Shown: positions 1 through 64,000 of the stretch, piece by piece
Numbering within the stretch: position 1 is the stretch's first letter
Layout of the letters: the number at the start of each line of letters is the position of its first letter
Assembly: GCA_040376705.1 (NCBI GenBank)
Contig: JBEIQE010000005.1
Location: 64,156 to 128,155, forward strand
DNA length: 64,000 bases
Direction: 5' to 3'
Origin: Micavibrio sp.
GTDB taxonomy: Bacteria; Pseudomonadota; Alphaproteobacteria; UBA2400
Notes under the pieces: model-generated
Database searches by the model: none
What the model was told of the DNA's origin: nothing
Seen by the model: only the letters and a program-made list of their open reading frames with translations
Program-made: the position numbers and the translations under genes

Positions 1-3000
1 AGAATGAGGGTATCGCTGCCACCGGCGAGGTTAATCGTACCCCCGGTGATCTGCGTACCAAGAGTCACCACATCGGCACTGCTGCCACCGGTGAGGGTCT
101 CGATGTTCTGCACCGTCAGGGTGTTGAGGAAGTTGCCCAAGGTCAGGCTGTCATTACCTGCGCCGAGGTCGATCGTACCGGTCGTCACCTGACTGCCCAG
201 CGTTACGATATCGCCCGAGGTACCACCGGTCAGGGTTTCCACATTGCTGACTGTCAGCGTGTTGAGGAAGTTGCCGAGGGTGAGCGTATCGTCGCCACCA
301 GCAAGGTTGATGCTGCCGCCCGAGATCTGGGTTGCCAGCGTTACGATATCAGTCGAGGAATTACCCAGGATCGATTCGACGTTAGAGGTCGTCAGCTCAT
401 TGGCGAAGTTGCCAAGGGTGAGGCGATCGCTACCGGCGCCAAGGTTGATGGTACCAGTCGTAATCGCGCTACCCAGCGTGACGTAGTCGGTTGCCGAAGC
501 GCCATTGATGGTTTCGACATTGGTGAGCGTGATGGTATTGGCAAACGCGCCGAGGGTGACGGTATCGTCGCCATCGCCGAGGTTGATGGTACCGCCCGAA
601 AGTGCCGCAGCGAAAGTAAGTGCATCGTTGCTGGTGCCGCCAGTGACAGTCTCAACACTTGTGAGGGTGAGGCTGTTGGCAAAGTCACCCAATACGAGCG
701 TATCGTTGCCCGAACCGAGGTTGATCGCACCAGTCATCGCCGTACCAACCGTAACCACATCGGTATTGCTACCGCCGGTCAGGCTTTCGATATTGGCAAT
801 TGTCAGCGTATTGGCTGAATTGTTGAGGGTAAGGCGATCGCTACCGCCAGCCAGATCAATCGTGCCGGTGGTGATGGCGGTGCTGAGTGTCACGACATCA
901 GCCGAGCTACCGCCGGTAAGGGTTTCAACACTGCCAACTGTAACGGTGTTGACGAAGTCGCCCAGCGTGAGCGTATCATCACCCGCGCCGAGGTTGATCG
1001 AGCCGTTGGTGAGGGCCGAGCTGACAGTCACGATATCGGCCGACGAGCCACCGATAACAGCTTCAACATTGTTGATGCTAAGGGTGTTGTCAAAGTTGCC
1101 CAGTACAAGCGTATCGTAACCGCTACCGAGGTTGACCGTTCCAGCCGTAATGGCGTTGGCGAAGGTCACACGGTCGGCCTGCGCGCCACCAGTGAGAGTC
1201 TCGACGTTATTAACAGTCAGCGTATTGGCGAAGGCGCCGAGGGTGAGCGTATCGTTACCTGCACCAAGGTTGATGGTACCGGTAGTAATGGCGCTACCCA
1301 GTGTTACGGCATCATCATCTGTACCGCCGGTGAGGTTTTCGACGCTCACAATGGTAAGCGTATTCACGAAGTCGCCCAGAATGAGCGTATCGGTGCCGCT
1401 GCCGAGGTTGACCGTGCCGGTTGTGATCTGGCTGCCCAGGGTCACGGTATCGGCCGAGTTGCCACCGGTGATGGTTTCGATATTTACGGTAGTGAGCGTG
1501 TTGGTAAATGCACCCAGTACCAGTGTGTCGGTGCCTGAGCCGAGATCCAGCGTACCCGCTGTAATCGCGTTGCCCAGCGTTACGGTGTCGTTGCTGTTAC
1601 CGCCCGTCAGTGTCTCGACGTTCGAAACAGTGAGGGTGTTGTTGAAGTTGCCCAGCACCAGCGTATCGGTACCCGCGCCGAGGTTGACGTTAACACCCGA
1701 AACGGCAGCGCCGAGAGTAACAACGTCGTCAGCCGTGCCGCCGACAACGCTCTCGACGTTGATAACCGTCACGCTGTTGGCGAAGTTGCCAAGCGTGAGA
1801 ATATCGCTGCCCGAGCCGAGGTTGAGCGTACCCGCAGTCACCTGACTGCCGAGAGTGACGATATCAGCCGAGTTACCGCCCGTCAGGGTTTCGATATCGG
1901 TGATGGTGAGTGTGTTGGCGGCATTGGCGAGGATGAGCGTATCATCGCCCGCACCGAGGCTGACGCTACCGCTGGTGATGGCGCCGCCAAGGGTCACCAC
2001 GTCATCAGCCGTACCACCATTGAGTGTTTCAACACTGATGATGGTGAGCGTGTTGTTAAAGTCAGCCAGTGTCAGGGTATCGCTGCCACCTGCCAGGTTC
2101 ACGGTACCGCCATTCATGCCGGTTGAGAGCGAGAGCACGTCATTGGCAGATGAGCCGAGGATGGTCTCGATATTGGCCAGCGTGAGAGTATTGGCGAAGT
2201 TACCCAATACGAGCGTGTCGTTACCCGAGCCAAGGTCGATGGTGCCTGCAGTAACCTGTGTACCGAGGGTTACAACATCGTCGCTGTTACCACCGGTCAC
2301 TGTTTCGATATTCGATACAGTGACGCTATTGGCGAAGTTACCCAATACGAGCGTATCGTCGCCGGCTGCAAGGTCGATCACACCGGTAACCTGCGAGCCG
2401 AGGGTGACTGTATCATCGCTGGCGTTACCGGTAACCGTCTCGATGTTCGAGAGGGTAACGGTGTTGGCGAAGTTGCCGAGCGTGAGGCGGTCAACACCTG
2501 CACCAAGGTCGATGGTACCAGCGGTAACGGCCGTACCCAGCGTGACGGTGTCCGAACCAGAGCCGCCAACCAGCGTTTCGACGTTGCTGACGGTCAGCGT
2601 GTTGGTGAAGGTCACCAGCGTGAGCGTATCGTTGCCCGAGCCGAGGTCGATGGTGCCAGTGGTGATCTGCGTACCTAGGGTAACGCTGTCGTCACTGGTG
2701 CCGCCAACGATGGTCTCAACGTTGAAGACGGTGAGGGTATTGGCAAAGTCGCCCAGCGTGAGCGTATCCGCTGCAGCGCCGAGGTCGACACGGCCACCGC
2801 TGATGGCAGTACCCAGCGTAACTGTATCGGCCGAGTTGCCGCCATAAACAGTTTCGATGTTGCTGGTCGTCACTGTATTGGCGAAGTTGCCGAGGTTGAG
2901 GCGATCGTTACCCGCTGCCAGATCGATGGTGCCGGTAGTCATGGCGCTGCCCAGAGTAACGGTGTCGTTACCCGTACCTGCGGTCAGTGTCTCAACGTTA

Positions 3001-6000
3001 CTTACGGTGAGCGAATTGTTGAAATCACCCAATACGAGCGTGTCATCGCCTGCGGCCAGATCAACCGTCATGCCCGAGGCTACTGCGCCCAAGGTTACAA
3101 CGTCATCGCTGGTGCCGCCGGTTACGGTCTCGATGGTGGTTACGGTTACCGAGTTGGTAAAGTCACCCAATACGAGCGTATCGAGGCCCGCACCGAGGCT
3201 GATGCTGCCCGAAGTGATGGCGCTGCCCAGGGTAACGGTGTCAGCCGAAGTACCGCCAACAATGCTCTCGACATTGGTAAGCGTTACGTTGTTGGCGAAG
3301 TTGCCAAGGGTAATGGTGTCAGTACCCGAGCCAAGGTCAATCGTGCCACTGGCGGCGCTGCCCAGAGTAACCGAGTCATCATCGGTACCACCGGTAATGG
3401 TCTCAACGTTCAGAACCGTCAGGCTGTTGGCGAAATCGCCCAGCGTAATGGTGTCATTCCCAAGGCCAAGATTGAAGGTACCCGCCGTAACAGCCGAGCT
3501 GAAGGCAAGCGTATCAGCCTGAGCACCGCCCATGACGCTTTCAATATTGGTCACAGTCAAGGTGTTGGTGAAGTTGCCAAGGGTCAGACGATCAGTGCCA
3601 GAGCCGAGGTCAATCGTGCCAGCCGTAATCGCTGTAGCCAGCGTCACCACATCGGCGCTGTTACCGCCAGTAAGGGTCTCAACATTGCTGACAGTAAGGG
3701 TGTTGACGAAGTTACCAAGGCTGAGCGTGTCATCGCCCGCGCCGAGGTTGATGCTGTAATTAATGGCAGCACTGCCAAGCGTCACTACATCGTCGCTGGT
3801 ACCACCAACAAGGGTTTCGATGTTGCTGGTTGTCAGTGTATTGGCAAAGTCACCCAGCGTGAGCGTATCTGCGCCGCCTGCAAGGTCAACCGTACCGGCT
3901 GTAATGGCTGAGCCCAAGGTTACGTTATCGCCTGCCGCTGCACCGGTAATGGTCTCGATGTTGGTGGCAGTCAGCGTGTTGTTGAAGTTGCCGAGTACGA
4001 GTGTGTCATCGCCCGAGCCGAGGTCGAGTGTACCAGCCGTAATCGCTGCCCCCAGGGTCACGGTATCATCATCCGTACCACCGGTGAGGGTTTCAACACT
4101 GGTTACGGTCAGGGTATTGGCCACATCATCGAGTACCAGCGTATCGTTGCCGGCGCCAAGGTTGACGCTACCGCCCGAGATGCTGCCCGAAATGGTCACC
4201 ACATCGGCCGAGCTGCCGCCAAGGACGCTCTCGATATTGGTTACAGTCAGGGTATTGACGAAGTTGCCAAGGGTCAGGCGGTCAGTGCCTGAGCCGAGGT
4301 CGAGCGTACCGGCTGTAATAGCCGAGCTAAGGGTGACCAGGTCTGAGCTGGTACCACCAATCAATGTCTTAACGTTGCTGACGGTCAGTGTGTTGGCAAA
4401 GTTGCCGAGTGTGAGTGTGTCATCGCCCGCACCGAGGTCAACACTGCCACCCGAGATGGCGGTGCCAAGGGTCACGGTATCATCCGACGTACCGCCAACA
4501 ATGCTTTCGATATTGGTGGTGGTCAGCGTATTGGCAAAGTCACCCAGCGTGAGGCGATCAACGCCCGCACCGAGGTTCAGTGTGCCGGTTGTAATCGCAT
4601 CGCCCAGCGTCACCGCATCGGCCAGCGAGTTACCGACAATGCTCTCGACGTTGGTAACTGTAAGGGTATTGGCAAAAGCACCGAGGGTAAGCACGTCATC
4701 GCCCGAGCCAAGGTCAATCGTACCAGCCGTAATGGCGGTACCGAGGGTCACGGTATCATCATCCGTACCGCCAACCAGTGTTTCGACACTGGCGATGGTG
4801 AGGGTATTGGCCACATCATCAAGCGTGAGCGTATCGTTGCCCGAGCCGAGGTTGATGCTGCCGCCCGAGATGGCACCCGAGATGGTCACAACATCATCAC
4901 TGTTACCACCGACAACACTTTCGATGTTGGTGACGGTCAGGGTATTGGCGAAATTGCCAAGGGTCAGACGGTCGGTACCTGAGCCGAGATCCAGCGTACC
5001 TGTTGTAATGGCCGAGCCGAGGGTCACGAGGTCGGCAGAGGTGCCGCCGGTGAGGGTCTCGACATTCGAAACCGTAAGGGTATTGGCAAAATCACCCAGT
5101 GTGAGGGTATCGTCGCCCGCACCAAGATTGATGTTACCACCCGAGATGGCGGTGCCCACAGTCACCACATCATCACTGGTGCCGCCCATAACGCTTTCGG
5201 TGTTGGTGACGGTCAGCGTATTGGCAAAGTCGCCCAGCGTGAGGCGATCGGTGCCTGCGCCAAGGTTAACTGTGCCGGTTGTAATGGCCGTGCCCAGAGT
5301 AATGTAATCAGCGCCTGAACCACCCACGAGTGTTTCGACGTTCGAAACAGTCACGGTGTTAGAGAAGGTTACGAATGTCAGCGTATCGTCGCCCGAGCCG
5401 AGGTCGATGGTGCCGGTTGTTACCTGCGTACCCAGGGTTACCGAGTCATCATCGCTGCCGCCATTAAGGGTTTCGACGTTAAAGACCGTCAGCGTATTGG
5501 CAAAGTCGCCCAGCGTGAGGGTATCGGTACCTGAGCCGAGGTCAACACGGCCACCCGAGATGGCAGCGCCAAGCGTAACCACATCGCTTGAAGTACCGCC
5601 CATAACGGTTTCGGCATTCGAGGCAGTAACAGTATTGGCAAAGTTGCCAAGGGTGAGGCGGTCAAGCGCGCCATCGCCAAGGTCAATCGTACCAGTCGTT
5701 ACAGCTGTGCCGAGCACAACGAGGTCGGTTGAAGTGCCGCCGGTCAACGTCTCGACGTTGAGCACGGTTACGTTATTGGCAAAATCGCCCAGCGTCAGGG
5801 TATCATCACCTGCGCCAAGGTTCACGGTGCCGGTAATGGCAGCGCCTACGGTCACTACATCATCGCTGGTGCCGCCGGTTACGGTTTCGATGCTCTGCAC
5901 CGTCAGGCTGTTGGCAAAATCACCCAATACGAGCGTATCGTTGCCTGAACCGAGGTTGAGCGTGCCTGCTGTAATGGCTGTAGCCAGTGTTACGGTATCG

Positions 6001-8700
6001 GCGGATATACCGCCAGTGATGGTCTCGACGTTCGAAACGGTAAGGCTGTTGATGAAGTTGCCAAGCACGACAGTATCGTCGCCCGAGCCAAGATCGAAGT
6101 GACCGCCGGCAGCCTGCGCCGTCAGGGTGATCACATCATCGCCGGTGCCGCCCACAACGCTCTCTACGTTGCGTACGCTCACGGCATTGGCTGCGCCATC
6201 GGCCAGCGTCAGCACGTCGGCGCCGCTGCCAAGGTCAACACTTACATCAGTTACTGCTGCGCTAAGGGTAACAAGGTCAACACCCGTACCACCACGCACA
6301 CTCTCAACCGATGTAACAGTGAGGGTATTGGTGAAGTTACCAAGAATGAGCGTATCTGCGCCGCTGCCCAGATCAATCGTGCCAGAACTGATGGCATCGC
6401 CCAGTGTCACGGTATCGGCTGAATCGCCACCCGTGAGGGTTTCAACACCGGTTACGGTAAGTGTATTCACAAAGTCGCCGAGCGTGAGCGTGTCATCGCC
6501 CGCGCCAAGGTTAACCGAGCCACCTGAAATGGCAGCGCCAAGCGTCACCACATCATCGCTGGTGCCACCAGTGACGGTTTCGATGCTCTGGGTTGTTACG
6601 CTGTTGGCGAAATCACCCAATACGAGTGTATCGTTGCCACCACCGAGGTTGACGGTGCCAGCTGTAATTTGGGTTGCGAGAACCACGCGGTCAGTCGAGC
6701 TGCCGCCGGTAATGGTTTCGGTGTTCGAGAGCGTGATGGTGTTGTTGAAGTTGCCAAGAGTAACGGTGTCATCACCCGAGCCGAGGTCGAAGCTGCCCGC
6801 TGTAACTTGTGCACCCATCACGACGACGTCGTCACCAGTACCACCGGTGAGAGTCTCGATACCATTGATGGTAACGGTATTGGCAAAGTCGCCCAGTGTC
6901 AGTGTATCTGTACCGCCACCAAGGTTGATGTTACCCGCGCTCAGTTGCGTGGTAACGGTCACAATATCGTCGCCGCCGTTAGCAGCCACAGTCTCGACAT
7001 TCGCAACACTTACGGTGTTGTTGAAACTGCCAAGCGTAAGCGTATCTGCGCCGGAGCCAAGATCGATGGTGCCTGCAGTAACCTGCGTGCCCAGACGGAT
7101 GCTATCGGCACTATCGCCACCCGTGAGGGTTTCAACATTGCTGACAGTAAGCGAGTTTACGAAGTCACCCAATACGAGCGTGTCGTCGCCTGCACCAAGG
7201 TTCACAGCGCCAACCGACATGGCGGTGCCCAGCGTGACGACGTCATCGCTGGTACCACCGGTTACGGTTTCGATATTCGAGAGGGTAACGCTATTGGCAA
7301 AGTCGCCCAGCGTGAGGCGGTCTGTACCGGCGGCAAGGTCGATAGTGCCAGAGGTAACAGCTGTGCCCAGCGTAATGTTATCTGAACCCGAGCCACCCAC
7401 GATTGTTTCAACATTCGAAACCGTAACCGTGTTGGTGAAGGTCACGAAAGTAAGGGTGTCATCGCCCGAGCCAAGGTCGATGGTGCCACCGGTCACCTGC
7501 GTGCGCAGAGTGACGCTGTCGTCGGATGTACCGCCAACAATGGTTTCGACATTAAAGACGCTTACGCTGTTGGCAAAATCGCCAAGGGTAAGGGTATCAT
7601 CGCCACCAGCAAGGTTAACCGTGCCGTTGATGGCATCGCCCAGCGTTACAGTATCGTTCGATGAATTACCGACGATGCTTTCGATGCCGGTAAGAGTAAC
7701 CGTATTGGTGAAGTTGCCGAGCGTGATACGGTCGGTACCCGAGCCAAGGTCAATCGTGCCAGCAGTTACTGCTGTGCCAAGGGTGACAACATCGTCGGAT
7801 GTACCGCCAACCAGTGTTTCAACATTGCTGACTGTAAGCGTATTGGCAAAGTCGCCCAGTGTCAGTGTGTCATCGCCACCTGCAAGGTCAAAGCGACCGC
7901 TGGCAACAGCCGAGCCCAGTGTAACGATATCATCGCTCGCATCGCCAACGATGCTTTCAATGTTGGTGGTAGTCAGCGTGTTGGCAAAGGCACCAAGGGT
8001 GAGGACGTCAACACCAGAGCCCAGGTCGAGGGTACCCGTGGTAATGGCATCGCCCAGCGTGACGAGGTCAGCACTATTTCCGCCCACCAGTGTTTCAACA
8101 CCAATAACAGTGAGCGTGTTGACGAAGTTGCCAAGGGTGAGTGTGTCATCGCCCGAGCCGAGGTCGAGCGTAATGCCAGCTGCCGCTGTGCCAAGGGTGA
8201 TCGAGTCGTCCGATGTACCGGCAACCAGTGTCTCAACGTTCGAAAGGGTTACGGTATTGGCAAGGTCAGCCAGAGTAAGCGTATCGCTACCGGCGCCAAG
8301 ATTAACACTGCCGTCCATGGCCGTGCTTACAGTTACTGTATCGGCACCGCTTACACCAACGATGCTTTCGATATTCGCTGTCGTTACGCTGTTGGCAAAA
8401 TCACCAAGGGTGAGAACGTCGTTACCCGAACCGAGATCGAGTGTACCGCTGGTGATGGCTGTGCCCAGTGTTACGCTGTCGTTATCGGTACCGCCAACAA
8501 TGGTATCGGCATTTGAAACAGTGAGGTTGTTGACGAAGTCGCCAAGCGTAAGTACATCGCCGCCACCGCCGAGATTATAGGTGCCGTTTACAACTGCGGT
8601 AGAAACAGTGATGAGGTCGGCGCTGGCACCGCCGGTGAAGGTCTCGACACCCGAGATGGTGACGGTATTGTCGGCGTTGCCTAATGTGAGCGTGTCGTTA
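1..8700. repeat. tandem array of ~144-bp degenerate coding repeats (about 60 copies) within the giant gene
   Basis: Periodic recurrence of ...accctcac/ggtgatggt..gttgccaa.gt-type motifs every ~144 bp on the plus strand. Corresponds to the 48-aa protein repeat. Copies are diverged, not identical. Confidence 0.75.
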
Positions 8701-8840
8701 CCCGCCCCGAGGTTAATGGTTGCCGCGGTGAGCGATTCAGTGACGGTGATTACGTCAGCGCCCGATCCGGTTGTCAGCGAGTCGAAGGTAGTGAAAGTGC
8801 CTTCGTTGTTGCCATTGCCCAGCGTAATATCGACAGCCAT
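1..8840 (-). CDS. giant repetitive secreted/surface protein (N-terminal >2,940 aa; partial, C-terminus lies beyond window start); candidate T1SS-type adhesin/large repetitive protein
   Basis: Reverse-complement translation from ATG (complement of cat at ~8838-8840) gives MAVDITLGNGNNEGTFTTFDSLTTGSGADVITVTESLTAATINLGAGNDTLTLGN..., then ~60 degenerate tandem repeats of ~48 aa. Consensus approx DTLTLGDFANTLTVSNVETLTGGTSDDVVTLGTAITAGTIDLGSG. The same frame at the window start reads ...LTLGNFLNTLTVQNIETLTGGSSADVVTLGTQITGGTINLAGGSDT. No minus-strand ORF with a stop is listed in this interval, consistent with one open frame running off the edge. Gly/Thr/Asp/Leu-rich beta-roll/beta-helix-like composition. 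Long plus-strand ORFs here (Pro/Arg/Ser/Val-rich) are the antisense artefact. Family not assignable by eye. Confidence 0.8.
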   Translation of the reverse strand, partial: MAVDITLGNGNNEGTFTTFDSLTTGSGADVITVTESLTAATINLGAGNDTLTLGNADNTVTISGVETFTGGASADLITVSTAVVNGTYNLGGGGDVLTLGDFVNNLTVSNADTIVGGTDNDSVTLGTAITSGTLDLGSGNDVLTLGDFANSVTTANIESIVGVSGADTVTVSTAMDGSVNLGAGSDTLTLADLANTVTLSNVETLVAGTSDDSITLGTAAAGITLDLGSGDDTLTLGNFVNTLTVIGVETLVGGNSADLVTLGDAITTGTLDLGSGVDVLTLGAFANTLTTTNIESIVGDASDDIVTLGSAVASGRFDLAGGDDTLTLGDFANTLTVSNVETLVGGTSDDVVTLGTAVTAGTIDLGSGTDRITLGNFTNTVTLTGIESIVGNSSNDTVTLGDAINGTVNLAGGDDTLTLGDFANSVSVFNVETIVGGTSDDSVTLRTQVTGGTIDLGSGDDTLTFVTFTNTVTVSNVETIVGGSGSDNITLGTAVTSGTIDLAAGTDRLTLGDFANSVTLSNIETVTGGTSDDVVTLGTAMSVGAVNLGAGDDTLVLGDFVNSLTVSNVETLTGGDSADSIRLGTQVTAGTIDLGSGADTLTLGSFNNTVSVANVETVAANGGDDIVTVTTQLSAGNINLGGGTDTLTLGDFANTVTINGIETLTGGTGDDVVVMGAQVTAGSFDLGSGDDTVTLGNFNNTITLSNTETITGGSSTDRVVLATQITAGTVNLGGGNDTLVLGDFANSVTTQSIETVTGGTSDDVVTLGAAISGGSVNLGAGDDTLTLGDFVNTLTVTGVETLTGGDSADTVTLGDAISSGTIDLGSGADTLILGNFTNTLTVTSVESVRGGTGVDLVTLSAAVTDVSVDLGSGADVLTLADGAANAVSVRNVESVVGGTGDDVITLTAQAAGGHFDLGSGDDTVVLGNFINSLTVSNVETITGGISADTVTLATAITAGTLNLGSGNDTLVLGDFANSLTVQSIETVTGGTSDDVVTVGAAITGTVNLGAGDDTLTLGDFANNVTVLNVETLTGGTSTDLVVLGTAVTTGTIDLGDGALDRLTLGNFANTVTASNAETVMGGTSSDVVTLGAAISGGRVDLGSGTDTLTLGDFANTLTVFNVETLNGGSDDDSVTLGTQVTTGTIDLGSGDDTLTFVTFSNTVTVSNVETLVGGSGADYITLGTAITTGTVNLGAGTDRLTLGDFANTLTVTNTESVMGGTSDDVVTVGTAISGGNINLGAGDDTLTLGDFANTLTVSNVETLTGGTSADLVTLGSAITTGTLDLGSGTDRLTLGNFANTLTVTNIESVVGGNSDDVVTISGAISGGSINLGSGNDTLTLDDVANTLTIASVETLVGGTDDDTVTLGTAITAGTIDLGSGDDVLTLGAFANTLTVTNVESIVGNSLADAVTLGDAITTGTLNLGAGVDRLTLGDFANTLTTTNIESIVGGTSDDTVTLGTAISGGSVDLGAGDDTLTLGNFANTLTVSNVKTLIGGTSSDLVTLSSAITAGTLDLGSGTDRLTLGNFVNTLTVTNIESVLGGSSADVVTISGSISGGSVNLGAGNDTLVLDDVANTLTVTSVETLTGGTDDDTVTLGAAITAGTLDLGSGDDTLVLGNFNNTLTATNIETITGAAAGDNVTLGSAITAGTVDLAGGADTLTLGDFANTLTTSNIETLVGGTSDDVVTLGSAAINYSINLGAGDDTLSLGNFVNTLTVSNVETLTGGNSADVVTLATAITAGTIDLGSGTDRLTLGNFTNTLTVTNIESVMGGAQADTLAFSSAVTAGTFNLGLGNDTITLGDFANSLTVLNVETITGGTDDDSVTLGSAASGTIDLGSGTDTITLGNFANNVTLTNVESIVGGTSADTVTLGSAITSGSISLGAGLDTLVLGDFTNSVTVTTIETVTGGTSDDVVTLGAVASGMTVDLAAGDDTLVLGDFNNSLTVSNVETLTAGTGNDTVTLGSAMTTGTIDLAAGNDRLNLGNFANTVTTSNIETVYGGNSADTVTLGTAISGGRVDLGAAADTLTLGDFANTLTVFNVETIVGGTSDDSVTLGTQITTGTIDLGSGNDTLTLVTFTNTLTVSNVETLVGGSGSDTVTLGTAVTAGTIDLGAGVDRLTLGNFANTVTLSNIETVTGNASDDTVTLGSQVTGVIDLAAGDDTLVLGNFANSVTVSNIETVTGGNSDDVVTLGTQVTAGTIDLGSGNDTLVLGNFANTLTLANIETILGSSANDVLSLSTGMNGGTVNLAGGSDTLTLADFNNTLTIISVETLNGGTADDVVTLGGAITSGSVSLGAGDDTLILANAANTLTITDIETLTGGNSADIVTLGSQVTAGTLNLGSGSDILTLGNFANSVTVINVESVVGGTADDVVTLGAAVSGVNVNLGAGTDTLVLGNFNNTLTVSNVETLTGGNSNDTVTLGNAITAGTLDLGSGTDTLVLGAFTNTLTTVNIETITGGNSADTVTLGSQITTGTVNLGSGTDTLILGDFVNTLTIVSVENLTGGTDDDAVTLGSAITTGTINLGAGNDTLTLGAFANTLTVNNVETLTGGAQADRVTFANAITAGTVNLGSGYDTLVLGNFDNTLSINNVEAVIGGSSADIVTVSSALTNGSINLGAGDDTLTLGDFVNTVTVGSVETLTGGSSADVVTLSTAITTGTIDLAGGSDRLTLNNSANTLTIANIESLTGGSNTDVVTVGTAMTGAINLGSGNDTLVLGDFANSLTLTSVETVTGGTSNDALTFAAALSGGTINLGDGDDTVTLGAFANTITLTNVETINGASATDYVTLGSAITTGTINLGAGSDRLTLGNFANELTTSNVESILGNSSTDIVTLATQISGGSINLAGGDDTLTLGNFLNTLTVSNVETLTGGTSGDIVTLGSQVTTGTIDLGAGNDSLTLGNFLNTLTVQNIETLTGGSSADVVTLGTQITGGTINLAGGSDTLI

Positions 8841-9076
8841 AATTTTTACCCCTGAAACCAGGTTGATGCCCACCTACATGGTGGACATTCGTTTAATAAG
8901 GTTAACAGATGTTTAAATTTGCGCCAGTCGGTAATATTTACTTTTACCCTACGTAATGTATTAACGTAGAAGAAAGTGTAACAAAACTGCCGTGTTCGAG
9001 CGATATTAACATGTATATCTAAGCAGGTTAGGGTAGTCTCCTGAGGCCGCGTGTTAATACTTAGAAGGGGCGCTTC
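8841..9076. promoter_or_regulatory. AT-rich divergent promoter region between giant repeat gene (-) and manC (+); contains imperfect inverted repeat CTACGTAAtgtatTAACGTAG at ~8949-8969
   Basis: Marked drop in GC relative to flanks. Divergent start codons on either side. GAAGGGG Shine-Dalgarno about 8 nt before manC ATG at 9077. Confidence 0.4.
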
Positions 9077-10516
9077 ATGGTTCAGACGATTCAGCCGGTC
9101 ATCCTTTCCGGTGGGGCAGGTACCCGCCTTTGGCCCCTCTCGCGGGAACTTTACCCCAAGCAGCTGCTTAAGCTGGTATCGGGCCAGACCCTGATTCAGG
9201 AAACTGCGCTCCGCACCTCCGACCCCGCCCTGTTCGCGGCGCCGCTGGTTGTGTGTAATGCCGAACACCGATTCGTTATTGATGACCAGCTGCAGGAAGT
9301 AGGCATCAAACCCGCCGGCCTGCTGATCGAACCCATCGCCCGCAATACCGCCGCTGCCATTGCTGCAGTGGCTGTTTATGCCCGCAACCAGAACCCTGAG
9401 CAGCTCTTGCTCATCATGCCGTCCGATCACATGATCAAGGACAGCAAAGCCTTCCTCGCCGCCATAGCTGCTGCCAAGCCCTTGGCTGAAGCTGGCCGCA
9501 TCGTGACCTTCGGGATTACACCCGACCGGCCCGACACTGGCTATGGTTATATCCGCTCGGGCGATAAGCTTGAGGGTACTGCTGGATTTGCCATCAGCTC
9601 GTTTGTCGAGAAGCCGGATCTGGCCACTGCCCAAGGCTACCTCGCGCAAGGTGGTTACCTCTGGAACGGCGGCATCTTCTGCGCGCGGGCGGATAAACTG
9701 ATTGCCGAGTTCGAGCGCTTCTCACCCAAGGTGCTTGAAGCTGCCGAAGCTGCAGTGGATCAAGCCACGCAAGACCTTGGCTTCACCCGCCTGGCGGATG
9801 CGCCCTTCCGTAACTCGCCCTCCCAGCCGTTTGACAAAGCGGTGATGGAGCAGACCAGCTTTGGCGCAGTGGTGCCGGTCAGCATGGGTTGGTCCGACAT
9901 CGGCACCTGGCTCTCGCTCTGGCATGCCAGCCCGCAGGATGAAAACAATAATGCGCTGATTGGCAATGTGCGTAGTGAAGACAGCTCGGGCTGCTATGTG
10001 CGCAGCGAAAAGCTACTCACCACCGTTATTGGTGCGCGCGATATGGTGGTGGTAGTAACCGATGATGCCGTGCTGGTGGCCCCGCGCGACCGCGCAGCCG
10101 AAGTTGGCAAGCTGGTTGATAAGATGAAGAAGGATGGCCTCAGCCAAACCCGCGTGCATAACGTGGTGTATCGCCCCTGGGGCCATTACGAAATGCTCTC
10201 GGCTGATACGCGTTTTCAGGTCAAGCGCATTACGGTGAAGCCCAACGGTCGCCTCTCGCTGCAAAAGCATATGCATCGTGCGGAGCACTGGACCGTGGTA
10301 GCCGGGACTGCGCAGGTAACCATCAACGATAAGGTATCGCTACTGGGCGAGAACGAGTCAGTCTACGTACCATTAGGTGCTGTGCATCGCCTTGAGAACC
10401 TCGGCAAGCTACCCGTAGTGCTTATCGAAGTACAAAGCGGCGCCTACTTGGGCGAAGATGACATCGTGCGCCTTGAAGATGCGTATGCGCGCGAGGCGTT
10501 GCCGAAGGCGGTTTAA
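9077..10516 (+). CDS. manC: bifunctional mannose-1-phosphate guanylyltransferase / mannose-6-phosphate isomerase (type II PMI, C-terminal cupin)
   Basis: N-terminal VILSGGAGTRLWPLSRELYPKQLL nucleotidyl-transferase motif. 479 aa with C-terminal cupin (..HRAEHWTVVAGTAQVTINDK..). Typical ManC/XanB/AlgA architecture. Confidence 0.9.
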   Translation: MVQTIQPVILSGGAGTRLWPLSRELYPKQLLKLVSGQTLIQETALRTSDPALFAAPLVVCNAEHRFVIDDQLQEVGIKPAGLLIEPIARNTAAAIAAVAVYARNQNPEQLLLIMPSDHMIKDSKAFLAAIAAAKPLAEAGRIVTFGITPDRPDTGYGYIRSGDKLEGTAGFAISSFVEKPDLATAQGYLAQGGYLWNGGIFCARADKLIAEFERFSPKVLEAAEAAVDQATQDLGFTRLADAPFRNSPSQPFDKAVMEQTSFGAVVPVSMGWSDIGTWLSLWHASPQDENNNALIGNVRSEDSSGCYVRSEKLLTTVIGARDMVVVVTDDAVLVAPRDRAAEVGKLVDKMKKDGLSQTRVHNVVYRPWGHYEMLSADTRFQVKRITVKPNGRLSLQKHMHRAEHWTVVAGTAQVTINDKVSLLGENESVYVPLGAVHRLENLGKLPVVLIEVQSGAYLGEDDIVRLEDAYAREALPKAV

Positions 10517-10607
10517 GCATGATTATTTTCATTCCAGCTTGCGCTGAAGTGACAATTTCAGTGTTTAAAAATTCGCAGTTACGATTGAGCGATGCAATAT
10601 AAGTTTC

Positions 10608-10847
10608 TCAGGTCCACTCACCATTCGGGTCGGCCCATAAAAGAATATCGCGATAGTCTTTGGCTGCCTGCTGCACAAAGTGTTCTACTTTAGAAATGTC
10701 ATGATCGCTCAAAACCACTATGCACATTTGTATGCGGTGTGCCTCTTCACCCTTATAGGTGTTCAGAACCTGCATAACCTCTTGCACCTTATTCGCTGGA
10801 AAAGCAGCTGTTACAGCAGCCTCTATATCCTCTGACGTAACTGGCAT
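10608..10847 (-). CDS. small hypothetical protein (79 aa), AT-rich, last gene of the gshB operon
   Basis: Intact ORF 8 bp downstream of gshB on the same strand. Visibly lower GC than neighbours. No recognisable motif. Confidence 0.4.
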   Translation of the reverse strand: MPVTSEDIEAAVTAAFPANKVQEVMQVLNTYKGEEAHRIQMCIVVLSDHDISKVEHFVQQAAKDYRDILLWADPNGEWT

Positions 10848-10855
10848 ACCGCCTC

Positions 10856-11800
10856 CTAACGCCTCAAGCGCTTCTCAACCGCATTCCAGACGAGTGCCTC
10901 AATCTGCACATCGTCAAGCTTGTTAGCCTGCGCGATGCCGGTGGGCGAAGTCACGTTAATCTCGGTGAGATAGCCACCAATCACATCAATACCCACAAAC
11001 AGCAGGCCCATATCACGCAGCACAGGGCCGATGGTGGCGATGATTTCGCGCTCACGCTCGGTGAGTATAACCTTCTCGAGGGTTGAGCCGGTACGCATGG
11101 CGGCGCGTGCTTCGCCTTCAGCGGGCACACGCGCAAAACCGCCTACGTATTCGCCTTCAACCAATATGAGGCGGCGGTCGCCTTGGCGTACCTCAGGCAG
11201 GTAGCGCTGCACAATCAATGGCTCAATCGTGGCTGCCATCAATGTTTCAAATGCCGAACCAAAGTTCTCATCGTCCGGCTTAATATGAAATACGCCGTGG
11301 CCCGCATGGCCGTTGATGGGTTTAATAATGATATCCGCGTGCGCATCGCGGAAGGCATTTACAGCCCCGCGATCACGCGTGATGAGCGTGGGGGGAATGA
11401 AATCAGGAAAACGCAGCACCAGCATTTTCTCGGGCGCATCGCGGATGCTGCGCGGGTTGTTGAGCACCAGCACCTGATCTGCAATCAACTCGAGCAGATG
11501 CAGCGAGGCGATATAGGCTACATCAAACGGGGGGTCCTGCCGCACCCAGATTACATCCATCCCGCCCAGATCAATTGTCTCGCGCGGGCCGACGACATGG
11601 CTTTTCTCCGGCGGGTTGAGGCCTGTTACTTTATAGGCGGGAGCACTGAGCACGCCCGGCTGCCAGCTCAGGTCTTTCGCTTCATAGAAATAAACATCGG
11701 CCCCGCGGCGGCCAGCTTCGGCAGCAATGCGAATGGAAGAGTCGGAAGCAAAATTGGCGCTGGCAAGCGGGTCCATTTGTATGGCCACCTGCAGCGCCAT
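10856..11800 (-). CDS. gshB: glutathione synthetase (prokaryotic ATP-grasp type)
   Basis: 314 aa. N-terminal MALQVAIQMDPL... and ATP-grasp core (..IIKPINGHAGHGVF.., ..LTEINVTSPTG..) typical of GshB. Confidence 0.9.
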   Translation of the reverse strand: MALQVAIQMDPLASANFASDSSIRIAAEAGRRGADVYFYEAKDLSWQPGVLSAPAYKVTGLNPPEKSHVVGPRETIDLGGMDVIWVRQDPPFDVAYIASLHLLELIADQVLVLNNPRSIRDAPEKMLVLRFPDFIPPTLITRDRGAVNAFRDAHADIIIKPINGHAGHGVFHIKPDDENFGSAFETLMAATIEPLIVQRYLPEVRQGDRRLILVEGEYVGGFARVPAEGEARAAMRTGSTLEKVILTEREREIIATIGPVLRDMGLLFVGIDVIGGYLTEINVTSPTGIAQANKLDDVQIEALVWNAVEKRLRR

Positions 11801-11803
11801 CGC

Positions 11804-12670
11804 TTAGGCACCTGTGCTTGCGGTAAGCGCGCGCAACTGGTCAATCAGCGAGGCGGTCTGCCCGCGCATCGGATCATCGCCTGACAATGTCAGGTAGTTC
11901 TCGAGCGCAATAATCGCGCGGTGCTCTTCGCCAAGACGGGCCAGCGTGAGGCCGAATTCGCGCCACCAGATGGCGCGCTCGGGCGTGAGCAGCAGCATCG
12001 CTTCCATGATTTCGGCCGCAGCCTCATCCATACCGGCGCGCACATAACGCATCTTCAGGTTATTCTGCAGACGCAGCAGCACGTCTTTATTGCCAATCGG
12101 CAGGTAATACTCGGGCAGCAATTCGGCTTCTGGGCCCAGCTTGGCTTTAACCAGCTCGCGCATGCGCGGCACGGCCACGATATCGCCGCGCTCGAACGGA
12201 TCGATAATCAGACGGCGGCCATTGAACTCAAGACGCACCAGAAAATGTTCAGGGAAGTTAAGTCCAACTGCTGACCAGCCATTGGCGCGCGCGGCAGCGA
12301 GGTAAATAATACCAAGCGCAACCGGCAAGCCGCGGCGGCGGTCTACCACCTTCATGAGGTTGGCGTTATCCGGTGAATCATACGTGGCTTCATCGCCCTC
12401 ATAGCCATGGCGAATGGCGATCACTTCACGCAAAATTGCAGCTATCTGCTCGACCCGCACCGGCTTGACGCTTTGCGTCATCTGCGCAACTTCGGCCCCC
12501 AAGCGGTCAAGATGCTCGCGGTAAGCAAATGTATCGCGGCGCGGCAAACGGAGTGAAGCAAAAGCCAGGGCCACCGCTCCCAGATCGATCAGATCGTCCG
12601 GCACTTCAGACCATGCGCGCAATTCTTCCTGCGCCTGATTCTTGGTGGGGATGCTGACCAGCACGGTCAT
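11804..12670 (-). CDS. transglutaminase-like/TPR protein of the SirB1 (UPF0162) family
   Basis: 288 aa. Central RRRGLPVALGIIYLAAARANGW..GLNFPEHFLVRLE matches transglutaminase-like cysteine-protease-like core of SirB1/YchA proteins. C-terminal TPR-like helices. 4-bp overlap with upstream BON gene. Confidence 0.6.
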   Translation of the reverse strand: MTVLVSIPTKNQAQEELRAWSEVPDDLIDLGAVALAFASLRLPRRDTFAYREHLDRLGAEVAQMTQSVKPVRVEQIAAILREVIAIRHGYEGDEATYDSPDNANLMKVVDRRRGLPVALGIIYLAAARANGWSAVGLNFPEHFLVRLEFNGRRLIIDPFERGDIVAVPRMRELVKAKLGPEAELLPEYYLPIGNKDVLLRLQNNLKMRYVRAGMDEAAAEIMEAMLLLTPERAIWWREFGLTLARLGEEHRAIIALENYLTLSGDDPMRGQTASLIDQLRALTASTGA

Positions 12671-13251
12671 TGGGTGTTCTCCGTTACGTCGATAAAGGCC
12701 TCGACCGATTTAACACCGGGGAAATACCGGGCCAGATACATGACCCGCTGCCTCTCCCGCGTACTCTCGGCCTCACCTATGACGTAAACTGTACCATCAT
12801 TTGTTTCAACATCATAGTTGAGAGCCTTCACATCGCGATCGAAGGTATAGACACCCTCGAGTCGCAGCGAGATTGACTCATCGGCAAGCCGTGTCCCCAG
12901 GCTGCGGTCGGGCCCGATTGTGAGTCTATTCACGGGGTTAACCGCTCCAGCCTTGATGGCCAGTTCTTCAGCTAATGTTTTAAGTTCCTGCGAGGGCACC
13001 CGCCCGATGATAACGACTCGGCCTTTGCTGATCATCAGCGAAGCGCGTTCATAGAGCTGAATGGAATGATGGAACCACGATTCGTTGATGGCGAGGCGTA
13101 ACTGGTAATCGGTTAGTGCACCAGAAAGGCCGCGCTCCTGCATACTGGCGGTGCCGGCAGCACCACCTGCGCCCAACAGAAAATCACGCGGCGTGCAGGC
13201 GGTTAACAGCAATAGAAAGGCTATCAGCCCGGCTTGAGCGCGATCTGGCAT
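12667..13251 (-). CDS. BON-domain lipoprotein (OsmY/DolP(YraP)-like), two BON repeats
   Basis: Signal peptide with lipobox LLTAC. Two ~70-aa BON-like segments (..LKTLAEELAIKAGAVNPVNRLTI.. and ..VYVIGEAESTRERQRVMYLARYFPGVKSVEAFIDV..). Confidence 0.7.
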   Translation of the reverse strand: MPDRAQAGLIAFLLLLTACTPRDFLLGAGGAAGTASMQERGLSGALTDYQLRLAINESWFHHSIQLYERASLMISKGRVVIIGRVPSQELKTLAEELAIKAGAVNPVNRLTIGPDRSLGTRLADESISLRLEGVYTFDRDVKALNYDVETNDGTVYVIGEAESTRERQRVMYLARYFPGVKSVEAFIDVTENTQ

Positions 13252-14135
13252 GTATCTCCATCCCGCACAGTGGCTTGCAGTGTCACATTATGGCCATTCC
13301 AGCTCACGCGCTTGCTCGAGCCGGTGGCAATACGCTGACTAACCATGCCGTTACCGCCCACAATACAATAACGCCCGCTGTTACGGCGGCTAATCGCAAT
13401 CAGGCGAATGTGATAACCACTTACATCGCGTTCGTCGCCTACATCGAGCGTCACAGTCTGGGCGCCAGCCAGTGCAGTGGTTGGCCCGCTAATGGTACCC
13501 AGGGCACCGGTGCCAATCGTCTCAACTGTAGGCACCGTACCGGTGGGGCGCGGCGGGCTGCGGCGCGGCTTGGGCGGCCAGTTTTGCGGCCATACGAACG
13601 GTGTGGGCGATACCACATTAGGCGGCGCGATAGTGGTGCTGGCGGGGCTGGGGGCAGCACTGGTATTGGGCGGTGTAGGCTCAGTTGGCGGGGTAATGCC
13701 CGTATCATCGGGCGCAAGATCAGCAGGAGGCATAACACTGGCTGGGGCCACGGGCTGATCTACCGCACGGCCCGGAGGCGGCTTGGGCAGGGGCGGACCA
13801 TCGCCTGCAGGAGCCTGTTGCGCAGCTGATTCAGTCGCGCGGCGCAAACGCTCGAGCGAGGAATTGCAGTTCGAGAGGCGGCTCTCAAGCTCTTCGCGCT
13901 GGCCATTCTGCAAACCCCGCGCAGGCGGGCAAACCGGCTGCCGCGCCTGCAGCGCGGCAACTTCGGCTTTAAGCTGCACAATCTCGCGCACATGCGGGCG
14001 CTCGACAAAAAAGTAAAATGCAAATGCACCGATACAGATGCCGATAACTAGGCTCGAAACAAATACCTTCAGCTCGCGCGATGAATCTTCATCGGCATAG
14101 ACAGAGTAGTTCGGTCGGCGGTGTTTACGGGCCAT
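13224..14135 (-). CDS. membrane-anchored proline-rich hypothetical protein
   Basis: N-terminal basic segment + TM helix (LVIGICIGAFAFYFFV), coiled-coil-like stretch, long Pro/Thr/Ala-rich linker, C-terminal ~90-aa domain. Several overlapping ORFs on both strands are GC artefacts. 28-bp overlap with BON gene suggests the start may be an internal codon. Confidence 0.5.
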   Translation of the reverse strand: MARKHRRPNYSVYADEDSSRELKVFVSSLVIGICIGAFAFYFFVERPHVREIVQLKAEVAALQARQPVCPPARGLQNGQREELESRLSNCNSSLERLRRATESAAQQAPAGDGPPLPKPPPGRAVDQPVAPASVMPPADLAPDDTGITPPTEPTPPNTSAAPSPASTTIAPPNVVSPTPFVWPQNWPPKPRRSPPRPTGTVPTVETIGTGALGTISGPTTALAGAQTVTLDVGDERDVSGYHIRLIAISRRNSGRYCIVGGNGMVSQRIATGSSKRVSWNGHNVTLQATVRDGDTCQIALKPG

Positions 14136-14475
14136 CGTTCCACACGTTTACTACATGGCGCGGCCAACCCCAACGGTTAACCAGCAACGCATCGAATCGC
14201 ACACTATGGTTGCTTAACTCGGGCCGTTGCGCCAGCACAAAGCGCGCAGCATTGACTAATCTGTGCTGCTGGCGCGGCGAAATAGCCCCTGCTGCATTAT
14301 CAAATGTAAAACGCTGTTTTACTTCAACCACAGCCACGGTACTGCCGCGCTTGGCCAGAATGTCAATCTCGCCACCGGGGGTTTTAAGGCGGCGCGCTAA
14401 AATGCGGTAGCCTTTGAGCTGCAGCAGCCATGCCGCCACTCTCTCGGCTGACAGGCCTGCCGCATGATTGCTCAT
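14125..14475 (-). CDS. yraN: YraN-family (UPF0102) predicted endonuclease
   Basis: 116 aa; ..RGYRILARRLKTPGGEIDILAKRGSTVAVVEVKQR.. is the characteristic UPF0102 core. Overlaps rsmI stop by 4 bp. Confidence 0.8.
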   Translation of the reverse strand: MSNHAAGLSAERVAAWLLQLKGYRILARRLKTPGGEIDILAKRGSTVAVVEVKQRFTFDNAAGAISPRQQHRLVNAARFVLAQRPELSNHSVRFDALLVNRWGWPRHVVNVWNDGP

Positions 14476-15365
14476 GCCTTGCCCTGCTCCAGCGCTACCG
14501 CGCGCGCATAAACCTCGCGCTTGGGCAAACCTGTGCGCGCTGTAACCACCGCTACGGCGTCTTTCAGGCTGCCCAGCTTCAGCTCGGCCTTCAGCAATCC
14601 ATCAAGGTCATGCTCTTCATCCTGTGGCAGCGGAGGCGCGATCACCAAAACCACTTCGCCACGCACATCCTTGCCCTCATATCTGGCGGCCAGCTCTTCA
14701 AGCGGCGCGCGCACAACTTCTTCATGCAGTTTGGTGATCTCGCGCACCAAAGCAGCCTCGCGATTACCCAGCACCTTATACATATCGGCCAATGTCTCAG
14801 ACACGCGGTTGGGGCTTTCGTAGAAAATCAGCGTGGCAGGCACGTTGGCGAGGGCCGAGAGCTCGCTGCGGCGCGCACCGGTCTTAACAGGTAAAAAACC
14901 TATAAAGCAGAAGCGTTCACTGGCGATGCCGCTAATAGATAAGGCAGAGAGTGCCGCATTTGCACCCGGCACGACGGTAACTTTAAAGCCGGCCATTTGC
15001 ACAGCTTTAACTAAAGGTGCGCCGGGATCAGAGATTAAGGGCATACCTGCATCACTGATCATGGCCACCACACCGCCAGCCGCAATAGTGGCCAATATCT
15101 CAGGCAAACGCTCCATCTGGTTATGCTCATGGCAGCTCACCAGCTTGGTGTTGATGCCGTAATGCTCGGTCAGCTTGCGCGAGACGCGCGTGTCTTCACA
15201 CAAAATAATTGCTGCTTCCTGCAGCGTCTCGATGGCACGCAGGGTCATGTCGCCCAAGTTGCCAATAGGTGTCGCTACCAGATAAAACCCGCGTGTGAGT
15301 TTACAGCTGAGCTTGGGGCCGCTAGTTTGGGGAGGATTTTCTTCAGGAGACAGCTGTGCGCACAT
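14472..15365 (-). CDS. rsmI: 16S rRNA (cytidine1402-2'-O)-methyltransferase
   Basis: FYLVATPIGNLGDMTLRAIETLQEAAIILCEDTR..ISDAGMPLISDPG tetrapyrrole-methylase fold typical of RsmI. Annotated ATG at 15365 overlaps divergent lpoA-like start by 10 bp, so the true start may be internal. Confidence 0.88.
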   Translation of the reverse strand: MCAQLSPEENPPQTSGPKLSCKLTRGFYLVATPIGNLGDMTLRAIETLQEAAIILCEDTRVSRKLTEHYGINTKLVSCHEHNQMERLPEILATIAAGGVVAMISDAGMPLISDPGAPLVKAVQMAGFKVTVVPGANAALSALSISGIASERFCFIGFLPVKTGARRSELSALANVPATLIFYESPNRVSETLADMYKVLGNREAALVREITKLHEEVVRAPLEELAARYEGKDVRGEVVLVIAPPLPQDEEHDLDGLLKAELKLGSLKDAVAVVTARTGLPKREVYARAVALEQGKA

Positions 15366-16546
15366 TCCCCCTTCTTACCACTGTTCTGCTCTCTGTCAGC
15401 CTCCCAGCTTTGCTTTCTGGCTGCGCCCCTACCGTTAATTCGCAAAGCCGTGGCGAAGCGACCAGCAGCTATACCGCGCCAGCGCCGGTAGAAGCCGTGC
15501 GCCCCGCCGCCGAAGCCACCACCAAAGTTGCCATATTGCTGCCGCTTTCGGGCCCGCAAGCCAATATCGGCCAAAGCCTGCTCAATGCAGCCCAGCTGGC
15601 AGTTTACGATGTAGGCGGCGAGAAATTTGCCCTGCTGCCACAAGATACCCAAGGCACTCCTGAAGGCGCGAGTGCTGCCGCCCAACGTGCACTGGCCGAT
15701 GGTGCACAGCTGTTTATTGGCCCCGTCTTCGCGCCCGAGGTTGAGGCTGTGCGCGCCTTGGCCCACCAGCGCAACATCCCCATTCTGGCCCTTAGCAATA
15801 ACGAGAACCTGACTGATACGTTCACTTATGTCATGGGCCTCTCGCCGCTCGATCAGGTGGGCCGCGCCCTGCAACACGCCAAGCGTCAGGGTATTAGTCG
15901 CGTCGCTGCCCTGCTGCCCAATAACCCGTACGGACAAGCAGTGAGCGAAGCCATAAGCGAAGAGGCCGAACTGCAGGGCCTGCAGCTGGTCAAGCTCGCG
16001 CGCTATAGCGCAACGGATAACCTCACGGTCACAGCGCAAACCTTCATGACCGAGTTGAACGCCGCAGGCGGCGCGCAGGCGCTGATGTTTGGCGAGAATG
16101 GCGCCGGCCTGCTCAATATTGCCGGTCAGCTGGCGGCGAATGGTTATAACCCTGCCATCACGCGTCCGCTTGGCACAGCCCTGTGGGAAGATGGCAGCGC
16201 CACCCGCAGTACAGCGCTGGTTGGTGGCTGGTATGCCGCGCCCGCGGGCACCCAGCGCCGTGCGTTCAACGCCCGTTATGCGCAAACCTTTGGTGGCAAC
16301 CCGCCCGCCATTGCACCGCTGGCTTATGATTCAACCGCACTGGCCGCTGTGCTCTCGCGCAGTGATGCCCGCTTTACCGAGCAGCGCATGACTGACCCCA
16401 TGGGCTTTAATGGTGTAGATGGCATCTTCCGTCTGCACCCGAGCGGCAATGTTGAGCGCGGCTTGGCCGTGTTTGAAGTTGGCCCTGCAGGCAACCAGCT
16501 GATTGATGCTGCACCGCTGACCTTTGCCACAGCGCAGACCAACTAA
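15356..16546 (+). CDS. lpoA: LpoA-like penicillin-binding-protein activator / type-I periplasmic-binding-fold lipoprotein
   Basis: Lipoprotein signal (..ALLSGC). Peripla_BP_6-like body (..VAILLPLSGPQANIGQSLLNAAQLAV.., ..RVAALLPNNPYGQAVSEA..). Divergent to rsmI exactly as E. coli lpoA(yraM)/rsmI. GTG start in track. Confidence 0.65.
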   Translation: MRTFPLLTTVLLSVSLPALLSGCAPTVNSQSRGEATSSYTAPAPVEAVRPAAEATTKVAILLPLSGPQANIGQSLLNAAQLAVYDVGGEKFALLPQDTQGTPEGASAAAQRALADGAQLFIGPVFAPEVEAVRALAHQRNIPILALSNNENLTDTFTYVMGLSPLDQVGRALQHAKRQGISRVAALLPNNPYGQAVSEAISEEAELQGLQLVKLARYSATDNLTVTAQTFMTELNAAGGAQALMFGENGAGLLNIAGQLAANGYNPAITRPLGTALWEDGSATRSTALVGGWYAAPAGTQRRAFNARYAQTFGGNPPAIAPLAYDSTALAAVLSRSDARFTEQRMTDPMGFNGVDGIFRLHPSGNVERGLAVFEVGPAGNQLIDAAPLTFATAQTN

Positions 16547-17532
16547 GCGCGCACAGCCTTAAGTACCCAGAACTGGCGGTTTTCGGCAATCACCTCAACC
16601 GGGCCGATGGCCTTGGCCATGGCTTCTTTATACGGCAGGAAACGGTTAGCTACCACATAGATAGCCCCGCCCTTGACCAGCTTTTCGCGCGCAGCGATAA
16701 AGAGGTTATCGACGATCTGCCGGTCAATCTTCTGCCCCGTATGGAACGGCGGGTTGGTAACAATCGCATCAAGCGGCCCCGGCACCGGCGTAAGGCCGGG
16801 CGCAATATGCACAACAACACCAGCTACACCGTTGGCTTTAAGCGTGCTTTTGGTGGCGGCATAGGCCAGTGCGTTGATGTCTGACGCACTGACATTCAGC
16901 ATCGGCTGGCGTACACGCAGCCAGGTCGCGATGATGCCGCAACCGCAACCAAAGTCATGTACGCGTGCTCCGTCCTTAAACTTGGGCAGGTTCTCGAGCA
17001 GCAACTTGGTACCGTCATCGACCTCGCCATAACTGAACACGCCGGGCAACGAGATGAGGATAAGCTCCTGACCTGCCACTTCCTGAATGAAGCGATGCTC
17101 CCATGCCTCAATCCCGCGTGGGGGGGCGCTTTCGGCCAGCTCGGCAAACCATAGTTCGGCATGACCGCCATAAGCTGCCTTCTGCACATTGGTCCAGTTA
17201 CTACCGAGCACATTCGCGGCTGAGGCAATACCAGAGCGCGCAGCACCGAACATCCACAGCCTTGTACCTACGGGGAGCTTTTCGGCCAGCATGGCCAACT
17301 GCATGCGCACTTGTTCTTTGTGGTGTGACCAACCCAACATAACGCCAGCGACATTAAGGCTGGCAGGTTTAAGCCATGGCTCTTTGAGCGTAGTGAAAAC
17401 GATGGGGGAGATATCCGGCCGCTCATGTGGCAGCTGCTGGGCAACTTCGCTCGCTTCAACAAACAGCACCTTGCCGGCAGGCAACTTGGCCACAGCCTGT
17501 GCCAGAACCCAGCGAAAATCAGCGGTACTCAT
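16543..17532 (-). CDS. rsmC: 16S rRNA m2G methyltransferase (RsmC/RlmG family)
   Basis: C-terminal class-I MTase with DFGCGCGIIATWL (motif I) and VTNPPFH (N6/N2 MTase motif IV). Two-domain 329-aa architecture. Confidence 0.75.
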   Translation of the reverse strand: MSTADFRWVLAQAVAKLPAGKVLFVEASEVAQQLPHERPDISPIVFTTLKEPWLKPASLNVAGVMLGWSHHKEQVRMQLAMLAEKLPVGTRLWMFGAARSGIASAANVLGSNWTNVQKAAYGGHAELWFAELAESAPPRGIEAWEHRFIQEVAGQELILISLPGVFSYGEVDDGTKLLLENLPKFKDGARVHDFGCGCGIIATWLRVRQPMLNVSASDINALAYAATKSTLKANGVAGVVVHIAPGLTPVPGPLDAIVTNPPFHTGQKIDRQIVDNLFIAAREKLVKGGAIYVVANRFLPYKEAMAKAIGPVEVIAENRQFWVLKAVRA

Positions 17533-17544
17533 GAAGGAGAAGCT

Positions 17545-17584
17545 CTAAAAAGAAAAATCCCTTCCCCCAGAAACAGGGGAAGGG
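17545..17584 (-). terminator. rho-independent terminator downstream of DUF4167 gene
   Basis: Perfect 9-bp stem CCCTTCCCC/GGGGAAGGG with 8-nt loop. Followed on the minus strand by a T-rich run (A-run 17547-17557 on plus strand). Confidence 0.6.
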
Positions 17585-17598
17585 AAATTAGGGTGACT

Positions 17599-18075
17599 TT
17601 AAGCTACCGCAGCTTCAGGCTGAGGCTGCTGGGTCATATCAACGGTTGTTGTTGTCGCTTGGGTGCTGGGCTGCGGCATCTGTGATGGGTCTTCCATCAT
17701 GGTGCCGTCCTGCTGGATCTCGGCCTGTTCGCCTTCCTGGGCTGAACGCTGCTGGTAGATCTCACCAGTCGCTTCCTGAATTGACAGAACGATGCGGTAA
17801 TAATGTTCGGAATGCTGCAGAAGGCTTTCGGCCTTCACACGGTCGCCCGAGGCCTGCGCATCACGCGCGAGGTTCAGGTACTTCTCGTAAACCTGCATGG
17901 CATTGCCGCGAATACGCACTTCGGGGCCATTTGAATCGTAAACCTGATGACGGCTCGGAGCGCCACCGCTAGGACGACGGCTGCCGCCACCGCTGTAGTT
18001 GCCACCACCGCCACCACCATTGTAATTGCCCTGGCTGCCTTGACCGTTGCCGCCGCGACCGCGTGTACGCCTCAT
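17599..18075 (-). CDS. DUF4167-family protein (Gly/Asn-rich N-terminus)
   Basis: ..AMQVYEKYLNLARDAQASGDRVKAESLLQHSEHYYR.. matches the conserved DUF4167 core commonly found next to prmC in alphaproteobacteria. Confidence 0.55.
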   Translation of the reverse strand: MRRTRGRGGNGQGSQGNYNGGGGGGNYSGGGSRRPSGGAPSRHQVYDSNGPEVRIRGNAMQVYEKYLNLARDAQASGDRVKAESLLQHSEHYYRIVLSIQEATGEIYQQRSAQEGEQAEIQQDGTMMEDPSQMPQPSTQATTTTVDMTQQPQPEAAVA

Positions 18076-18213
18076 GGGAGTAATCTCTCTTCTATAGTGG
18101 GTTTATCCATATTCATCTGGCCGGGGTATCTTCCCGCACGGCACTGCCTGTTTGCATTAAGTCAAACCAAGCTGATATCTGAACCTAGCGGTTTGAACGC
18201 CCCATTCCAAGCT

Positions 18214-19068
18214 TTATTTTTTCTGCCGATTCAACACCATGGCGCGAGGAATATCGTTAAGATCGTGCTTAATCTCAGCGATTTCAAGGCCCGCAGCCAC
18301 CATCAGCGCGCCCACCGCCGGCCCCTGCCCTGCCCCCAGCTCAAGCACGGCAAAACCCTGTGGGTGCAACAGCCGCGGAATCTCTTCTGCCAGCAGCTTG
18401 TAACAATCGAGCCCATCTACACCGGCAACCAGTGCCAGGCGCGGGTCGTGCTGGGTCACCTCCGGCTGCAAACCGGCCATATCGCCCTCTGAAATATAGG
18501 GCGGGTTGCTGATGATGATATCAAACGGTCCTTCAAGCCCGACACCCCAATCGCCTTCACGCACCTCGGCGCGCTCATCAAACCCCAGCTCGATGAGGTT
18601 GTTGCGTGCGGTTTCAACCGCCAGCGGGTTTTTATCAATCGCCAGCCCCTTGGCATTCGGCAGCTCGTGCAGCAAAGCTGCGAGCAGGCAGCCACTGCCG
18701 GTGCCCAAATCAAGCAGGCGCAAGGGGGCTGCTTTGTTGCCTATCTCATAGAGTGCTGCCTCGATAAGCGTTTCGCTATCAGGCCGTGGCTCGAGCGTAC
18801 CGGCACTGAGCCTGAAGGGTAGACCCCAGAACTCGCGCACACCCAAGATGCGTGCCACCGGCTCATGCGCGGCGCGGCGGTTAATCAGATTGCCGTAAAT
18901 CATCAGGATATCGACCGGCACCTCCTCATCGCCCTTCATGAGCAACTCAGCACGGGTAAGGCCGCATACCGCCTGCAGCAGCAGACGTGCATCAAGCATC
19001 GGCGTATCAATGTTCGAGAATTTCAGGCGGCCCGCTGCAAGGTTTAACGCGGTTGCGTAACCCGGCAT
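18214..19068 (-). CDS. prmC: release-factor glutamine N5-methyltransferase (HemK)
   Basis: LDLGTGSGCLLAAL (motif I), IISNPPYI (NPPY), 284 aa. Start abuts prfA stop. Confidence 0.9.
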   Translation of the reverse strand: MPGYATALNLAAGRLKFSNIDTPMLDARLLLQAVCGLTRAELLMKGDEEVPVDILMIYGNLINRRAAHEPVARILGVREFWGLPFRLSAGTLEPRPDSETLIEAALYEIGNKAAPLRLLDLGTGSGCLLAALLHELPNAKGLAIDKNPLAVETARNNLIELGFDERAEVREGDWGVGLEGPFDIIISNPPYISEGDMAGLQPEVTQHDPRLALVAGVDGLDCYKLLAEEIPRLLHPQGFAVLELGAGQGPAVGALMVAAGLEIAEIKHDLNDIPRAMVLNRQKK

Positions 19069-20151
19069 TTACTCTGTGCCCCCAACGCCCATATCGGCCA
19101 GACGTTCGGCTTCATCCTGCTCGATCAGCAAATCGATAAACTCATCGAGATCGCCCGCCATAATATGTTCAATCGCATGCGAGGTATAGTTGATCCTGTG
19201 GTCAGTTACGCGCGACTGCGGGAAGTTATAAGTGCGAATACGTTCGGAGCGGTCGCCCGTACCCACCTGGTCGCGGCGGTGCGAGGCACGTTCATCCGCC
19301 AAACGCTGACGCTCCATTTCATACAGTTTGGCGCGGATGATCTTGATCGCTTTGGCGCGGTTCTTGATCTGCGAGCGCTCTTCCTGCATGTGCACGGTAA
19401 GACCGGTTGGTATATGCGTCATGCGCACGGCTGATTCTGTACGGTTGACGCTCTGACCGCCCGCACCGCTAGCGCGCATCACTTCTATTTTCAGGTCTTT
19501 CTCGTCGATTTTGACGTCGACCTCTTCAGCCTCAGGCATAACCGCTACGGTAATGGTCGAGGTATGTACACGGCCCTGTGATTCAGTCTTGGGCACGCGT
19601 TGTACGCGGTGCACACCCGCCTCGAACTTGAGGCGCGCGAATACACCAGCGCCGCTCACTTCGGCAGTGGCATCTTTATAGCCACCGATACCGTTATCCG
19701 AGATGTCCATGATCTCGAACTTCCAGCCACGACGCGCGGCATATCGCTGGTATGCGCCAAACATTTCAGCCGCAAACAAACCGGCTTCATCGCCGCCTGC
19801 ACCGGCACGAATTTCAAGAAAGCCGTTGCGGTCATCCGCTGCATCTTTGGGCAGCAGCATACGCTGTACTTTTTTGGTAAGTACAGGCAGCTCGGCACGC
19901 TTCTCCAGCCATTCGGCTTCGGCCATGCGGCGCATCTCAAGGTCGGCCTCGGCCTTCATCATCACTTCAAGGTCGGCTACGGCGCGCTCGGTTGAGCGCA
20001 GCTCGTTAACCGCTTCGACCAGCGGGGTAATTTCAGCATATTCCTTCGAGGCCTTGGTAAAGGCTTCGGCAGACAGACCTGTGCTCGAGAGCAGGCTTTG
20101 CAGCTCATCGTGGCGTAACAGGACGCGATGGAGATTGTCTTCCAGAGACAT
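19069..20151 (-). CDS. prfA: peptide chain release factor 1
   Basis: 360 aa; GGQ motif (RASGAGGQSVN), PxT-region context, canonical RF1 N-terminus. Confidence 0.95.
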   Translation of the reverse strand: MSLEDNLHRVLLRHDELQSLLSSTGLSAEAFTKASKEYAEITPLVEAVNELRSTERAVADLEVMMKAEADLEMRRMAEAEWLEKRAELPVLTKKVQRMLLPKDAADDRNGFLEIRAGAGGDEAGLFAAEMFGAYQRYAARRGWKFEIMDISDNGIGGYKDATAEVSGAGVFARLKFEAGVHRVQRVPKTESQGRVHTSTITVAVMPEAEEVDVKIDEKDLKIEVMRASGAGGQSVNRTESAVRMTHIPTGLTVHMQEERSQIKNRAKAIKIIRAKLYEMERQRLADERASHRRDQVGTGDRSERIRTYNFPQSRVTDHRINYTSHAIEHIMAGDLDEFIDLLIEQDEAERLADMGVGGTE

Positions 20152-20164
20152 AGAAAAAACTCAG

Positions 20165-20803
20165 CTACTTAAGGCCCGGTGGCGTTGTGGGATGCTGAGA
20201 TGGCATGGAGGGTGCAGGTAAGGCAAGCGTATTATTGCCGCTAGGGGGTGAATATGCGCTGTTTCTCAGGCGAGAGAGCAGCTGTGTGGCCTCCGTTTCC
20301 GCCATGAAATTATCCCATTCGGCCAGCGCGTTAAACGCGCCTTGCAGGGCCTGCCCCATGCGCGGGCCTTTGTATTTTATGGTGCCAGCCTCGTGCTTGG
20401 TGATGGTGCCCTTGCGCAGCAGGTCTTTTTTATCGGCCAGCGCGAACATGTTATCGACCAGTACCCGCAGGGCGATTTTTACATCGGCGCGCGAATTCAT
20501 CTCATCAAGGTGGGCCTCTACATTACCATCACGCCCAGCCTGACGGCTACTACCCTCAACTTTATCAAGCGCCTTGGCCAGCTGCATCCATGGCTCACCG
20601 CCGGTTGAATGCAAAATATCGAGCTCGGCCTTCTCATCCCTATTACCTGATTTTTTGATCTGGGGCCCGAGTTTGTAGGTTTTCTCGTGCTGGCTCTTAA
20701 GCACGTGACCAGCATGGCAGATATCCTGGAGAATCTCCCAGAACCGCACACTAACCTTGTAGCTTCGCTCAGTCCCGGTTGGCGGTGTCTCGGCCATGCC
20801 CAT
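20165..20803 (-). CDS. hypothetical protein (212 aa)
   Basis: Intact ORF between ispG and prfA on the same strand. No motif recognised by eye. Confidence 0.45.
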   Translation of the reverse strand: MGMAETPPTGTERSYKVSVRFWEILQDICHAGHVLKSQHEKTYKLGPQIKKSGNRDEKAELDILHSTGGEPWMQLAKALDKVEGSSRQAGRDGNVEAHLDEMNSRADVKIALRVLVDNMFALADKKDLLRKGTITKHEAGTIKYKGPRMGQALQGAFNALAEWDNFMAETEATQLLSRLRNSAYSPPSGNNTLALPAPSMPSQHPTTPPGLK

Positions 20804-20879
20804 CTATCCCTGCTTATTGTTTTGTTAGGTACAGCATCGGCAAGAACGCGGATTAACGCAAGAGGTAATTGCTGAAAAA

Positions 20880-21995
20880 CTAGGCAGCTTCGGTCTTTTT
20901 TACAGTCGCCGCCCTCTCCTCGACCATTTTAACCAGATGCTCGACGATGCTTTCGTCCCTGTCCATCAGGCGGTGCGCGGTCTGCCCGCCCACGTAAACC
21001 TGATGCACGCCGTTGCCACCGCCGGTAAAGCCAATATCAGTCGAGCGTGCTTCACCCGGCCCGTTCACCACGCAGCCGATAACCGATAACGTCATCGGCA
21101 CGGTGATATGCGCCAAGCGCGCCTCCAGCTCGGCCACAGTTTTGATCACATCGAAATTCTGGCGCGCGCAGCTGGGGCAGGCAATCACGCTCACACCGCG
21201 GGTACGCAGGTACATGCTCTTGAGCATTTCAAAGCCAACAGCCACTTCCTCAACCGGGTCGGCCGAAAGCGACACACGTAGCGTATCGCCAATCCCGCTC
21301 CACAGCAGCATGCCAAGGCCGATGGATGATTTTACCGTACCGGTGCGCAAGCCCCCAGCTTCAGTAATGCCGATATGCAGCGAGTGATCGCAGGCATCTG
21401 CCAGTTGCTGATAGGCCGCAACGGCCAAGAACACATCGCTGGCTTTAACTGAAATCTTGAACTCATGGAAATCGAGATCCTGCAGAATAGCAGCTTGTGT
21501 GAGCGCGCTTTCGACCAGCGCCTCAGGGCATGGCTCGCCATACTTCTCAAGCAGGTCGCGCTCGAGTGAGCCTGCATTCACGCCAATACGCATCGAGCAA
21601 CCATGGTCCTGCGCGGCGCGCACTACTTCACGCACACGCTCGGCGCTACCGATGTTACCGGGGTTTACACGCAAACAGGCCGCACCTGCCTTGGCCGCTT
21701 CTATCGCGCGTTTATAGTGGAAATGGATATCGGCCACAATCGGCACCGGGCTGCCGGTCACAATGGCTTTAAGTGCGGCGGTTGACTCTTCATCCGGGCA
21801 GGACACCCGTACAATATCAGCCCCTGCGCGTGCTGCTGCATTCACTTGCGCCAATGTAGCCAGTGCATCCGTGGTGGGGGTATTGGTCATGGTCTGCACG
21901 CTGATGGGCGCATCGCCACCTACAAGTACAGTACCTACTTTGATCTGGCGGGATTTACGGCGCTGAATATGACGATAAGCACGCTCGGTCTGCAT
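20880..21995 (-). CDS. ispG: 4-hydroxy-3-methylbut-2-en-1-yl diphosphate synthase (GcpE)
   Basis: ..[22 protein letters not shown].. N-terminus and CPSCAR [4Fe-4S] cysteine motif ([10 protein letters not shown]). Confidence 0.95.
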
Positions 21996-22024
21996 TATGC
22001 ACCCCCTTGTTAGGTGGGCGCAGC

Positions 22025-22984
22025 CTAGTTTAAAACGGCACTGCCGTCGAGCAGGCGCGCAGGATCTAATGTCACATCATAGCGGGTGCGGCCGGTATCA
22101 TTGCGCTGCGGTACCAGACGGCCATCGACCATAATGGCGAGATCGCTCAGATTCCCGGTTGAAAGCTGCACGCGACCCCAGTTAGACGGCAGGGTATAGT
22201 TCTGCCCGGCACGCATGACAATGCTACCTACGCGCTGGCCAGCTTCGTTACGGAACTGAACCCAGGTTTCGCCATAGGCACGCAGGCTGATCACGCCAGC
22301 GCCGCGGTAGGCCTGCGGCGGTGTGGGGGCTACCGGCTGGGCTACAACCTCAGCAGAGGTTACAGCTGGCTGGGCAACCGGAGCAGCAACAGCAGCTGGT
22401 GCGGGCGCTACAAATACCGGCGCGGGCGGCACAGCCTCTTCGGCAAAGCGGGTGGGCAAGGGAGGGACTGACAGCACAGCATCGCGCCTGTCGGGCATGC
22501 TGGCCTGCCACAGGCCATAAGCCAACACCACTAGCACAAGACCAGCGATGACCACAGCCATACTGGGGATGCGGCGCTCGGCGCTGTCGGGCTCAGTGTT
22601 CAGGTTGAACTGGGCAATGGCTGGCAGCGGGGCCGGTGCGCCGGTCGCTTCTTCACGGAAGCGGCTGAGCAGCTCGGCTTTATCGAGCTCTAAAAAGTTG
22701 GCATAGGCCGAAACAAAACCTTGTGCGTAGACCAGCGGCGGCAAGTCGGCAAAACGGCCTTCTTCCAGCGCCTCGAGATGGGCGGCACGGATGTTCAGGG
22801 AATTGGCAACTTCATGCAGATCGTAGCCCAACAGGATGCGCGCGTTGCGCAAGACGGTCGCCACCGACTCAGGCGAACGGTCAGCAGCATTCCCGCGCAC
22901 ATGCGCGCTGCCTTTCCAGTTAGTTTTCAGACGTCCGATATCGCCCATGGCGAAGATATACTCTTGATTTGAGTTGATGTGCAA
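22025..22984 (-). CDS. rodZ: RodZ-like cytoskeleton protein (XRE HTH + TM + DUF4115)
   Basis: HTH (..[34 protein letters not shown]..), single TM ([18 protein letters not shown]), C-terminal DUF4115-like (..[19 protein letters not shown]..). Directly upstream of ispG as in E. coli rodZ-ispG. Start may be an internal Met. Confidence 0.72.
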
Positions 22985-23032
22985 ACACCTAGCAGAGCGC
23001 CTCCAGCCAGCGCAACGTGCATTTGCTCAAAA

Positions 23033-25351
23033 TTACCTGAAATGCTCGATATATACGCCGCGATCGCGCGCAAATGCCGCTAATTTCGGCCTTAATGTGC
23101 GGTCGGGGCTTTCCATAAGAGTTTCCATAAAGGCCGTTAACGGCCCCAGATGAAGAGAACGAAGCATCAACTTAACCGAGTCAAACGAGCCAGCCGAGAG
23201 CGAAAGCGCACGGTAACCGATGCCCAGCAGCGCCATGGCCTCGAGCGGCTGGCCCGCCAGCTCACCGCATAGTGTGAGCGGACGTTTAGCGATAGCGCAT
23301 TCACGCGCGATACTGCGGAGCATGGTAAGCACAGCGGGCGAGAGCGGGTCGTACCGGCTGGTGATGGCACGGTTGCCACGGTCAGCCGCCAGTACAAACT
23401 GCAAGAGATCGTTACTGCCAATCGAGAGGAAGTCGACCTCGCGTAATAGCGCCGGCAGCTGGAACAGCAAGGCGGGCACCTCAAGCATCGCGCCAACCTC
23501 AAGCTTGGTCGGCGGCTCTTCCTTGCGCTCATGGGCACGCTCACGCTCTTTCTCGAGCAGTTCTTTAGCGCGCATCAGCTCATCCACCTCGGTGATCATG
23601 GGGAACATGATTTTGAGGTTACGGCCCGCACCTGCGCGCAGCAGCGCCCGTAACTGCTGGCGCAGCATGGAAGGGCGATCAAGACCAATACGAATAGCGC
23701 GCCAGCCCAGTGCCGGGTTCTCTTCGACCGGATGAGTCATGTAAGGCAAAAACTTGTCGCCACCGATATCCAGCGTGCGGAACGTCACACTGCGTCCGCC
23801 AGACTGATCGAGCACTTTTTTATAAATCTCGGTCTGAATGGCGACATCAGGGAAGTCGCCACGCGAGAGGAACGGAATTTCAGTACGATACAAGCCAATG
23901 CCATCGGCCTTGGTCATCTCGAGCTGCGGCACATCAAGCAGCAAGCCGCAATTGAGGTTAAGCGAAACACTCACACCATCGAGCGTGACTGACGGCAGCG
24001 CACGCACCTCGGCATTTATACGTGCCTTGTTTGCACGTGCGGCCATGCTTTTTACAAAGGTGCTGCGCACTTCTTCGGCAGGGCGCACCAGTACCTGTGC
24101 ATTATCGGCATCAAGCAGCAGCTCATCGCCCGCTTCGATACGCGCGAGTGCATTGCTGCACTGGCCGAGCACGGGTATGCCCAAAGCGCGGGCCACAATC
24201 ACCACATGGCTGGTGGCTGCGCCTTCTTCCAGAATCACACCGCGCAGCTTGGCGGAAGGGATATCCAGCAGCTCGGCTGGCCCGAGGTGACGGGCCACCA
24301 GAATGGCATCATCGGGAATGGGCGCAGCTTTAAAAGCATCTGCCGGGCGCAATAAATGCTGCAACAAGCGGCGCGAGAGATCATCAAAATCAGAGAGGCG
24401 ATCACGCAAATACGGATCGGTACTGGCCGAGAGGCGCGTCTTGATCTGCTCGGCCACCTGCATAACTGCAGCCTCGGCAGTCAGGCCGGAGCGAATGGCC
24501 TCGTTAATACGGCCCACCCAACCGCGATCACTCGCGATCATGCGGTAGGCTTCAAGCACTTCGTCTTTATCGGTGTTACCGCTGGGCTGCAGCAGGCTAT
24601 CGAGCGAGGCATGCATGGCGGCCAAGGCCGCGTTCAGGCGTTTGACCTCTTGCGTGGGGTTATCGGCCAGCAGGCGCTCGATGGTAATTTCTGCACGGTG
24701 CAAAATGGCTTTGCCCACCGCCATACCGGCGTTAAACGGCATACCGGTCAGGCGCGCGGGGCCAAACGCCTCTTCGGCATTCAAGCTGGTTTCGGTATTG
24801 GCGATAAAGTCGCCACCTGACACCAGCTCGGCCAGCACCATGGCGACAGTCTGCAGTGTCTCGATTTCTTCAGCCGTATAAGCGCGTGTCTCTTTATGCT
24901 GAATGGCCAGCACACCGCGTACCTTGCCGCCGCGCACCAATGGTACACCGCAAAGCGACTGGAACGGATCCTCGCCCGTCTCGGGGCGATAGGCAAAGTT
25001 AGGGTGCTGCGGGGCATTGCTGGTGGCCAGCGGGCCAGCAGCAGCGGCAATAGAGCCGATAAGACCTTCGCCTACACGCAAACGGGTATGATGCACCGCC
25101 TTGGGGTTAAGGCCGATGGTAGCAAACAGCTCAAGCACTTCGCCCGCGCGCAGCAGATAGAGCGAGCATACCTCAGCCCCGGCAGCCGAAGCGATGAGGC
25201 GTACCACATGGTCGAGGCGCTTTTGCGAAGGCTGATCAGCTGCTAAGGCATCGCGCAGGCCCGAAAGCAGGTGACGCGTATCCATGGTGCTTTTAGAAGC
25301 ACCTTTTTGCGGGCTACTGGCAGGTGTCTGTCCAGATTGCCCGGCCATCAT
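23033..25351 (-). CDS. ptsP: phosphoenolpyruvate-protein phosphotransferase EI-Ntr with N-terminal GAF domain
   Basis: N-terminal GAF (..EVCSLYLLRAGEVLELFATIGL..), PEP-utilising enzyme core with catalytic His region (..LEEGAATSHVVIVARALGIPV..) and C-terminal TIM barrel. 772 aa. Confidence 0.9.
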   Translation of the reverse strand: MMAGQSGQTPASSPQKGASKSTMDTRHLLSGLRDALAADQPSQKRLDHVVRLIASAAGAEVCSLYLLRAGEVLELFATIGLNPKAVHHTRLRVGEGLIGSIAAAAGPLATSNAPQHPNFAYRPETGEDPFQSLCGVPLVRGGKVRGVLAIQHKETRAYTAEEIETLQTVAMVLAELVSGGDFIANTETSLNAEEAFGPARLTGMPFNAGMAVGKAILHRAEITIERLLADNPTQEVKRLNAALAAMHASLDSLLQPSGNTDKDEVLEAYRMIASDRGWVGRINEAIRSGLTAEAAVMQVAEQIKTRLSASTDPYLRDRLSDFDDLSRRLLQHLLRPADAFKAAPIPDDAILVARHLGPAELLDIPSAKLRGVILEEGAATSHVVIVARALGIPVLGQCSNALARIEAGDELLLDADNAQVLVRPAEEVRSTFVKSMAARANKARINAEVRALPSVTLDGVSVSLNLNCGLLLDVPQLEMTKADGIGLYRTEIPFLSRGDFPDVAIQTEIYKKVLDQSGGRSVTFRTLDIGGDKFLPYMTHPVEENPALGWRAIRIGLDRPSMLRQQLRALLRAGAGRNLKIMFPMITEVDELMRAKELLEKERERAHERKEEPPTKLEVGAMLEVPALLFQLPALLREVDFLSIGSNDLLQFVLAADRGNRAITSRYDPLSPAVLTMLRSIARECAIAKRPLTLCGELAGQPLEAMALLGIGYRALSLSAGSFDSVKLMLRSLHLGPLTAFMETLMESPDRTLRPKLAAFARDRGVYIEHFR

Positions 25352-26391
25352 GGAACTCCGATGCTGCGCTGGGAAATACCCCAGACGGCCTGCTGTGTAA
25401 GCTCGGCCAATATCTCGGCTGCAGGCTGAATCTTGTGCACCATGCCCACACTCTGCCCGGCCATCACCGAGCCGGTTTCAACATCACCCTCAATCACAGC
25501 GCGGCGCAGGGCACCCGCCCAGAAATGCTCGATCTCAAGCTGGGCAGCCTTCTGGTCGAGCTCGCCTTTATCAAAGCGCGCAATCACTTCGCGCTGCTTA
25601 TCGATAAACTTCTGCGTGCCCTCGTTAGCCAAGCCGCGCACCGGAATAACCGGGAAGCGCTGGTCAACCTGCGGCGAAAGTACTGCATCGCGTGCTGAAG
25701 CCTTGAGGAAGGCGTTCTTGAACTTGGGATGCGCAATCGACTCTGTCGCGCATACAAAGCGCGTACCCAGCTGTACGCCCGAAGCGCCGATATCGAGGAA
25801 GGTAACAATCGCTTCGCCACGGCCAATACCACCCGCTACAAACACCGGTACTTCACGAATGGTGGGGAGAATTTCCTGCGCGAGAATGGAGGTTGCCACC
25901 GGGCCGGTATGGCCGCCGGCTTCCATGCCTTCAATGACCAGCGCATCCGCCCCCTGCTTGACGAGGCGTTTGGCAGTAATCGCTGTAGGCGCAAAGCACA
26001 TGAGCTTGGCTCCGCCGTCCTTCACCGCCCTCATCGCATCCTGCGGCGGCAAGCCGCCAGCCAGCACGATGTGGCTTACATTCTCTTCAAGGCACACCTT
26101 GATGAGATCGAGCAGCTGCGGGTGCATGGTAATGACATTCACACCGAATGGCTTGGTTGTAAGCGCGCGCGTGGCCTTGATTTCGGCCCGCAGGATATCC
26201 GGCGGCATCGAGCCTGAGGCTAGCACACCAAAACCGCCGCCGTTAGAGATGGCAGCAACCAGGTTGCGCTCCGAGACCCAGGTCATGGCGCCGCCCATAA
26301 TGGCAAACTCGGTACCGAGGAACTCAGCGCCGCGCTTCCAGAGATTGTCGAGATAGGTACGGGACCAGGCTTCTTTTTCAGGCGACAGCAT
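25348..26391 (-). CDS. NAD(P)H-dependent flavin oxidoreductase, nitronate monooxygenase / FabK-like family
   Basis: ..FAIMGGAMTWVSERNLVAAISNGGGFGVLASG.. and ..VFVAGGIGRGEAIVTFLDIGASGVQLGTRF.. typical NMO (2-nitropropane dioxygenase) TIM barrel. Start taken at internal Met (MLSPEKE) to limit overlap with lysC 3' end; track ORF extends to 26418. Confidence 0.78.
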   Translation of the reverse strand: MLSPEKEAWSRTYLDNLWKRGAEFLGTEFAIMGGAMTWVSERNLVAAISNGGGFGVLASGSMPPDILRAEIKATRALTTKPFGVNVITMHPQLLDLIKVCLEENVSHIVLAGGLPPQDAMRAVKDGGAKLMCFAPTAITAKRLVKQGADALVIEGMEAGGHTGPVATSILAQEILPTIREVPVFVAGGIGRGEAIVTFLDIGASGVQLGTRFVCATESIAHPKFKNAFLKASARDAVLSPQVDQRFPVIPVRGLANEGTQKFIDKQREVIARFDKGELDQKAAQLEIEHFWAGALRRAVIEGDVETGSVMAGQSVGMVHKIQPAAEILAELTQQAVWGISQRSIGVP

Positions 26392-27613
26392 CGAGACCAT
26401 AAGCAGTATGAAGGGCACGGACGGCCAGCTCGGTGTAGCTGGTTTCGATCAAAACACTGATCTTGATTTCGGAGGTCGAGATCACGCGGATGTTGATCCC
26501 CTTCTCGAACAAGGTCTTGAACATCATGGCGGCAACACCGGCATGTGAGCGCATGCCGACACCGATAACGCTGATCTTGGAGACATCGGAATCGGTTTGT
26601 ACAGCGTCATAACCAAATTCTTTGCGTACGGTCTCGAGCGCTTCAACCGATTTGATCAAGTCGCTCTTGGGTACGGTGAAGGTCATGTCGGTGGTGCCAT
26701 CGGCCGAAATGTTCTGCACAATCATATCAACGTTGATATGCGCCTCGGCCAAGGGGCCGAAGATGGCAGCGGCCACACCCGGACGGTCCGGTACGTTGCG
26801 CAGGGTGATCTGGGCATCGTCGCGGCTATAGGCAATGCCGGTGACAGTCTGGCTCTCCATCACATTCTCCTCGTCTGTCATCATGGTGCCGGGCAGGCTG
26901 GAACCCACTTCTGGCGCAAAACTCGATAAAACCTGCACTGGTACACGGTGGCGCATAGCCATTTCAACCGAGCGGGTCTGCAACACCTTGGCGCCTACTG
27001 ACGCCAGCTCGAGCATTTCCTCACAGGTAATGTGCTTGAGCTTGCGCGCCTTTTCGGCAATGCGCGGGTCGGTGGTATAAACGCCGTCCACATCGGTATA
27101 GATATCACAGCGCAGGGCCTGCAAGGCAGCCGCCAAGGCAACCGCCGATGTGTCCGAGCCACCACGGCCCAGCGTGGTAATACGGCCGTCACTGGTTACA
27201 CCCTGAAAACCCGCAACCACAGGAATAGTACCACTCGCCATATCGGCGAGTAAATTCGCTGGCTCAATACGCTCGATGCGTGCCTTGCCATGGGCGTTAT
27301 TGGTTACAATCGGCACCTGCCAGCCCTGATAGGCCTTGGCCTTGAGCCCAAGGTCCTGCAGCGCAATCGCCATCAGGCCACTGGTCACCTGCTCGCCGCT
27401 GGCGACGACCTGATCGTACTCGCTCCAGGGGAAGTCAGCCTTGGCGCTACGGCAGTAGTCAACCAGAGCGTTGGTCACGCCCGCCATGGCCGAAACCACC
27501 ACGGTAATCTGATGCCCAGCCTGATGTTCACGCAGCACTTTTTGCGCAGCATTTTTAATGCGGCTGACATCGGCAACAGAGGTGCCGCCAAACTTGAGAA
27601 CCAGACGGGCCAT
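26378..27613 (-). CDS. lysC: aspartate kinase
   Basis: MARLVLKFGGTSVADVSRI... N-terminus, two C-terminal ACT domains. The 584-aa track ORF (to 28132) is an upstream in-frame extension; true start is Met174 of that ORF (ATG at 27613). Confidence 0.9.
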   Translation of the reverse strand: MARLVLKFGGTSVADVSRIKNAAQKVLREHQAGHQITVVVSAMAGVTNALVDYCRSAKADFPWSEYDQVVASGEQVTSGLMAIALQDLGLKAKAYQGWQVPIVTNNAHGKARIERIEPANLLADMASGTIPVVAGFQGVTSDGRITTLGRGGSDTSAVALAAALQALRCDIYTDVDGVYTTDPRIAEKARKLKHITCEEMLELASVGAKVLQTRSVEMAMRHRVPVQVLSSFAPEVGSSLPGTMMTDEENVMESQTVTGIAYSRDDAQITLRNVPDRPGVAAAIFGPLAEAHINVDMIVQNISADGTTDMTFTVPKSDLIKSVEALETVRKEFGYDAVQTDSDVSKISVIGVGMRSHAGVAAMMFKTLFEKGINIRVISTSEIKISVLIETSYTELAVRALHTAYGLDAVA

Positions 27614-27673
27614 ACAGGGCTGTTTGTGCGTCTTTATGGCGTTTATGTCAATGTTGCATAAGCTATTTATGGA

Positions 27674-28429
27674 GTGCATATTTGCCCCATGACAGCCACC
27701 CGCAATACCCTCGACCCCCATGAACAAAGCCGCTTTGGCGCATTGAGCCATGAGTGGTGGGCAGAGGATGGGGCTTTTGCTGCACTCGCTGCCTATAACC
27801 CCATTCGCCTTGCCTATATCCGCGAGGCCGTGACCAAGGGTATGGGGCGCGATGTGAGCGGTAAAACGCCGCTTAAGGGTCTGCGAATCCTCGACATTGG
27901 CTGCGGTGGCGGCATTCTGGCCGAGCCTCTGGCCCGTATGGGCGCCAAGGTAACCGGGCTTGACGCTACGGCCCCTGCTATTGCGGCGGCCAAACAGCAC
28001 GCCAAGCAGAACGGGCTGGAGATCGACTACCGCCTCTCTACCATCGAGCGCTTCAAGCCCTCGGCCAAGTTCGATGTGGTGGTAGCGTCTGAAGTTTTGG
28101 AGCACGTGGCGGATGCTGAAAGCTTTTTGCAAAATGCTGCCAGCATGCTGCGCCCGGGCGGCGTGCTGGTGATCACCACCATCAACCGCACGCTACGCTC
28201 ACTCGCTTTTGGTATTATCGCCGCCGAGCATATTCTCAAGATGGTTCCCATCGGCACGCATAGCTGGAAGAAGTTCATCAAGCCATCTGAAATCGCCGCC
28301 CTGCTCGAAGGCACCGGCGCTGAAGTACAGGATGTAATGGGCGTGATCTATAACCCCCTGACCAAGCGCATGCGCACCTCACGCAGTGATCTGGCGGTTA
28401 ACTACATGCTGTGGGCGCTTAAGGCTTAA
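27674..28429 (+). CDS. ubiG: bifunctional 3-demethylubiquinol 3-O-methyltransferase / 2-polyprenyl-6-hydroxyphenol methylase
   Basis: RILDIGCGGGILAEPLARMG (motif I), ..FDVVVASEVLEHV.., 251 aa. Divergent from lysC as in many alphaproteobacteria. Confidence 0.9.
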   Translation: MHICPMTATRNTLDPHEQSRFGALSHEWWAEDGAFAALAAYNPIRLAYIREAVTKGMGRDVSGKTPLKGLRILDIGCGGGILAEPLARMGAKVTGLDATAPAIAAAKQHAKQNGLEIDYRLSTIERFKPSAKFDVVVASEVLEHVADAESFLQNAASMLRPGGVLVITTINRTLRSLAFGIIAAEHILKMVPIGTHSWKKFIKPSEIAALLEGTGAEVQDVMGVIYNPLTKRMRTSRSDLAVNYMLWALKA

Positions 28430-28959
28430 TTCGCACCCGATGGCGCTGGTTCCAGCATATCAAGGTTGAACTTGATGTTAAGGTATGCGGCGGGCTGGTT
28501 ATATGCCCGGCGCTGCGCCGTGAATGACGTGATGGTGAGCCGCACCCTGCCCGCTGCCACAGCTCCCATATCCGTACACATGCGCTTGCTGTTGGGGTCG
28601 CACTCATTAGCCTTCATAAACAGGGCATAATCGTTACATGACAAGGCATACCTGATGTTATTCGGCGCAGGCAGCTGCGTGCTGGGCTGGGCGCCGGGTG
28701 CTGCTGGCGTTGCCAGCACAACAGTAAGCGCAGCAGGCGGCATGGTAATGCTGGCCACGTTGCCGCAACTGCTGCCATCCGTTACTGCAGCGCGCCAACC
28801 GCCCACAATTGGCGTGAGTGAGAACACGCGCTTATCCGGCAATACTTGAGTATAAGACTGGCCAGCCATCAGCTCGCCGGTAAAGCTGGCCGGCTTTTGC
28901 TGAGCCCATGCAGGGCCTGCACAGAGCAGCATGACAAGAACAACGCTATGCAGCTTCAT
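28426..28959 (-). CDS. secreted hypothetical protein (177 aa, Sec signal peptide, several Cys)
   Basis: MKLHSVVLVMLLCAGPAWAQQ signal peptide. 4-bp overlap with upstream desaturase gene. Confidence 0.5.
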   Translation of the reverse strand: MKLHSVVLVMLLCAGPAWAQQKPASFTGELMAGQSYTQVLPDKRVFSLTPIVGGWRAAVTDGSSCGNVASITMPPAALTVVLATPAAPGAQPSTQLPAPNNIRYALSCNDYALFMKANECDPNSKRMCTDMGAVAAGRVRLTITSFTAQRRAYNQPAAYLNIKFNLDMLEPAPSGAN

Positions 28960-29900
28960 GTTGTAGCTCCCGACTGGTTACGCAAACCGTTCATGATTAC
29001 CTTCACGCGCGACAGGTAAGACGGGCATAGCTTGGTCTCGCCCAGATTGTTGGTGCTAACCAAATGCCCATGCAAGCGGCGCAGGTTACAGGCTGGTACG
29101 CCGGGGAAGCGGTGATGCTCGGCATGGTAGTTAAAGTTAAACGGCCCGAATACATAGTGTTGCAAAAAGCCAGTAGGGAAGGTCATGAGCCGCTCGGGCG
29201 GGTCGGTGAGCGTTGCATGTTCAAAGCAGGCGCGCGTGGCCGAAAGACCCGCCATGATGGTAACAATGGGCAGCAACCACAGCAGCGGGTACGCCAGCAG
29301 CGATTGCGTGATGAACGTAAGCAGAGCCAGCAGTATAAACTGCACCAGCGCCACAATCGCCCATTCCTGCAGGGCTGAACTTGCGGACTCGCTGCGGGTT
29401 TTAGCGCGCACACCTACGTCCTGCCGCGCTGCAATGATGCCAGTTAAAACGCGCTTCACGCCCAAGGCAAAAGCAACGCCAGTGTAAATACCAAACAGCC
29501 ACTTGGTGAACTGAGCGGGCGAGCCATGGTGACGGGACATGTCATAAATGCTCCACTCATAATCTTCAGGCGTTTCGAAGTGCGTGTGGTGGCGGAAGTG
29601 GTTTTTACGGGTTACGCCCAGCGGCAAACCCAAAGGTGCGAGGATGAGCCAGCGCGCGATGCGATCGTTTAATGCCAGCGTATTAAACAGGTTGCGATGC
29701 GTTGCATGGTGCCCAAGTACCGAGAGGTGATATTGCGCAATCCCGATGATAACAATGGCCAGCACCCACGAAAGCGGATGGCTGGTTGCAACAACCAGTG
29801 CAGCCGCCAAAGCAATCAGCGCCCAACAGCGGGCAATGCCCTGCCATGCCCAACCATTAGTTACCTGTGTGAAGTCGGCTGCGGGCTGCTCGGTGGTCAT
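28956..29900 (-). CDS. membrane fatty-acid desaturase/hydroxylase-family protein (three His boxes)
   Basis: HHATHRN, HFRHHTH and HAEHHRFP histidine boxes flanked by multiple TM helices. Confidence 0.8.
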   Translation of the reverse strand: MTTEQPAADFTQVTNGWAWQGIARCWALIALAAALVVATSHPLSWVLAIVIIGIAQYHLSVLGHHATHRNLFNTLALNDRIARWLILAPLGLPLGVTRKNHFRHHTHFETPEDYEWSIYDMSRHHGSPAQFTKWLFGIYTGVAFALGVKRVLTGIIAARQDVGVRAKTRSESASSALQEWAIVALVQFILLALLTFITQSLLAYPLLWLLPIVTIMAGLSATRACFEHATLTDPPERLMTFPTGFLQHYVFGPFNFNYHAEHHRFPGVPACNLRRLHGHLVSTNNLGETKLCPSYLSRVKVIMNGLRNQSGATT

Positions 29901-30919
29901 GCTGATTTGCGCCGTAAAACAAAGTCGATATTACCGGGCGTGGAGATCAGCATCTGCAGCAGAACAATCGGTGCCATCGCCAGCATAAGCAGCGCATAAG
30001 CCCGACCAGCTGTGGGGTGACACTCCTGACCACGGCTGATGGCGAGGTACTTGAGCAGGCTACCCGCCCAATTCGCTACGCTAAGTGGCGAGCCTTTAAT
30101 CGATACCACCTCAAACCCGGCGGCTTCAGCATGGCGGCGCAAGGTCTCGGGCGTGTAAAGCACCAGATGGCGCGGCACATGCCACTGCGTCCAGTAACGG
30201 CCGAACAGGCGCGCATCCCAGCTATCAATATTAGGTGTCTGGCCAATCACATGACCACCCGGGGCTAGCGCAGCATGCAGCTTCTTGAGCGCATAAACCA
30301 GATCAGGAATATGCTCGATCACATGGAACAAATGGAACACACCCACCTTACGGCCAGCCAGCACGCTGGCCAGCTCATCCTCACCCGCGAGATGCGCATC
30401 AACACCCGTAGCTTTGGCCATGCTTACAGCCTGCTCCACCACATCGGTGCCCATCAGGGTCCAGCCGGTATGCAGCTCGGCCAGCTCGCGCAGCCATGTA
30501 CCGCTGCCACAACCATAATCGAGCAGCAGTTTGCTCTCAGCCGGCATGAGCTTACGGATTGCGGCTGCCTTACGTTTGGCAAAAAAGTGGCTGGCGGTGC
30601 GGATGAGCCAGCCACGCTCAGAGAACGGCTTGAAGCAGTGATATTCGCCTGAGTAAAACACGGCAATACGCGCCTGCGGCACGCGCTCCTGCATATAAAC
30701 CGTCTGGCAGCTGTCGCATTTTACATGCTGAAAGGTCATTGCGTTATAAGGCTCGGGCAGCTGACCATAACTATCGAGGTCGAGCATTTTGGGATACAGC
30801 GGGGTCGCCTTATCGCTCCCGCACAGACAGCAGCTGGTGCGCTCCATCACGGGTGCGCTCACAACATCCTCTACCTGCTGAAAAGCCATAACAAACCCCT
30901 TTGCCTGAGGTATATCCAA
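29897..30919 (-). CDS. class-I SAM-dependent methyltransferase with N-terminal Cys4 zinc-ribbon
   Basis: CCLCGS...CDSCQTVY zinc ribbon, then LLDYGCGSGTWLREL (motif I) and ..VFHLFHVIEHIPD... 4-bp overlap with desaturase start. Confidence 0.7.
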   Translation of the reverse strand: MDIPQAKGFVMAFQQVEDVVSAPVMERTSCCLCGSDKATPLYPKMLDLDSYGQLPEPYNAMTFQHVKCDSCQTVYMQERVPQARIAVFYSGEYHCFKPFSERGWLIRTASHFFAKRKAAAIRKLMPAESKLLLDYGCGSGTWLRELAELHTGWTLMGTDVVEQAVSMAKATGVDAHLAGEDELASVLAGRKVGVFHLFHVIEHIPDLVYALKKLHAALAPGGHVIGQTPNIDSWDARLFGRYWTQWHVPRHLVLYTPETLRRHAEAAGFEVVSIKGSPLSVANWAGSLLKYLAISRGQECHPTAGRAYALLMLAMAPIVLLQMLISTPGNIDFVLRRKSA

Positions 30920-30953
30920 AGGCCCGCAGCGCGTGAAGCTTTAAAATCAGTAA

Positions 30954-31772
30954 TTAACTAATTGCCCGGTCGTGCTGCAGGCTGGGGATGGCGGCGCGGG
31001 CCTTGGCCACTTCATCCATATCCAGCTCGGCCATGATGATGCCTGGTTGTGTGCCTGCATCCTTAAGCACCTTGCCCCAGGGGTCGATGATCAGGCTGTG
31101 GCCCCAGGTCTGACGGCCACCCTCATGAAAACCGGTTTGCGCGGGGGCCAGCACATAAGCGCCATTCTCAATCGCACGGGCGCGCAGCAGCACTTCCCAA
31201 TGCGCCTCGCCAGTCGGCACCGTAAAGGCCGCCGGTACAGTAAGAATCTGCGCGCCGCCTTTTGCAAGGGCGCGGTAAAGATGTGGGAAACGTACATCAT
31301 AACAAACCGAAAGACCTACGCGTGCGCCTGCCGCATCGGCCAGCACAGCATGACTGCCTGCAGCCACGCGCTCACTCTCGCGGTGTTTCTCGCCGGTCGG
31401 CAAATCTACATCAAACAGATGCACTTTATCGTAGCGTGCATAAATGCGGCCATTGGGGCCAAACAGTACCGAGCGGTTATAGGGCAGCTTGTCAGCTGCT
31501 TTATTACGCACGCTCACCGAGCCGCACAAAAGCCATACGCCAAGGTCATGCGCGAGCGTAGTAAATGCGGCTATCGCAGGATGCTCAACTTCAATCGGCG
31601 CTTCGGCTACCGCCTTGTCTTTATCCTTGCGGATACCGCCTGTGTTCTCTGGCGTTACAATAAGCCGCGCACCCGCATCTGCTGCCTGCCGCACCAGCTT
31701 GGTTACAGCTTCGGCATGGCTGGGCCAATCCGGCCCCGCCGTAAACTGGATGCAGGCTGCGGTCAGCTTCAT
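30954..31772 (-). CDS. carbon-nitrogen hydrolase (nitrilase superfamily)
   Basis: E-K-C catalytic triad context: ..LIVTPEN.. , ..YDKVHLFD.. , ..GLSVCYDVRFP.. . Confidence 0.85.
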   Translation of the reverse strand: MKLTAACIQFTAGPDWPSHAEAVTKLVRQAADAGARLIVTPENTGGIRKDKDKAVAEAPIEVEHPAIAAFTTLAHDLGVWLLCGSVSVRNKAADKLPYNRSVLFGPNGRIYARYDKVHLFDVDLPTGEKHRESERVAAGSHAVLADAAGARVGLSVCYDVRFPHLYRALAKGGAQILTVPAAFTVPTGEAHWEVLLRARAIENGAYVLAPAQTGFHEGGRQTWGHSLIIDPWGKVLKDAGTQPGIIMAELDMDEVAKARAAIPSLQHDRAIS

Positions 31773-32026
31773 TGCGCGAGCAGCGGATCGAGCCCGCCCT
31801 TGGCATCAAGCGCGTGCAGGTCATCGCTGCCGCCAATATGCTGCCCGTTGATGAAGATTTGCGGAATGGTCTTGCGGCCACCGGTTTTGGCGAACATTTC
31901 GTCAAAACGGGCTGCGTCTTCTTTCACATTATATTCGGTAAATGCAGCGCCCTTGCGCTTGAGCAGCTCTTTGGCGCGTACGCAATAGGGGCACGAGGGG
32001 CCTGAATAAACGATAACTTCTGCCAT
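31769..32026 (-). CDS. grxC: glutaredoxin 3
   Basis: 85 aa, CPYC active site (SGPSCPYCVRAK), ..TIPQIFINGQHIGGSDDL.. . Confidence 0.92.
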   Translation of the reverse strand: MAEVIVYSGPSCPYCVRAKELLKRKGAAFTEYNVKEDAARFDEMFAKTGGRKTIPQIFINGQHIGGSDDLHALDAKGGLDPLLAQ

Positions 32027-32035
32027 GACACTCTC

Positions 32036-32809
32036 CTATAAATTCACCAGCTCAACCGCCTCAGGGGCAACCGACTGGCCTAAAAACTGCGCGGCGACTT
32101 TGGCAAAGCGCTCACGCCCATCGGTTGCCAGCAGCCGCATACTGCCAGTACCACCTAATAACTTAAGGCTGGTTAAAGACTTGGCAACTGCCTTGGCGGT
32201 GGTTTGCGCGCTATCGACCAGTATCACATCTGCCCCGATTACTTTACGGATACTGTCACTTAAGAGCGGAAAATGCGTGCAGCCCAAGACCAAAGCCTCA
32301 AGCCCCTCAGTCGCGCCCTTCAGGTAACGCGCAATGACCGCCTCAACCTCGGCTCCGCTGGTCCAGCCCTCTTCAGCCATCGCTACCAGCAAGCCTGCGG
32401 GAATGGCCTCGACCTGAGCCGCAGGATGTAGCGCATGAATAGCGCGGGTATATGCGCCCGAGCGCACGGTACCCTCGGTAGCGAGTACCAGAATCTTTTT
32501 ATACTGCGCCGCCACCTGTGCGCCGGGGCCAATCACGCCAATCACCGGCAGCTGCGGGTAAGCTGCCACCAGCGCAGGCAACGCATGGGCTGTTGCTGTG
32601 TTACAGGCTATCACCAGCGCTTTTATGTTATGCCTGAGCAGTGCAGCAGTGGCCTGCATGGCATAGGCCACTACGGTTTCGGGGCTTTTGGTACCGTAAG
32701 GCAGGCGCGCGGTATCGCCCAGATACAGCAAATCCTCATCCGGCAGTTCAGCACGCAGCGCCTTAAGCACTGTAAGCCCGCCCACACCGCTATCGAAAAC
32801 ACCAATCAT
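32036..32809 (-). CDS. murI: glutamate racemase
   Basis: MIGVFDSGVGGLTVL.. N-terminus, ..ALVIACNTA.. and ..LVLGCTHFPLL.. catalytic Cys motifs. Confidence 0.9.
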   Translation of the reverse strand: MIGVFDSGVGGLTVLKALRAELPDEDLLYLGDTARLPYGTKSPETVVAYAMQATAALLRHNIKALVIACNTATAHALPALVAAYPQLPVIGVIGPGAQVAAQYKKILVLATEGTVRSGAYTRAIHALHPAAQVEAIPAGLLVAMAEEGWTSGAEVEAVIARYLKGATEGLEALVLGCTHFPLLSDSIRKVIGADVILVDSAQTTAKAVAKSLTSLKLLGGTGSMRLLATDGRERFAKVAAQFLGQSVAPEAVELVNL

Positions 32810-33546
32810 AAAATCTGCTCCGGCTTTATAACGCGGGCCAGCGTAAGCACGCGCACTTCACTTGCACCAGCTGCCAGCAAGGTCTCGCTGCAGGCCTCCA
32901 GCGTTGCGCCTGTTGTTAGCACATCATCGACCAGCAGCACAGTTTTGCCAGCAACTGCGCCGGTTACCACAAACGCATCGCGCACATTCTTCAGGCGCTC
33001 TTCGCGCTTCATGCCCACCTGCGGGCGGGTTGAGCGCTGGCGCTGCAGCGTGAGCAACTCAACCGGAATGGTCAGTGCCTCGCCCACCGCACGCGCCAGC
33101 AGGGCAGACTGGTTATACTTGCGCCGGAGCAAGCGCCAGCGGTGCAACGGCACCGGAATGATGACATCCACCGGCAACAGCTCGCGCACGGCGCGCAGCA
33201 GCCACGGCGTAAGTGTGGGCAGCAGGTTGGTCTGGTCGCTATACTTAAAACGCCCGATGAGCTTGCGGCAGGTGTCGTCATAACTCATCGCCGTGCGCGC
33301 TTTGACATATAAAGGCGGGGCCGAGAGGCACAGAGCGCAGAGCGTCCCCGGCTCGGTCGGCAAGCCAAACGGCACACCGCAACACTCGCACCACGGGGCG
33401 GATAAAAAGCTGACCTCACGCCAGCAGGTCGAGCATAAGGCGCCGGGCTCGGCCACCACCTCGCGGCACAACCCGCAGGTGGGTGGCAGGATAAAATCCA
33501 CTGTCTGCCTGAGATATATTGCCAGACTTGTTGCAAGCTTGCTCAT
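32806..33546 (-). CDS. comF: ComF-family phosphoribosyltransferase-domain protein
   Basis: N-terminal Cys-rich zinc finger (PPTCGLC...CSTCW), C-terminal PRTase motif (VLLVDDVLTTGATL). Confidence 0.8.
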   Translation of the reverse strand: MSKLATSLAIYLRQTVDFILPPTCGLCREVVAEPGALCSTCWREVSFLSAPWCECCGVPFGLPTEPGTLCALCLSAPPLYVKARTAMSYDDTCRKLIGRFKYSDQTNLLPTLTPWLLRAVRELLPVDVIIPVPLHRWRLLRRKYNQSALLARAVGEALTIPVELLTLQRQRSTRPQVGMKREERLKNVRDAFVVTGAVAGKTVLLVDDVLTTGATLEACSETLLAAGASEVRVLTLARVIKPEQIL

Positions 33547-33566
33547 GGCAGCACATTATACGAGGC

Positions 33567-34442
33567 ATGAGCGACGCTCCACAGATATTCGACCGCCAGT
33601 TATTAGCCCAGCGCCGCACACGCGCGGCCAGCAGCTTTGCGTCTGCGCGCTTTTTGCACGAAGAAGTGGGCACACGTCTGCTCGAGCGCCTCTCCGAGAT
33701 CAAACGCAGCTTCCCGCTGGCGGTAAATCTGGGCGCGATGGATGGTCACTTAACAAAGCAGCTCATCGGCCAGAATGGCATTGAAAGCGTTGTGCAGTTC
33801 GAGCTGTGCGAAGCATTAGCCCAGCAGGGCAGCAATATTGTGGTGGCAGATGAAGAATGGCTGCCACTGGCCCCGCAAACGGTTAACCTCATCATCAGCA
33901 ACCTCGCGCTGCATTGGGTGAACGACCTGCCCGGCGCACTGGCGCAAATCCGCATGGCGCTGAAGCCGGATGGTTTGTTCATGGGGGCGATATTGGGCGG
34001 CGAGACGCTATTCGAGCTGCGCCGCTGCCTGATGGAAGCCGAGATGGCAGCGACTGGTGGCATCTCCCCGCGCCTCTCGCCCCTCACCGAAGTGCGCGAT
34101 GCCGGCGGACTTATACAACGTGTAGGTTTAGCCCTGCCGGTGGTGGACCGCGAAATGATTACGGTAACCTATGCCGACCCCATCAAACTGCTCTATGACC
34201 TGCGCGCTATGGGCGCGACTAACCTCACCCACAACCGCCCGCGCAAACCACTGACACGCACCGTGCTGATGGATGCGCTCGCGCGCTATCGTGAGCACTT
34301 CACGGTAGAAGAAGACCGCGTACAAGCCACGTTCGAAGTGATTTACCTGGCTGGCTGGGCCCCGCACGAGAGCCAGCAGAAACCCTCCCCACGCGGCAGT
34401 GCCAAGCATTCGCTGGTCGAGGCGTTGTTGCCTAAAACCTAA
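33567..34442 (+). CDS. class-I SAM-dependent methyltransferase, BioC/NDUFAF5-like
   Basis: Divergent from comF as in many alphaproteobacteria; ..NLIISNLALHWVNDLPGAL..LKPDGLFMGAILG... Start placed at internal Met (MSDAPQIF) to avoid overlap with comF; track ORF starts 33519. Confidence 0.65.
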   Translation: MSDAPQIFDRQLLAQRRTRAASSFASARFLHEEVGTRLLERLSEIKRSFPLAVNLGAMDGHLTKQLIGQNGIESVVQFELCEALAQQGSNIVVADEEWLPLAPQTVNLIISNLALHWVNDLPGALAQIRMALKPDGLFMGAILGGETLFELRRCLMEAEMAATGGISPRLSPLTEVRDAGGLIQRVGLALPVVDREMITVTYADPIKLLYDLRAMGATNLTHNRPRKPLTRTVLMDALARYREHFTVEEDRVQATFEVIYLAGWAPHESQQKPSPRGSAKHSLVEALLPKT

Positions 34443-35329
34443 TACCAACGCAGCGTGGATATAAAGTCCTTGCTTGGCTCGCATATAAAATCATCAGTGA
34501 GATTTGCATGTGGCAGCTCTTCTAAAGCATTGGTTCCGCGTAAAATTTCTGTCACTAGCGCTTTTGGCTCGAAAGCAAAACTGCGATAGGACCAATGATA
34601 AAATGATAGTCCCCCGCCAGAAGATTCAATAATCACACGTGCATGATTTTGGCCATATCTAGGGCCATAACTAAGCGTATTGCCAAAATGTGTAAGAGCC
34701 CCATCTTCCATCATTAAAAATGGAGACATCTGCCAAACCGAGCGTAATGGAGTCTTATCAGGCAACTGAACACAGAAGGCCTGACCGGCCATAGAAAAAC
34801 TATGTATGCCCGCAACAGCATAAGCTGTAACATATAAAGATGAGACTAGAACCAAACCAACAAGGCCCACAACAAGAACAATGAATATTCTATTTGCAGC
34901 CGTACGCATGCCGCGAATGTAATATGTAGCTGCTGCCAAAATTACCGCAGCCAGTATCAAGTTCGCGCCAAGCCCACTTAACACTGCCATCATGTCTGCT
35001 GCGTGGATTGTAATCCATGCAGTTACAACCCCAAAAAGCATGGCTATAGCCATAGGTGCCGTCCAGCCTTTCATTAGCGCATACCCAAGCTCCACAGCAA
35101 GCCGCAGAGTTGACCAAATCAAAGCCGAGGCGATAAAAACAAAAGTGCAAAAAAACAAGAAAGCGTTGCTGCGCTTAAATGGAAAATCTGTCAGATGCAA
35201 AGTAATGAACAAAGGCACAAACGCAAAAATTACCGCAACAAATCCCGCATAAAAAGCTTCTTTTGGAAGGCTAAGAACCAGCACTCCGACTAATACAAAG
35301 AATAAAAGCGGAAAAATCAATATTTCCAT
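34439..35329 (-). CDS. integral membrane hypothetical protein (about 6 TM + ~110-aa C-terminal soluble domain), AT-rich
   Basis: Strongly hydrophobic N-terminal two-thirds. Gene body visibly AT-richer than flanks. Confidence 0.5.
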   Translation of the reverse strand: MEILIFPLLFFVLVGVLVLSLPKEAFYAGFVAVIFAFVPLFITLHLTDFPFKRSNAFLFFCTFVFIASALIWSTLRLAVELGYALMKGWTAPMAIAMLFGVVTAWITIHAADMMAVLSGLGANLILAAVILAAATYYIRGMRTAANRIFIVLVVGLVGLVLVSSLYVTAYAVAGIHSFSMAGQAFCVQLPDKTPLRSVWQMSPFLMMEDGALTHFGNTLSYGPRYGQNHARVIIESSGGGLSFYHWSYRSFAFEPKALVTEILRGTNALEELPHANLTDDFICEPSKDFISTLRWY

Positions 35330-35334
35330 TTAAC

Positions 35335-35781
35335 TTATAACCGCTCCTGTAGCTGCGGCAGTAACGGCACTGAGCCGGGCACGAATTTGTAATCGTGGAA
35401 GTTGGCAGGACGAACCCACTTGAGCTCTTGCCCTTCCTTGCCTTGCGGGGTGCCTTCCCACATGCGGCACAAAAATACCGGCATAAGGATATGCAGGCCC
35501 AAATCGCCATAGCGGTAGCTTACAAACGTGAAGGGCAAAAAGCAGCTGGGCTTGGTGATGATGCCGAGCTCTTCATGCAGCTCGCGCGCCAGCGCCTGTT
35601 CGGGTGTTTCATTGGGCTCGAGCTTGCCGCCCGGAAATTCCCACCAGCCGGCATAAGCCTTGCCCGCCGGGCGTGAACCGATGAGCACACGGCCATCCGG
35701 ATCTATCAAAACAACCGCCGCTACCAGAACTAACGGTAGCGGCGGCGGAATTGTTACATCGATTTCAAAGCAACCTGACAA
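35335..35781 (-). CDS. mutT: NUDIX hydrolase (MutT-like 8-oxo-dGTP diphosphatase)
   Basis: Nudix box GGKLEPNETPEQALARELHEELGI. Confidence 0.8.
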   Translation of the reverse strand: MSGCFEIDVTIPPPLPLVLVAAVVLIDPDGRVLIGSRPAGKAYAGWWEFPGGKLEPNETPEQALARELHEELGIITKPSCFLPFTFVSYRYGDLGLHILMPVFLCRMWEGTPQGKEGQELKWVRPANFHDYKFVPGSVPLLPQLQERL

Positions 35782-35789
35782 GGCAGCTC

Positions 35790-36773
35790 TTACTGTGCCG
35801 GAGCCGGTGTGGCTTCGCCAGCAGCGCTCGGCGCAACCATGTTCTGCAACAACTGGTCAGGCGGCAGAGCGGGTACGCCTTCGGCAGCAACCAGTTTCAC
35901 GTTACCCTGTGCACGCAGTGTGCTGATAACGCTCTGCAGCTTTTCCTGCTGCGCACGGGCAACCAGCTGCGGCTTTACGTCTTCAAACTTAGGCGGGGTA
36001 ACCGCGCGGCGGCCCTCTACCTTGATGATGTGATAGCCAAACTGGGTCTTCACTGGTGTCTGGGTCATCTGGCCGTCAGACAGGGCGAAAGCAACCGTGC
36101 CGAACTCGGGTACCATGGCATCCTTCGAGAAGTAGTCGAGGTCGCCGCCATTGGCACCGCTGCCAGTGTCAATCGACTCGGCCTTGGCCACATCTTCAAA
36201 CTTGGCGCCATCGTTGATCTTCTTGATCAGCTCAACCGCCTTGGCTTCGTCGGCTACCAGAATGTGGCGGGCGCGAATTTCCTGCTGCCCCTTCATGCTC
36301 TCAACCATCTGGTCATACAGCGGCTTGAGGTTAGCGTCAGTATCAAGGCCCTTGAACAGGCTCTGCACATAAGCTTCCTGCACGATCTGTTCGGTGGCCA
36401 TCTTCACGGCAGCCTGAACTTCTGCTGTGCTCTGCAGATTATCCTTGGTAGCAGCCTGAATGATCAGGCGCGAGGCAACGATCTGGTCAACCAGCATCCA
36501 GAACACTTCGTCCTGCGCGGGGGCCTGCGCACCAGCGCGCTGCTTGATGGCGTTATAAAGCTGCTCAACATCGCTCTTGAGGATCATTTCGCCGCCCACA
36601 TCAGCAACCTTGGGGTTGGCTGCAGTGGCAACACGCGGGGCCGGAACAGCAGGGTCGGTTGCAGTAGCTTCGGCAATAGCCGTGGTCACAATATCATCCT
36701 TGGCGACCCAGAAACCAATACCACCAGCGACGATGGCCAATACAACAGCCGGAATTACATAACGCGATGCCAT
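35790..36773 (-). CDS. parvulin-type peptidyl-prolyl cis-trans isomerase (SurA/PpiD-like, membrane-anchored)
   Basis: N-terminal TM anchor, PpiC rotamase domain (..IRARHILV..GGDLDYFSKDAMVPEFGTVAF..GYHIIKVEGRR..). Confidence 0.8.
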   Translation of the reverse strand: MASRYVIPAVVLAIVAGGIGFWVAKDDIVTTAIAEATATDPAVPAPRVATAANPKVADVGGEMILKSDVEQLYNAIKQRAGAQAPAQDEVFWMLVDQIVASRLIIQAATKDNLQSTAEVQAAVKMATEQIVQEAYVQSLFKGLDTDANLKPLYDQMVESMKGQQEIRARHILVADEAKAVELIKKINDGAKFEDVAKAESIDTGSGANGGDLDYFSKDAMVPEFGTVAFALSDGQMTQTPVKTQFGYHIIKVEGRRAVTPPKFEDVKPQLVARAQQEKLQSVISTLRAQGNVKLVAAEGVPALPPDQLLQNMVAPSAAGEATPAPAQ

Positions 36774-36853
36774 AGAATACCCCTTACTCGAGTTGACTTA
36801 GCCCGGTTTACGCCCTAACCAACGTTCCGGCAATAGCGCCCGGAGCGAGAATT

Positions 36854-37702
36854 ATGTCGCGGCTACCTTGGTGGACTAAAATTGCGGCCAAGCTGGTTTT
36901 GGCCCGCCTGCCGCTGCCGGCCAGTTTCTGGCGGCAGGTCAAGCTGTTCCGCCATGGGGCGATGGACGATCCTGCCTATGCTTTACGCATTTTCCGCCAT
37001 CATTTTCAGCGTGCTGGCCAGTTGCAACCGGGCTGGACCTGCCTTGAGCTGGGCCCCGGCGACTCGCTACTCACCGCCCTGATTGCCAAGGCTTACGGCG
37101 CTGGCCGTGTGTGGCTGGTGGATGCCGGCGACTTTGCCTCAACCGAGGTGGCAAGCTTCCTGAAACTGGCGGATATGCTGAAGGCCGAAGGCCTGCCGGT
37201 GCCCGAAATTACCGCCGCCATGAACGTGCCTGAAGTGCTGGAGCTGTGCGATGCCACCTACCTCACGCATGGCCTCGCCAGCCTCAGGCTCATTCCGCGG
37301 CAGGGGGTAGACTTTGCCTTCTCCAACGCGGTGCTCGAGCATGTGCGTGTACATGAATTTGCCCAAACCATGGAGCAGCTGAAAATGGCAATGAAGCCCT
37401 TTGGCGTGCAGAGCCATGCGGTTGACCTGAAGGACCATCTTGCGGCATCGCTCAACAACCTGCGTTTTTCAAAAGCTGTGTGGGAGAATAACCTCTTCGC
37501 CCGCTCGGGCTTTTATACCAACCGCCTGCGCCATAGCGAGATCATGCAGGTGCTGGAGAATTGCGGCTATAAGATTGAAGAGCCAAGCCAGACCAGCTGG
37601 CCCGTATTACCTTTGCCGCGCGCCAAAATGCACGCCGACTTCCAGCGCTTTAGTGATGCCGACCATATGGTGAGCGACTTTGAGGTCGTGTTGAAGGCCT
37701 AG
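36854..37702 (+). CDS. putative class-I SAM-dependent methyltransferase
   Basis: LELGPGDSLLTALIAKAYGAGRVWLVDAGD (motifs I/II), ..FAFSNAVLEHV.. . Confidence 0.55.
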   Translation: MSRLPWWTKIAAKLVLARLPLPASFWRQVKLFRHGAMDDPAYALRIFRHHFQRAGQLQPGWTCLELGPGDSLLTALIAKAYGAGRVWLVDAGDFASTEVASFLKLADMLKAEGLPVPEITAAMNVPEVLELCDATYLTHGLASLRLIPRQGVDFAFSNAVLEHVRVHEFAQTMEQLKMAMKPFGVQSHAVDLKDHLAASLNNLRFSKAVWENNLFARSGFYTNRLRHSEIMQVLENCGYKIEEPSQTSWPVLPLPRAKMHADFQRFSDADHMVSDFEVVLKA

Positions 37703-37705
37703 CGC

Positions 37706-38299
37706 CTAAGCTGCGCGAAACCAGAAAACCACGTAATCAAAATTATCCGGGCAATCAACCGTTGCTCCATTAATCGGCGGATAGAGGAACTGGTGGTTTG
37801 AATTACCGTCTACCGATATTTGAACGTAGATCATATCCGTGCCATTCTTGGCCAATCCGGCAAACCGCCTGATGATCTGCTTGCACTCGGCCCCACTAAC
37901 CCGACTTTGCTTGCTTGGGATGGACGGCCCATTCATCGTCACATTAAAAACAGGGCAGTTGGAATAACAGGACAAGGCCGTGCGCAGAGAGACCCCAACA
38001 GGCAGCAAAGCTTCCTGATTACTGGCAATCAGCTGTGCGCCGGGCAAAAGGCCGGCACGCACTGAGGTCTGAGTTACATTCACACCAGTACTTGGTGTGG
38101 TTGGGTAGCTCTCACGCGGGTAAAGTCCGCGCGACTGCGCCGCAAAAAGAATGGCATTGGCAACAGTCGTAACGCGGTTCTGTTCGCGCACTTGAGCTGC
38201 CGCCAACCAGATACCGCCAATAACAAGACCAAGAATGCCAAGGATAATGGCTGACTCGATAAGTGAAAATGCACTACGGCTCTGAAAATTGAGGTACAT
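37706..38299 (-). CDS. prepilin-type (type IV pilin/pseudopilin-like) protein, Ala at -1
   Basis: N-terminus MYLNFQSRSA|FSLIESAIILGILGLVIGGIW: class-III signal/N-methylation motif with Glu+5. Start taken at Met24 of the track ORF (37706..38368). AT-rich. Confidence 0.6.
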   Translation of the reverse strand: MYLNFQSRSAFSLIESAIILGILGLVIGGIWLAAAQVREQNRVTTVANAILFAAQSRGLYPRESYPTTPSTGVNVTQTSVRAGLLPGAQLIASNQEALLPVGVSLRTALSCYSNCPVFNVTMNGPSIPSKQSRVSGAECKQIIRRFAGLAKNGTDMIYVQISVDGNSNHQFLYPPINGATVDCPDNFDYVVFWFRAA

Positions 38300-38538
38300 A
38301 CCACGACGATATACATAGGTTTTTCTATTACAAATCAATTTACTGGGCAGATTATGCTTTATGCACAAGACGCATCATTTTTGATCTCCAGACCCACCTA
38401 CTTACTTTGAAAGCGTCTTGGCGAACACAGGAAAGAGGTAGCTTTACGCCAAGCCATGCAGGCTTACGCAGGGTGGATTATGAAAATGCAGCAGGGTCAG
38501 GAAATCGTTACAAACGGGTGGCTAGTTGATTGACCAGT

Positions 38539-39141
38539 TTAGCGTGGGAAAATCAGCGTTAATGCCCCATTTAAGTGACGATCGCAAATGAGATAATATG
38601 GGTCATATCCATTTTGCCGTACACCATTGCGTACATCGTCTCCGCTTATAACGTCACCATGACCATTAACAACGGTTATATAACCTTTAAACTGGCTAAG
38701 GTAAGCGTAACAATCTTCTGGTTGGATTCTTCCGTCGGCGCTGCCAAAGCTAATAGAAAAACTACCGTTCACTTCGGAAGGCCACCCACCAGAGGCATAG
38801 TACCTAATAAAGAGAGCTCCGCCATCTGGCGTTTCTAAGCCGCGCCACTGCATAGTTGGAATAAGATAAGGATAATTAATTACACCCTTGGCCATAAGAT
38901 AATTATGCAGGACTATGTTACCGGAGCTGACTGGCTCGACATGACGAAAATCGTTTTGTAATGTCGAAAGAGCCAGTGAGACGCGCCTGATCGTATCATT
39001 CCGGATAACCCTCGACTGAGCTGCCGCGGCAGCGGTCCAAATCCCACCAATCACCAACCCTACAACACCTAGTACGATGGCGGCTTCAACCAGACTGAAG
39101 CCGCGGCCCAAGCTGATTTGATTTTTGGTAAAATAGTACAT
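38539..39141 (-). CDS. prepilin-type (type IV pilin/pseudopilin-like) protein
   Basis: MYYFTKNQISLGRG|FSLVEAAIVLGVVGLVIGGIW: canonical G-1, F+1, E+5 prepilin motif. Paralog of the downstream gene. AT-rich. Confidence 0.65.
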   Translation of the reverse strand: MYYFTKNQISLGRGFSLVEAAIVLGVVGLVIGGIWTAAAAAQSRVIRNDTIRRVSLALSTLQNDFRHVEPVSSGNIVLHNYLMAKGVINYPYLIPTMQWRGLETPDGGALFIRYYASGGWPSEVNGSFSISFGSADGRIQPEDCYAYLSQFKGYITVVNGHGDVISGDDVRNGVRQNGYDPYYLICDRHLNGALTLIFPR

Positions 39142-39487
39142 ATTTCTATGTTATAATCATCTTATTTCAAGGTCGATTGTTTTTTAGAACAGGCGGCAGC
39201 CGATTAACATGCCTCCTATTGCCATAATTAACTGCCGATGCAGAAACGGCAAAAAGCCAGACCGGAAAAAGCGACGGCTAGGTTGTGGCTACGCCTCATG
39301 GAGAACTTGAAATAACTGAAGATTGGAAACTAGCAAAATCGATAATATGGCCTCAAGCCTACCAATTCCCGCCTTTTCAGGCAGTTAATGCCAATTTAGC
39401 CCCCCCTGCGACGGCTACCGACATTGACACCAGCCCTGGCAATCCCTAAGTGAAAGGCTCGATTTTTGTTTCTAAGGTGATTCCTCC

Positions 39488-42244
39488 ATGCTCAGCGCCC
39501 TCTCCCGCCTCGTTTTAGGGAGCTCAACCGCCCGCAATCTCAAGCGCTACGAGAAGAATGTTGCCAAGATCAACGCGCTCGAACCCGCGATGATCGCCCT
39601 GTCGGACGAACAGCTGAAAGCCAAGACCGCCGAGTTCCGCGACCGCCTCGCCAAAGGCGCTACGGTTGACGACCTGCTGATCGAAGCTTTTGCGGTTGTG
39701 CGTGAAGCCGCCAAACGCACCATCGGTCAGCGCCACTTTGATGTGCAGCTCATGGGCGGTATGGCGCTGAACGACCGTTCGATTGCCGAAATGCGCACCG
39801 GCGAAGGTAAAACCCTCGTAGCAACCTTGGCGGTTTACCTCAACGCACTGCCGGGCAAGGGCGTGCATGTGGTTACCGTAAACGACTACCTCGCACGTCG
39901 CGACAGTAGCTGGATGAGCCAGATCTACGGCTTCCTTGGCCTCACCACCGGTGTGATTGTGCACGGCCTTGATGATACGCAGCGCCGCAATGCTTATGCC
40001 TGCGATATTACCTACGGTACCAATAACGAATTCGGGTTTGATTACCTGCGCGATAACATGAAGTATGGCCTGAATGAGATGGTCATGCGCGGCTTCCACT
40101 TTGCGGTGGTCGACGAAGTTGACTCGATCCTGGTTGACGAAGCCCGCACCCCGCTCATCATCTCCGGCCCCTCCACCGACTCATCCGATCTCTACCAGAA
40201 GATCGATGTGCTGATGAAAAAGCTGCAGCCCGAAGATTACGATAAGGAAGAAAAAACCAAGTCAGTCGTGCTGACCGAGCTGGGTACCGAGCGTATGGAA
40301 GAATGGCTGCGCGAAGCCGGCCTGCTCGAAATTGGCGGTCTTTATGATGTGCAGAACGTAGCGCTGGTCCACCATGTAAACGCTGCGCTTAAGGCGCATA
40401 AGCTGTTTACCAGCAATGTTGATTATCTGGTGAAGGACAACAAGGTCATCATCATCGATGAGTTTACCGGCCGCATGATGGAGGGCCGCCGTTATTCAGA
40501 CGGTCTGCATCAGGCGCTTGAAGCCAAAGAGCATGTGGCCATTCAGCGCGAAAACCAGACTCTCGCGAGCATCACCTTCCAGAACTACTTCCGCCTCTAC
40601 CCCAAGCTCGCAGGTATGACCGGTACGGCGATGACCGAAAAGCAGGAATTCGGCGAGATTTACGGCCTTGATGTAACCGTACTGCCCACCAACGTACCGG
40701 TTGCCCGTATAGACCATGAAGATGCGATCTATCTCAACCAGAAGGGCAAGTATCAGGCAATTATCCAGCTCATTAAAGAGTGCGCCGAGCGCCATCAGCC
40801 GGTGCTGGTCGGTACCGTTTCGATTGAAAAATCAGAGCTGCTCTCAGCCGCCCTCACCAAGGCGGGCGTGAAGCATAATGTGCTCAACGCCAAGTTCCAC
40901 GAGACCGAAGCCGAGATCGTCGCGCAGGCTGGCCGTCCGGGTGCAATTACCATCGCCACCAATATGGCAGGCCGCGGTACCGATATTCAGCTCGGTGGTA
41001 ACATCGAGATGCGCATCAAGAGCGAGCTCAAGGACATGCCGGAAGGCCCCGCACGTGATGATGCGATTGCTACCATTAAAACCGAAGTTATGGCCGCACG
41101 CGAGCTGGTACGCAATGTAGGTGGTCTGTTTGTTATTGGCACCGAGCGCCATGAATCACGCCGTATCGATAACCAGCTACGTGGCCGTTCGGGCCGTCAG
41201 GGCGACCCCGGTGCCTCAAAGTTCTTCCTCGCGCTTGATGACGACCTGATGCGCATTTTCGGCACCAACCGTTACGCTGGCATGATGGAAAAGATGGGCA
41301 TGACCGAAGACATGCCGGTGCACGACCGCTGGATTTCAAAAGCGCTCGAGAAAGCACAGCAGAAGGTTGAAGAGCGCAACTTCGATATTCGCAAAAACCT
41401 GCTGAAGTTCGATAACGTAATGAACGATCAGCGCAAGGTCATTTATGAGCAGCGCCGTGAGCTGATGGACAGCAAGGATGTATCCGACGTTATTCAGGAT
41501 ATGCGCCATGAAGTGATTGCCGATGCTGTGCGCGCGGCCATTCCCGAAGGGGCTTATGCCGAGCATTGGAACATCGAAGGTCTGACCGCCGATGCCAAGC
41601 GCGTGCTGGGTCTTGACCTGCCGATTGCCGCCTGGGCCGCTGAAGAAGGCATTGCCGAAATCGAAATCCGCGATCGCCTGACCAAGGAAGCTGACGAGCG
41701 TTATGCCGCCAAGGTGGCCAAGTATACGCCCGACCTCATGCGTCATGCCGAGAAAAACGTATTGCTGCAGCTGCTGGATCAGGGCTGGAAAGAGCATCTT
41801 CTGGGCCTCGACCATCTGCGTCAGGGCATCGGCCTGCGTTCGATGGGTCAGCGCGACCCGCTGAACGAATACAAGCGCGAAGCGTTTGAACTGTTCGGGG
41901 CACTGCTGGATAACCTGCGTGAGCAGGTAACACAGACCCTCATGCGCCTCGAGATTCGCGTGGCCACACCTGAGATGATGATGCCCCAGGGTCCGCGCCC
42001 GCAGGATATGCAGATGATACACCCCAGTGCCGAGCCGATGCTGGTCGGGGCCGAGGCCGAAGTGCCCAGCGCCATGCCCGCTGGCATGAGCCGCCAGGGC
42101 TCGGTGCCGATGCCCGCGCCCAAGCCGCTGCGCAAAATGGAAGTTGATCTGCGCGACCCCACCACCTGGGGCGATACCCCGCGCAATAACGTTTGCCCCT
42201 GCGGTTCGGGCAAGAAGTACAAACACTGCCACGGCAAGGTTTAA
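39488..42244 (+). CDS. secA: preprotein translocase ATPase SecA
   Basis: 918 aa; Walker [18 protein letters not shown]-like [20 protein letters not shown]-terminal zinc-binding [14 protein letters not shown]. Confidence 0.97.
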
Positions 42245-42264
42245 GCTTCGCGTATCAACATAAA

Positions 42265-42291
42265 AGCCCACCCTGAACGGTGGGCTTTTTT
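42265..42291 (+). terminator. rho-independent terminator of secA
   Basis: Perfect 8-bp stem AGCCCACC / GGTGGGCT, 6-nt loop, followed by TTTTTT; 20 nt after secA stop. Confidence 0.85.
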
Positions 42292-42328
42292 CTTGCGCTT
42301 GTGTCATGGTATTGGCTAGCGTGCGGGC

Positions 42329-43204
42329 ATGAGCCAGTCCCACATCAGCATCAACTGTGCTGCAGCGCCTTATAACCCGCTGCCGGTTATTGATGCTGCC
42401 TTTGCACAAGTGGCCCGCATCCGCGCCAACAGCACCGCGCCCATATTTATTCTCGCGGGCGAACAGCATAACGACCAGATCGAAACATTCCTGCCCTATG
42501 TGGCAGCCCATCGCGCTGGTTTACTGGGTGGCACTACAATTCCTCACCAGCTTGCGACCCTGCAATTTGCCCTCGAGCGCCCGCATGATACGCTGCAGAA
42601 GGATCTGACCAAGTTTAAGAAAGACCTTCCCGGTCTGATAAAGCCGCACGATAGGCCATCGGTTCAGCTCGCCCGCATCCTGAGTTTTTATGGCAATGGC
42701 GCTGGCAACCCACAGGATGCCTCACGCGTTATGCTCACGGCTTTTACAGATAACAACGTGCCACTGATCGCTGTCGATGCCAGTATCAAATGGGGCCGGG
42801 TCTTCCCGTTCCTTGACCCCAAGGATGAGCTGACGCGCCAGTTCATGCCTGACGGAGAACCAAGCCACCACCTCGGATTCATGGCGGGCGAACCCCGCGC
42901 AATGCATAGCCGCAACCGGCTTATGGCGCATTTGCTGCAGCAACAGGCGAGCACCCCCAACGCGCTGATCTGGATGAACTGCGGGTATGAGCACCTGTTT
43001 GACGATGCCAAGCACTCAGTGTCCGGCCTCGCAGGCCTGCTAAATGGTCATGTTCTGGTAATTGCCAATACGGCGCATCTGCCCGCCAGTCAGCCAGCAA
43101 CTGACGCATTAATCGTTTTCAGTGATCTGGCTGACACCAGGAATAGTCAAACTGCAACGGCGCATGTTTTGCGCCACCTCAGGCAGGCAACGCCCTCACC
43201 TTAA
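42329..43204 (+). CDS. hypothetical protein X1 (291 aa); possible TIKI/TraB/ChaN/GumN-superfamily fold
   Basis: Two GxxH motifs in the two halves (FILAGEQHND and WMNCGYEHL), reminiscent of the pseudo-twofold TIKI/TraB/EreA/ChaN superfamily. Assignment by eye only. Confidence 0.45.
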   Translation: MSQSHISINCAAAPYNPLPVIDAAFAQVARIRANSTAPIFILAGEQHNDQIETFLPYVAAHRAGLLGGTTIPHQLATLQFALERPHDTLQKDLTKFKKDLPGLIKPHDRPSVQLARILSFYGNGAGNPQDASRVMLTAFTDNNVPLIAVDASIKWGRVFPFLDPKDELTRQFMPDGEPSHHLGFMAGEPRAMHSRNRLMAHLLQQQASTPNALIWMNCGYEHLFDDAKHSVSGLAGLLNGHVLVIANTAHLPASQPATDALIVFSDLADTRNSQTATAHVLRHLRQATPSP

Positions 43205-43262
43205 CGGCATTAACCATAATACCGGCTTGCACTGCGCCAAGCAGCATTGCTACCCTTCGTGC

Positions 43263-43856
43263 ATGCTTAACCGCTTCAACACCCTTGGCACTCGCGCCGC
43301 AGTACGCAGCGTTCAAAGCATCATGCCGCCGGCTCTGCCCGAGATTCAAGACTGGTTACGCAGCAGTGGCGTGCACAAGGCCACACTATTCGGCAGCTCG
43401 CTCTATGCCACCCAGCTGGGCCACCCTAACCGGATTAACGATCACGATCTGATTATTGGCCAGACCGATCTGCGTTGGTGGAAGCTGCGCGAGCGCCTGG
43501 CCCGCACCGCACGTATGGAATACTCAACCGACCACCCGCTGCAGCCCAAGCGGCTTTTCTATACCCTGCCCAGCGGCGTTAAAACCGATGTCTGCCTTTC
43601 ATACGCACCGCGCAGCCCGCGCTTCATGGCCGAGCATGCGCTGTTTGGCATTTCTGCCATTGCGGCAGATGTGTTCACCAAGCAGGTCTGGGTACGGCCT
43701 GAGTTTGAACAGCATATGCGTGAGCATGTCATCCGCCCGCTCAACACTGACGATACAGGCCTTATTCTCCGCTACGCCGATAAAATGTCTGACAAGTTCC
43801 CGGATTTCAGGGTTGATCTGGGCTCGGCCTACCGGCCCAAAAACCATTATGCCTGA
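43263..43856 (+). CDS. Pol-beta-superfamily nucleotidyltransferase-like protein P1 (intact hG[GS]..DhD motif)
   Basis: ..ATLFGSSLYATQLGHPNRINDHDLIIG.. matches the minimal NTase signature (cf. FGSxxxG..SDhDhhh). Downstream ..GVKTDVCLS.. as candidate third acidic residue. Start at Met48 of the track ORF (43122..43856). Confidence 0.5.
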   Translation: MLNRFNTLGTRAAVRSVQSIMPPALPEIQDWLRSSGVHKATLFGSSLYATQLGHPNRINDHDLIIGQTDLRWWKLRERLARTARMEYSTDHPLQPKRLFYTLPSGVKTDVCLSYAPRSPRFMAEHALFGISAIAADVFTKQVWVRPEFEQHMREHVIRPLNTDDTGLILRYADKMSDKFPDFRVDLGSAYRPKNHYA

Positions 43857-43926
43857 TTAACCTATCTCGCCTTGCACAATAGCCACGCCGCTTGCTAGCC
43901 TGCCCGAAAGTAAACAGGGGGCAAAT

Positions 43927-44349
43927 ATGGGTGAGGCAGTTTCACAGGTCAGTCCACAATTCTCGGACCTCGTACGCCGGCGCGAGCTGAGCCTGGTCGC
44001 GCCAACGCGCCATGCCGAAGTCGCCGAGCAGCTTGATGACAGCATCATGCGCCCGCTGCTGGATGAGCAGCTACGCGAATGTATTTTCAACTTCGCACAA
44101 CTCGCCCAGCCTACCGGCACACGGATTGTCAGTGATAACGGGCTCGACCCTGTATTGGCCTATGCGCTCTTCACCGACATACCGGTTTTGCCGCAAGACC
44201 GGGCCGAAGCCGAAGAGCTGGCCTGCGATGAATTCCGCCGCCTCGCCGCACTGGATGATGAAAGCATTCCCGGTGCAGCGCTTACTTTATGCCCGAATGG
44301 CGAGGTTACCCTGCGCCCTGTCATGCAAATGAGGATGATTATACGATGA
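43927..44349 (+). CDS. hypothetical protein X2 (140 aa)
   Basis: Acidic small protein. Stop overlaps start of next gene (ATGA). Confidence 0.4.
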   Translation: MGEAVSQVSPQFSDLVRRRELSLVAPTRHAEVAEQLDDSIMRPLLDEQLRECIFNFAQLAQPTGTRIVSDNGLDPVLAYALFTDIPVLPQDRAEAEELACDEFRRLAALDDESIPGAALTLCPNGEVTLRPVMQMRMIIR

Positions 44350-44864
44350 GCGAAACCTATGCCATTAACGGCCTGCAGTTCAGCCGCCCGTTCCGCACCA
44401 TCATCGAGCCGCACTTCCAGCTGCTCGAACTTGTGGGCGCTAAAGACGCACTGCTTTATGGCAGCTCCATCTGGGCGATCGACCATTTGCAGCTGCGGCC
44501 CGAGCAGCCGTTCAACTACCTCGCCTTCCTGCGGAAGTCGGAGCTGATGCCGATGGCGCGCAAAATGCAAACGACACTCGCCAATTCAGCGGTGGTCGTC
44601 ACCCCAAGAGCCAAGGAAATGGCCATCGAGTTCAAGGCGCGGTTCAATGCCAAGCCGCTTAACATCATCTTCTTCCACGAGCGAATGCCGAGCATTGCCG
44701 AAGTCATAGAAGCTGCCCCCACCGTGGCCGCTGCCGCCATCATGACGCGGCATCAGCAAATCGAGGTAAGCGCCGCCTACAACAACGCCCGCCAGCAAGG
44801 CGGTATTGCACCGCAACCGAATACCTCAGCCAAGAGCCATGCATTTAGTTGGATTTATGAGTAA
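44346..44864 (+). CDS. degenerate paralog P2 of the NTase-like protein
   Basis: ..ALLYGSSIWAIDHLQLRPEQPFNYLAF.. aligns with P1's GSS..DHDLII but lacks the acidic pair. Start at Met20 of the track ORF (44289..44864), translationally coupled to X2. Confidence 0.45.
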   Translation: MSETYAINGLQFSRPFRTIIEPHFQLLELVGAKDALLYGSSIWAIDHLQLRPEQPFNYLAFLRKSELMPMARKMQTTLANSAVVVTPRAKEMAIEFKARFNAKPLNIIFFHERMPSIAEVIEAAPTVAAAAIMTRHQQIEVSAAYNNARQQGGIAPQPNTSAKSHAFSWIYE

Positions 44865-44944
44865 TTTTATTGCTCAAAAAGATGTTGACGGGCAAATTTA
44901 AACCATACTAAGGTTCCTGCCATACAAATTTGCAGGAGCTTCTT

Positions 44945-45433
44945 ATGCAGCGCACAAACGACTCACCCGCGATCACCTCCGCCACCGCTCAGGCCTTCAA
45001 ATTCCTGAGCCAGCTTGGCCTGCGTGAACCGGTGGTCTTTGGCGAAGACGTGGACGCCAGCGCTACCAACAAGCGCAGCGGTAAAGTGCACCTGCAGGTG
45101 GTTGCCGCCCTGCCCGAAGGCCAGAACCCGGTGGCCAGCTGGTTGCGCCTGACGCAAAAGCTGAGCGCCGCCACCAGGCTCAACTCGCGCCGCGCCCCCG
45201 GCGAGATCATGCCACGCGAAGTGATGTTCTATAACGACCAGAGCCAGTTTGGCGTGCTCATCGGCTCGACCCATCTGCACGTGCAGGTAAGTGAGAAGCC
45301 GGTTGCTGCCATGGATATTCTGGCACGCCAGCCGGTCGAGCAGCAGGTAGCCGTGCATACAGCGCAAGGCAGCCTTGCACGTACCGAAACGCAGGCACGC
45401 AAAGACCTGCGCATGCAGCTGGAACTCGCATAA
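44945..45433 (+). CDS. hypothetical protein X3 (163 aa)
   Basis: AGGAG Shine-Dalgarno about 7 nt upstream of ATG 44945. Contains ..VVFGEDVDASATNKRSGKVHLQVV.. weakly resembling the same G[SD]..h.hhh segment. Confidence 0.4.
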   Translation: MQRTNDSPAITSATAQAFKFLSQLGLREPVVFGEDVDASATNKRSGKVHLQVVAALPEGQNPVASWLRLTQKLSAATRLNSRRAPGEIMPREVMFYNDQSQFGVLIGSTHLHVQVSEKPVAAMDILARQPVEQQVAVHTAQGSLARTETQARKDLRMQLELA

Positions 45434-45539
45434 ACAGCGATTAACTCAGCTGTCAGACTGACGCATGGGTAAGCGCAAAATTTCATACAATCGCGCTTGA
45501 CCTTGCGGGCCGAGAAGCCGAATAGAGCATCTTACCAAC

Positions 45540-46127
45540 ATGCTTATCAACGGCCCCATCTTCAGTTATGAGCCCGCCACCATCTCGGCCCTGTACGAGA
45601 ATGTGCTCACTCGTGATTTTGAACTGCTGCAGCGTATTGGTATGCGCGGTGCTGTGGCTTATGGCGATGCGCTGCGCGATGCCGATAACGAAAGCCCCAC
45701 ACATCAGTTCAATTACTATGGCCAGCTGCCACTGGCCAGCAGCAGCTTAACTGCGCTTAGCCTTGTGACCCGCGGCCTGTTGCGCGAGCTCAAGGGCACC
45801 GCCCTGCAAAGCCTGAAGGCCACACAAAACGATAACGCCATGCGCTTTACCTTTACGCTTGAGGGCCGCAAGCTCGACATTACCATGCTTAACAATTGCG
45901 CCCCAGGGGCCGAACTGGCTGCGCGCGCCGCGCCCATCGGCCTTTCGGGTATTGCTGTTAACGATCGGGGCTTCTGCTTCGCCAGCGAAGCCTACCTTGA
46001 CGATAAATCCCTAAAAACCATGACAATAAAACGTGACATGGACCCCAGCGATCGTCATTATGCCCGCAAGCAAGCAGGCTGCCTTTTGGCCCTGCCCGCT
46101 TACAAAGGTTTCAAAATCTGCGGGTGA
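45540..46127 (+). CDS. degenerate paralog P3 of the NTase-like protein
   Basis: ..AVAYGDALRDADNESPTHQFNYYGQL.. ; shares RDADN and FNY elements with P4 and P2 respectively. Confidence 0.45.
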   Translation: MLINGPIFSYEPATISALYENVLTRDFELLQRIGMRGAVAYGDALRDADNESPTHQFNYYGQLPLASSSLTALSLVTRGLLRELKGTALQSLKATQNDNAMRFTFTLEGRKLDITMLNNCAPGAELAARAAPIGLSGIAVNDRGFCFASEAYLDDKSLKTMTIKRDMDPSDRHYARKQAGCLLALPAYKGFKICG

Positions 46128-46133
46128 TTTAAC

Positions 46134-46709
46134 ATGGACCATACGCCTCGTGCCCTTCCACCTTATCTGGAAGAGCTTCGTGATCTTTCAAGCGCCATGG
46201 GCGTAACCAAATCACTGCTGGTAGGTAGCGCCTTGCGCGATGCCGATAACGGCATTCCGGTTACCTCCTACAGCCTCTACATGCTGCCCACGCGCGAAAT
46301 ACCCACCCATAAGGCAATTGAAATCTTCATCAAGGAAAGCGGCCCCGGCAGCCGCCTCATGCGCAGCTTTAACAACAAGCCACGACATGAAGTGCGTATG
46401 GCCACCGGCCAGATTGCCAATATCAACTTCTGCCATGAAGCCTGGATGCTTGAAGCCGAAACCATTGTTAATCGCGTTCCCAACGGACTCTCGGCCGTCG
46501 CGATGGATCTGTTCACGGGTGAGATCAAGAGAACCGAGCTTTATATGCTCGACCGCAATGAAGGCGTGATTACGCAAGCCGTTCCCTCACATGACCTCGG
46601 CAATCTGGTGGCCCTGAGTGTGCAAAAGCGCTACCCCACCTACCCGATTATGGCAGACGGTAACAAGCAGGTGCTATACCCGCCGCTCAAGAGCGTGGCG
46701 CTGGCTTAA
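46134..46709 (+). CDS. degenerate paralog P4 of the NTase-like protein
   Basis: ..SLLVGSALRDADNGIPVTSYSLYML.. (compare P3 YGDALRDADNESP). 6-bp gap from P3. Confidence 0.45.
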   Translation: MDHTPRALPPYLEELRDLSSAMGVTKSLLVGSALRDADNGIPVTSYSLYMLPTREIPTHKAIEIFIKESGPGSRLMRSFNNKPRHEVRMATGQIANINFCHEAWMLEAETIVNRVPNGLSAVAMDLFTGEIKRTELYMLDRNEGVITQAVPSHDLGNLVALSVQKRYPTYPIMADGNKQVLYPPLKSVALA

Positions 46710-46712
46710 CGC

Positions 46713-47387
46713 CTAGCGATTACGGTTGTTGCCGAAAGTCGGGCTGCGGAAAGTAAATTCGCTGCGGCGGAAGTTCTGATCGGTCTTGATGTCCGACAGC
46801 ATGACCTCAGTAGTCACGCCCTGCGCATCAAGCACGCGCCAGCCCAGAATCTGCATTGGCACTTCCTGCATCACCAGCGTCATTTCGCCAGCCTGCGGGT
46901 CTTTGGCCGAGCGCACGGTTACTTCCATTTGCGTAGGATTGGGGTGGCTGACCTTGGCCACCGTCACATCATCGCCACTGAAGTTGAGGTTACGCTTCAA
47001 GAGGAAGCCCGCCAGCGTATCGTCAATACCAGTCTGGCTCTGCTGCTTCATCGCATCATCCCACTGATAGATGTTGGTGCCATCCGCAATGATGAAATCC
47101 TTGCTCGGGGCATCGTACTGAATGTGTACGCGGCCCGGGCGCCAGAGCTTGAAATTGCCGGTTACCTCGCCCACGCTGCCGTCAAGCTGGGTGGCGCGCT
47201 GGGTAAAGCGTGCAGCCAAAGGCTTGAGGCCATTAAAGTAATCTTCGATGCGCTTGAGGTCGCGCTGGTCCTGCTCCGAAATGGTAATCGGCGCGGGTGC
47301 GTCATCCACAGGGGTTGCCGCCTGTGCAACAGGCAGGGCCGAAAAGACGAGAAGGGCTACAAGAGCAGGGCGAAGGAGCATGTTCAT
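46713..47387 (-). CDS. lolA: outer-membrane lipoprotein carrier protein LolA
   Basis: Signal peptide MNMLLRPALVALLVFSALPVAQA; ..ARFTQRATQLDGSVGEVTGNFKLWRPGRVHIQYD..DGTNIYQWD.. parallels E. coli LolA FTQ/LW/DG..LW.Y pattern; 224 aa. Confidence 0.75.
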   Translation of the reverse strand: MNMLLRPALVALLVFSALPVAQAATPVDDAPAPITISEQDQRDLKRIEDYFNGLKPLAARFTQRATQLDGSVGEVTGNFKLWRPGRVHIQYDAPSKDFIIADGTNIYQWDDAMKQQSQTGIDDTLAGFLLKRNLNFSGDDVTVAKVSHPNPTQMEVTVRSAKDPQAGEMTLVMQEVPMQILGWRVLDAQGVTTEVMLSDIKTDQNFRRSEFTFRSPTFGNNRNR

Positions 47388-47493
47388 ACCCGTTACTTTA
47401 GCAGGCCCCTACAAGCGCACAACGTGTCATTCCGTCCCTTGCGGCAAACTGTCAGCTGGGTGGGTAATTTGAAACCGCAATTCAGGCCCGAGT

Positions 47494-48330
47494 TCAAGCT
47501 GAAGCGAAATACAGCCAGTCTTCGCCAATCACGGCGTTTTCCTTGGGTAGCAGGATATAGCCGTCGGCCGGTGCTGTCAGCACACTGCCATCGCTATAGG
47601 TAGCCAGTAGCTCACCAGCTGTTACGGTTGAGAAATTCTCCCATTTCTTGGGGAAAGTGCCGTCCATCTTCTTGAAATGGATTTCACGCAGCGTGATGTA
47701 GCGTGGCTCATTAAGCGGCATGGGCGCTGCCATCAACCCAAAAAACTGCAAACTGGCCAAGGCAGCATCATAAGCGCGCTCGGGCGCAAGGGCATCGAGG
47801 TGCTGGCCGCACTCAAACGTCAGCGCCTTGCGGCCTACCTGATGGGCATATTCCTGCGTGCTCACTTCGCCATTATTCTCGAGGTGCAGCTCGGTCCAGC
47901 CCATCACCACATAATTGGCCCCCAGCTTGCCCACCCACTGGCGCGAAATGTCATCCGGAAAATCAAGGAATACATAAGGCTGTGTGGGTGCCGAGGTTGA
48001 ATGCAGGTCGAGCAGACAATCGGCAGCCGCCACCAGCGGACAGAGCGCGTTAGCCAGATGATGCTCATGCAGGGTTGGGTTGGCATGCGGGTGGAACACG
48101 CGGTTAAGGTTGGTATCGATATACTGTTTGCCCTGCTGCGCGGCTTTGGCGTTACACTGCGGCACGATGGTGAGCGTGCCTGTGGCAAGCTTCAGTTCGC
48201 CGCTTTCGAGCTGCTGCACCAGTTTGCGCGCAGCTATCTGTCCGCATACCTCTTTACCGTGAATACCGCCAAAGACCAGCAGATGCAGGCCTGCCTGCGC
48301 TGCTTTGAACGTGAATACCTCTGGCTGCAT
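47494..48330 (-). CDS. succinylglutamate desuccinylase/aspartoacylase (AstE/AspA) family zinc hydrolase
   Basis: N-terminal ..LLVFGGIHGKEVCG.. (His/Glu zinc ligands) and ..DLHS.. mid-region motif typical of AstE_AspA (M14-like) enzymes. Confidence 0.72.
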   Translation of the reverse strand: MQPEVFTFKAAQAGLHLLVFGGIHGKEVCGQIAARKLVQQLESGELKLATGTLTIVPQCNAKAAQQGKQYIDTNLNRVFHPHANPTLHEHHLANALCPLVAAADCLLDLHSTSAPTQPYVFLDFPDDISRQWVGKLGANYVVMGWTELHLENNGEVSTQEYAHQVGRKALTFECGQHLDALAPERAYDAALASLQFFGLMAAPMPLNEPRYITLREIHFKKMDGTFPKKWENFSTVTAGELLATYSDGSVLTAPADGYILLPKENAVIGEDWLYFASA

Positions 48331-48400
48331 GGACTATCCTCACATGAAAATGGCGTCAGCAACCATTGCTGGTACACTGACGCCATCAAACGAACAAGCC

Positions 48401-49885
48401 TTAGACGAGTGCGGGCTGTGCCTTAGGCGCGGTAAGTGCCTTGTTCAGGGCAATCATCTCGGCCTCGGTCTTGGCGATAACCACCGCACGGTAGCTGATA
48501 TGGTTGCCACCTGTGGGCACATCGACTACCGCCGGCACAATACCGGTATAACCGCTTTCAGCACCACGATAGAGGTTCTTGCCAAGGTGTTCCGCCACAA
48601 CTTCAAACGCATCGGTGCAGCCTTCAGGCAACGGCAGCTTGCAGCCCTTCGAGAAGGCATGCGGACGCTGGCCCAGATGCTGCTCGGCCTTATGCGCCAG
48701 GCCCAGCAGCGGCGATGCGCCTGAAAGGCGGGTATTGATGTCGTTCATATAAGCGCTCACCGTGCCGTCGGCATTCTCAACCGCAATGGCGTTCACGCTG
48801 ATATAACCGCGGTAGCCATCCTTGTGCATACGCTGCATCAGCTTGTCGGCTGCAATTTCAGTTGGCGTAACTACACGCTCATCTGCTGCCTGCGGCAAGC
48901 GGCTGCCCATATAATGGCCGTTCTGGGTTGAGAGCACGGTGTTTTCAACATGGGTTACGCCCTTGTCACCGATAATCGCTTTCACGCCCACATCGTCGAT
49001 CTTGCCAATCACACCGGGCAGTTTGCCCACATCCACTTCCATCACAATCGGCATGAAGCGCTGAATACCTTTAAACGGATTCTGCGGATCAATCTTGGCA
49101 GTGTTATCGGCAAAGAAACCGCAATCCTGATAGGCCTTGGCAATTTCGCCAAAGGCTTCCATCAGCGAATCTGGGGTTGCATCAGGCTTGCTGATTACGC
49201 CCTGACCGCCCGAAAGCGAGGTGGGCTTGATCCAGACTTTGGTGGTCTCGGGATCGATGCCCTTCTTGAGCATCATGGCGCGGAACTTTCCAGCCTTGGC
49301 GAAAATATCCTTCGGGTCTTCAATCACAACACCGGGGGGCGCGTCAAAGCCCTCTTCAACCGACGTCTGGTGCAGGTATTCCTTACCCACAAACTTGAGG
49401 AAGGTTGAGTTGCTCATCAGCACGCTGGCACCAGTTTTTTCAGCCAGGGCTTCAACCTCTTCGGTTACATACGAGTTGACGATAACCTTACCCTTCAGCA
49501 GGTTCTGGGTTTCAGGCGTATGTGCGGTTGATAGCAGCGCTGTGATAATCGACGCCTCAGGATAGCGGCGGCCCTCAGCAACTGGCTCAATCGCCTTAAG
49601 CGTGCCGCCCTCGGCCAGATAGGTTGAGACATATTGCTGCTGCGCGCGGGTGAGCGGGAAGTGCAGCGCCACGCTTTGCGGGCCAGACATGGCCAGCGTA
49701 TAAGCGGTTGAAACACCTTCAAGGTCGTCAGTCGCGGTCATGCGCCAGGTTGCGCCCTTGGGGTCAACCACCAGCGAATTGATGAAGACAGCATCAGCGG
49801 GCTGCAGGCCCAGATGCTCGGCATAGCTCGCAAAGCCATTAGCCAGATTACCGCGGGTCCATTTGAATTGATGAGGTGTGGTCAT
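48401..49885 (-). CDS. ATP-grasp-fold carboxylate-amine ligase (amidoligase), 494 aa
   Basis: ..KVWIKPTSLSGGQGVISKP.. matches ATP-grasp phosphate-binding loop (hKP..GSGGxGV). C-terminal ..AYMNDINTRLSGASP.. resembles the E/NxN catalytic loop. Paired with AstE/AspA-family gene as in known amidoligase/peptidase associations. Confidence 0.55.
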   Translation of the reverse strand: MTTPHQFKWTRGNLANGFASYAEHLGLQPADAVFINSLVVDPKGATWRMTATDDLEGVSTAYTLAMSGPQSVALHFPLTRAQQQYVSTYLAEGGTLKAIEPVAEGRRYPEASIITALLSTAHTPETQNLLKGKVIVNSYVTEEVEALAEKTGASVLMSNSTFLKFVGKEYLHQTSVEEGFDAPPGVVIEDPKDIFAKAGKFRAMMLKKGIDPETTKVWIKPTSLSGGQGVISKPDATPDSLMEAFGEIAKAYQDCGFFADNTAKIDPQNPFKGIQRFMPIVMEVDVGKLPGVIGKIDDVGVKAIIGDKGVTHVENTVLSTQNGHYMGSRLPQAADERVVTPTEIAADKLMQRMHKDGYRGYISVNAIAVENADGTVSAYMNDINTRLSGASPLLGLAHKAEQHLGQRPHAFSKGCKLPLPEGCTDAFEVVAEHLGKNLYRGAESGYTGIVPAVVDVPTGGNHISYRAVVIAKTEAEMIALNKALTAPKAQPALV

Positions 49886-50112
49886 TTTTTCTCTCGCAAA
49901 TACAGGTGTTAAAATAAAAAGCCCTAAGCTGTTTAAAGCGGGTTAGCCCCTTGGAATTTGCCTGTATTTTGGAAAAAATGGTCAGCCAGATCCTTCGGGA
50001 TTACCCGCGGATTCGTCGTCGCAAAGACTTGGCCTGATTCAACATGTTTCCCTTATACATTCGGTAGAGCCGGATTCACAATATAAAATCTCTAAAATTC
50101 AAACATTAATAT

Positions 50113-50622
50113 TCAAAGCTGTATGGCCGCGTAATCGAGCACGCTCAAACCACGTGGCGTAATCACCGCCACTGTCGCTCTGGTTACATGACCAAACTGC
50201 AAGCTGGGCGGGGCTAAATACTCATGCGCCAGCAGATTATCGAAAATCGCTGCCGCGCGTGCCGGGCCCACATGACACGCGCCAAAACCAGCCGCGACCA
50301 GGCCTTCGCTATGCGCTGTCTGCAAAATGGCTTTGGCTGCAGCCTGAATAACAAGGTCAGGATTACGGCCCATCAGCATATCGGCCATTGCCTCGCCAGC
50401 TACGGTCAGCTGATAGCCCATCATGCTCTGGCCGTGTTCCTTCATACCTGCAAGCTGCACCAGCCTGCCGTATTCCAGCGCAGCAATCGCCTCTTCAAAC
50501 CCAACACCGCGAGGTGCATAAGCGGCATAGGTAGCGCGCAGGTCATCGCCGCTCATGCAGCCGTTTTTATTCAGCGCAATCGGCTCGACAATGGCAAGAG
50601 TGGCTTTCACGAGATCGCGCAT
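50113..50622 (-). CDS. hypothetical protein, paralog pair member 1 (169 aa)
   Basis: Shares H[VI]GPAR-x3-I-x3-L-x2-H-x-Y block (CHVGPARAAAIFDNLLAHEYLA) with the adjacent gene. Confidence 0.45.
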   Translation of the reverse strand: MRDLVKATLAIVEPIALNKNGCMSGDDLRATYAAYAPRGVGFEEAIAALEYGRLVQLAGMKEHGQSMMGYQLTVAGEAMADMLMGRNPDLVIQAAAKAILQTAHSEGLVAAGFGACHVGPARAAAIFDNLLAHEYLAPPSLQFGHVTRATVAVITPRGLSVLDYAAIQL

Positions 50623-50634
50623 CAGGCTGGCTCC

Positions 50635-51108
50635 TTAACCGGCATAACTGCATTTTTGCATGACTGCCTGCCCAAGCTGGGTCAGGCGGTATGTACGGCC
50701 CAAATGTAACTGTTCAACATAGGCATGCTCGGTAAGGCTGGAGATAATACCATTATGGCGCGCCGGTCCGATATGAGTTGGCCTGATGTTTCCCGGGTGC
50801 TCACCAAAGGCAACTCCCTGGAGGATTCGTACGGCAGCATCCATCTCGAATAGCTTGATCTGATGAGCAGAAAGACCGCGGAAGCTATCAGCCATGCGCT
50901 CGCCTTTGGTGCTGAGCATGACCTTATCCTTGGCGGTATTGGGCTTGATCGCGCCAATCTGGTGCAGCTGAATGACGGCGGCGTCAAACACCTCCATGGG
51001 CTGACCGGATACCTTGGCGATGCGCAACATGACGGCAGGCGAGACAGCTGCCCCAGTAATAGCCATTCTCTCGATGATATGACGGGCCATCAGTTCCTGA
51101 GGGATCAT
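50635..51108 (-). CDS. hypothetical protein, paralog pair member 2 (157 aa)
   Basis: THIGPARHNGIISSLTEHAYVEQ block; same strand, 12-bp spacing to paralog. Confidence 0.45.
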   Translation of the reverse strand: MIPQELMARHIIERMAITGAAVSPAVMLRIAKVSGQPMEVFDAAVIQLHQIGAIKPNTAKDKVMLSTKGERMADSFRGLSAHQIKLFEMDAAVRILQGVAFGEHPGNIRPTHIGPARHNGIISSLTEHAYVEQLHLGRTYRLTQLGQAVMQKCSYAG

Positions 51109-51251
51109 GTGCTCTGCTCCACATTTGAATTTGAATGTGAAGTTAAATTACCAAACATGCAGGGTTTGGCGCAAACACTATTAAGTGCTGTTAACCTTAA
51201 CGAGATTTAGTAAGTCGTTCGGCTGACGGCAAAACCAGTTAGCTCAATGAG

Positions 51252-53687
51252 TTACCTTGCACTATCACCCGGCACGAGGATCTCGCGCTTACCTACATGG
51301 TTGGAAGGACCCACGAGGCCTTCCTGCTCCATGCGCTCAATCAGGCGGGCGGCACGATTGTACCCAATCTGCAGGCAGCGCTGAATGTAACTGGTAGTGG
51401 CCTTGCGCTCACGCAGCACAATCTGCACCGCCTGATCATAAAGCGCATCGCCCGAACCATCGCCGCCACCATCCACACCGGGCATGCCGAAGCTCTCTTC
51501 TTCTTCCTTGGTCACATCTTCAAGGTAGCTGGGCTCGCCCTGTGTCTTGAGGTGGCGTACCACGGTTTCAACTTCATGATCTGATGCAAACGGGCCGTGT
51601 ACGCGGGTAATGCGCCCACCGCCAGCCATGAACAGCATATCGCCCTGACCCAGCAGCTGCTCGGCACCCTGCTCACCCAAAATGGTGCGGCTGTCGATCT
51701 TGCTAGTCACCTGGAATGACATACGGGTAGGGAAGTTGGCTTTAATGGTACCGGTGATAACGTCAACCGACGGACGCTGCGTGGCCATGATGAGGTGGAT
51801 ACCCGCCGCACGCGCCATCTGCGCCAAACGCTGAATGGCGGCTTCAATATCCTTACCCGCAACCAGCATGAGGTCGGCCATTTCGTCGACCACCACTACG
51901 ATGTAGGGCAGCTCGGTGAGATCCATCGGCTGGTCTTCAAACACCGGCTTGCCGGTATCACTATCAAACCCGGTCTGCACACGGCGGGTGAGCACTTCGC
52001 CCTTGGCGCGGACATCCCTAATACGTTCGTTATAACCATCGATGTTACGCACGCCCAGCTTGGCCATGGCGCGGTAGCGGTCTTCCATTTCGCGCACGGT
52101 CCACTTGAGCGCGACCACGGCCTTCTTCGGCTCGGTTACAACCGGTGCCAGCAAATGCGGGATGCCCTCGTAGATGCTGAGTTCAAGCATCTTGGGGTCG
52201 ACCATGATAAAGCGCACCTGCTCGGGCGTGAGCTTATAGAGCAGGGAGAGGATCATGGTGTTGATCGAAACCGACTTACCCGAACCCGTGGTACCCGCCA
52301 CCAGCAAATGTGGCATACGGGCCAAGTCGGCTACCATCGGCTCACCGCTGATGTCTTTACCCAAAGCCAGCGGCAGCTTGGCCGGGCCCTTGGTATAAGA
52401 GGGGTGTGCCAGCAGCTCGCGCAAGTAAACTGTCTCGCGTTTCTTGTTCGGCAGCTCGATACCCAGCACATTGCGGCCCGGTACAGTGGCAACACGTACC
52501 GAAATTGCACTCATCTGGCGGGCGATATCATCAGACAGGCCAATCACGCGGGCAGACTTGGTACCCGGCGCGGGCTCAAGCTCGTAAAGTGTAACAACCG
52601 GGCCTTGTGAGCCCTTAAGGATTTTACCCTCAACGCCAAAGTCGCCCAGCACACCCACGAGGTCTTGGGCGGTTTCGCTGATCTGCGCTTCGCTCTGTTT
52701 GGGGCCGCCTTTATCAGGCGTGGCCAGAACCTCGAGCGAGGGGAACTCGTACCGGCCATAAGCGGTATTCACAGCCTTGCGCTTGCGTTCGGCGGTGGCG
52801 GCCACCTTCTTGGGGCGCTCAGCCGTGCGGCCACCGGCCAGCGGCAGCTCTTCGGCCACTTCGTCTTCTTCCTCATCCACCTCAAAGCTTTCGGCTTCGG
52901 CATCAGCAGGGGTGTCATCCATATTGCGTTCGGTGAGCAGCGGACGCTTCTTGCGGCGGATGGGGGCTGCCACTTCTTCAGCATCATCATCCTTACGGCG
53001 AAGCTTCACAATAAAGGCCATCACCATGGCAACAGCACTTACAGCCAGCCAGCGCAGGGTCTTGAGCAGGCGTAGGCCACCCGTACCCCACTGCCCGTAT
53101 GAGAAGCCCATAGCCGGGAAGAGCATAACAGCCGCGACCACCGCGCACAGGCCCGCAGGCCAGGCCGCCGAAAAGCCTTTCCAGGCGCCGGGTAAACTGC
53201 TGGTCACGATATCGAGCAGGAACAAGCCCACAGCACCGCCGGTTTGCGCGCCATAAGGCCAAGCGCCAAATTCAGGCAGGCCAGCAAAAGCCGCTGCCGC
53301 AAGGAAAGTAGCAACAACGGTAAAGCCAATGCGCCAGCCGATGAACGGCAACGGCTGCTTGAGCAGCAGGCGCAGGCCCCAACTACCAATCATGATGGCA
53401 GGAATAAACGCAGCAATACCAAGCGACTGCGCCATGAGGTCGGCAAAGTAACTGCCCGAGGTGCCCAGCCAGTTGAGGGCATTCACATTCTCGCTTGCCG
53501 TATTATATGACGGATCGGCCGGGTTATAGGTAAGTAGCGCTACACATATAAGTATAGCGGTGATGACCAACGCAGCACCCATACCCTCGTACAAGCGACG
53601 GCGCAGGAACGCCGCCACCAAAGGAGGGAAGAGAGGGGGCCGCCCATCCTGCGAGGATGCGGCATAACGGGAACTGGTATATGTCAT
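51252..53687 (-). CDS. ftsK: DNA translocase FtsK
   Basis: N-terminal TM domain, Pro/acidic linker, motor domain with Walker [22 protein letters not shown]-terminal gamma winged-helix (..[35 protein letters not shown]..). Confidence 0.95.
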
Positions 53688-53756
53688 GTCAGGGCGTAGT
53701 TTAGCTTTTGTTCTAGAATCCGCACAAGCCGTGGTTTAGCTTGGCGCGGAGAAAAA

Positions 53757-55040
53757 GTGGAGATTGCCATGCCGAAACGGAATAAATCGTTAACTGGAGA
53801 GTTAACTGCCGATGTAATCGTGGTGGGTGGCGGTCTGGCCGGCCTTTCGCTGACCGCGGCGCTCGGCAGTGCCGGTGTTAACGCGCTTTGTCTCGATCGT
53901 GAGACTCCAGCCGCGCAGCTGGCCGTGAAGTACGATGGCCGCACCACCGCCGTGTCCTATGCATCACAGCAAATTCTCTCGGCTATAGGCGTATGGCCAC
54001 TGGTTGAAAAAGAATCCCAGCCCATTCTCGATATCCGCGTAACGGATGGTAATTCACCCAAACACCTGCACTTCCCCTCGGGCGCCGTGAACGGCGAGCC
54101 GTTTGGCTGGATCGTGGATAACCGCGAGCTGCGCCGCGGCCTGTTCAAGCGCCTCGAAACCCTTAAAGATGCGCACCACCTTGCGCCCGCCGCGGTTAAG
54201 TCGATCAAGGCACATCCCGATTATGCTGAGGTGGTGCTCACCAATGGCGAGGTCCTCACCGCCAAGCTGATTGTAGGCGCAGATGGCAAAGACAGCCTGT
54301 GCCGCGAGCAGGCCGGCATCAAAACCCGCACCCGCGCCTATAACCAAAGCGCGATTGTATGCACCATTGCCTGCGAAAAGCCGCATGAGGGCACGGCTCT
54401 GGAGAACTTCCGCCCGGCCGGGCCTTTTGCGGTTCTGCCCATGAAGCCCTCAAGTAGCGGAGCGGTAGGGCAGAAATATATCAATAAATGCTCGATTGTC
54501 TGGTCGGACGATAATGACCTCGCCCCGCATTACCTGAAGCTTTCGGATGCCGAATTCGTGGCTGAGCTGCAGGACCGGATTGGCGATTGGCTGGGTAAAA
54601 TCACCCTCGCCTCGCCGCGCTTTGTCTACCCGCTGTCACTGCTACATGCCGCCCGCTATACCGCGCCTCGTTTGGCATTAATAAGTGAAGCTGCCCACCG
54701 CATGCACCCGATCGCGGGCCAAGGCCTTAATATTGGTATGCGCGATGTGGCCCTGCTGGCCGAACTGGTAGCCGATGCCTTACGTGAAGGTCAGGATATC
54801 GGGTCCGAGAAACTCCTCAAAACCTACGAACAGGGCCGCAAAACCGATACCATGGCCATGCTGGCGGGTACGGATGTGCTGACCCACCTGTTCTCCAACC
54901 GCTCGCCCACCCTCACCATGCTGCGCCGCACTGGTTTGGCTGGCGTTAACCGCACCACCCACCTCAAGGGCTTTTTCATGCGTTACGCCATGGGGCTGGT
55001 TGGGCCGCAAACCCGCCTAGGCCAGCGTTTACCATTATAA
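53757..55040 (+). CDS. ubiH: UbiH/UbiF/Coq6-family FAD-dependent ubiquinone-biosynthesis hydroxylase
   Basis: DVIVVGGGLAGLSLTAAL Rossmann motif, ..LIVGADGKDSLCR.. and C-terminal ..AAHRMHPIAGQGLNIGMRD.. conserved in UbiH/F/VisC. Confidence 0.85.
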   Translation: MEIAMPKRNKSLTGELTADVIVVGGGLAGLSLTAALGSAGVNALCLDRETPAAQLAVKYDGRTTAVSYASQQILSAIGVWPLVEKESQPILDIRVTDGNSPKHLHFPSGAVNGEPFGWIVDNRELRRGLFKRLETLKDAHHLAPAAVKSIKAHPDYAEVVLTNGEVLTAKLIVGADGKDSLCREQAGIKTRTRAYNQSAIVCTIACEKPHEGTALENFRPAGPFAVLPMKPSSSGAVGQKYINKCSIVWSDDNDLAPHYLKLSDAEFVAELQDRIGDWLGKITLASPRFVYPLSLLHAARYTAPRLALISEAAHRMHPIAGQGLNIGMRDVALLAELVADALREGQDIGSEKLLKTYEQGRKTDTMAMLAGTDVLTHLFSNRSPTLTMLRRTGLAGVNRTTHLKGFFMRYAMGLVGPQTRLGQRLPL

Positions 55041-55094
55041 AAGCTTGGATTCGTCGTCCAGCTGTTGTTAAGCTCCCTGCGGGAGACAACAATA

Positions 55095-55529
55095 ATGAAA
55101 CCCTTGGGCAGACGAACAGGTATGGACCTCGATAATCTCGAAAGCCGTAAGGACTCCGATATTCTGGCAAGCTTCCACGGCGTTGAGCAAGTCTATGACG
55201 AGGCTCAGTGCAAGGATGTATTCATGGCCGTCATGCAAACGCAGGGCGGTGAAGCACGCATGGTTGGCATTACCCAGATCATGGGTCTGCGCATGGCCTT
55301 CACCATGACCAGTGAAGCGAATGCCGGCAGCGCCAAGCGCTTTGCCCTCTTGCAGCAGGAAGACTTTGCCACCGAACGCGCCAATGCCGCGATTGAGCTG
55401 GCCATAGAGGCCGCCAAAGCAGGCACGGCACCTGTCATTTTAAGCGCTGAGAACTTCCCGGAGAGTGTGGTGAGCGAGAGCGCCGGTATTTTGGCCCGCT
55501 ATAAAAAGGGCAGCACATTAGGAGGCTAG
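55095..55529 (+). CDS. small hypothetical protein A (member of 4-paralog family)
   Basis: GGAGA Shine-Dalgarno before ATG 55095 (track ORF from 55065). Block ASFHGVEQVYDEAQCKDVFMAVMQTQGGEARMVGI shared with B/C/D. Confidence 0.45.
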   Translation: MKPLGRRTGMDLDNLESRKDSDILASFHGVEQVYDEAQCKDVFMAVMQTQGGEARMVGITQIMGLRMAFTMTSEANAGSAKRFALLQQEDFATERANAAIELAIEAAKAGTAPVILSAENFPESVVSESAGILARYKKGSTLGG

Positions 55530-55530
55530 C

Positions 55531-55971
55531 ATGGCGCACCTGAGTGATATCAAACACCGTAGTGATGATGCGCTTTATGCGCGCTTTCATGGGTTTGAGT
55601 ACGGGCCCGACAACGCTATTCTCGCGGTGATGGAACGTCACGATGGCAAGCCCGAGATGGTGGGTATGGATACGCTCTACCTCATCCATCGCAATTACGA
55701 AGAATGCAAACGCCTGCCGCATCTCACGCCCTATCGCATGAGCCTGCTCGCAAGTGAAGATGCATTGGTGTCAGATGTTGGCGCGCATATGAATGACGTG
55801 CGCATTGCCAGCTTCCCGCCTAAGCGCACAGCTACGTGCCCGACGCAGGAGTTCATCATCGCTGCGCCCAGCTTCCCTGCCAGCATTGAACAACAGGCCG
55901 CAACTGTGTGGCAGAAGTTTAGCGGCACTACACTTGCACGCACTCTCAAGCCTAATCCGGTGCATTCATGA
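55531..55971 (+). CDS. small hypothetical protein B (paralog)
   Basis: ARFHGFEYGPDNAILAVMERHDGKPEMVGM; starts 2 nt after A stop. Confidence 0.45.
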   Translation: MAHLSDIKHRSDDALYARFHGFEYGPDNAILAVMERHDGKPEMVGMDTLYLIHRNYEECKRLPHLTPYRMSLLASEDALVSDVGAHMNDVRIASFPPKRTATCPTQEFIIAAPSFPASIEQQAATVWQKFSGTTLARTLKPNPVHS

Positions 55972-56372
55972 AGTTTCCGTGGCGCAAGAGTGAGCAGAAC
56001 CCGGCCGAGAAAATCGCCAGCTTTCAAGGCGTGCTTGAGGATCTCGATAAAACACCCGTCGCCATGTTTGCACTGGTGAGCGGCAAAGAGTTTGGCCTGA
56101 CCATGGAAGACCTCGGCGAGCTGGTTGAAAACCACAATGAGCTGCTCTTTCACGGCGGCGCCATGCCACCCGAGGAACGTAATGTTATCGCGCGTGAACG
56201 CCAGCTGGCCTATGACGGTGCTTTTGCGCTTTCGCGACAGTTCAACCTGCTGCTCGACGACCGCCTGCGCCCTTACGAAGCGCCCAAAGAACGCCAGCCC
56301 GGGCCGGCGCAAGCCAATGAGTATGCACAACTCATGCAGCGCCTTGCCGTTAGAAGCCTGAAGCGAGAGTAA
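55968..56372 (+). CDS. small hypothetical protein C (paralog)
   Basis: ASFQGVLEDLDKTPVAMFALVSGKEFGLTMEDLGELVENH; 4-bp overlap with B. Confidence 0.45.
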   Translation: MKFPWRKSEQNPAEKIASFQGVLEDLDKTPVAMFALVSGKEFGLTMEDLGELVENHNELLFHGGAMPPEERNVIARERQLAYDGAFALSRQFNLLLDDRLRPYEAPKERQPGPAQANEYAQLMQRLAVRSLKRE

Positions 56373-56374
56373 TC

Positions 56375-56770
56375 ATGCCGTGGTGGAAAACCTGTGAGCA
56401 GATAGCAGCCCAGCGCCTGAACCGTTTTGTGGTTGCCACCACCGATCCGGACGAGGCCTGCATTGCCGTGTTCAAGCGCGAAGATGATGCCGATGTGGGC
56501 CTGACCATGAAGGACCTTGGCGAATTGGTGGAGCGCCATCGCGAGCGCCTTGAAAACAAGCTGACCCCACCTTCACAGCGCGAATGGATGGAGCGCGAGG
56601 TCTCGCTGGCCTTTATTGGTGCACGCCGCCTGCAGCAGGTGTTTGGCCTGCCGCTACACGAAGCCTTCACGCCGCAAACTGCACAGCCCGAGCCTGTGCT
56701 GAACGGCGATAGCGCAAAACTCTATACCGGCTTGATGCGCCGCCTTACCTCGGCTAAACCGGGTTTATGA
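56375..56770 (+). CDS. small hypothetical protein D (paralog)
   Basis: NRFVVATTDPDEACIAVFKREDDADVGLTMKDLGELVERH; near-identical GLTM.DLGELVE block to C. Confidence 0.45.
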   Translation: MPWWKTCEQIAAQRLNRFVVATTDPDEACIAVFKREDDADVGLTMKDLGELVERHRERLENKLTPPSQREWMEREVSLAFIGARRLQQVFGLPLHEAFTPQTAQPEPVLNGDSAKLYTGLMRRLTSAKPGL

Positions 56771-57060
56771 GCAAAACCTACACCATCGTCGAAAAATCGC
56801 AGAACAACAGCATGGGGCCCAAGCAGTTTGGGGGCGCGGGCTGGTGGTTTGTGTTACAGGGTAAGTTTAGCGATATGGCTCCCATGTCGTTTGTCGGCCA
56901 ATTTGGCAGCGTTGTGACCAGTAACGGCCCGCAGGCTGTGGAAGTGGTCGATGCGCAGCTGCGCAACGGTGTGCTCTCGGTCAAGCTTGATGGCACCAAT
57001 GGTGAACTGCTGGACGGAGCGCTGGTAGGCCGTCAGGCCGAGCTGACCATTGGCACCTAG
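56767..57060 (+). CDS. small hypothetical protein E (97 aa, beta-rich)
   Basis: 4-bp overlap with D; ..GAGWWFVLQGKFSDMAPMSFVGQFGSVV.. . Confidence 0.4.
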   Translation: MSKTYTIVEKSQNNSMGPKQFGGAGWWFVLQGKFSDMAPMSFVGQFGSVVTSNGPQAVEVVDAQLRNGVLSVKLDGTNGELLDGALVGRQAELTIGT

Positions 57061-57157
57061 CCGACACTAGACGGCACCCGAACCCTACTTGACGCTCCGC
57101 ACATTCCTGCAACAATTACCTGCATAAGCAGACCACAGAGTTTGCACAACAGGGACT

Positions 57158-57574
57158 ATGGGCATGATCGAGCAACTGGCGCGCCGCCAGCCGGGCAGCT
57201 TTTTAACTACATATGTTGACGTGGTGAGTAACAACGAGCCACGCGGCGGCATTGTGTGCATCTTCCAGCGGAGCGATAGCAAACTGGCCTTTGTGCACGA
57301 GAGCGACCTTATGCACTACGAGCGCCTGCATAACATGCTGAATGACAGTAAATGCGCGCATTTTCCGCTAGTGAAAAACTTCAACCCTGCCTGCCGGGCT
57401 GAAGCAGCGCATGAATGGATGGCGCTTGAAGCCGCCCGCGTGGGCCTGAAACACAAACGCGGGATCGACCCCTACGCCGGCCTCTCGCCTTACGATATTG
57501 CCCGCAAACTGTTCGCACGCTTGCGCAGCGGCATTCCTCCCGCCGGTTATAAAAAGCCGGAAGGGCCGGGTTAA
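57158..57574 (+). CDS. hypothetical protein F (138 aa)
   Basis: Last gene of the same-strand run; basic C-terminus. Confidence 0.4.
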   Translation: MGMIEQLARRQPGSFLTTYVDVVSNNEPRGGIVCIFQRSDSKLAFVHESDLMHYERLHNMLNDSKCAHFPLVKNFNPACRAEAAHEWMALEAARVGLKHKRGIDPYAGLSPYDIARKLFARLRSGIPPAGYKKPEGPG

Positions 57575-57586
57575 CCGGAAATACCT

Positions 57587-58564
57587 TTATTCAAAAGTGG
57601 CAGCGATACGCTGGGTGAGCGCGGGCGAAAGTTTATGTGCCTCATAGGCCTGACGCGCCTCAGCCTGAGCTGTAAGGGCAATTTCCCTTACGCCCGCATC
57701 AGGCCGTTTAGCCAAGACTGACAGACCCTCGAAAACAAGTGCAGGGCGCATATCAGCACTATCTGCTGCGGCGGCGGTCAACCATTCGTTTAGCTGGCGG
57801 TACAGACGCACGGGACCATCGCGCAGGCCATGCTTGCTGCTATCATGCACCAGCACACCGCGCTCGGCATTCGCCTCAAGCACGATGTTATCATTCAGGC
57901 GCAGCTCAGAGTGGGCAGCAAAACCGACAAAAGCCTGCGCTGCCGGATGCGCCTCTAGCGCAGCCTTAAGCTCCGGCGCACCCGACATGGCGTTAAGAAC
58001 ATAAGGATAATTCGAGATGATGGCACCGCGCTGGAACAGGCCCGGAGCGCCAGCGGTCAGGCCCTCAAGTGCGGCCTTGTTCAGTTCGGGGCGGTAGGTT
58101 GCAACTGCGCTGGCCAATTCGCCCACGCCGCAACCCGAGGCACTGCCCAGCAGCATCTGCATACCCTTGGCAACGATATGATCGTCAAGCGCAGGTGCGA
58201 AGAGTGACCAGTCTTTGGCCTTAAGCGCAAACGCTGTGAAGTAAGTGAGATTGTAAGTAACCGGGTTATTTACAACCAGTGCTGTCAGGGTGGTATGCAG
58301 CTCTTCCTGCCCATGCTTGAGCAAGCCTGCATCAGGGCGAATGAACTCAAACACCGGGTTAACCCAATGCGAGCAGCCATCAGCAACATCGCTGCGCACA
58401 AGGTAGCGTATGTCATGTCCAGCAAGTTGGGCTCTGAAGCTCTTGTCGTCACCGATCTTGCTCACGCAATCGGCCCATTCAAATATACGGCCGTTCTTGA
58501 GGCCACGGCGGGCGGCAGAACGATTCCACATTAGGCTGGCGAATTTTGAAACTGGATTTGTCAT
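57587..58564 (-). CDS. hypothetical alpha-helical protein (about 325 aa)
   Basis: Track ORF 57587..58612; start more likely Met17 (MTNPVSKF). No motif recognised. Confidence 0.45.
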   Translation of the reverse strand: MTNPVSKFASLMWNRSAARRGLKNGRIFEWADCVSKIGDDKSFRAQLAGHDIRYLVRSDVADGCSHWVNPVFEFIRPDAGLLKHGQEELHTTLTALVVNNPVTYNLTYFTAFALKAKDWSLFAPALDDHIVAKGMQMLLGSASGCGVGELASAVATYRPELNKAALEGLTAGAPGLFQRGAIISNYPYVLNAMSGAPELKAALEAHPAAQAFVGFAAHSELRLNDNIVLEANAERGVLVHDSSKHGLRDGPVRLYRQLNEWLTAAAADSADMRPALVFEGLSVLAKRPDAGVREIALTAQAEARQAYEAHKLSPALTQRIAATFE

Positions 58565-58737
58565 GCGCCGTTTATAGTTTCCTGAGGGGGAGCACTTCAA
58601 GGTTAATATCAATGGTTAACAGGCCTATTCTCCTGATAAAAACCTGAACTCAATTCGCAGAAATCACAAGTTGCCCGCAAAGCCCACAGACCTCACTTAA
58701 AGTTTTCTTAAACCCCCTGAGGCAGGGTAAAGGCTGC

Positions 58738-59988
58738 GTGGCGGTGAGGGAAAACATGTTCGGTTTTATTTCGCGCCTCTTTGGCCGGGTTTTCTTTTAC
58801 TGCTTCTTCCTGCCACTGCTGGTGATTGCAGCAATAACAGCTCTCGTTTTTGTTGGGCGCGATATCTATAATTACCAGAGCACACAAAATCTGCTGCAGG
58901 CGATGGAGGCCGCTGACCCCACCGATACAGGCAGCTGGGCAACGGCAAATGGCCAGATTGCGCTCATCACTGGGCAGCTGACGGCAGATAGATTATCAGA
59001 CCGTATTACCGATGCCGCGCCGCAGCTGGCGCAATGTGTAGCGCTGGATGTAAATGTCAAAGAGCGCTGGAGCCGTAAGCGTGGCCGCTCATCCAGCAAA
59101 GAGCTGATAGATGAAATACATGTCGCTAACGACCCGCGCGTGGCTGGTATTGCGATTGACCCTGCCTTCCTGCAACCCAAAGATCTTGGGCTGGAGGGCA
59201 TCAGGTTTGGCCGTAACTCGGCCCTTGGGTTTTTGTGCGATGGCGTAAACCCTAATCATACCTGCGAGATCAAAATCACCTGCCTGAATCAGCAGCTGGT
59301 TAGTGCCATGGGCGATATGAGCGGTAACACGGCATGGCGCGTCCTGGCTTACCCCAAGCAGCTGGGTGATGAACACTTGCCCTTGCTGCAGTTAGGCCAG
59401 CAAACACCGCGTGAGTTTGCCAGTACCTTCAAACTGCGCTTCAACAAACTGGGTCCGGCCAATCTCTTCTTTGCCGGGGTTGGCTTCTTCACTGTTCTGG
59501 TTTTCTGTAAAACAAACCGCTTCAAGGCCTTGAGCATGCTGGCCGTTACTGCTGGCCTCATATGGGCGCCTTATGCCCTGCTCGATCTGGCCGAAGTGGC
59601 TTATGCGCCGCTGGTCCTGTTCGTATTTGCAGCGCTTTATCTGTTCAGGCTAACAACCAGCGGCCTGACACCCTTTGCCGAGGGGTTGGCTAGAAAACCT
59701 GCCCCCACCAGCCTGCCTGAGATGATTTACATAACACCAAACTATCTGGCGAGCAGTACCGTCCCGCTTGCAGCCGATAGCAGTTATGATGATCTGGTTG
59801 CACCAGCACTGGCCTATATCAAAGCCCGCCTTAGCCCCCTCACCCTGAGCGCGCTTTCCCCGCAGCAACTGGAAAAGACCGTAACCATGCATATCGAAAC
59901 CCATGCCTGTGAGCGCTGGAAGACACTAACCGAATTGCAGCAAGATGGCCTTGTCGCCAAGGTCATTACCGCGCTGAAAAAGAAGTAG
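58738..59988 (+). CDS. hypothetical integral membrane protein (416 aa)
   Basis: N-terminal TM (FFYCFFLPLLVIAAITALVFV) and central TM cluster (LFFAGVGFFTVLVF..AVTAGLIWAPYALL..LVLFVFAALYLF). Confidence 0.5.
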   Translation: MAVRENMFGFISRLFGRVFFYCFFLPLLVIAAITALVFVGRDIYNYQSTQNLLQAMEAADPTDTGSWATANGQIALITGQLTADRLSDRITDAAPQLAQCVALDVNVKERWSRKRGRSSSKELIDEIHVANDPRVAGIAIDPAFLQPKDLGLEGIRFGRNSALGFLCDGVNPNHTCEIKITCLNQQLVSAMGDMSGNTAWRVLAYPKQLGDEHLPLLQLGQQTPREFASTFKLRFNKLGPANLFFAGVGFFTVLVFCKTNRFKALSMLAVTAGLIWAPYALLDLAEVAYAPLVLFVFAALYLFRLTTSGLTPFAEGLARKPAPTSLPEMIYITPNYLASSTVPLAADSSYDDLVAPALAYIKARLSPLTLSALSPQQLEKTVTMHIETHACERWKTLTELQQDGLVAKVITALKKK

Positions 59989-60011
59989 ATTAAGCGCGTC
60001 GCCCTAATGCG

Positions 60012-60539
60012 CTAGCGCGCCGCCCAAGTGCGTGGTGGGCCGGTATCAATATGCACATGGCCGTTATTGGGATAGAAGGCTACCCCGCCGCGGTTAAGGC
60101 GCATCGCCACCGCCGCTATATCCTGCCCGGCTATGCCCGCAATCTTTATATCTGCCGCCTGACCTTTAAGGTGATAGCTGTTCTCCGCCACCTGGCCCGA
60201 TTGACGGCGTAGAGCGGCATTGGTCTGTGGCGAACGGTAGCCAGAGGTGACAATCACCACCGTTTGCGGGGGACGGCCCAGACCCGCTACAATATCGGCC
60301 ATAAAGTCCAGAAGCCGCGGATCGACCATCACACCCTCAGGGCTGCGCACATCGCGCATCAGGTAAGAGGCCTGCTGCCAGGCACCAAGGTCGAGCTCGC
60401 CATTCGGGTAGCGATACTGCAAGGTGGCACGCTCGGCGGTGCGCTGGTTCTGGAGCGTGACGATGCCCTGCCCGCGCCGCTCGCTGTAGCTGGCGCAACC
60501 TGCCAGCAGCAAAACCATGATTAAGGCAAGCGCGCGCAT
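60012..60539 (-). CDS. mepK: DUF882 / MepK(YcbK)-like peptidoglycan L,D-endopeptidase, lipoprotein
   Basis: Lipobox LLAGC; ..VIVTSGYRSPQTNAALRRQSGQVAENSYHLKGQAADIKI..GGVAFYPNNGHVHIDTG.. matches the DUF882 (M15-like) SGYR..TN..S.H..G.A.D and H.D motifs. Confidence 0.7.
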   Translation of the reverse strand: MRALALIMVLLLAGCASYSERRGQGIVTLQNQRTAERATLQYRYPNGELDLGAWQQASYLMRDVRSPEGVMVDPRLLDFMADIVAGLGRPPQTVVIVTSGYRSPQTNAALRRQSGQVAENSYHLKGQAADIKIAGIAGQDIAAVAMRLNRGGVAFYPNNGHVHIDTGPPRTWAAR

Positions 60540-61144
60540 TAACCTGCCCCCGCCAATGAGTAACCGCCATCAATGGTCAGCAGCAGTGTGGGCGCTGCAG
60601 GATCGGCCTCGATTTTCTGGCGCAGGCGGTAAATATGCGTCTCGAGCGTATGGGTATCGAGCCCTTCACGATACCCCCAGACGCGCTCAAGCAGCTCATC
60701 GCGCTGCATGCCTGCGCTGCCACTTTCGGCCAGCATGCGCAGCAGGTGCACTTCTTTATCGGTCAGCTTGGTGTGCTCATCGCCCTCGGCACTTAACAAC
60801 ACGCGCTCGAGTGGCAGGCAGACATACGGCCCCACCGCAAATTCTTCTTCTGCCTCGCCGCGCCCAAGTAACAATTGAAGGCGGCTGGCCAACTGGCTCC
60901 AGCGCACCGGCGTTGCAATATCCCCGCCCGGCCCAAGGCGCAGCGCCCTGAAGTTGCGGCAGGGCTCGAGGTCAAACTCGCCATCCGGGTTCAGCAGCAA
61001 AGCATCAGGCTTGGCAGCCAGAGCAGTCTTGAATTCGGCCAGTGTGCGGGCCACAGCCAGCTCCAGCCCCGGCCAGCGCGAGAGCTGCTCGGTGAGCGCA
61101 TCCCTTTGGGCAGTCTGGGGGGCAAACAGGAGGAGACTGGGCAT
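60539..61144 (-). CDS. OmpR/PhoB-type winged-helix regulator with atypical receiver-like N-terminus
   Basis: C-terminal trans_reg_C (..LTDKEVHLLRMLAESGSAGMQRDELLERVWGYREGLDTHTLETHIYRLRQKIE..). N-terminal receiver-like region lacks acidic pocket (LLLFAPQ) and has LLN where the phospho-Asp is expected. Start at Met21 of the track ORF. Confidence 0.55.
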   Translation of the reverse strand: MPSLLLFAPQTAQRDALTEQLSRWPGLELAVARTLAEFKTALAAKPDALLLNPDGEFDLEPCRNFRALRLGPGGDIATPVRWSQLASRLQLLLGRGEAEEEFAVGPYVCLPLERVLLSAEGDEHTKLTDKEVHLLRMLAESGSAGMQRDELLERVWGYREGLDTHTLETHIYRLRQKIEADPAAPTLLLTIDGGYSLAGAG

Positions 61145-61243
61145 AACAAGCGGTAGAATCTGCCAGTTCGCCCTGAAGGGCAATATATAAGTGTTGAGAA
61201 TCAAGCTGCTTGCAGCTGGCGCGGGGCTTGCATCTTAACTCTT

Positions 61244-61696
61244 ATGACCATTGACCTTGGCCAGCTGCCTGCTGCGGGGAATAACCCTGCACACCCCACC
61301 ACCGCTTCCGGCAAGCGGAACTGGTCGTGGCAAGCCGTGCATGGCGATGTGCCCAAACCGAGCGCCGATACTGTGCCCGAGCACGAAGGCGGCTTTGCCG
61401 ACCTGATCGACATTATCAACCCGCTGCAGCACATCCCAATCGTGGGGAACATCTACCGCGCCATGACCGGCGATACGATCAACCCGGTCGGGCGCATTCT
61501 GGGTGGCGGGCTCTTTGGCGGGCCGATTGGTTTTCTCTCCGGTATTGGCAGCACTTTAGTGGCCGAAGGCACCGGAAAGGATGTAGGTGAGCATTTACTC
61601 GCATCACTCTTTGGCGATCAGTCTTCAAGCAATTCAATTACTTCGGTGGCGCAAGCATCCGCTCGCTACGATGCAGCGTCACGCATCCGCATGTAG
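61244..61696 (+). CDS. hypothetical protein (150 aa, Gly-rich C-terminal half)
   Basis: Intact ORF divergent from the regulator; ..GRILGGGLFGGPIGFLSGIGSTLVAEG.. glycine-zipper-like. Confidence 0.4.
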   Translation: MTIDLGQLPAAGNNPAHPTTASGKRNWSWQAVHGDVPKPSADTVPEHEGGFADLIDIINPLQHIPIVGNIYRAMTGDTINPVGRILGGGLFGGPIGFLSGIGSTLVAEGTGKDVGEHLLASLFGDQSSSNSITSVAQASARYDAASRIRM

Positions 61697-61716
61697 GCCG
61701 GCTTACTTAAAGGCAG

Positions 61717-62400
61717 CTACCTGCTGCCAAACAAAGCGCTGCCCACTCTTATATATGTAGCACCAGCGGCAACCGCCAACTCGTAATCCCCACTCATACC
61801 CATGCTCAGCTCGGACAGGTGATGTGCTTTGGCCAGGTCGGCCAACTGGGTAAAATACGGCGCCGGATCTTGCCCCCCAATTCCTCCAACTGGCGGAATG
61901 CACATCAGCCCCTCGATCAGCAGACCCGCCTTGGCGCAAGCCTCGAGCAGCCCGGGCAAGTCCTCGGGCAAGACGCCCGCCTTTTGCGGCTCGCGCCCGA
62001 TATTCACCTGCACCAAGAGCCGGGGCTTTTTGCCGGTTGCCGCCATGGCGCTGGCCAGTGCGGCCACCAGCGAAGGCCGGTCGACACTATGTATATAGTC
62101 AAACAGCTCAACCGCGGCTTTGGCCTTATTGCTTTGCAACGGACCGATGAGGTGCAATTCAAGCCCATTTTGTTGCTTTAAGTGCGTGTACTTGGCTTGC
62201 GCCTCCTGCACGCGGTTCTCGGCAAAGCGGGTTTGGCCCAAGGCAACCAGCGCTTTTACTGCCGCTTGATCATGCCCCTTGCTGACGGCGAGCAAGCGCA
62301 CACCCTCTGGCAGGCGGCCAGCAGCAAGAGCGGCTTTCTTCACGTTTGCGGTGATGAGGGCCAGACGGTCGGCGGGAGATGTTTCCATAAGGGAAGGCAT
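61717..62400 (-). CDS. yggS: YggS-family pyridoxal-phosphate homeostasis protein
   Basis: ..RLLAVSKGHDQAAVKAL.. (PLP-Lys), ..LHLIGPLQSNKAK.. , ..LSMGMSGDYELAV..GATYIRVGSALFG; start at internal Met (MPSLMETSP) of track ORF 61717..62493. Confidence 0.82.
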   Translation of the reverse strand: MPSLMETSPADRLALITANVKKAALAAGRLPEGVRLLAVSKGHDQAAVKALVALGQTRFAENRVQEAQAKYTHLKQQNGLELHLIGPLQSNKAKAAVELFDYIHSVDRPSLVAALASAMAATGKKPRLLVQVNIGREPQKAGVLPEDLPGLLEACAKAGLLIEGLMCIPPVGGIGGQDPAPYFTQLADLAKAHHLSELSMGMSGDYELAVAAGATYIRVGSALFGSR

Positions 62401-62607
62401 ACCCCAATTATGAACAGAAGGTAAATACTTGCAACTCCTAGCATTTTTAGGGGTGCGCAACGTTAACCTTTTGTGTCTATTGCGCCACAGCACAAAAGCA
62501 TCAGTATTTTGGGCCTAGTTTCGATTTGCCTGTGCGGCCCTGCCAGCCTTATTCAAGCCTATGCGGGAAAGCCAACCGGCGCTCCCCAACTCTTAGGATT
62601 GGTTGTT

Positions 62608-63705
62608 ATGCGTAAACTCTGGCTTGGAAGCACTGCACTCATCAGCGTACTTGCATTCGCTCCCGCAGCGTATGCCGAGCTTGAAGTTGTTATGGGCGGC
62701 TATGTGAGCACACAGGCAGGGTTCTTTGATAACGACCAGGCCAACAGCTCAGACCGCGACTTCCGCTCGAAGTCGGAAATCCGCATCAACGCCAAAGGCA
62801 CTGCCGACAACGGCCTTGAGTATGGTGCCCGCGTTGACCTGCTGACCTCGACCAACCTTTCTTCAAACGCCCGCCGCACCGGCATCTACGCTTCTGGCCG
62901 CTATGGCCGCGTTGAGTTCGGTGACCTCGATGGCGCTTCACAAAACCTTTCAGTTCTCGGCCCCACAGTTGGCGTCGGCCAGCTCAACGGTTCGTACGTT
63001 AACTTCATCCCCACCGCTTCGCGCCCGTCGGGCAGCTCGGTGGATACGGGCGGCGGCATGATCCGTTCCCTTGATTCAGATCAGGCCACCAAGGTCACCT
63101 ACTACAGCCCCCGTCTCTCGGGCTTCCAGGCTGGCGTCAGCTACGTACCTGAAGTTGATAGCCAGGAAGACGGCGAGCAAGTTCAGTTCGATAACACAGC
63201 CGGCAACCAGCGCGATATGTTCGAGCTGGGCCTGAACTACCGCAACACCTACAGTAACGGTATTCGCGTACGCGCTGGTGCCACCTATGACCTGTCGCAG
63301 GCCAAGGATACCTCAAACCGCGAAGACATCCGCTCGTGGGGCCTCGGCATGCGCGTTGGCTATCAGGGCTTTGAGTTTGGCGGCGCTTATGTTGACAGCG
63401 GCGATTCCAACAACACCGATGGCGTAGCCAACGATGACGAAACAGCTTTCCACGTATCCGGCCGCTACGAGCAGGGCCCGTGGGGCGTAGCACTGAGCTA
63501 CATCAACGAAGATTATGACGCCAACGGCGGCCGCGGTATCGATACCTCGGGCGGCAGCTACAATGCTGTAGTTCTTGGCGGCGCTTACAAGATTGCAGAT
63601 GGTCTGTCGGCAGGTGCCGATCTGGCCTTCTTTGAACGTAACAAGGATACCGGTACCGACGATGACGGTTATGTACTGGTAGTAGAAACCAAAGCCTCAT
63701 TCTGA
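62608..63705 (+). CDS. outer-membrane general porin (Gram-negative porin family)
   Basis: Signal peptide MRKLWLGSTALISVLAFAPAAYA, alternating amphipathic beta-strands, C-terminal Phe (..VVETKASF). Start at Met46 of the track ORF. Confidence 0.8.
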   Translation: MRKLWLGSTALISVLAFAPAAYAELEVVMGGYVSTQAGFFDNDQANSSDRDFRSKSEIRINAKGTADNGLEYGARVDLLTSTNLSSNARRTGIYASGRYGRVEFGDLDGASQNLSVLGPTVGVGQLNGSYVNFIPTASRPSGSSVDTGGGMIRSLDSDQATKVTYYSPRLSGFQAGVSYVPEVDSQEDGEQVQFDNTAGNQRDMFELGLNYRNTYSNGIRVRAGATYDLSQAKDTSNREDIRSWGLGMRVGYQGFEFGGAYVDSGDSNNTDGVANDDETAFHVSGRYEQGPWGVALSYINEDYDANGGRGIDTSGGSYNAVVLGGAYKIADGLSAGADLAFFERNKDTGTDDDGYVLVVETKASF

Positions 63706-63801
63706 GGCTGATGGATTGGAGAGATGGACTATGTGGCCGGTTCATCTCTTCTCTTAAAAAAGACAAGGCCACGCACATGTGCAACTCCCAGGAGGGTTAT
63801 A

Positions 63802-64000
63802 ATGAAGAAGGTTTTACTCGCAACTACAGCCCTGATCGCTGCCAGCGCATTCGCTGCTCCCGCTCAGGCTGAACTCGAAGTCACAGTAGGCGGTTTCACC
63901 GCTTTCCAGGCTGCGATGTTCGACAACGATACAGCTAACAACAGCGACCGTGACTTCCAGTCGGAAGCCCAGATCCTCGTTCGTGCCGACGCTACAGCCG
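63802..64000 (+). CDS. second porin paralog (N-terminal fragment; continues beyond window)
   Basis: GGAGGG Shine-Dalgarno then MKKVLLATTALIAASAFAAPAQAELEVTVGGFTAFQAAMFDNDTANNSDRDFQSEAQI.., which parallels porin 1 (ELEVVMGGYVSTQAGFFDNDQANSSDRDFRSKSEI). Confidence 0.75.
   Translation, partial: MKKVLLATTALIAASAFAAPAQAELEVTVGGFTAFQAAMFDNDTANNSDRDFQSEAQILVRADATA

Follow-up and report, generated by a model that had tools for sequence, protein, structure and literature searches.

The 64-kb stretch of DNA analysed here (the window) comes from an uncultured alphaproteobacterium, and its first 8.8 kb contain the beginning of a real gene of very large size. The data are best explained if its product is essentially one continuous β-solenoid, predicted to be extracellular, extremely acidic and built from an RTX-derived 46-residue repeat. 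Our preferred reading, which we regard as reasonably likely, is that of a β-roll fibre exported by a type I secretion system (T1SS), folded with calcium and probably glycosylated. The window covers the 5′ part of the gene, whose 3′ end lies past window position 1, and the following features were assigned to it:

1–8840, minus strand: 5′ part of the giant gene, 2,946 codons, 288 kDa visible (stop-free frame, homologous frames elsewhere, third-position substitutions)
8838–8840, minus strand: ATG start codon (in-frame stop 33 nt upstream; N-terminus similar in, and conserved among, the relatives L030, L024, L018 and L028)
8849–8853, minus strand: Shine-Dalgarno-like AGGGG, 8 nt ahead of the ATG, read from the sequence
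15–8831, minus strand: 64 contiguous repeats of 46 aa (138 nt), residues 4–2942 (HMM parse, alignment, profile autocorrelation, AlphaFold2 models)

Read on the reverse complement of 1–8840, the minus-strand frame from 8840 to 3 opens with MAVDITLGNGNNEGTF and comprises 2,946 codons without a single stop up to the window edge; the remaining five frames of this region contain 10–262 stops each. The sequence-only reading had proposed a single, incomplete frame of more than 2,940 aa, and a check for in-frame stops that it might have overlooked on the minus strand returned none. The N-terminus of the giant protein aligns with those of its orthologues, for example MSVDITVGN...TFSTFDTLVSGTGNDVITL in L030. 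Orthologous loci, found by tblastn with a single 275-aa segment (48–61% identity over 275 aa), showed no stops in the sense frame over 3,525–5,980 codons, and those antisense frames that stay long were interrupted by 6–37 stops at varying places. Differences between L010 and L012 numbered 510, 347 and 1331 at codon positions 1, 2 and 3, a third-position excess that, together with the open sense frames and the interrupted antisense frames of the orthologues, bears out the earlier assignment of coding to the minus strand. Plus-strand ORFs of up to 817 aa overlie the giant gene region.

The composition of the 2,946 visible residues is dominated by Thr (19%), Gly (15%), Leu (12%), Val (10%) and Asp (9%). 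Cys is absent, as had been noticed from the sequence alone, and so are Trp and Pro; Lys and His occur once each. Acidic residues (D+E) number 324 versus 22 basic ones (K+R), giving a computed pI of ∼4. The N-terminus, MAVDITLGNGNNEG, carries neither a basic nor a hydrophobic signal, and no Sec signal was seen in it. An acidic pI, zero Cys and the lack of a Sec signal are all features of RTX proteins and T1SS substrates.

The array had been described as about 60 tandem 48-aa repeats, each composed of two 24-aa half-units. Its tandem nature held, with 64 units, but the repeat length did not, since residue autocorrelation was 0.49 at lag 46 versus 0.12 at lag 48. Because the units of the profile HMM run contiguously from residue 4 to residue 2942, the protein has no non-repeat N-terminal domain. 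The consensus of the repeat is DTLTLGxFANTLTVxNVETxxGGxSxDxVTLGxAITxGTxDLGxGx, with D1, N10, D27 and L42 invariant. Instead of two equal halves, the profile revealed parts of 26 + 20 residues and an equally strong 9-residue sub-period, and a division into five nonapeptide-like segments (9+9+8+9+11) describes the repeat best. RTX-type xGxGxD turns are found in two of these five segments, as LGxGxD (positions 42–46 plus 1) and GGxSxD (22–27). The best-conserved residues D1, N10, E18 and D27 all correspond to the sixth position of GGxGxDxUx-like segments, the eighth position being hydrophobic, and T-L-T and T-x-T strands are conserved as well. N-x-S/T sequons (38 in 2,946 aa) are located mostly at a variable position, and none is conserved in the repeat.

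The repeat array is old. Nucleotide identity between its units averages 61% and reaches 82% at most, and no exact DNA repeat within it exceeds 33 nt. An independent Logan assembly, represented by a 6.5-kb contig that breaks inside the array, was identical over 7092–13574. With units so diverged, exact repeats so short and assemblies identical where they overlap, the concern about assembly collapse found no support; nor did that about repeat-number variation, given that orthologues only 67% identical to each other agree in repeat number (126 repeats), as do others that are 86% identical (104 repeats). The same data bear on whether the whole gene could be an artefact, that is, a mis-assembled repeat, a pseudogene or a shadow of plus-strand ORFs that are the real genes. 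Long plus-strand ORFs and the break of the short-read assembly within the array are what such an explanation would draw on, but it would have to accommodate 2,946 codons with no stop, diverged units, an identical independent assembly, and orthologues in which the sense frame is conserved with a third-position excess while stops cut the antisense frames at differing points. We consider it hardly credible.

AlphaFold2 models of six repeats (pLDDT 95.7, pTM 0.90) and of two repeats (pLDDT 96.0, pTM 0.86) were both all-β, with five short strands per 46 aa and a DSSP spacing of 8–11 residues. The β-roll or β-helix proposed earlier thus reappears as a confidently predicted β-solenoid. Its best structural matches in the PDB were RTX rolls with probabilities of 0.98–0.99, yet with TM-scores of only 0.2–0.44 for a model without calcium; the nearest solved folds were the CyaA RTX blocks, MpIBP region IV (RIV, 3p4g) and the serralysin β-rolls. 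As for the coil, we favour 2.5 RTX-like turns per repeat over 1 or 2, because of the DSSP spacing of 8–11, the lag-9 peak of the profile and a strand that would be left partnerless in a two-turn scheme. A three-sided two-turn helix looked the least compatible with DSSP spacing, lag-9 peak and strand pairing.

Searches of family collections agreed with the first impression that the repeat lies outside named families. Pfam scanning of the 2,946 residues left PF00353 (HemolysinCabind) unmatched even at E ≤ 1 and returned no Big or cadherin domains. Pfam DUF3181, DUF5734 and DUF4027 were discarded as spurious summed scores with no single stretch passing. A PDB sequence search found no match at E ≤ 1. 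NCBIfam NF046115 aligned 11 stretches to its profile positions 185–386 with 92.2 bits, and the giant protein is no equivalog of that SMc04171 family because this score compares with a cut-off of 625. In a set of 1.84 billion representative proteins, the 46-aa profile matched no more than 696 at E ≤ 0.001. A homologue search with a 420-aa query retrieved nothing longer than 700 aa, and the giant protein itself was not among the matches; an exact 60-mer from the window edge was absent from the GTDB representative genomes, and a literature search yielded no specific account of a giant Hyphomicrobium/RTX repeat protein.

The giant protein fits a ‘46-aa repeat’ family of the Hyphomicrobium zavarzinii L006 type, in which an N-terminus of the form MxVxLxN...D(T/S)L..G..AD is followed by an uninterrupted 46-aa array. 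Complete orthologues occur in H. zavarzinii, Telmatospirillum, Azospirillum and Acetobacteraceae; they are near-pure arrays of 28–126 repeats (1,442–5,981 aa) that end in RTX/serralysin-like (RTX/T1SS-type) tails of 110–130 aa. In relatives, the 46-aa modules are followed directly by PF00353/PF08548 RTX regions and T1SS-type C-termini, and canonical nonapeptides are confined to near the C-terminus. An uncleaved-type C-terminal secretion signal was present in the closest relative, L005 (61% identity), whose C-terminus reads ...DFNVSADLLFFSGL...VDTDGDGTADMNITLTG...NFIWT (tail pattern DF..G.D.L.F.GL...VD.DGDG.ADM.I.L.G...F.W), and in every complete orthologue inspected. The protein's great size, its acidity, its probable export by a T1SS and its rod-like repeats would also suit an adhesin of the LapA/SiiE/MpIBP type, tethered to the outer membrane by the T1SS channel and binding a specific ligand with its tip. 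However, the N-terminal retention module is absent from the giant protein because its repeats start at residue 4; Ig-like extenders and ligand-binding domains are absent both from the window copy and from the complete orthologues, which consist of array plus short tail. An anchored adhesin is therefore unlikely.

The giant gene is transcribed away from a neighbour on the opposite strand, and the region between them contains a candidate regulatory site:

8841–9076: 236-bp intergenic region (41% GC) from which the giant gene and manC diverge
8901–8916, minus strand: candidate CtrA box TTAA-N7-TTAAC, 62–76 nt upstream of the ATG
9077–10516, plus strand: manC, divergent, encoding mannose-1-phosphate guanylyltransferase / mannose-6-phosphate isomerase (Pfam NTP_transferase and MannoseP_isomer)

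TTAA-N7-TTAAC, an alphaproteobacterial motif that we take to be a candidate CtrA site, is the sole conserved block in the 5′ regions of the relatives L030, L008 and L015, and TTAA-N7-TTAA matches only twice in the 64 kb versus 0.35 expected. Scanning the intergenic region for σ70 promoters gave no informative result, and tRNA and Rfam scans of the 64-kb window were empty. The product of manC is a possible supplier of sugar nucleotides and may belong to the giant-protein system; in Hyphomicrobium-clade loci, NDP-sugar genes lie on the equivalent side. Twelve loci of this clade carry a divergent ABC exporter gene upstream, then an HlyD-family (HlyD_3) gene and NDP-sugar genes, and the exporter scored 638 bits with TIGR01842 (type_I_sec_PrtD) against a cut-off of 510. 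Deoxysugar genes adjoin the orthologue in the Hyphomicrobium clade. Directly after the orthologue, 12 of the 17 loci with a visible 3′ end encode a TPR-glycosyltransferase (GT41 or GT9-like), and three more of these 17 end within an intervening rhamnosyl O-methyltransferase gene. The large TPR + GT41 protein of the relatives gave a weak NGT match of 53 bits. In H. zavarzinii ATCC 27496, a complete 126-repeat orthologue shares a single island with the genes for the T1SS, deoxysugars, methyltransferase and TPR-GT41 protein.

The early suggestion of a T1SS substrate thus gains indirect support, from the RTX/T1SS-type C-termini of relatives and from the PrtD-type ABC and HlyD-family neighbours in the Hyphomicrobium clade. 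The 64 kb contain no T1SS ABC, HlyD-family or TPR-glycosyltransferase gene, the downstream side of the giant gene being beyond the window, and T1SS genes are not adjacent to the orthologue in the closest relative, Telmatospirillum or Azospirillum. These absences, and a C-terminus of the window copy that lies beyond the window, would fit a cytoplasmic or otherwise exported repeat protein for which the T1SS neighbourhood in some relatives is coincidental. We judge this improbable, as a Sec signal is absent, every complete relative examined ends in an RTX/T1SS-like tail, and 12 independent loci have the gene for a PrtD-type ABC exporter next to the orthologue.

The neighbouring genes also weigh on the role of the abundant threonines. 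MpIBP region IV and insect antifreeze proteins provide the model for an ice-binding, ice-nucleating or mineral/cation-organising surface protein, in which regular Thr-x-Thr ladders along a flat side of the solenoid would impose order on water or ions. Such a function could account for the 19% Thr, the conserved T-L-T and T-x-T strands and the presence of 3p4g among the top structural matches. Nevertheless, the TM-score to 3p4g is only ∼0.3, the period is 46 and not 19 (MpIBP RIV) or 16/48 (INP), and the Hyphomicrobium, Azospirillum and Telmatospirillum hosts are no cold specialists. Moreover, it is genes for glycosylation that are conserved next to the orthologues, an arrangement that points to Thr being modified rather than exposed. 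We hold a surface protein of this kind to be very improbable.

According to the preferred reading of a T1SS-exported, calcium-folded β-roll fibre, the protein, which has no Sec signal, would be held unfolded in the low-calcium cytoplasm, where the TPR-glycosyltransferase would probably decorate the abundant Thr (or Asn) residues. It is gene neighbourhood that makes glycosylation probable. Secretion of the window copy, which we infer from its relatives, would proceed C-terminus first through a PrtD-type ABC exporter, an HlyD-family adaptor and a TolC-like channel, and calcium binding at the xGxGxD turns would then drive folding outside the cell. If the coil register of ∼2.5 turns of 4.8 Å per repeat is right, the product would be a rigid rod, ∼75 nm long for the 64 visible repeats, that may act at the surface as a fibril, a coat or part of a matrix.

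A broader reading is conceivable, if speculative: the giant proteins may represent an unrecognised class of glycoproteins, rods of up to ∼6,000 aa with cytoplasmic O-glycosylation with methylated deoxy-hexoses, PrtD-type T1SS export and CtrA-tied expression. A dedicated TPR-GT41/GT9-like transferase would act on the still-unfolded chain, export would yield a sugar-coated surface fibre or coat, and a putative CtrA box conserved in the sub-clade of the window would couple expression to the programme of the cell cycle or of motility. A literature search found nothing specific on a glycosylated T1SS substrate with a TPR-glycosyltransferase; if the broader reading is true, a T1SS substrate that is glycosylated and has a glycosylation island dedicated to it would be described for the first time. 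Since H. zavarzinii ATCC 27496 is cultured and carries the orthologue and these genes together, questions of secretion, glycosylation and structure can be put to the test in it. The locus is instructive for annotation too, as its long antisense ORFs and fragmented short-read contigs illustrate how genes of this kind come to be mis-called. A regular, Cys-free β-roll scaffold of stable copy number, predicted to be calcium-switchable, could also be useful in protein engineering.

All in all, the RTX β-roll theme is known, and what is new is an uncurated 46-residue super-repeat that forms whole proteins of up to 6,000 aa and defines an uncurated family. With the RTX β-roll proteins (the C-terminal domain of serralysin/alkaline protease, the CyaA blocks; PF00353, PF08548) the giant protein shares Gly/Asp turns of the xGxGxDxUx type, a predicted parallel β-roll-like solenoid, extreme acidity and zero Cys, and its relatives have canonical nonapeptides and a T1SS tail after the array, with a PrtD-type exporter adjacent. 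In contrast to them, it is built from 46-residue super-repeats whose five segments are unequal and only two of them canonical, its predicted strands are longer (3–6 residues, with two hydrophobics pointing inward), it escapes the PF00353 model, and TM-scores to solved rolls are 0.2–0.44. The calcium-binding repeat protein SMc04171 of Sinorhizobium meliloti (NF046115) has a stretch of this kind of repeat in common with it but is of ∼574 aa with few repeats. MpIBP region IV (3p4g), from the giant Marinomonas ice-binding adhesin, is likewise an RTX-derived, Ca-dependent solenoid of non-canonical repeat length with Thr-rich faces, sits in a giant T1SS protein and was a top structural match, whereas its repeat has 19 residues, it is a small domain of a multi-domain adhesin and the TM-score is ∼0.3. 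Giant RTX adhesins (LapA, SiiE, MpIBP, BapA class) resemble the giant protein in size class, probable T1SS export and long repetitive rod; their retention module, Ig-like extenders and ligand-binding domains are absent here.

Cytoplasmic glycosylation of exported proteins is exemplified by HMW1C/NGT with the HMW1 adhesin and by the TPR-glycosyltransferase FlmG with flagellin. In many relatives, similarly, a TPR + GT41 gene lies directly downstream of the substrate-like gene, although the route proposed here is T1SS and theirs are Sec/two-partner secretion or the flagellar system, and the repeat of the giant protein contains no conserved N-x-S/T sequon. Finally, oscillin of Phormidium and SwmA of Synechococcus are glycosylated RTX surface-fibril or S-layer proteins (PMC3034196). 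They are cyanobacterial, of 646 aa / 130 kDa, and have canonical nonapeptides, and the likeness is one of description, with glycosylation here deduced from synteny; as rod-shaped or surface-layer glycosylated RTX proteins, they match the model of a fibre plus glycan.

Read on the reverse complement, window positions 1-8840 formed a single stop-free frame, 2,946 codons long and running past the left edge of the window; the remaining five frames contained 10, 262, 20, 132 and 178 stops. The features around its start and on the opposite strand were as follows.

8840-8838, minus strand: ATG start of the giant gene, with an in-frame TAG 33 nt upstream
8 nt upstream of this ATG, minus strand: AGGGG, a Shine-Dalgarno-like site read in the sequence
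8901-8916, minus strand: TTAA-N7-TTAAC, a perfect copy, 62-76 nt upstream of the ATG
505-8580, plus strand: chain of antisense ORFs of 204-817 aa opposite the repeat array

The start is well supported, because the ATG with its upstream TAG and the AGGGG site is joined by an N-terminus, MAVDITLGNGNNEGTFTTFDSLTTGSGADVITV, that is similar to those of relatives, for example MSVDITVGNSPFTATFSTFDTLVSGTGNDVITL in L030 (a contig of the closest-relative MAG) and VVVTLGNGGNTATFTTVDTLTSGTGADTITF in the homologous locus L024. The sequence-only reading had placed the real gene on the minus strand, and would have given way to missed in-frame stops or to expressed plus-strand ORFs. No such stop was present, and the sense frame stayed open over 3,525-5,980 codons in the six complete orthologues compared, whereas the antisense frames carried 6-37 or more stops, placed differently. 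Between the homologous loci L010 and L012, substitutions at codon positions 1, 2 and 3 numbered 510, 347 and 1331, with 1,094 synonymous versus 698 non-synonymous codon differences. These results bear out the minus-strand gene and count against the rival explanation that it is an artefact; the plus-strand ORFs (817 aa at most) are antisense by-products of the repeat codon pattern. Such ORFs risk being mis-called as genes.

Across the 64-kb window, the TTAA-N7-TTAAC motif occurred twice versus 0.35 expected. It was the sole block shared by the giant gene, L030, L008 and L015 in their 5′ regions, which could not otherwise be aligned; in L030 it precedes the ATG by about 75 nt. It was absent upstream of the Hyphomicrobium-clade giant genes. 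The motif fits the CtrA-box consensus and is a candidate CtrA box.

Residue autocorrelation of the giant protein was 0.49 at lag 46 and 0.47 at lag 92, versus about 0.1 at lags 23, 24 and 48. Thus, the tandem array described earlier as about 60 repeats of 48 aa stands, but with a unit of 46 residues, of which a profile HMM found 64 back to back (residues 4-2942). The visible 2,946 residues showed neither a separate N-terminal domain nor a signal peptide. In the unit alignment, with consensus DTLTLGxFANTLTVxNVETxxGGxSxDxVTLGxAITxGTxDLGxGx, D1, N10, D27 and L42 were invariant and L5, T13, E18, G22, T30, G38 and G45 were conserved at 90% or more. The two proposed 24-aa half-units do exist but are unequal, as profile self-similarity peaked at shifts 20 and 26; a 9-residue sub-period was equally strong. 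In our reading, the unit is made up of five nonapeptide-like segments of 9+9+8+9+11 residues (in order, LGxGxD-TLT, LGDFAN-TLT, VSNVE-TLx, GGxSxD-xVT and LGxAITxGTxD). The polar residues with the highest conservation, D1, N10, E18 and D27, would then each fall at position 6 of the RTX (repeats-in-toxin) motif GGxGxDxUx, with hydrophobic residues at position 8. As anticipated, the protein was rich in Gly, Asp and Thr and free of Cys (T 19%, G 15%, L 12%, V 10%, D 9%); it also lacked Trp and Pro, and had 324 acidic versus 22 basic residues.

AlphaFold2 was run on six repeats, with homologues and further stretches of the array in the alignment (pLDDT 95.7, pTM 0.90), and on two repeats (pLDDT 96.0, pTM 0.86). 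Both models were all-beta: each 46-residue unit gave five short strands at intervals of 8-11 residues. The top Foldseek matches in the PDB were CyaA RTX blocks (7usl, 7rah), the MpIBP region IV helix (3p4g) and serralysin beta-rolls, in agreement with the suggested beta-roll or beta-helix, although TM-scores reached only 0.2-0.44; a sequence search against PDB sequences gave no match. The modelled fold is therefore RTX-like locally and close to none of the solved structures. Strand spacing, the lag-9 signal and a strand 10-14 left partnerless in a two-turn scheme lead us to prefer a coil with about 2.5 RTX-like turns in each repeat, in which case the 64 visible repeats would be about 75 nm long. 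MpIBP region IV is a Ca-dependent helix, a match that bears on the rival reading of the protein as an ice- or mineral-organising surface.

The array had been suspected of assembly collapse, which is unlikely because its units are diverged (mean DNA identity 61%, maximum 82%) and its longest exact DNA repeat is 33 nt. An independent Logan assembly (run ERR9973207) was identical to the window over 7092-13574 and stopped within the array, indicating that short reads break the gene up rather than collapse it. The expected repeat-number variation was not seen either: L006 (Hyphomicrobium zavarzinii ATCC 27496) and L013 (another Hyphomicrobium), 67% identical, have 126 units each in 5,980 and 5,981 codons, and L010 and L012, 86% identical, have 104 each. 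Copy number is not labile over evolutionary time. The most similar unit blocks, five repeats apart with about 79-82% nucleotide identity, lay in residues 1198-1657 (about window 3870-5249), where TRF called a 276-nt period, a higher-order duplication. In five MAG loci (L003, L007, L017, L026, L029) the orthologous gene was shattered into dozens of short frames, which look like indel-rich assemblies and not true pseudogenes.

The repeat indeed belongs to no named family: a Pfam scan found no model, and NCBIfam NF046115 (SMc04171 family calcium-binding repeat protein) matched partially, at 92 bits versus a cut-off of 625. TolC-dependent secretion has been reported for SMc04171 (PMC2912261). The 46-position profile, run against 1.84 billion representative proteins, yielded only 696 matches with E <= 0.001, of which 103 had E <= 1e-30. 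These counts are lower bounds, since the listed matches do not include the giant orthologues present in genomes. Multi-domain relatives carried 6-33 modules between diverse N-terminal domains (including calpain-like C2 protease, FecR-like, cadherin-like and ~650-aa domains) and canonical RTX nonapeptides with tails typical of type I secretion system (T1SS) substrates. The calpain-like C2 cysteine protease domain (PF00648) preceded the repeat in the Acetobacteraceae-type MAG proteins P0001, P0003 and P0007, and in the relatives P0073 and P0074 the ~650-aa domain was followed by 17-21 repeats and an RTX tail. Searching a single genome from each species gave 28 homologous loci, essentially all alphaproteobacterial, including H. 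zavarzinii ATCC 27496, other Hyphomicrobium, Chthonobacter, Siculibacillus, Telmatospirillum, Azospirillum and Acetobacteraceae. Complete orthologues were nearly pure arrays (28-126 units, 1,442-5,981 codons) with a conserved N-terminus and a 110-130 aa tail similar to serralysin/ZapA/RTX C-terminal regions. The closest relative (MAG contigs L030 and L005; 61% identity) had at its C-terminus an RTX secretion domain typical of Alphaproteobacteria. This MAG is labelled Pseudobdellovibrionaceae, and all other carriers are Alphaproteobacteria.

In the window, the giant gene is divergent from manC, and the remaining 55 kb holds housekeeping genes including gshB, rsmI, prmC, prfA, ispG, ptsP, lysC, secA, lolA and ftsK. 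Release factor 1 from the window showed at most 62-64% identity to named taxa (a Rhodospirillaceae MAG and Reyranella) and 77-89% to closer matches of mixed origin (Logan, ENA, JGI, NCBI), and the host is therefore taken to be an alphaproteobacterium not yet in culture. Five tandem ORFs of 167-244 aa (43122-46709, plus strand), without Pfam match, are weak paralogues sharing a G(S/D)(S/A)L(R)DADN-like motif and are possibly small nucleotidyltransferase-like proteins. GC was lower at 34000-36000 (52%) and 38000-40000 (50%) versus about 57-59%, with ORFs without Pfam match at 34439-35329, 37706-38368 and 38539-39141. No T1SS or TPR-glycosyltransferase gene was found in the window, as the rival reading of a non-T1SS protein would have it. 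In 12 relatives' loci, an ABC exporter lay divergently upstream (TIGR01842 type_I_sec_PrtD, 638 bits versus a curated cut-off of 510), followed by a gene of the HlyD family and by NDP-sugar genes for a nucleotidyltransferase, 4,6-dehydratase, C-methyltransferase and epimerase/reductase. In the Hyphomicrobium-clade loci L025 (1235-7167) and L017 (1171-4429), a complete-looking NDP-deoxyhexose pathway with a sugar C-methyltransferase adjoined the T1SS ABC and HlyD genes, which hints at an unusual methylated sugar. On the downstream side, relatives carried a gene resembling rhamnosyl O-methyltransferases and one for a large TPR and GT41 protein; in other clades (L002, L003, L016, L022) a TPR and GT9-like protein followed the giant gene. 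Among 17 loci with a visible 3′ end, a TPR-glycosyltransferase came next in 12 and three further loci ended within the intervening methyltransferase; the Telmatospirillum and Azospirillum loci had none downstream. The giant gene of the closest relative is flanked just upstream by the gene for a canonical RTX protein of 644 aa (L030 7810-9744) and just downstream by that for an FkbM-like methyltransferase (L005 1905-2786).

All in all, the giant gene is real and probably encodes an RTX-type T1SS substrate, whose super-repeat of 46 residues is unusual and whose relatives share a conserved neighbourhood of putative glycosylation genes; for the window copy we infer secretion, calcium binding, glycosylation and function. 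A tethered adhesin is a rival reading. In the best-supported model, the protein would probably be glycosylated, then exported by a T1SS and folded by calcium into a beta-roll fibre. A cultured organism with a complete island makes these questions testable. Precedents for such a glycosylated fibre are oscillin and SwmA, which are glycosylated RTX surface proteins (PMC3034196).

Follow-up and report, generated by a model that had tools for sequence, protein, structure and literature searches.

Among described systems, the closest counterparts of the two genes analysed here are the major pilin PilS of the IncI1 plasmid R64, where it forms the thin pilus, and of Salmonella Typhi (PF08805; structures 1q5f and 3fhu), BfpA of enteropathogenic E. 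coli (PF05307; 1zwt), and TcpA of Vibrio cholerae (8uhf, 1oqv) and CofA of enterotoxigenic E. coli (3s0t, 9iuf), both type IVb major pilins. BfpA is encoded in a single 14-gene plasmid operon, bfp, together with its own peptidase, BfpP. TcpA and CofA are operon-encoded as well, and their prepilins carry leaders of about 25 to 30 aa and Met at +1. For Micavibrio aeruginosavorus ARL-13, "multiple dispersed pil genes" have been described, comprising eight proteins with a prepilin signal in three operons, and its pilus-related genes are highly expressed (PMC3189940). Multiple unlinked pilin genes, flp1-4, are known from Bdellovibrio (PMC5430801), and in Myxococcus different sets of minor pilins, the "Tip" sets of the Kil pilus, fit the pilus to different prey (PMC12075869).

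Here, two prepilin genes, denoted A and B, were analysed in a 64-kb stretch of DNA (hereafter the window) from a Micavibrio-like alphaproteobacterium. The features are collected in Table 1. It can be observed that both proteins begin with a short, charged leader, whose last residue is Gly in A and Ala in B; a stretch of about 20 hydrophobic residues comes next. The N-terminus of gene A reads ...ISLGRG/FSLVEAAIVLGVVGLVIGGIW, the slash marking the predicted cut, and contains the class III signal G/FSLVE; that of gene B reads ...QSRSA/FSLIESAIILGILGLVIGGIW and contains A/FSLIE, and Phe at +1 and Glu at +5 are present in both. The original prediction had quoted these class III N-termini with Glu at +5 exactly, and both ORFs are present, on the minus strand, at the coordinates that it gave. 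The longest ORF of gene B extends upstream to a TTG at 38368, and a database copy of the gene (P0122) starts at the ATG of 38299. In Pfam scans, the N_methyl domain scored below its cut-off for both proteins (16.2 and 13.6 bits vs 21.2; E 0.0076 and 0.05), and the thresholds of the pilin domains, PF08805 and PF05307 included, were reached by neither. Genes A and B are confirmed as real prepilin-type genes and not chance, because their N-termini align with each other in pairwise BLASTP at E 1e-10, 275 relatives of gene A are present in the database at E <= 1e-3, many with PF08805 (PilS) or PF05307 (bundlin), and the AlphaFold models are confident.

Table 1. Positions of the prepilin genes, their parts and the surrounding low-GC islet within the window
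Feature	Position	Strand	Description
Low-GC islet	37703-39487	.	from methyltransferase stop codon to secA start codon
Gene B, prepilin	37706-38299	minus	ATG start, 197 aa: 10-aa leader and 187-aa mature pilin-like protein
Gene B Cys-bounded segment	37751-37885	minus	Cys139 codon 37883-37885, Cys183 codon 37751-37753; alignments A3, A4
Gene B conserved hydrophobic N-terminal helix segment	38186-38269	minus	mature residues 1-28, Glu +5
Gene B leader peptide MYLNFQSRSA	38270-38299	minus	from sequence; predicted cut after Ala10
Spacer between genes A and B	38300-38538	minus	239 bp, GC 0.439
Gene A, prepilin	38539-39141	minus	ATG start, 200 aa: 14-aa leader and 186-aa mature pilin-like protein
Gene A Cys-bounded C-terminal region	38584-38712	minus	Cys144 codon 38710-38712, Cys186 codon 38584-38586
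Gene A conserved hydrophobic N-terminal helix segment FSLVEAAIVLGVVGLVIGGIWTAAAAAQ	39016-39099	minus	mature residues 1-28, Glu +5
Gene A leader peptide MYYFTKNQISLGRG	39100-39141	minus	from sequence; predicted cut after Gly14, Phe15 = +1
Divergent intergenic region gene A/secA	39142-39487	.	346 bp, GC 0.454

The two genes had been regarded as paralogous, a description that is valid for the first 34 residues or so, which are 65% identical (68% over mature residues 1-28), and fails for the head domains, where identity drops to about 15% and BLAST yields no alignment. Recent tandem paralogy is not supported, each gene being closer to genes of other genomes than to its neighbour. For gene B only 8 relatives were found, the closest at 57, 48 and 45% identity, and a search of 1.84 billion representative proteins with the head domain of gene A by itself gave only two relatives. 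The family to which A and B belong is uncharacterised and occurs in Micavibrio-like and other alphaproteobacterial MAGs; its N-terminal helix is highly conserved, and its heads vary greatly. Across 123 members, the mean pairwise identity is 82% at the 28 N-terminal mature positions vs 22% elsewhere in the protein, a degree of N-terminal conservation that owes something to ascertainment, since shared words served as seeds in the search for homologs. The predicted leader cut of gene A falls within the G/A-F-x-L-x-E motif that is invariant in the family, in which the leaders have a median of 14 aa and Phe occupies +1 in 127 of 129 members. Regarding the cysteines, the column of Cys144 of gene A is invariant in alignment A1 and nearly so in A2, that of Cys186 is invariant in both, and the C-terminal region between these two residues is presumed to be bounded by a disulfide. 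Cys139 and Cys183 of gene B occupy conserved columns as well. Of 129 members, 96 have two cysteines in the mature part and 30 have four; in the subfamily of gene B an additional pair, Cys111 and Cys115, lies upstream of Cys139.

The fold was examined in AF2 models. The model of gene A (pLDDT 81.5) displays a long helix at the N-terminus (residues 17-64) and after it an alpha/beta head, and that of gene B (pLDDT 90.2) a helix at residues 13-59 plus strands that form an alpha/beta head. The only credible Foldseek matches of gene A were 3fhu (S. Typhi PilS, prob 0.98, E 0.015) and, second, 3s0t (CofA, prob 0.89, E 0.05). No significant Foldseek match was obtained with the gene B model; the matches returned were discarded as noise and profile comparison was used in their place, in which the head subfamily of gene B, with the N-terminus removed, matched the machinery-linked PilS-like pilins described below (hhalign prob 80%, E 1.5e-5). 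The head of gene A, represented by two sequences only, gave no significant hhalign match to the other subfamilies. When the family profile of 123 sequences was compared with the sequences of solved structures, only type IVb major pilins were retrieved at E < 1e-3, namely BfpA (1zwt, E 3.5e-9), TcpA (8uhf, 2e-6) and S. Typhi PilS (1q5f, 4.2e-6), and CofA (9iuf) scored E 0.019. The mature sizes of 186 and 187 aa lie within the type IVb major-pilin range of about 180-200 aa. The leaders of 14 and 10 aa and Phe at +1 are intermediate or type IVa-like in comparison with classical type IVb pilins, which have leaders of about 15-30 aa and residues other than Phe at +1, and no compact operon with ATPase, platform, secretin and peptidase genes, as expected for type IVb major pilins, was found in the 64 kb. 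A Tad/Flp pilin was rejected as a candidate, such pilins being very small (about 50-80 aa) with a G/xxxxEY motif and the proteins here having 197-200 aa, the motif (G/A)/FSL(V/I)E and no Flp match in Pfam. The products of genes A and B are probably type IV pilus subunits and of type IVb, the kind represented by PilS, bundlin and TcpA.

With PilS, A and B share the class III signal, a mature length of about 180-190 aa, the long alpha-1 helix with an alpha/beta head and the C-terminal Cys pair, and many members of their family carry PF08805 and are placed after PilN/O/P/Q/R-type genes. Unlike PilS, A and B have Phe at +1, their heads are about 10% identical to PilS, no pil genes adjoin them, and neither a PilV-type adhesin nor a shufflon is present nearby. 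BfpA is the best profile match, aligned over 143 positions that include the Cys-bounded C-terminal region, and several relatives of the A/B family carry PF05307, yet A and B lie outside any operon and are accompanied by no known peptidase. TcpA and CofA, for their part, differ in the leader (10-14 aa in A and B) and in the residue at +1 (Phe in A and B).

An alternative is that A and B are pseudopilins or secretion subunits, with a PilN-R-like machine used mainly for type II-like secretion of hydrolases or other effectors through the outer membrane by way of a short periplasmic piston, and with no long adhesive pilus. GspH is the only NCBIfam match of both proteins, over the N-terminus. Several relatives are named "pseudopilin PulG" by JGI, and protein secretion is a further activity of type IVb systems such as TCP and CFA/III. 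The type II secretion system of M. aeruginosavorus is reported to be incomplete, lacking GspC, GspG, GspH and GspK, with the suggestion that pilus proteins may stand in for them (PMC3189940). This reading is nonetheless unlikely: the GspH matches, at 16.6 and 13.9 bits, fall short of the cut-off of 80 and extend over the N-terminal 38 residues only, in the shared N-terminal helix, and GspH was rejected as an identification. The mature length of about 187 aa, the Cys pair and the profile matches point to the major pilins of surface filaments and not to GspG-K, and the machinery associated with the family is marked by PilO (PF06864), TcpQ and PilS, as in systems of the R64/TCP type, and not by Gsp components.

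The search for machinery in the window covered, by Pfam scans, most ORFs of >=130 aa from 9 to 64 kb and the giant ORF at 1-8873. No genes for a pilus ATPase, platform protein, secretin or peptidase were found by Pfam in the 64 kb; the scans returned housekeeping genes or genes of unknown function only. The search of the window by tblastn with the related PilN/O/P/Q/R, DotB and IcmT set retrieved nothing, and the GxGDxK motif of A24 peptidases was found neither in the window nor in the retrieved loci of relatives. Among PilQ homologs, none could be assigned to the sample from which the window appears to derive. No other class III signals occur in the window, as determined by a six-frame motif scan and by inspection of the N-termini of Pfam-negative ORFs. 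The earlier observation that machinery is missing within about 20 kb is therefore correct and extends to the whole window.

IspG and FtsK of the window are 85% and 67% identical to those of a Micavibrio-like MAG in which at least 8 such pilin genes are present. In the related genomes, one cluster resembling the PilN/O/P/Q/R genes of the R64 thin pilus is accompanied by several pilin genes scattered among housekeeping genes. At some loci (L003/L010, which belong to Micavibrio sp. UBA2400, L012, L017 and L020) the pilins directly follow genes for a TcpQ-domain protein, a secretin, PilO, PilP, a T2SSE ATPase and a T2SSF platform, the TcpQ-domain protein being a point of likeness to the TcpA system. 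In the same genomes, pilins at other loci (L011, L014, L006, L008, L013, L016, L019 and L015) have no machinery within 10 kb, and at two further loci (L029 and L033) machinery operons lack an adjoining pilin gene. The original prediction had presented the two genes as orphans; that this is anything unusual is not borne out by the related MAGs examined, in which many pilins are scattered and the single PilN/O/P/Q/R cluster lies elsewhere. Because these relatives keep one machine cluster apart from scattered pilins, the term "orphan" describes the A/B locus and not necessarily the system. The arrangement is real and appears fairly ordinary for the Micavibrio-like lineage.

Regarding base composition, the segment of about 1.8 kb that had been singled out as AT-rich has a GC content of 0.477, the lowest of all 1785-bp intervals of the window, which average 0.569 (sd 0.022). 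A lower GC content is also typical of the scattered pilins in related genomes, which commonly lie 5-10 GC points below their own locus, in contrast to the machinery-linked ones, which match it. The slot itself is variable. In L035, a close metagenomic relative, the methyltransferase gene has 87.7% DNA identity to that of the window up to 12 bases before the stop codon; the similarity stops at 37690-37702, beyond which the slot is filled in L035 by a different AT-rich gene, encoding a DUF6714 protein. Since another AT-rich gene occupies the same slot, this is a variable and probably horizontally supplied site. Horizontal acquisition, as proposed originally, is thus plausible, and A and B were probably acquired by exchange within the Micavibrio-like lineage. 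Marks of a mobile element were not found round the islet, where tRNA genes, Rfam matches and flanking repeats are absent and the repeat search returned short matches at chance level only. The region between gene A and secA presumably holds both promoters. No sigma-70-like site was found on its minus (coding) strand, no terminator-like site in the spacer between the two genes, and no sigma-54 or sigma-28 consensus upstream of A and B. Upstream of 42 family genes in the loci of relatives, a sigma-54 or sigma-28 consensus was not consistent and a shared 8-mer was absent.

The surroundings of the pil clusters raise the possibility of conjugation, in which A and B would belong to a mobile conjugative element, supplying subunits to the thin pilus by which a conjugation system, IncI/R64-like or an ICE-borne Dot/Icm one, stabilises mating pairs, and the islet would be a fragment of that element. 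DotB-like and IcmT genes lie on one side of the pil cluster both in Micavibrio sp. UBA2400 and in a MAG that bears the label Rickettsiales; in UBA2400 the other side contains TrbI and DotH/IcmK genes. The Pfam PilS family is moreover defined on R64-type thin-pilus pilins, and several ICE-like islands are present in the M. aeruginosavorus genome (PMC3189940). This origin is very unlikely, however, as the islet lies between core genes and has no integrase, transfer or tRNA genes and no flanking repeats, and as the machinery of other relatives (L029, L033) is surrounded by housekeeping genes on contigs that lack Dot/Icm genes. It should be noted that the conjugative reading concerns the use of the pilus only and is otherwise compatible with A and B as type IVb pilus subunits.

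The residue at -1 of gene B, Ala in place of Gly, had been expected to impair cleavage, an expectation that the family does not support. Ala occupies -1 in 12 of 129 sampled members, every time as A/FSL and across divergent head-domain groups, and in the three-member head-domain subfamily of gene A it is found in two and Gly in one. Prepilin peptidases have also been described as cleaving after Gly or Ala (PMC3244431). Because the variant recurs across divergent head groups and alternates with Gly within the gene A subfamily, Ala at -1 appears to be tolerated and is unlikely to be a defect.

This bears on whether A and B are inert cargo, that is, recently acquired or decaying pilins, unexpressed or unassembled, which would be true orphans with gene B disabled by its Ala. 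Such a state would fit the missing machinery in 64 kb, the lowest-GC islet and the variable slot, and also the near-uniqueness of the gene A head in public data; in addition, no promoter-like or ribosome-binding signals stand out for either gene. It is quite improbable in view of the two reading frames, which are intact with the family-invariant residues and cysteines all present, and of the confident AF2 models. The recurrence of Ala at -1, with its alternation in the gene A subfamily, and the same scattered layout in several related genomes that do possess the machine argue against it as well.

If A and B are type IVb pilus subunits, delivery of each protein to the filament would proceed in four steps. 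During the first step, the prepilin would be made and inserted into the inner membrane through its hydrophobic N-terminal segment. During the second step, a prepilin peptidase would cut after Gly14 of gene A or Ala10 of gene B, so that the mature protein starts with Phe and has Glu at +5. Subsequently, a machine of the R64-thin-pilus type, composed of the PilQ ATPase, the PilR platform, the PilN secretin and PilO/PilP and presumably encoded elsewhere in the genome, would polymerise the subunits through the conserved N-terminal helix. During the fourth step, the divergent heads would come to form the surface of the filament. The scattered paralogs would then most likely be alternative or co-assembling subunits that alter the adhesion target of the pilus. 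As the host is a Micavibrio-like alphaproteobacterium, other bacterial cells, either prey or mating partners, would be the likely target.

In the same kind of organism, M. aeruginosavorus ARL-13, the prepilin genes are dispersed as in the A/B layout. A genome scan with strict N-terminal patterns of the family did not retrieve M. aeruginosavorus, and because of this its pilins may belong to other families. In the predators Bdellovibrio and Myxococcus, likewise, a single pilus machine draws on several pilin genes, some of which are distant from it. They are unlike in that the pili there are Tad/Flp pili, with pilins about 60 aa long, or the subunits are minor pilins that form complexes at the tip, and A and B are of major-pilin size and probably of type IVb. 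A role of the A/B pilus in contact with prey would be only an analogy. A bolder proposal is that A and B form part of a repertoire of type IVb pilin genes, each full-length and expressed on its own, which Micavibrio-like predators exchange horizontally and carry in variable AT-rich slots dispersed over the chromosome. The pilins would be assembled interchangeably by one PilN-R machine, which would retarget the pilus to different prey or partner surfaces, and the pilus might guide the Dot/Icm system in delivering effectors or DNA. In this repertoire each pilin would combine the conserved assembly helix with a different head, and the machine would in some genomes be located within a cluster of Dot/Icm type IVB secretion genes. 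We regard this proposal as speculative and improbable.

Genes A and B enlarge a recognisable pilin class by only two, divergent, members, and Micavibrio was already known to have prepilin genes in scattered positions. For annotation, both ORFs are best called type IVb-like pilins, the absence of nearby machinery does not equal the absence of machinery, and Ala at -1 provides no ground for calling gene B defective. Should the scattered pilins serve one pilus machine as alternative subunits of the filament surface, they would offer a simple genetic handle on the recognition and holding of different target cells by an epibiotic predator, and the link between the type IVb pilus cluster and Dot/Icm in relatives would gain importance.

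The products of gene A and gene B, two prepilin-like open reading frames (ORFs) arranged head-to-tail on one strand between a methyltransferase gene and secA, are most likely type IVb-class pilin subunits. Both translated ORFs reproduce exactly the N-termini quoted in the original prediction: leader MYYFTKNQISLGRG and mature start FSLVEAAIVLGVVGLVIGGIW for gene A, and leader MYLNFQSRSA and mature start FSLIESAIILGILGLVIGGIW for gene B, each mature start opening with Phe (+1) and carrying Glu at position +5. Pfam N_methyl matches for both fall slightly under the cut-off. The two proteins can be aligned only over some 34 N-terminal residues, where they are 65% identical (E = 1e-10) as against about 15% beyond, indicating that they belong to one superfamily and are not recent tandem duplicates; their proposed paralogy thus holds as superfamily kinship, not as recent duplication.

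Database relatives numbered 275 for gene A and 8 in all for gene B. The gene A family is characterized by a strongly conserved N-terminus, with the consensus RGFNLIEAAIVLGVVGLVIGGIWVAA, and two conserved cysteines. Mean pairwise identity among 123 members was 82% over the first 28 mature residues versus 22% elsewhere, a contrast that is partly an ascertainment effect because the relative search was seeded by shared words. Pfam PF08805 (PilS) and/or PF05307 (bundlin) were found on many gene A relatives. When the family profile was compared with all solved-structure sequences, only type IVb major pilins fell below E = 1e-3, namely BfpA (3.5e-9), TcpA (2e-6), and S. Typhi PilS (4.2e-6), the next match, CofA, lying above that line at 0.019. 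AlphaFold models of gene A (pLDDT 81.5) and gene B (90.2) displayed the expected long helix with an alpha/beta head. In Foldseek, PilS and CofA were the sole credible matches of the gene A model, and no credible match was obtained for that of gene B. The gene B head-domain subfamily, taken without the N-terminus, aligned to machinery-linked PilS-like pilins (probability 80%, E = 1.5e-5), and the gene A head domain alone had 2 relatives among 1.84 billion representative proteins. A role as secretion-type pseudopilins is less well supported beside these matches. The two genes add members to an already known pilin class.

The Ala at -1 of gene B had been expected to impair processing. Among 129 family sequences, however, residue -1 was Gly in 117 and Ala in 12, the latter always directly before FSL and spread over several head-domain groups. 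Within the three-member subfamily of gene A, the relatives P0002 and P0277 carry Ala, while gene A carries Gly. Prepilin peptidases have been described to cleave after Gly or Ala (PMC3244431). Given this recurrence and the described cleavage, Ala at -1 is, judged from sequence, probably a tolerated family variant and should not be taken as evidence of impaired processing.

The nearest neighbours of the pilin genes are core genes, encoding the methyltransferase (a weak match), PPIase, a NUDIX protein, and SecA; farther neighbours include aspartokinase, PtsP, RodZ, IspG, RF1, PrmC, FtsK, and LolA (Pfam). Pfam scans of most ORFs of at least 130 aa across the window revealed neither a pilus ATPase or platform gene nor one for a secretin or prepilin peptidase. 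Machinery proteins of a relative used as tblastn queries gave no match, and a motif scan found no prepilin peptidase motif, so that the noted lack of nearby machinery extends to the whole 64 kb. A second low-GC islet, 2.4 kb from the pilin genes, and several ORFs without informative domains were also observed (table below).

Coordinates of features in the window and in loci (L) of related genomes and metagenomes
Feature	Sequence	Position	Strand	Remarks
Gene A	window	38539-39141	minus	ATG start, 200 aa
Gene B	window	37706-38299	minus	ATG start, 197 aa; longest ORF extends to TTG at 38368
Pilin islet	window	37703-39487		methyltransferase stop codon to secA start codon
Second islet	window	34439-35329	minus	one 296-aa ORF between methyltransferase and NUDIX genes; many hydrophobic segments; GC3 0.38 vs about 0.65 in neighbours; no Pfam/NCBIfam match
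Giant ORF	window	1-8873	minus	at least 2957 aa, continues past window start; sole Pfam domain one short DUF3181 stretch
ORF series downstream of secA	window	42329-46709, 50113-51108		no Pfam matches
Weak paralogs	window	44289-44864, 45540-46127		22% identity, E 4e-5
Weak paralogs	window	50113-50622, 50635-51108		33% identity, E 1e-4
DUF6714 gene	L035	706-1263	minus	GC 0.46
Pilus cluster with Dot/Icm genes	L003/L010 (UBA2400, DDSC01000035.1)	1-20564
PilQ/PilR pair	L029	10001-12831
Secretin-PilO-PilP-PilQ-PilR operon	L033	424-7094
Tandem machinery-linked pilins	L007	10004-10522, 10740-11258		leaders, N-termini, and length identical
Tandem machinery-linked pilins	L012	3934-4464, 4571-5101		leaders differ
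Two ispG copies	L013	1270-2325, 3468-4532		each about 85% identical to window IspG

The pilin islet has a GC content of 0.477, the minimum among all 1785-bp windows of the 64 kb, which average 0.569 with an sd of 0.022; its description as AT-rich is thus borne out. Searches around it for tRNA genes and Rfam families gave no match, and no meaningful repeats flank it. In the metagenome contig L035, the neighbouring methyltransferase gene is 87.7% identical to the window at the DNA level, similarity stops 12 bases before its stop codon, and an AT-rich DUF6714 gene follows directly in place of gene B. This replacement supports the earlier suggestion of horizontal acquisition, and the slot beside the methyltransferase gene as a variable, horizontally supplied islet. 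That the pair is acquired but inert cargo is less well supported than a pilin function.

A scan of species-representative genomes located the family in Micavibrio sp. UBA2400 and other alphaproteobacterial MAGs, and in MAGs labelled Pseudobdellovibrionaceae or Bdellovibrionales; the NCBI family Pseudobdellovibrionaceae includes Micavibrio. The window IspG and FtsK are 85% and 67% identical to proteins of one family-carrying MAG, which points to a probable Micavibrio relative as the host. On one contig of a Micavibrio-like MAG (L013), two ispG copies lie close together, reflecting either genuine duplication or misassembly. The machinery, an R64-thin-pilus-like PilN/O/P/Q/R set, lies at one locus in these genomes, in the order TcpQ-domain protein, secretin, PilO, PilP, T2SSE ATPase, T2SSF platform, and then pilin. 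In UBA2400 a DotB-like ATPase and IcmT precede this cluster, and TrbI/DotG and DotH/IcmK lie on its downstream side; the pilin gene there is followed by another, small T2SSE ATPase of 317 aa and by a conserved ORF of 198 aa. DotB-like and IcmT genes also lie upstream in a MAG labelled Rickettsiales, and in L020 Dot/Icm matches were seen only upstream (DotB-like, IcmT). A conjugative thin pilus linked to these Dot/Icm genes is a less well supported reading.

Several further loci of relatives carry pilin genes with machinery absent within 10 kb, and one MAG holds at least 8 pilin genes by motif scan. In L029 and L033 the machinery genes are embedded among housekeeping genes and lack a neighbouring pilin, implying that the machinery itself is fragmented and apart from its substrates. 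Relatives of gene B adjoin mraZ/rsmH, mnmE, or degP/serB/miaA, so scattered placement beside core genes is common among the relatives examined; the term orphan is apt for the locus but does not mark an oddity. The GC content of a scattered pilin gene is typically 5-10 points lower than that of its locus, whereas machinery-linked pilins equal theirs. Run ERR9973207 holds the window islet (L001) and further members on Logan contigs (L002, L025), of which P0003 and P0092 are divergently oriented and P0125 adjoins mraZ/rsmH, their NCBI copies lying on contigs of 84,567 and 114,884 bp; assuming that these share one genome, the genome of the window may encode five or more such pilins.

The original observation is confirmed and its interpretation partly supported; that bacterial predators have an exchangeable pilin repertoire coupled to a type IVb machine embedded among Dot/Icm genes is a further reading of low probability. 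A prepilin peptidase would cut both proteins, and a PilN-R machine presumably encoded elsewhere in the genome would polymerise them via the common N-terminal helix, the divergent head domains forming the filament surface. The M. aeruginosavorus genome paper describes dispersed prepilin genes and highly expressed pilus-related genes (PMC3189940), and the unlinked flp genes of Bdellovibrio (PMC5430801) and the exchangeable pilus tips of Myxococcus (PMC12075869) parallel the scattered paralogs here. These paralogs are probably alternative or co-assembling subunits that would vary adhesion.

What the first reader, a model, noticed from the sequence alone, without database searches (positions are those of the whole stretch)
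42329..46709. Seven-gene same-strand cluster of lineage-specific proteins after secA: TIKI/TraB-like protein, one nucleotidyltransferase-like protein and degenerate paralogs
Immediately after the strong secA terminator, seven plus-strand genes with no recognisable housekeeping function fill the 4.4 kb up to lolA. Four of them (P1 43263-43856, P2 44346-44864, P3 45540-46127, P4 46134-46709) are clear paralogs of about 170-195 aa. They share an N-terminal h-h-[FYV]-G-[SD]-[SA]-h segment about 38-42 residues from the start. Only P1 retains the full Pol-beta nucleotidyltransferase signature (FGSS...NDHDLII plus a downstream TDV). In P2-P4 the acidic pair is replaced (FNYLAF, FNYYGQ, SYSLYML), as in inactive NTase-fold proteins. 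The interleaved genes X1, X2 and X3 are unrelated or only weakly related. X1 has two GxxH motifs suggestive of a TIKI/TraB/ChaN-type metal-dependent fold. The X2 stop and P2 start overlap (ATGA), and P3-P4 are 6 bp apart, which indicates co-translation. Alternating partner plus NTase-like genes, an active member beside inactive paralogs, and placement in a variable slot between secA and lolA would fit a defence, toxin-antitoxin-like or signalling module. It does not match any system I can name.
Basis: partly seen in the sequence, partly recalled or inferred. Interest (0 to 1): 0.75.

Follow-up and report, generated by a model that had tools for sequence, protein, structure and literature searches.

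The report
Array of mostly dead nucleotidyltransferase paralogs
Between secA and lolA this bacterium carries a fast-evolving, lineage-specific cluster built around four copies of a stripped-down CCA-adding/poly(A)-polymerase-type nucleotidyltransferase domain, only one of which still has its catalytic residues; what the cluster does is unknown and it matches no described system.

Summary
Seven same-strand genes fill 42329-46709, and all are under purifying selection.

- **P family.** P1-P4 are real but remote paralogs (14-22% identity). They belong to a family of about 79 sequence clusters of stand-alone, roughly 190-aa class II nucleotidyltransferase (NTase) "head" domains. This is the domain type of CCA-adding enzymes and poly(A) polymerases, and it also occurs in phages and giant viruses.
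- **Catalytic state.** Only P1 keeps G[SG]...DxD...D. P2, P3 and P4 lack the acidic pair in every orthologue, so they are old, conserved pseudoenzymes.
- **Other genes.** X3 may be a truncated fifth paralog. X1 carries a TIKI-like 2His/2Glu pattern, but its fold is unproven. X2 is a small acidic protein coupled to P2.
- **Conservation.** At least four related lineages carry the cluster beside lolA, and three more show fragments. Gene content varies: PAP2_3, an active P5 and a 368-aa gene come and go.
- **Origin.** Base composition is native. There are no defence-database (PADLOC), plasmid or close phage matches.

My best reading is a vertically inherited module with one catalytic NTase and non-catalytic paralogs as binding partners. 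The defence/toxin-antitoxin reading is unsupported. I rate it a new variant of a known kind, of moderate interest.

The parts
42262..42293 (+). secA intrinsic terminator hairpin (AAAAGCCCACC-CTGAAC-GGTGGGCTTTTTT), which separates secA from the cluster
   Evidence: Sequence. RNA fold dG -24.2 kcal/mol, z -6.4 against shuffles. The consensus scan missed it because A-U pairs extend the stem into the T-run.
42329..43204 (+). X1, 291 aa. Putative alpha/beta hydrolase with a TIKI-like E45-x-H47 / E52 or E83 / H222 pattern.
43263..43856 (+). P1, 197 aa. Stand-alone class II NTase head domain with intact catalytic residues G44, S45, D60, D62 and D109. The only predicted active enzyme of the four.
   Evidence: The ATG at 43263 is supported by the orthologue N-termini ML..FN..G.R. 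AF2 pLDDT 89.6. Foldseek PDB top hit is the CCA-adding enzyme 5hc9, E 2.5e-7. Viral stand-alone head proteins reach TM up to 0.65/0.68.
43927..44349 (+). X2, 140 aa. Acidic protein (pI 4.5) of unknown fold, with its stop overlapping the P2 start.
   Evidence: Orthologues occur in L001, L008/L018 and L010 at 35-62% identity. No relation to the P family. A metagenome scan found only one more locus.
44346..44864 (+). P2, 172 aa. NTase-head pseudoenzyme in which the DxD is replaced by N-Y-L.
   Evidence: hhalign P2-P3 95% probability. A6 HMM E 1.5e-12. The DxD is lost in all P2 orthologues. Its active sisters P0020 and P0021 keep NDYDY.
44930..45433 (+). X3, 167 aa, with a TTG start. Basic protein, possibly a truncated and degenerate N-terminal half of a P paralog.
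   Evidence: hhalign against the family gives E 1.4e-3, probability 18%, 96 collinear columns. Against P2 and P3 it gives E 2e-3 to 6e-3. Orthologues occur in L001, L005, L010 and L018. The TTG start is supported by conserved residues upstream of the internal ATG, which is Val in L018.
45540..46127 (+). P3, 195 aa. NTase-head pseudoenzyme that keeps YGDALRDADN, with the DxD replaced by N-Y-Y.
   Evidence: A6 HMM E 2.4e-29. Orthologues P0012, P0014 and P0015. P3-P4 adjacency is seen in at least 6 lineages.
46134..46709 (+). P4, 191 aa. NTase-head pseudoenzyme that keeps VGSALRDADNG, with the DxD replaced by S-Y-S. It is the most widely conserved member of the cluster.
   Evidence: hhalign P1-P4 92% probability. 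A6 HMM E 2.2e-37. P4-type proteins with S.S occur in L001, L005, L010, L018, L020 and L021, plus further representatives. Its stop is 3 nt from the convergent lolA stop.
39488..42244 (+). secA, the left flank (not part of the module)
   Evidence: ORF. The same flank is present in L008.
46713..47387 (-). lolA, the right flank, convergent with P4 (not part of the module)
   Evidence: ORF. Pfam LolA is called on the orthologous flanks. Identity between lineages is 68-84%.

Best explanation
**What it is (shown).** This is a chromosomal, vertically inherited, fast-evolving gene cluster. Its core is a family of stand-alone class II nucleotidyltransferase head domains, the catalytic domain of CCA-adding enzymes and bacterial poly(A) polymerases. 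These proteins lack the neck, body and tail that bind tRNA in those enzymes. P1 keeps the two-metal catalytic residues. P2, P3 and P4 lost them before the lineages split but remain under purifying selection, so they are pseudoenzymes. X3 may be a further, truncated one.

**How it most likely works (inferred).** P1 transfers a nucleotide from an NTP to a hydroxyl acceptor. By analogy with every characterised class II enzyme, the most probable acceptor is an RNA 3' end. The dead paralogs still carry the conserved G-[SG]-x-x-R-D-A-D-N loop and the hGLSAIA core. I infer that they act as non-catalytic binding, specificity or regulatory subunits. The conserved translational coupling suggests two heteromeric pairs, X2-P2 and P3-P4. 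X1, a probable His/Glu hydrolase, would trim or reverse a modification.

**Confidence by step.** I put about 0.9 on the identity and anatomy. I put about 0.25-0.3 on the mechanism.
For: **Fold and family.**
- Exhaustive HMMER with the P profile found 79 representatives, mostly 180-220 aa.
- The profile of 64 of them hits PDB CCA-adding enzymes and poly(A) polymerases at E 3e-5, aligning RRDFTINA with D-h-G-L-S-A-I-A.
- Of the 64, 9 hit Pfam PolyA_pol and 28 hit phrog_1614 'nucleotidyltransferase'.
- The P1 model has pLDDT 89.6. Its Foldseek top 14 hits are class II enzymes. It also matches 2la3, a 191-aa stand-alone 'CCA-adding enzyme head domain', and many phage and giant-virus head-only proteins.

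**Active versus dead.**
- G44, D60, D62 and D109 are invariant in P1 orthologues.
- 55 of 64 family members keep the DxD. The exceptions are mainly P4-type and P2-type.
- A neighbour-joining (NJ) tree shows monophyletic P1, P2, P3 and P4 groups, each dead group with active sisters.

**Selection.** dN/dS is 0.11-0.37 for all seven genes. dN is 3-4.5 times that of lolA and the other flanking genes.

**Native and syntenic.**
- GC and GC3 equal the flanks.
- The cluster lies beside lolA in L001, L005, L010 and L018, with secA on the other side in L008.

**Coupling.** Tight X2-P2 and P3-P4 junctions are conserved across lineages.

**Precedent.** Inactive NTase domains act as RNA-binding modules in NRAP (PMC2794190).
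Against: - No substrate or activity is shown.
- P1 lacks motif B (RRD) and motif D (EDxxR), and the tRNA-binding domains, so RNA is only an analogy.
- The most reduced relative seen, L010 (X2-like, PAP2_3, X3-like, P4-like), shows no active paralog on the contig. The conserved core may therefore not need NTase catalysis, although that contig ends 345 nt upstream.
- X2 and X1 have no assigned fold.
- Heteromer formation is inferred from gene spacing alone.
- dS is saturated, so dN/dS values are approximate.
Confidence: 0.45

Rival explanations
1. It is a conflict system, either anti-phage defence or toxin-antitoxin-like. P1 would be an NTase toxin or effector that modifies tRNA or RNA ends. The acidic X2 and the dead paralogs would act as antitoxins, decoys or sensors.
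For: - The cluster evolves fast and varies in gene content.
- The acidic X2 overlaps the start of the basic P2, a layout typical of antitoxin-toxin pairs.
- Relatives of the family are common in phages and giant viruses.
- NTase toxins that modify tRNA ends exist (MenT, AbiEii; my own knowledge).
Against: - PADLOC gives 0 hits for the 7 proteins and 0 of 64 relatives.
- There are no mobile-element signatures, composition is native and the chromosomal position is fixed across lineages.
- P2, the protein paired with X2, is catalytically dead.
- Active P2-like genes stand alone between trpC and trpD with no partner.
- There are no plasmid or phage tblastn matches.
Confidence: 0.15
2. It is a host-interaction effector family. 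The tandem paralogs would be diversifying under host pressure, some enzymatically dead, and would be exported into a eukaryotic host or competitor together with a TIKI-type hydrolase.
For: - The TIKI superfamily includes the bacterial toxins and effectors RRSP, PMT and HopBA1 (PMC6254334).
- The proteins are lineage-specific and evolve fast.
- Family relatives occur in viruses of eukaryotes.
- Tandem arrays mixing active and degenerate catalytic motifs are typical of effector families such as the Bartonella Beps (my own knowledge).
Against: - No signal peptide, secretion-system gene or chaperone is visible in the cluster.
- The organism's lifestyle is unknown.
- dN/dS is well below 1.
- X1's TIKI membership is itself unproven.
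Confidence: 0.1
3. It is an envelope or lipid-related module. The conserved core (X2, X3, P4) would work with the integral-membrane PAP2_3 phosphatase/phosphotransferase, next to lolA, on a lipid or envelope precursor.
For: - A 397-400 aa PAP2_3 gene lies inside the cluster in two lineages, at different positions: L001 between P1 and X2, and L010 between X2-like and X3-like.
- P4 is always adjacent to lolA and converges on it.
- Some NTase-fold proteins are phosphotransferases acting on envelope polymers (LicD, fukutin; PMC2794190).
Against: - PAP2_3 is absent from the window, with no remnant, and from the visible parts of L005 and L008/L018.
- The P proteins are soluble, with negative GRAVY (hydropathy) scores.
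- Their closest folds are RNA-end enzymes, not LicD.
- Adjacency to lolA may be historical accident.
Confidence: 0.1
4. It is a small-molecule modification set, for resistance or detoxification. An Ere/ChaN-like esterase (X1) and an NTase (P1) would inactivate a natural product, as erythromycin esterases and ANT/Lnu nucleotidyltransferases do.
For: - ANT(6)-Ib appears among the P1 fold matches at E about 1e-2.
Against: - P1 is much closer to class II RNA enzymes than to the ANT or Lnu enzymes.
- This reading gives three or four dead paralogs no role.
- There are no NCBIfam or resistance-model hits.
Confidence: 0.07
5. The dead paralogs are decaying duplicates with no function.
For: The catalytic residues are lost, and identity between paralogs is low.
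Against: - Full-length orthologues of each dead paralog persist in up to seven lineages, with intact frames and dN/dS 0.19-0.37.
- The RDADN loop is strongly conserved in P3 and P4.
Confidence: 0.02

Closest known systems
Class II nucleotidyltransferases: bacterial and eukaryotic CCA-adding enzymes, A-adding and CC-adding enzymes, and bacterial poly(A) polymerase (Pfam PolyA_pol, PF01743)
   Same: - Same head-domain fold and the same motif A (hGG/S...DxD), plus the third carboxylate in P1.
- The helix aligned to RRDFTINA is recognisable.
- Split CC-adding and A-adding enzymes set a precedent for paralogs that cooperate.
   Different: - The P proteins are head-only (about 190 aa against 370-480 aa).
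- They lack motif B (RRD), motif D (EDxxR) and the neck, body and tail that hold tRNA.
- The window proteins are below Pfam detection.
- Three of the four paralogs lack the catalytic DxD.
Stand-alone head-domain NTases: S. pneumoniae NP_344798.1 (PDB 2la3), DUF925/PF06042 (group XX of Kuchta et al. 2009), phage phrog_1614, and head-only proteins of giant viruses
   Same: - Same size and single-domain architecture.
- The P1 model superposes on 2la3 (TM 0.53/0.54) and on the Orpheovirus 189-aa protein (TM 0.65/0.68).
- 28 of 64 family relatives hit phrog_1614.
- Function is unknown in all of them.
   Different: - Those proteins are generally single genes with intact catalytic residues.
- Here the family forms a tandem chromosomal array of 4-6 paralogs, mostly inactivated, with fixed partner genes.
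Non-catalytic NTase-fold proteins, such as NRAP with its duplicated inactive NTase domains (PMC2794190)
   Same: The catalytic carboxylates are lost but the fold is retained under selection. A presumed binding role replaces catalysis.
   Different: These are eukaryotic, belong to a different NTase subgroup, and are fused to PAP/OAS substrate-binding domains rather than encoded as separate small proteins.
TIKI/TraB/ChaN/erythromycin-esterase superfamily (for X1)
   Same: - An invariant E-x-H, Glu and His pattern follows predicted parallel beta strands, as in the 2His/2Glu motif of RRSP and Bcr135.
   Different: - No HMM-level similarity was found.
- The model is low-confidence.
- Generic P-loop-like alpha/beta folds score higher, although X1 has no Walker A motif.
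NTase toxin-antitoxin and defence modules (MenAT/AbiE, MNT-HEPN, CBASS CD-NTases)
   Same: They also pair an NTase-fold protein with a small upstream partner gene.
   Different: - They belong to different NTase subfamilies.
- There are no HEPN, DUF1814 or CD-NTase signatures and no PADLOC hits.
- The partner of X2 is a dead enzyme.

Membership tests
Pol-beta superfamily / class II NTase head domain (PolyA_pol) | Motif A: hG[GS] followed 9-14 residues later by DxD/E | tested here: met
   - P1 reads LFGSS-x12-NDHDLII, and G44, D60 and D62 are invariant in 3 orthologues.
- The feature is not met in P2, P3 or P4 (N-Y-L, N-Y-Y, S-Y-S), although the G[SG] is retained.
Pol-beta superfamily / class II NTase head domain (PolyA_pol) | Third catalytic carboxylate on the following beta strand | tested here: met
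   - P1 D109 is invariant in its orthologues.
- The position is D or E in 52 of 64 family members.
- It is N or another residue in the P4-type proteins.
Pol-beta superfamily / class II NTase head domain (PolyA_pol) | Fold: alpha/beta NTase core plus the helical part of the class II head | tested here: met
   - The P1 AF2 model has pLDDT 89.6 and pTM 0.85.
- Foldseek PDB ranks 1-14 are all class II enzymes, with probability 1.0, E down to 2.5e-7 and TMq 0.51-0.59.
Pol-beta superfamily / class II NTase head domain (PolyA_pol) | Profile-level sequence similarity to the family | tested here: inconclusive
   - The window proteins give no Pfam hit.
- A profile of 64 relatives hits PDB CCA-adding enzymes and poly(A) polymerases at E 3e-5.
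- 9 of 64 relatives hit PF01743, best E 1.7e-4.
- The link is therefore transitive, not direct.
CCA-adding enzyme / poly(A) polymerase proper | Motif B (RRD), motif D (EDxxR), and the neck, body and tail domains that bind tRNA or RNA | tested here: not met
   - The proteins end about 60 residues after the head.
- The position aligned to the D of RRD is L or S in the P1 orthologues.
- No EDxxR is present.
- So P1 is not a CCA-adding enzyme or poly(A) polymerase in the strict sense.
Stand-alone head-domain NTases (2la3 / DUF925 PF06042 / phrog_1614) | A single head domain of about 170-220 aa with a matching profile | tested here: inconclusive
   - Size and fold match: 2la3 at E 8e-3 and TM 0.53/0.54, and viral head-only proteins.
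- phrog_1614 is hit by 28 of 64 relatives and by the L008 P1 orthologue (E 8e-4), but not by the window proteins.
- PF06042 is hit by none.
TIKI/TraB/ChaN/Ere superfamily (X1) | 2His/2Glu catalytic motif placed after strands of the parallel beta core | tested here: inconclusive
   - E45, H47, E52, E83 and H222 are invariant in 4 orthologues.
- They follow predicted strands 39-44, 79-81 and 213-218.
- The pattern agrees with the description in PMC6254334, but it was matched by eye only.
TIKI/TraB/ChaN/Ere superfamily (X1) | Fold or HMM similarity to family members | tested here: inconclusive
   - There is no Pfam hit even at E 10 for the 4 orthologues.
- The PDB profile search found nothing.
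- The model has pLDDT 56.
Known anti-phage defence systems (PADLOC-DB v2) | Any component matching a defence-system model | tested here: not met
   There were 0 hits at E up to 1 for the seven proteins and 0 of 64 family relatives at E up to 0.01.
NTase toxin-antitoxin modules (MenAT/AbiE, MNT-HEPN) | A DUF1814- or MNT-type NTase with a cognate HEPN or antitoxin partner, with toxicity relieved by the partner | tested here: not met
   - No DUF1814, HEPN or MNT Pfam or NCBIfam hit was found.
- P1's best fold matches are class II enzymes, not AbiEii or MNT.
- Toxicity cannot be tested with these tools.
CD-NTase / CBASS-type signalling | A cGAS/DncV-like fold with an adjacent effector | tested here: not met
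   - cGAS appears only at E above 1e-2 with TMq 0.26.
- There is no PADLOC hit.
- There is no recognisable effector gene.

The most novel reading that the evidence does not exclude
The cluster encodes a new kind of multi-subunit nucleotidyltransferase. A single catalytic head (P1, or P5 in sister lineages) is programmed by a set of dead paralogs that supply acceptor or nucleotide specificity. This would extend the CC-adding/A-adding division of labour to pseudoenzyme subunits. The machine would write a defined untemplated tag or nucleotide signal on an RNA or protein target, and X1 would erase it.
Probability: 0.12. Interest if true: 0.75.

Novelty: new variant of a known kind. Interest (0 to 1): 0.45.

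Why it matters
Head-only class II nucleotidyltransferases are widespread in phages, giant viruses and some bacteria, yet none has an assigned function. This cluster offers a natural dissection of the family. One active and three or four ancient inactive paralogs sit together with conserved partner genes in a fixed chromosomal context.

That arrangement gives direct handles for experiments:
- testing which proteins bind each other;
- finding what P1 modifies;
- learning what the dead copies contribute.

If the dead copies prove to be specificity or regulatory subunits, that would be a new way of building a nucleotidyltransferase. It would also help annotate the viral homologues. If not, the cluster remains a lineage-specific oddity of limited reach.

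Tried and rejected
**Searches with the window proteins that found nothing.**
- Direct family scans of the seven proteins (Pfam, NCBIfam, PADLOC, PHROGs) gave nothing usable.
- The P-family profile built from the clade alone hit only spurious repeat proteins in the PDB. The link to class II enzymes appeared only after widening the profile.
- Two genome-contig scans, one with the P1 alignment and one with lolA, returned no relative. Not even lolA was found, so the lineage is absent from or masked in that collection. I do not count this as evidence of rarity, and the organism could not be named.
- tblastn of P1, P4, P5, X1 and two distant relatives against phages and plasmids gave no meaningful matches.

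**X1 and the other partner proteins.**
- The X1 profile against the PDB found nothing, and X1 orthologues against Pfam at E 10 found nothing.
- A P-loop kinase reading (top hits Clp1 and Grc3) was rejected because X1 has no Walker A motif.
- X1 shows no relation to the 368-aa gene of L008.
- X2 shows no relation to the P family.

**Tools and literature.**
- The AFDB Foldseek library was unavailable.
- Literature searches for a characterised head-only class II NTase, for a defence role and for the sample accessions found nothing relevant.

**Other checks.**
- No PAP2_3 remnant was found in the window.
- The window contains no Rfam family and no tRNA gene.

Full report

Seven + strand ORFs occupy 42329-46709 between secA (39488-42244) and a convergent lolA (46713-47387, minus strand). 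The seven are:

| Gene | Coordinates | Length |
|---|---|---|
| X1 | 42329-43204 | 291 aa |
| P1 | 43263-43856 | 197 aa |
| X2 | 43927-44349 | 140 aa |
| P2 | 44346-44864 | 172 aa |
| X3 | 44930-45433 | 167 aa |
| P3 | 45540-46127 | 195 aa |
| P4 | 46134-46709 | 191 aa |

secA is followed by a strong hairpin plus T-run (dG -24.2 kcal/mol, z -6.4). X2 and P2 overlap by 4 nt, P3 and P4 are 6 nt apart, and the P4 and lolA stops are 3 nt apart.

All seven have orthologues of 51-62% identity in a related metagenomic contig (L001). dN/dS is 0.11-0.37, and dN is 3-4.5 times that of lolA and the next two genes. dS is saturated, so the ratios are approximate. These are real genes that evolve fast under purifying selection. 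GC and GC3 match the flanks, so there is no sign of recent import.

**2. Paralogy**

P1-P4 share only 14-22% identity. Profile comparison of orthologue pairs nevertheless links them: P1-P4 at 92% probability (E 6e-7), P2-P3 at 95% (5e-8) and P3-P4 at 69% (5e-5). An HMM built from 63 outside relatives plus P1 recovers P4 (2e-37), P3 (2e-29) and P2 (1.5e-12). It recovers nothing else in the 64-kb window.

X3 aligns weakly but collinearly with the N-terminal half of the family (E 1.4e-3, 96 columns). It may be a truncated, degenerate fifth copy. X1 and X2 are unrelated to the P family.

**3. What the P family is**

None of the seven proteins hits Pfam, NCBIfam, PADLOC or PHROGs. The word-indexed search of 5.8 billion proteins found only orthologues.

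The exhaustive HMMER search found 79 representatives, mostly 180-220 aa. Their consensus is LFGGALRD.D...DYD ... D ... GLSAIA.D..G..W...Y..D...TLT ... KYP. Several results place this wider family among class II enzymes:

- A profile of 64 of them hits PDB CCA-adding enzymes and poly(A) polymerases at E 3e-5 over the whole head domain.
- 9 of 64 hit Pfam PolyA_pol, and 28 of 64 hit phrog_1614 'nucleotidyltransferase'.
- With that alignment, AlphaFold2 models P1 at pLDDT 89.6 and pTM 0.85.
- Foldseek against the PDB returns class II CCA-adding, A-adding and poly(A) polymerase structures at ranks 1-14 (best 5hc9, E 2.5e-7).
- The same search returns 2la3, a 191-aa stand-alone 'CCA-adding enzyme head domain' of S. 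pneumoniae.
- Against viral models, P1 matches many head-only proteins of 167-230 aa from phages and giant viruses.

The P family is therefore a divergent branch of stand-alone class II NTase head domains. Single-domain NTases of this general kind (DUF925/PF06042) were classified in 2009 as probably active but without assignable function (PMC2794190). I found no later functional study.

**4. Active and dead copies**

P1 orthologues keep G44, D60, D62 and D109. P2 (N-Y-L), P3 (N-Y-Y) and P4 (S-Y-S) lack the acidic pair in every orthologue seen.

In the wider family, 55 of 64 members keep the DxD. The exceptions are mainly P4-type and P2-type proteins. A rough NJ tree shows each of P1, P2, P3 and P4 as a monophyletic orthologue group. 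Active sisters sit next to the dead groups: P5 and P0045 next to P4, and P0020, P0021 and P0033 next to P2 and P3. Duplication and inactivation therefore predate the split of these lineages.

P3 and P4 retain a strikingly conserved [YV]G[DS]ALRDADN loop, which suggests a retained ligand-binding role (inference). P1 lacks motif B (RRD), motif D (EDxxR) and the tRNA-binding neck, body and tail. It is not a CCA-adding enzyme or poly(A) polymerase proper.

**5. The cluster in relatives**

| Locus | Gene order seen |
|---|---|
| L001 | X1-P1-PAP2_3-X2-P2-X3-P3-P4-lolA |
| L008 + L018 (one lineage) | secA-[368 aa]-P1-X1-X2-P2-X3-P3-P4-P5(active)-lolA |
| L005 | ...P2-X3-P3-P4-lolA |
| L010 | X2-like-PAP2_3-X3-like-P4-like-lolA-argH |
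| L020 | P3-P4-P5(active) |
| L021 | P3-P4 |

lolA identity between lineages is 68-84%, against 38-57% for P4. The cluster is thus an old, syntenic feature of this clade. Its recurrent genes are X2, X3, P3 and P4. P4 is the only P paralog seen in every lineage sampled, and P3 is missing from the most reduced locus, L010. P1, P5, X1, PAP2_3 and the 368-aa gene come and go. The window lacks PAP2_3 without any remnant.

Elsewhere, active P2-like genes stand alone between trpC and trpD in two contigs with alphaproteobacterial gene order. One relative lies next to RNA polymerase Rpb1 on a 257-kb giant-virus-like contig. Fusions to NUDIX and to HAD-like plus DUF84 NTPase domains also occur.

**6. 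The partner genes**

*X1.* X1 has only three homologues in the large database. Its invariant residues include G44-E45-x-H47, E52, E83-x-P-H86, D150, R195-N-R197, G219-x-E221-H222 and H241.

*X2.* X2 is consistently acidic (pI 4.5-4.9; 6.5 in L010) and tightly coupled to the basic P2. Its fold is unknown, and a metagenome scan found only one further locus.

**7. How it most likely works**

*Shown.* There is one catalytically competent class II-type head (P1) and three, perhaps four, conserved pseudoenzyme paralogs. Coupling of X2-P2 and P3-P4 is conserved. Composition is native, inheritance is vertical, and evolution is fast.

*Inferred.* P1 transfers an NMP to a hydroxyl acceptor. RNA 3' ends are the default acceptor because all characterised class II enzymes act on them. 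The dead paralogs would serve as binding, specificity or regulatory partners, as inactive NTase domains do in NRAP. X1 would hydrolyse or reverse something.

*Weak points.* No activity is known. P1 lacks the nucleotide-selecting motifs. The reduced L010 locus shows no active copy on the contig.

**8. Rivals**

- *Defence or toxin-antitoxin.* The features in favour are fast evolution, the acidic-plus-basic overlapping pair and the viral relatives. PADLOC is empty for both the proteins and their family, and the locus is fixed and native. The partner of X2 is a dead enzyme, and active singletons need no partner.
- *Secreted effectors.* This would fit the TIKI precedent and the array of active and dead paralogs. 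There is no secretion signal or machinery in view, and the host biology is unknown.
- *Envelope or lipid role.* PAP2_3 inside the cluster in two lineages and the constant lolA adjacency suggest this. PAP2_3 is dispensable here, and the fold points to RNA enzymes.
- *Small-molecule modification* (an Ere-like esterase plus an NTase). This is weakly suggested and gives the dead copies no role.
- *Decay.* This is excluded by the conservation described above.

**9. Novelty and verdict**

The fold and superfamily are known, and head-only relatives are known but uncharacterised. What is new is the organisation: a conserved chromosomal array of mostly inactivated head-domain paralogs with dedicated partner genes. 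I found no description of it, and it matches no catalogued system.

I rate it a new variant of a known kind, with interest 0.45. The organism could not be identified. The genome collection returned nothing even for lolA. The window's gene content (ptsP, aspartate kinase, a PpiC-type isomerase, ftsK, ubiH) is ordinary chromosomal housekeeping. I take it, from my own knowledge of gene order, to be compatible with an alphaproteobacterium.

Noticed in passing
window 37706-39141 (- strand): Two adjacent genes (200 aa and 220 aa) have prepilin-like N-termini (GFSLVEAAIVLGVVGLVIGGIW and AFSLIESAIILGILGLVIGGIW). One gives a weak N_methyl hit. Their GC is clearly lower (0.47-0.50, GC3 0.43-0.52) than the 0.57 background, so they may have been acquired or be fast-evolving pilins or pseudopilins just upstream of secA.
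   Followed up: partly
window 48401-49885 (- strand): A 494-aa protein has no Pfam or NCBIfam hit yet is 87% identical to its orthologue in L001. It is conserved next to an AstE/AspA-like gene (47494-48330) in L001 and L005. It is a well-conserved unknown.
   Followed up: partly
window 46709-46713; L005 2248-2251; L010 3161-3164; L018 3745-3748: The last P gene and lolA converge with stops 2-3 nt apart or overlapping by 4 nt, leaving no room for terminators (the gap is 24 nt in L001). Transcription from the two sides must collide or read into the opposite gene.
   Followed up: no
L001 1810-3003; L010 769-1971: A 397-400 aa integral-membrane PAP2_3 gene (55% identical between the two loci) lies inside the cluster at different positions in two sister lineages. 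It is cleanly absent from the window.
   Followed up: partly
L018 3152-3745; L020 726-1301: A sixth paralog, P5, with an intact NDYDLLV motif follows P4 in two sister lineages and overlaps its 3' end. The window lineage has no P5.
   Followed up: partly
L008 483-1589: A 368-aa acidic protein with no family hit lies between secA and P1 in one lineage only. It carries LGDMDH and GGAHG motifs but shows no detectable relation to X1.
   Followed up: partly
L009 4532-5203; L016 6350-7006: Single, catalytically intact P2-like genes are inserted between trpC and trpD on the opposite strand. The same place is used in two different contigs with lexA-comEC-trpC-trpD gene order.
   Followed up: partly
L014 8001-8582: A family member sits immediately downstream of an RNA polymerase Rpb1 gene on a 257-kb contig. 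That contig also encodes Rpb2, SAP and PDDEXK proteins and looks like a giant virus.
   Followed up: no
P0066, P0068 (L017 6189-8519): Family members are fused to a NUDIX domain (388 aa) or to HAD-like phosphatase plus DUF84 NTPase domains (776 aa). This hints at a link to nucleotide metabolism in the wider family.
   Followed up: partly
Genome-contig collection: Neither P1 nor the well-conserved lolA of this window found any relative among 185,579 species representatives, although the window comes from an NCBI genome. The lineage seems to be missing or masked there, so the organism could not be named.
   Followed up: no
window 6127-8580 (+), 34439-35329 (-): Two further long ORFs (817 aa and 296 aa) have no NCBIfam or Pfam hit. 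I did not check whether they are real genes.
   Followed up: no
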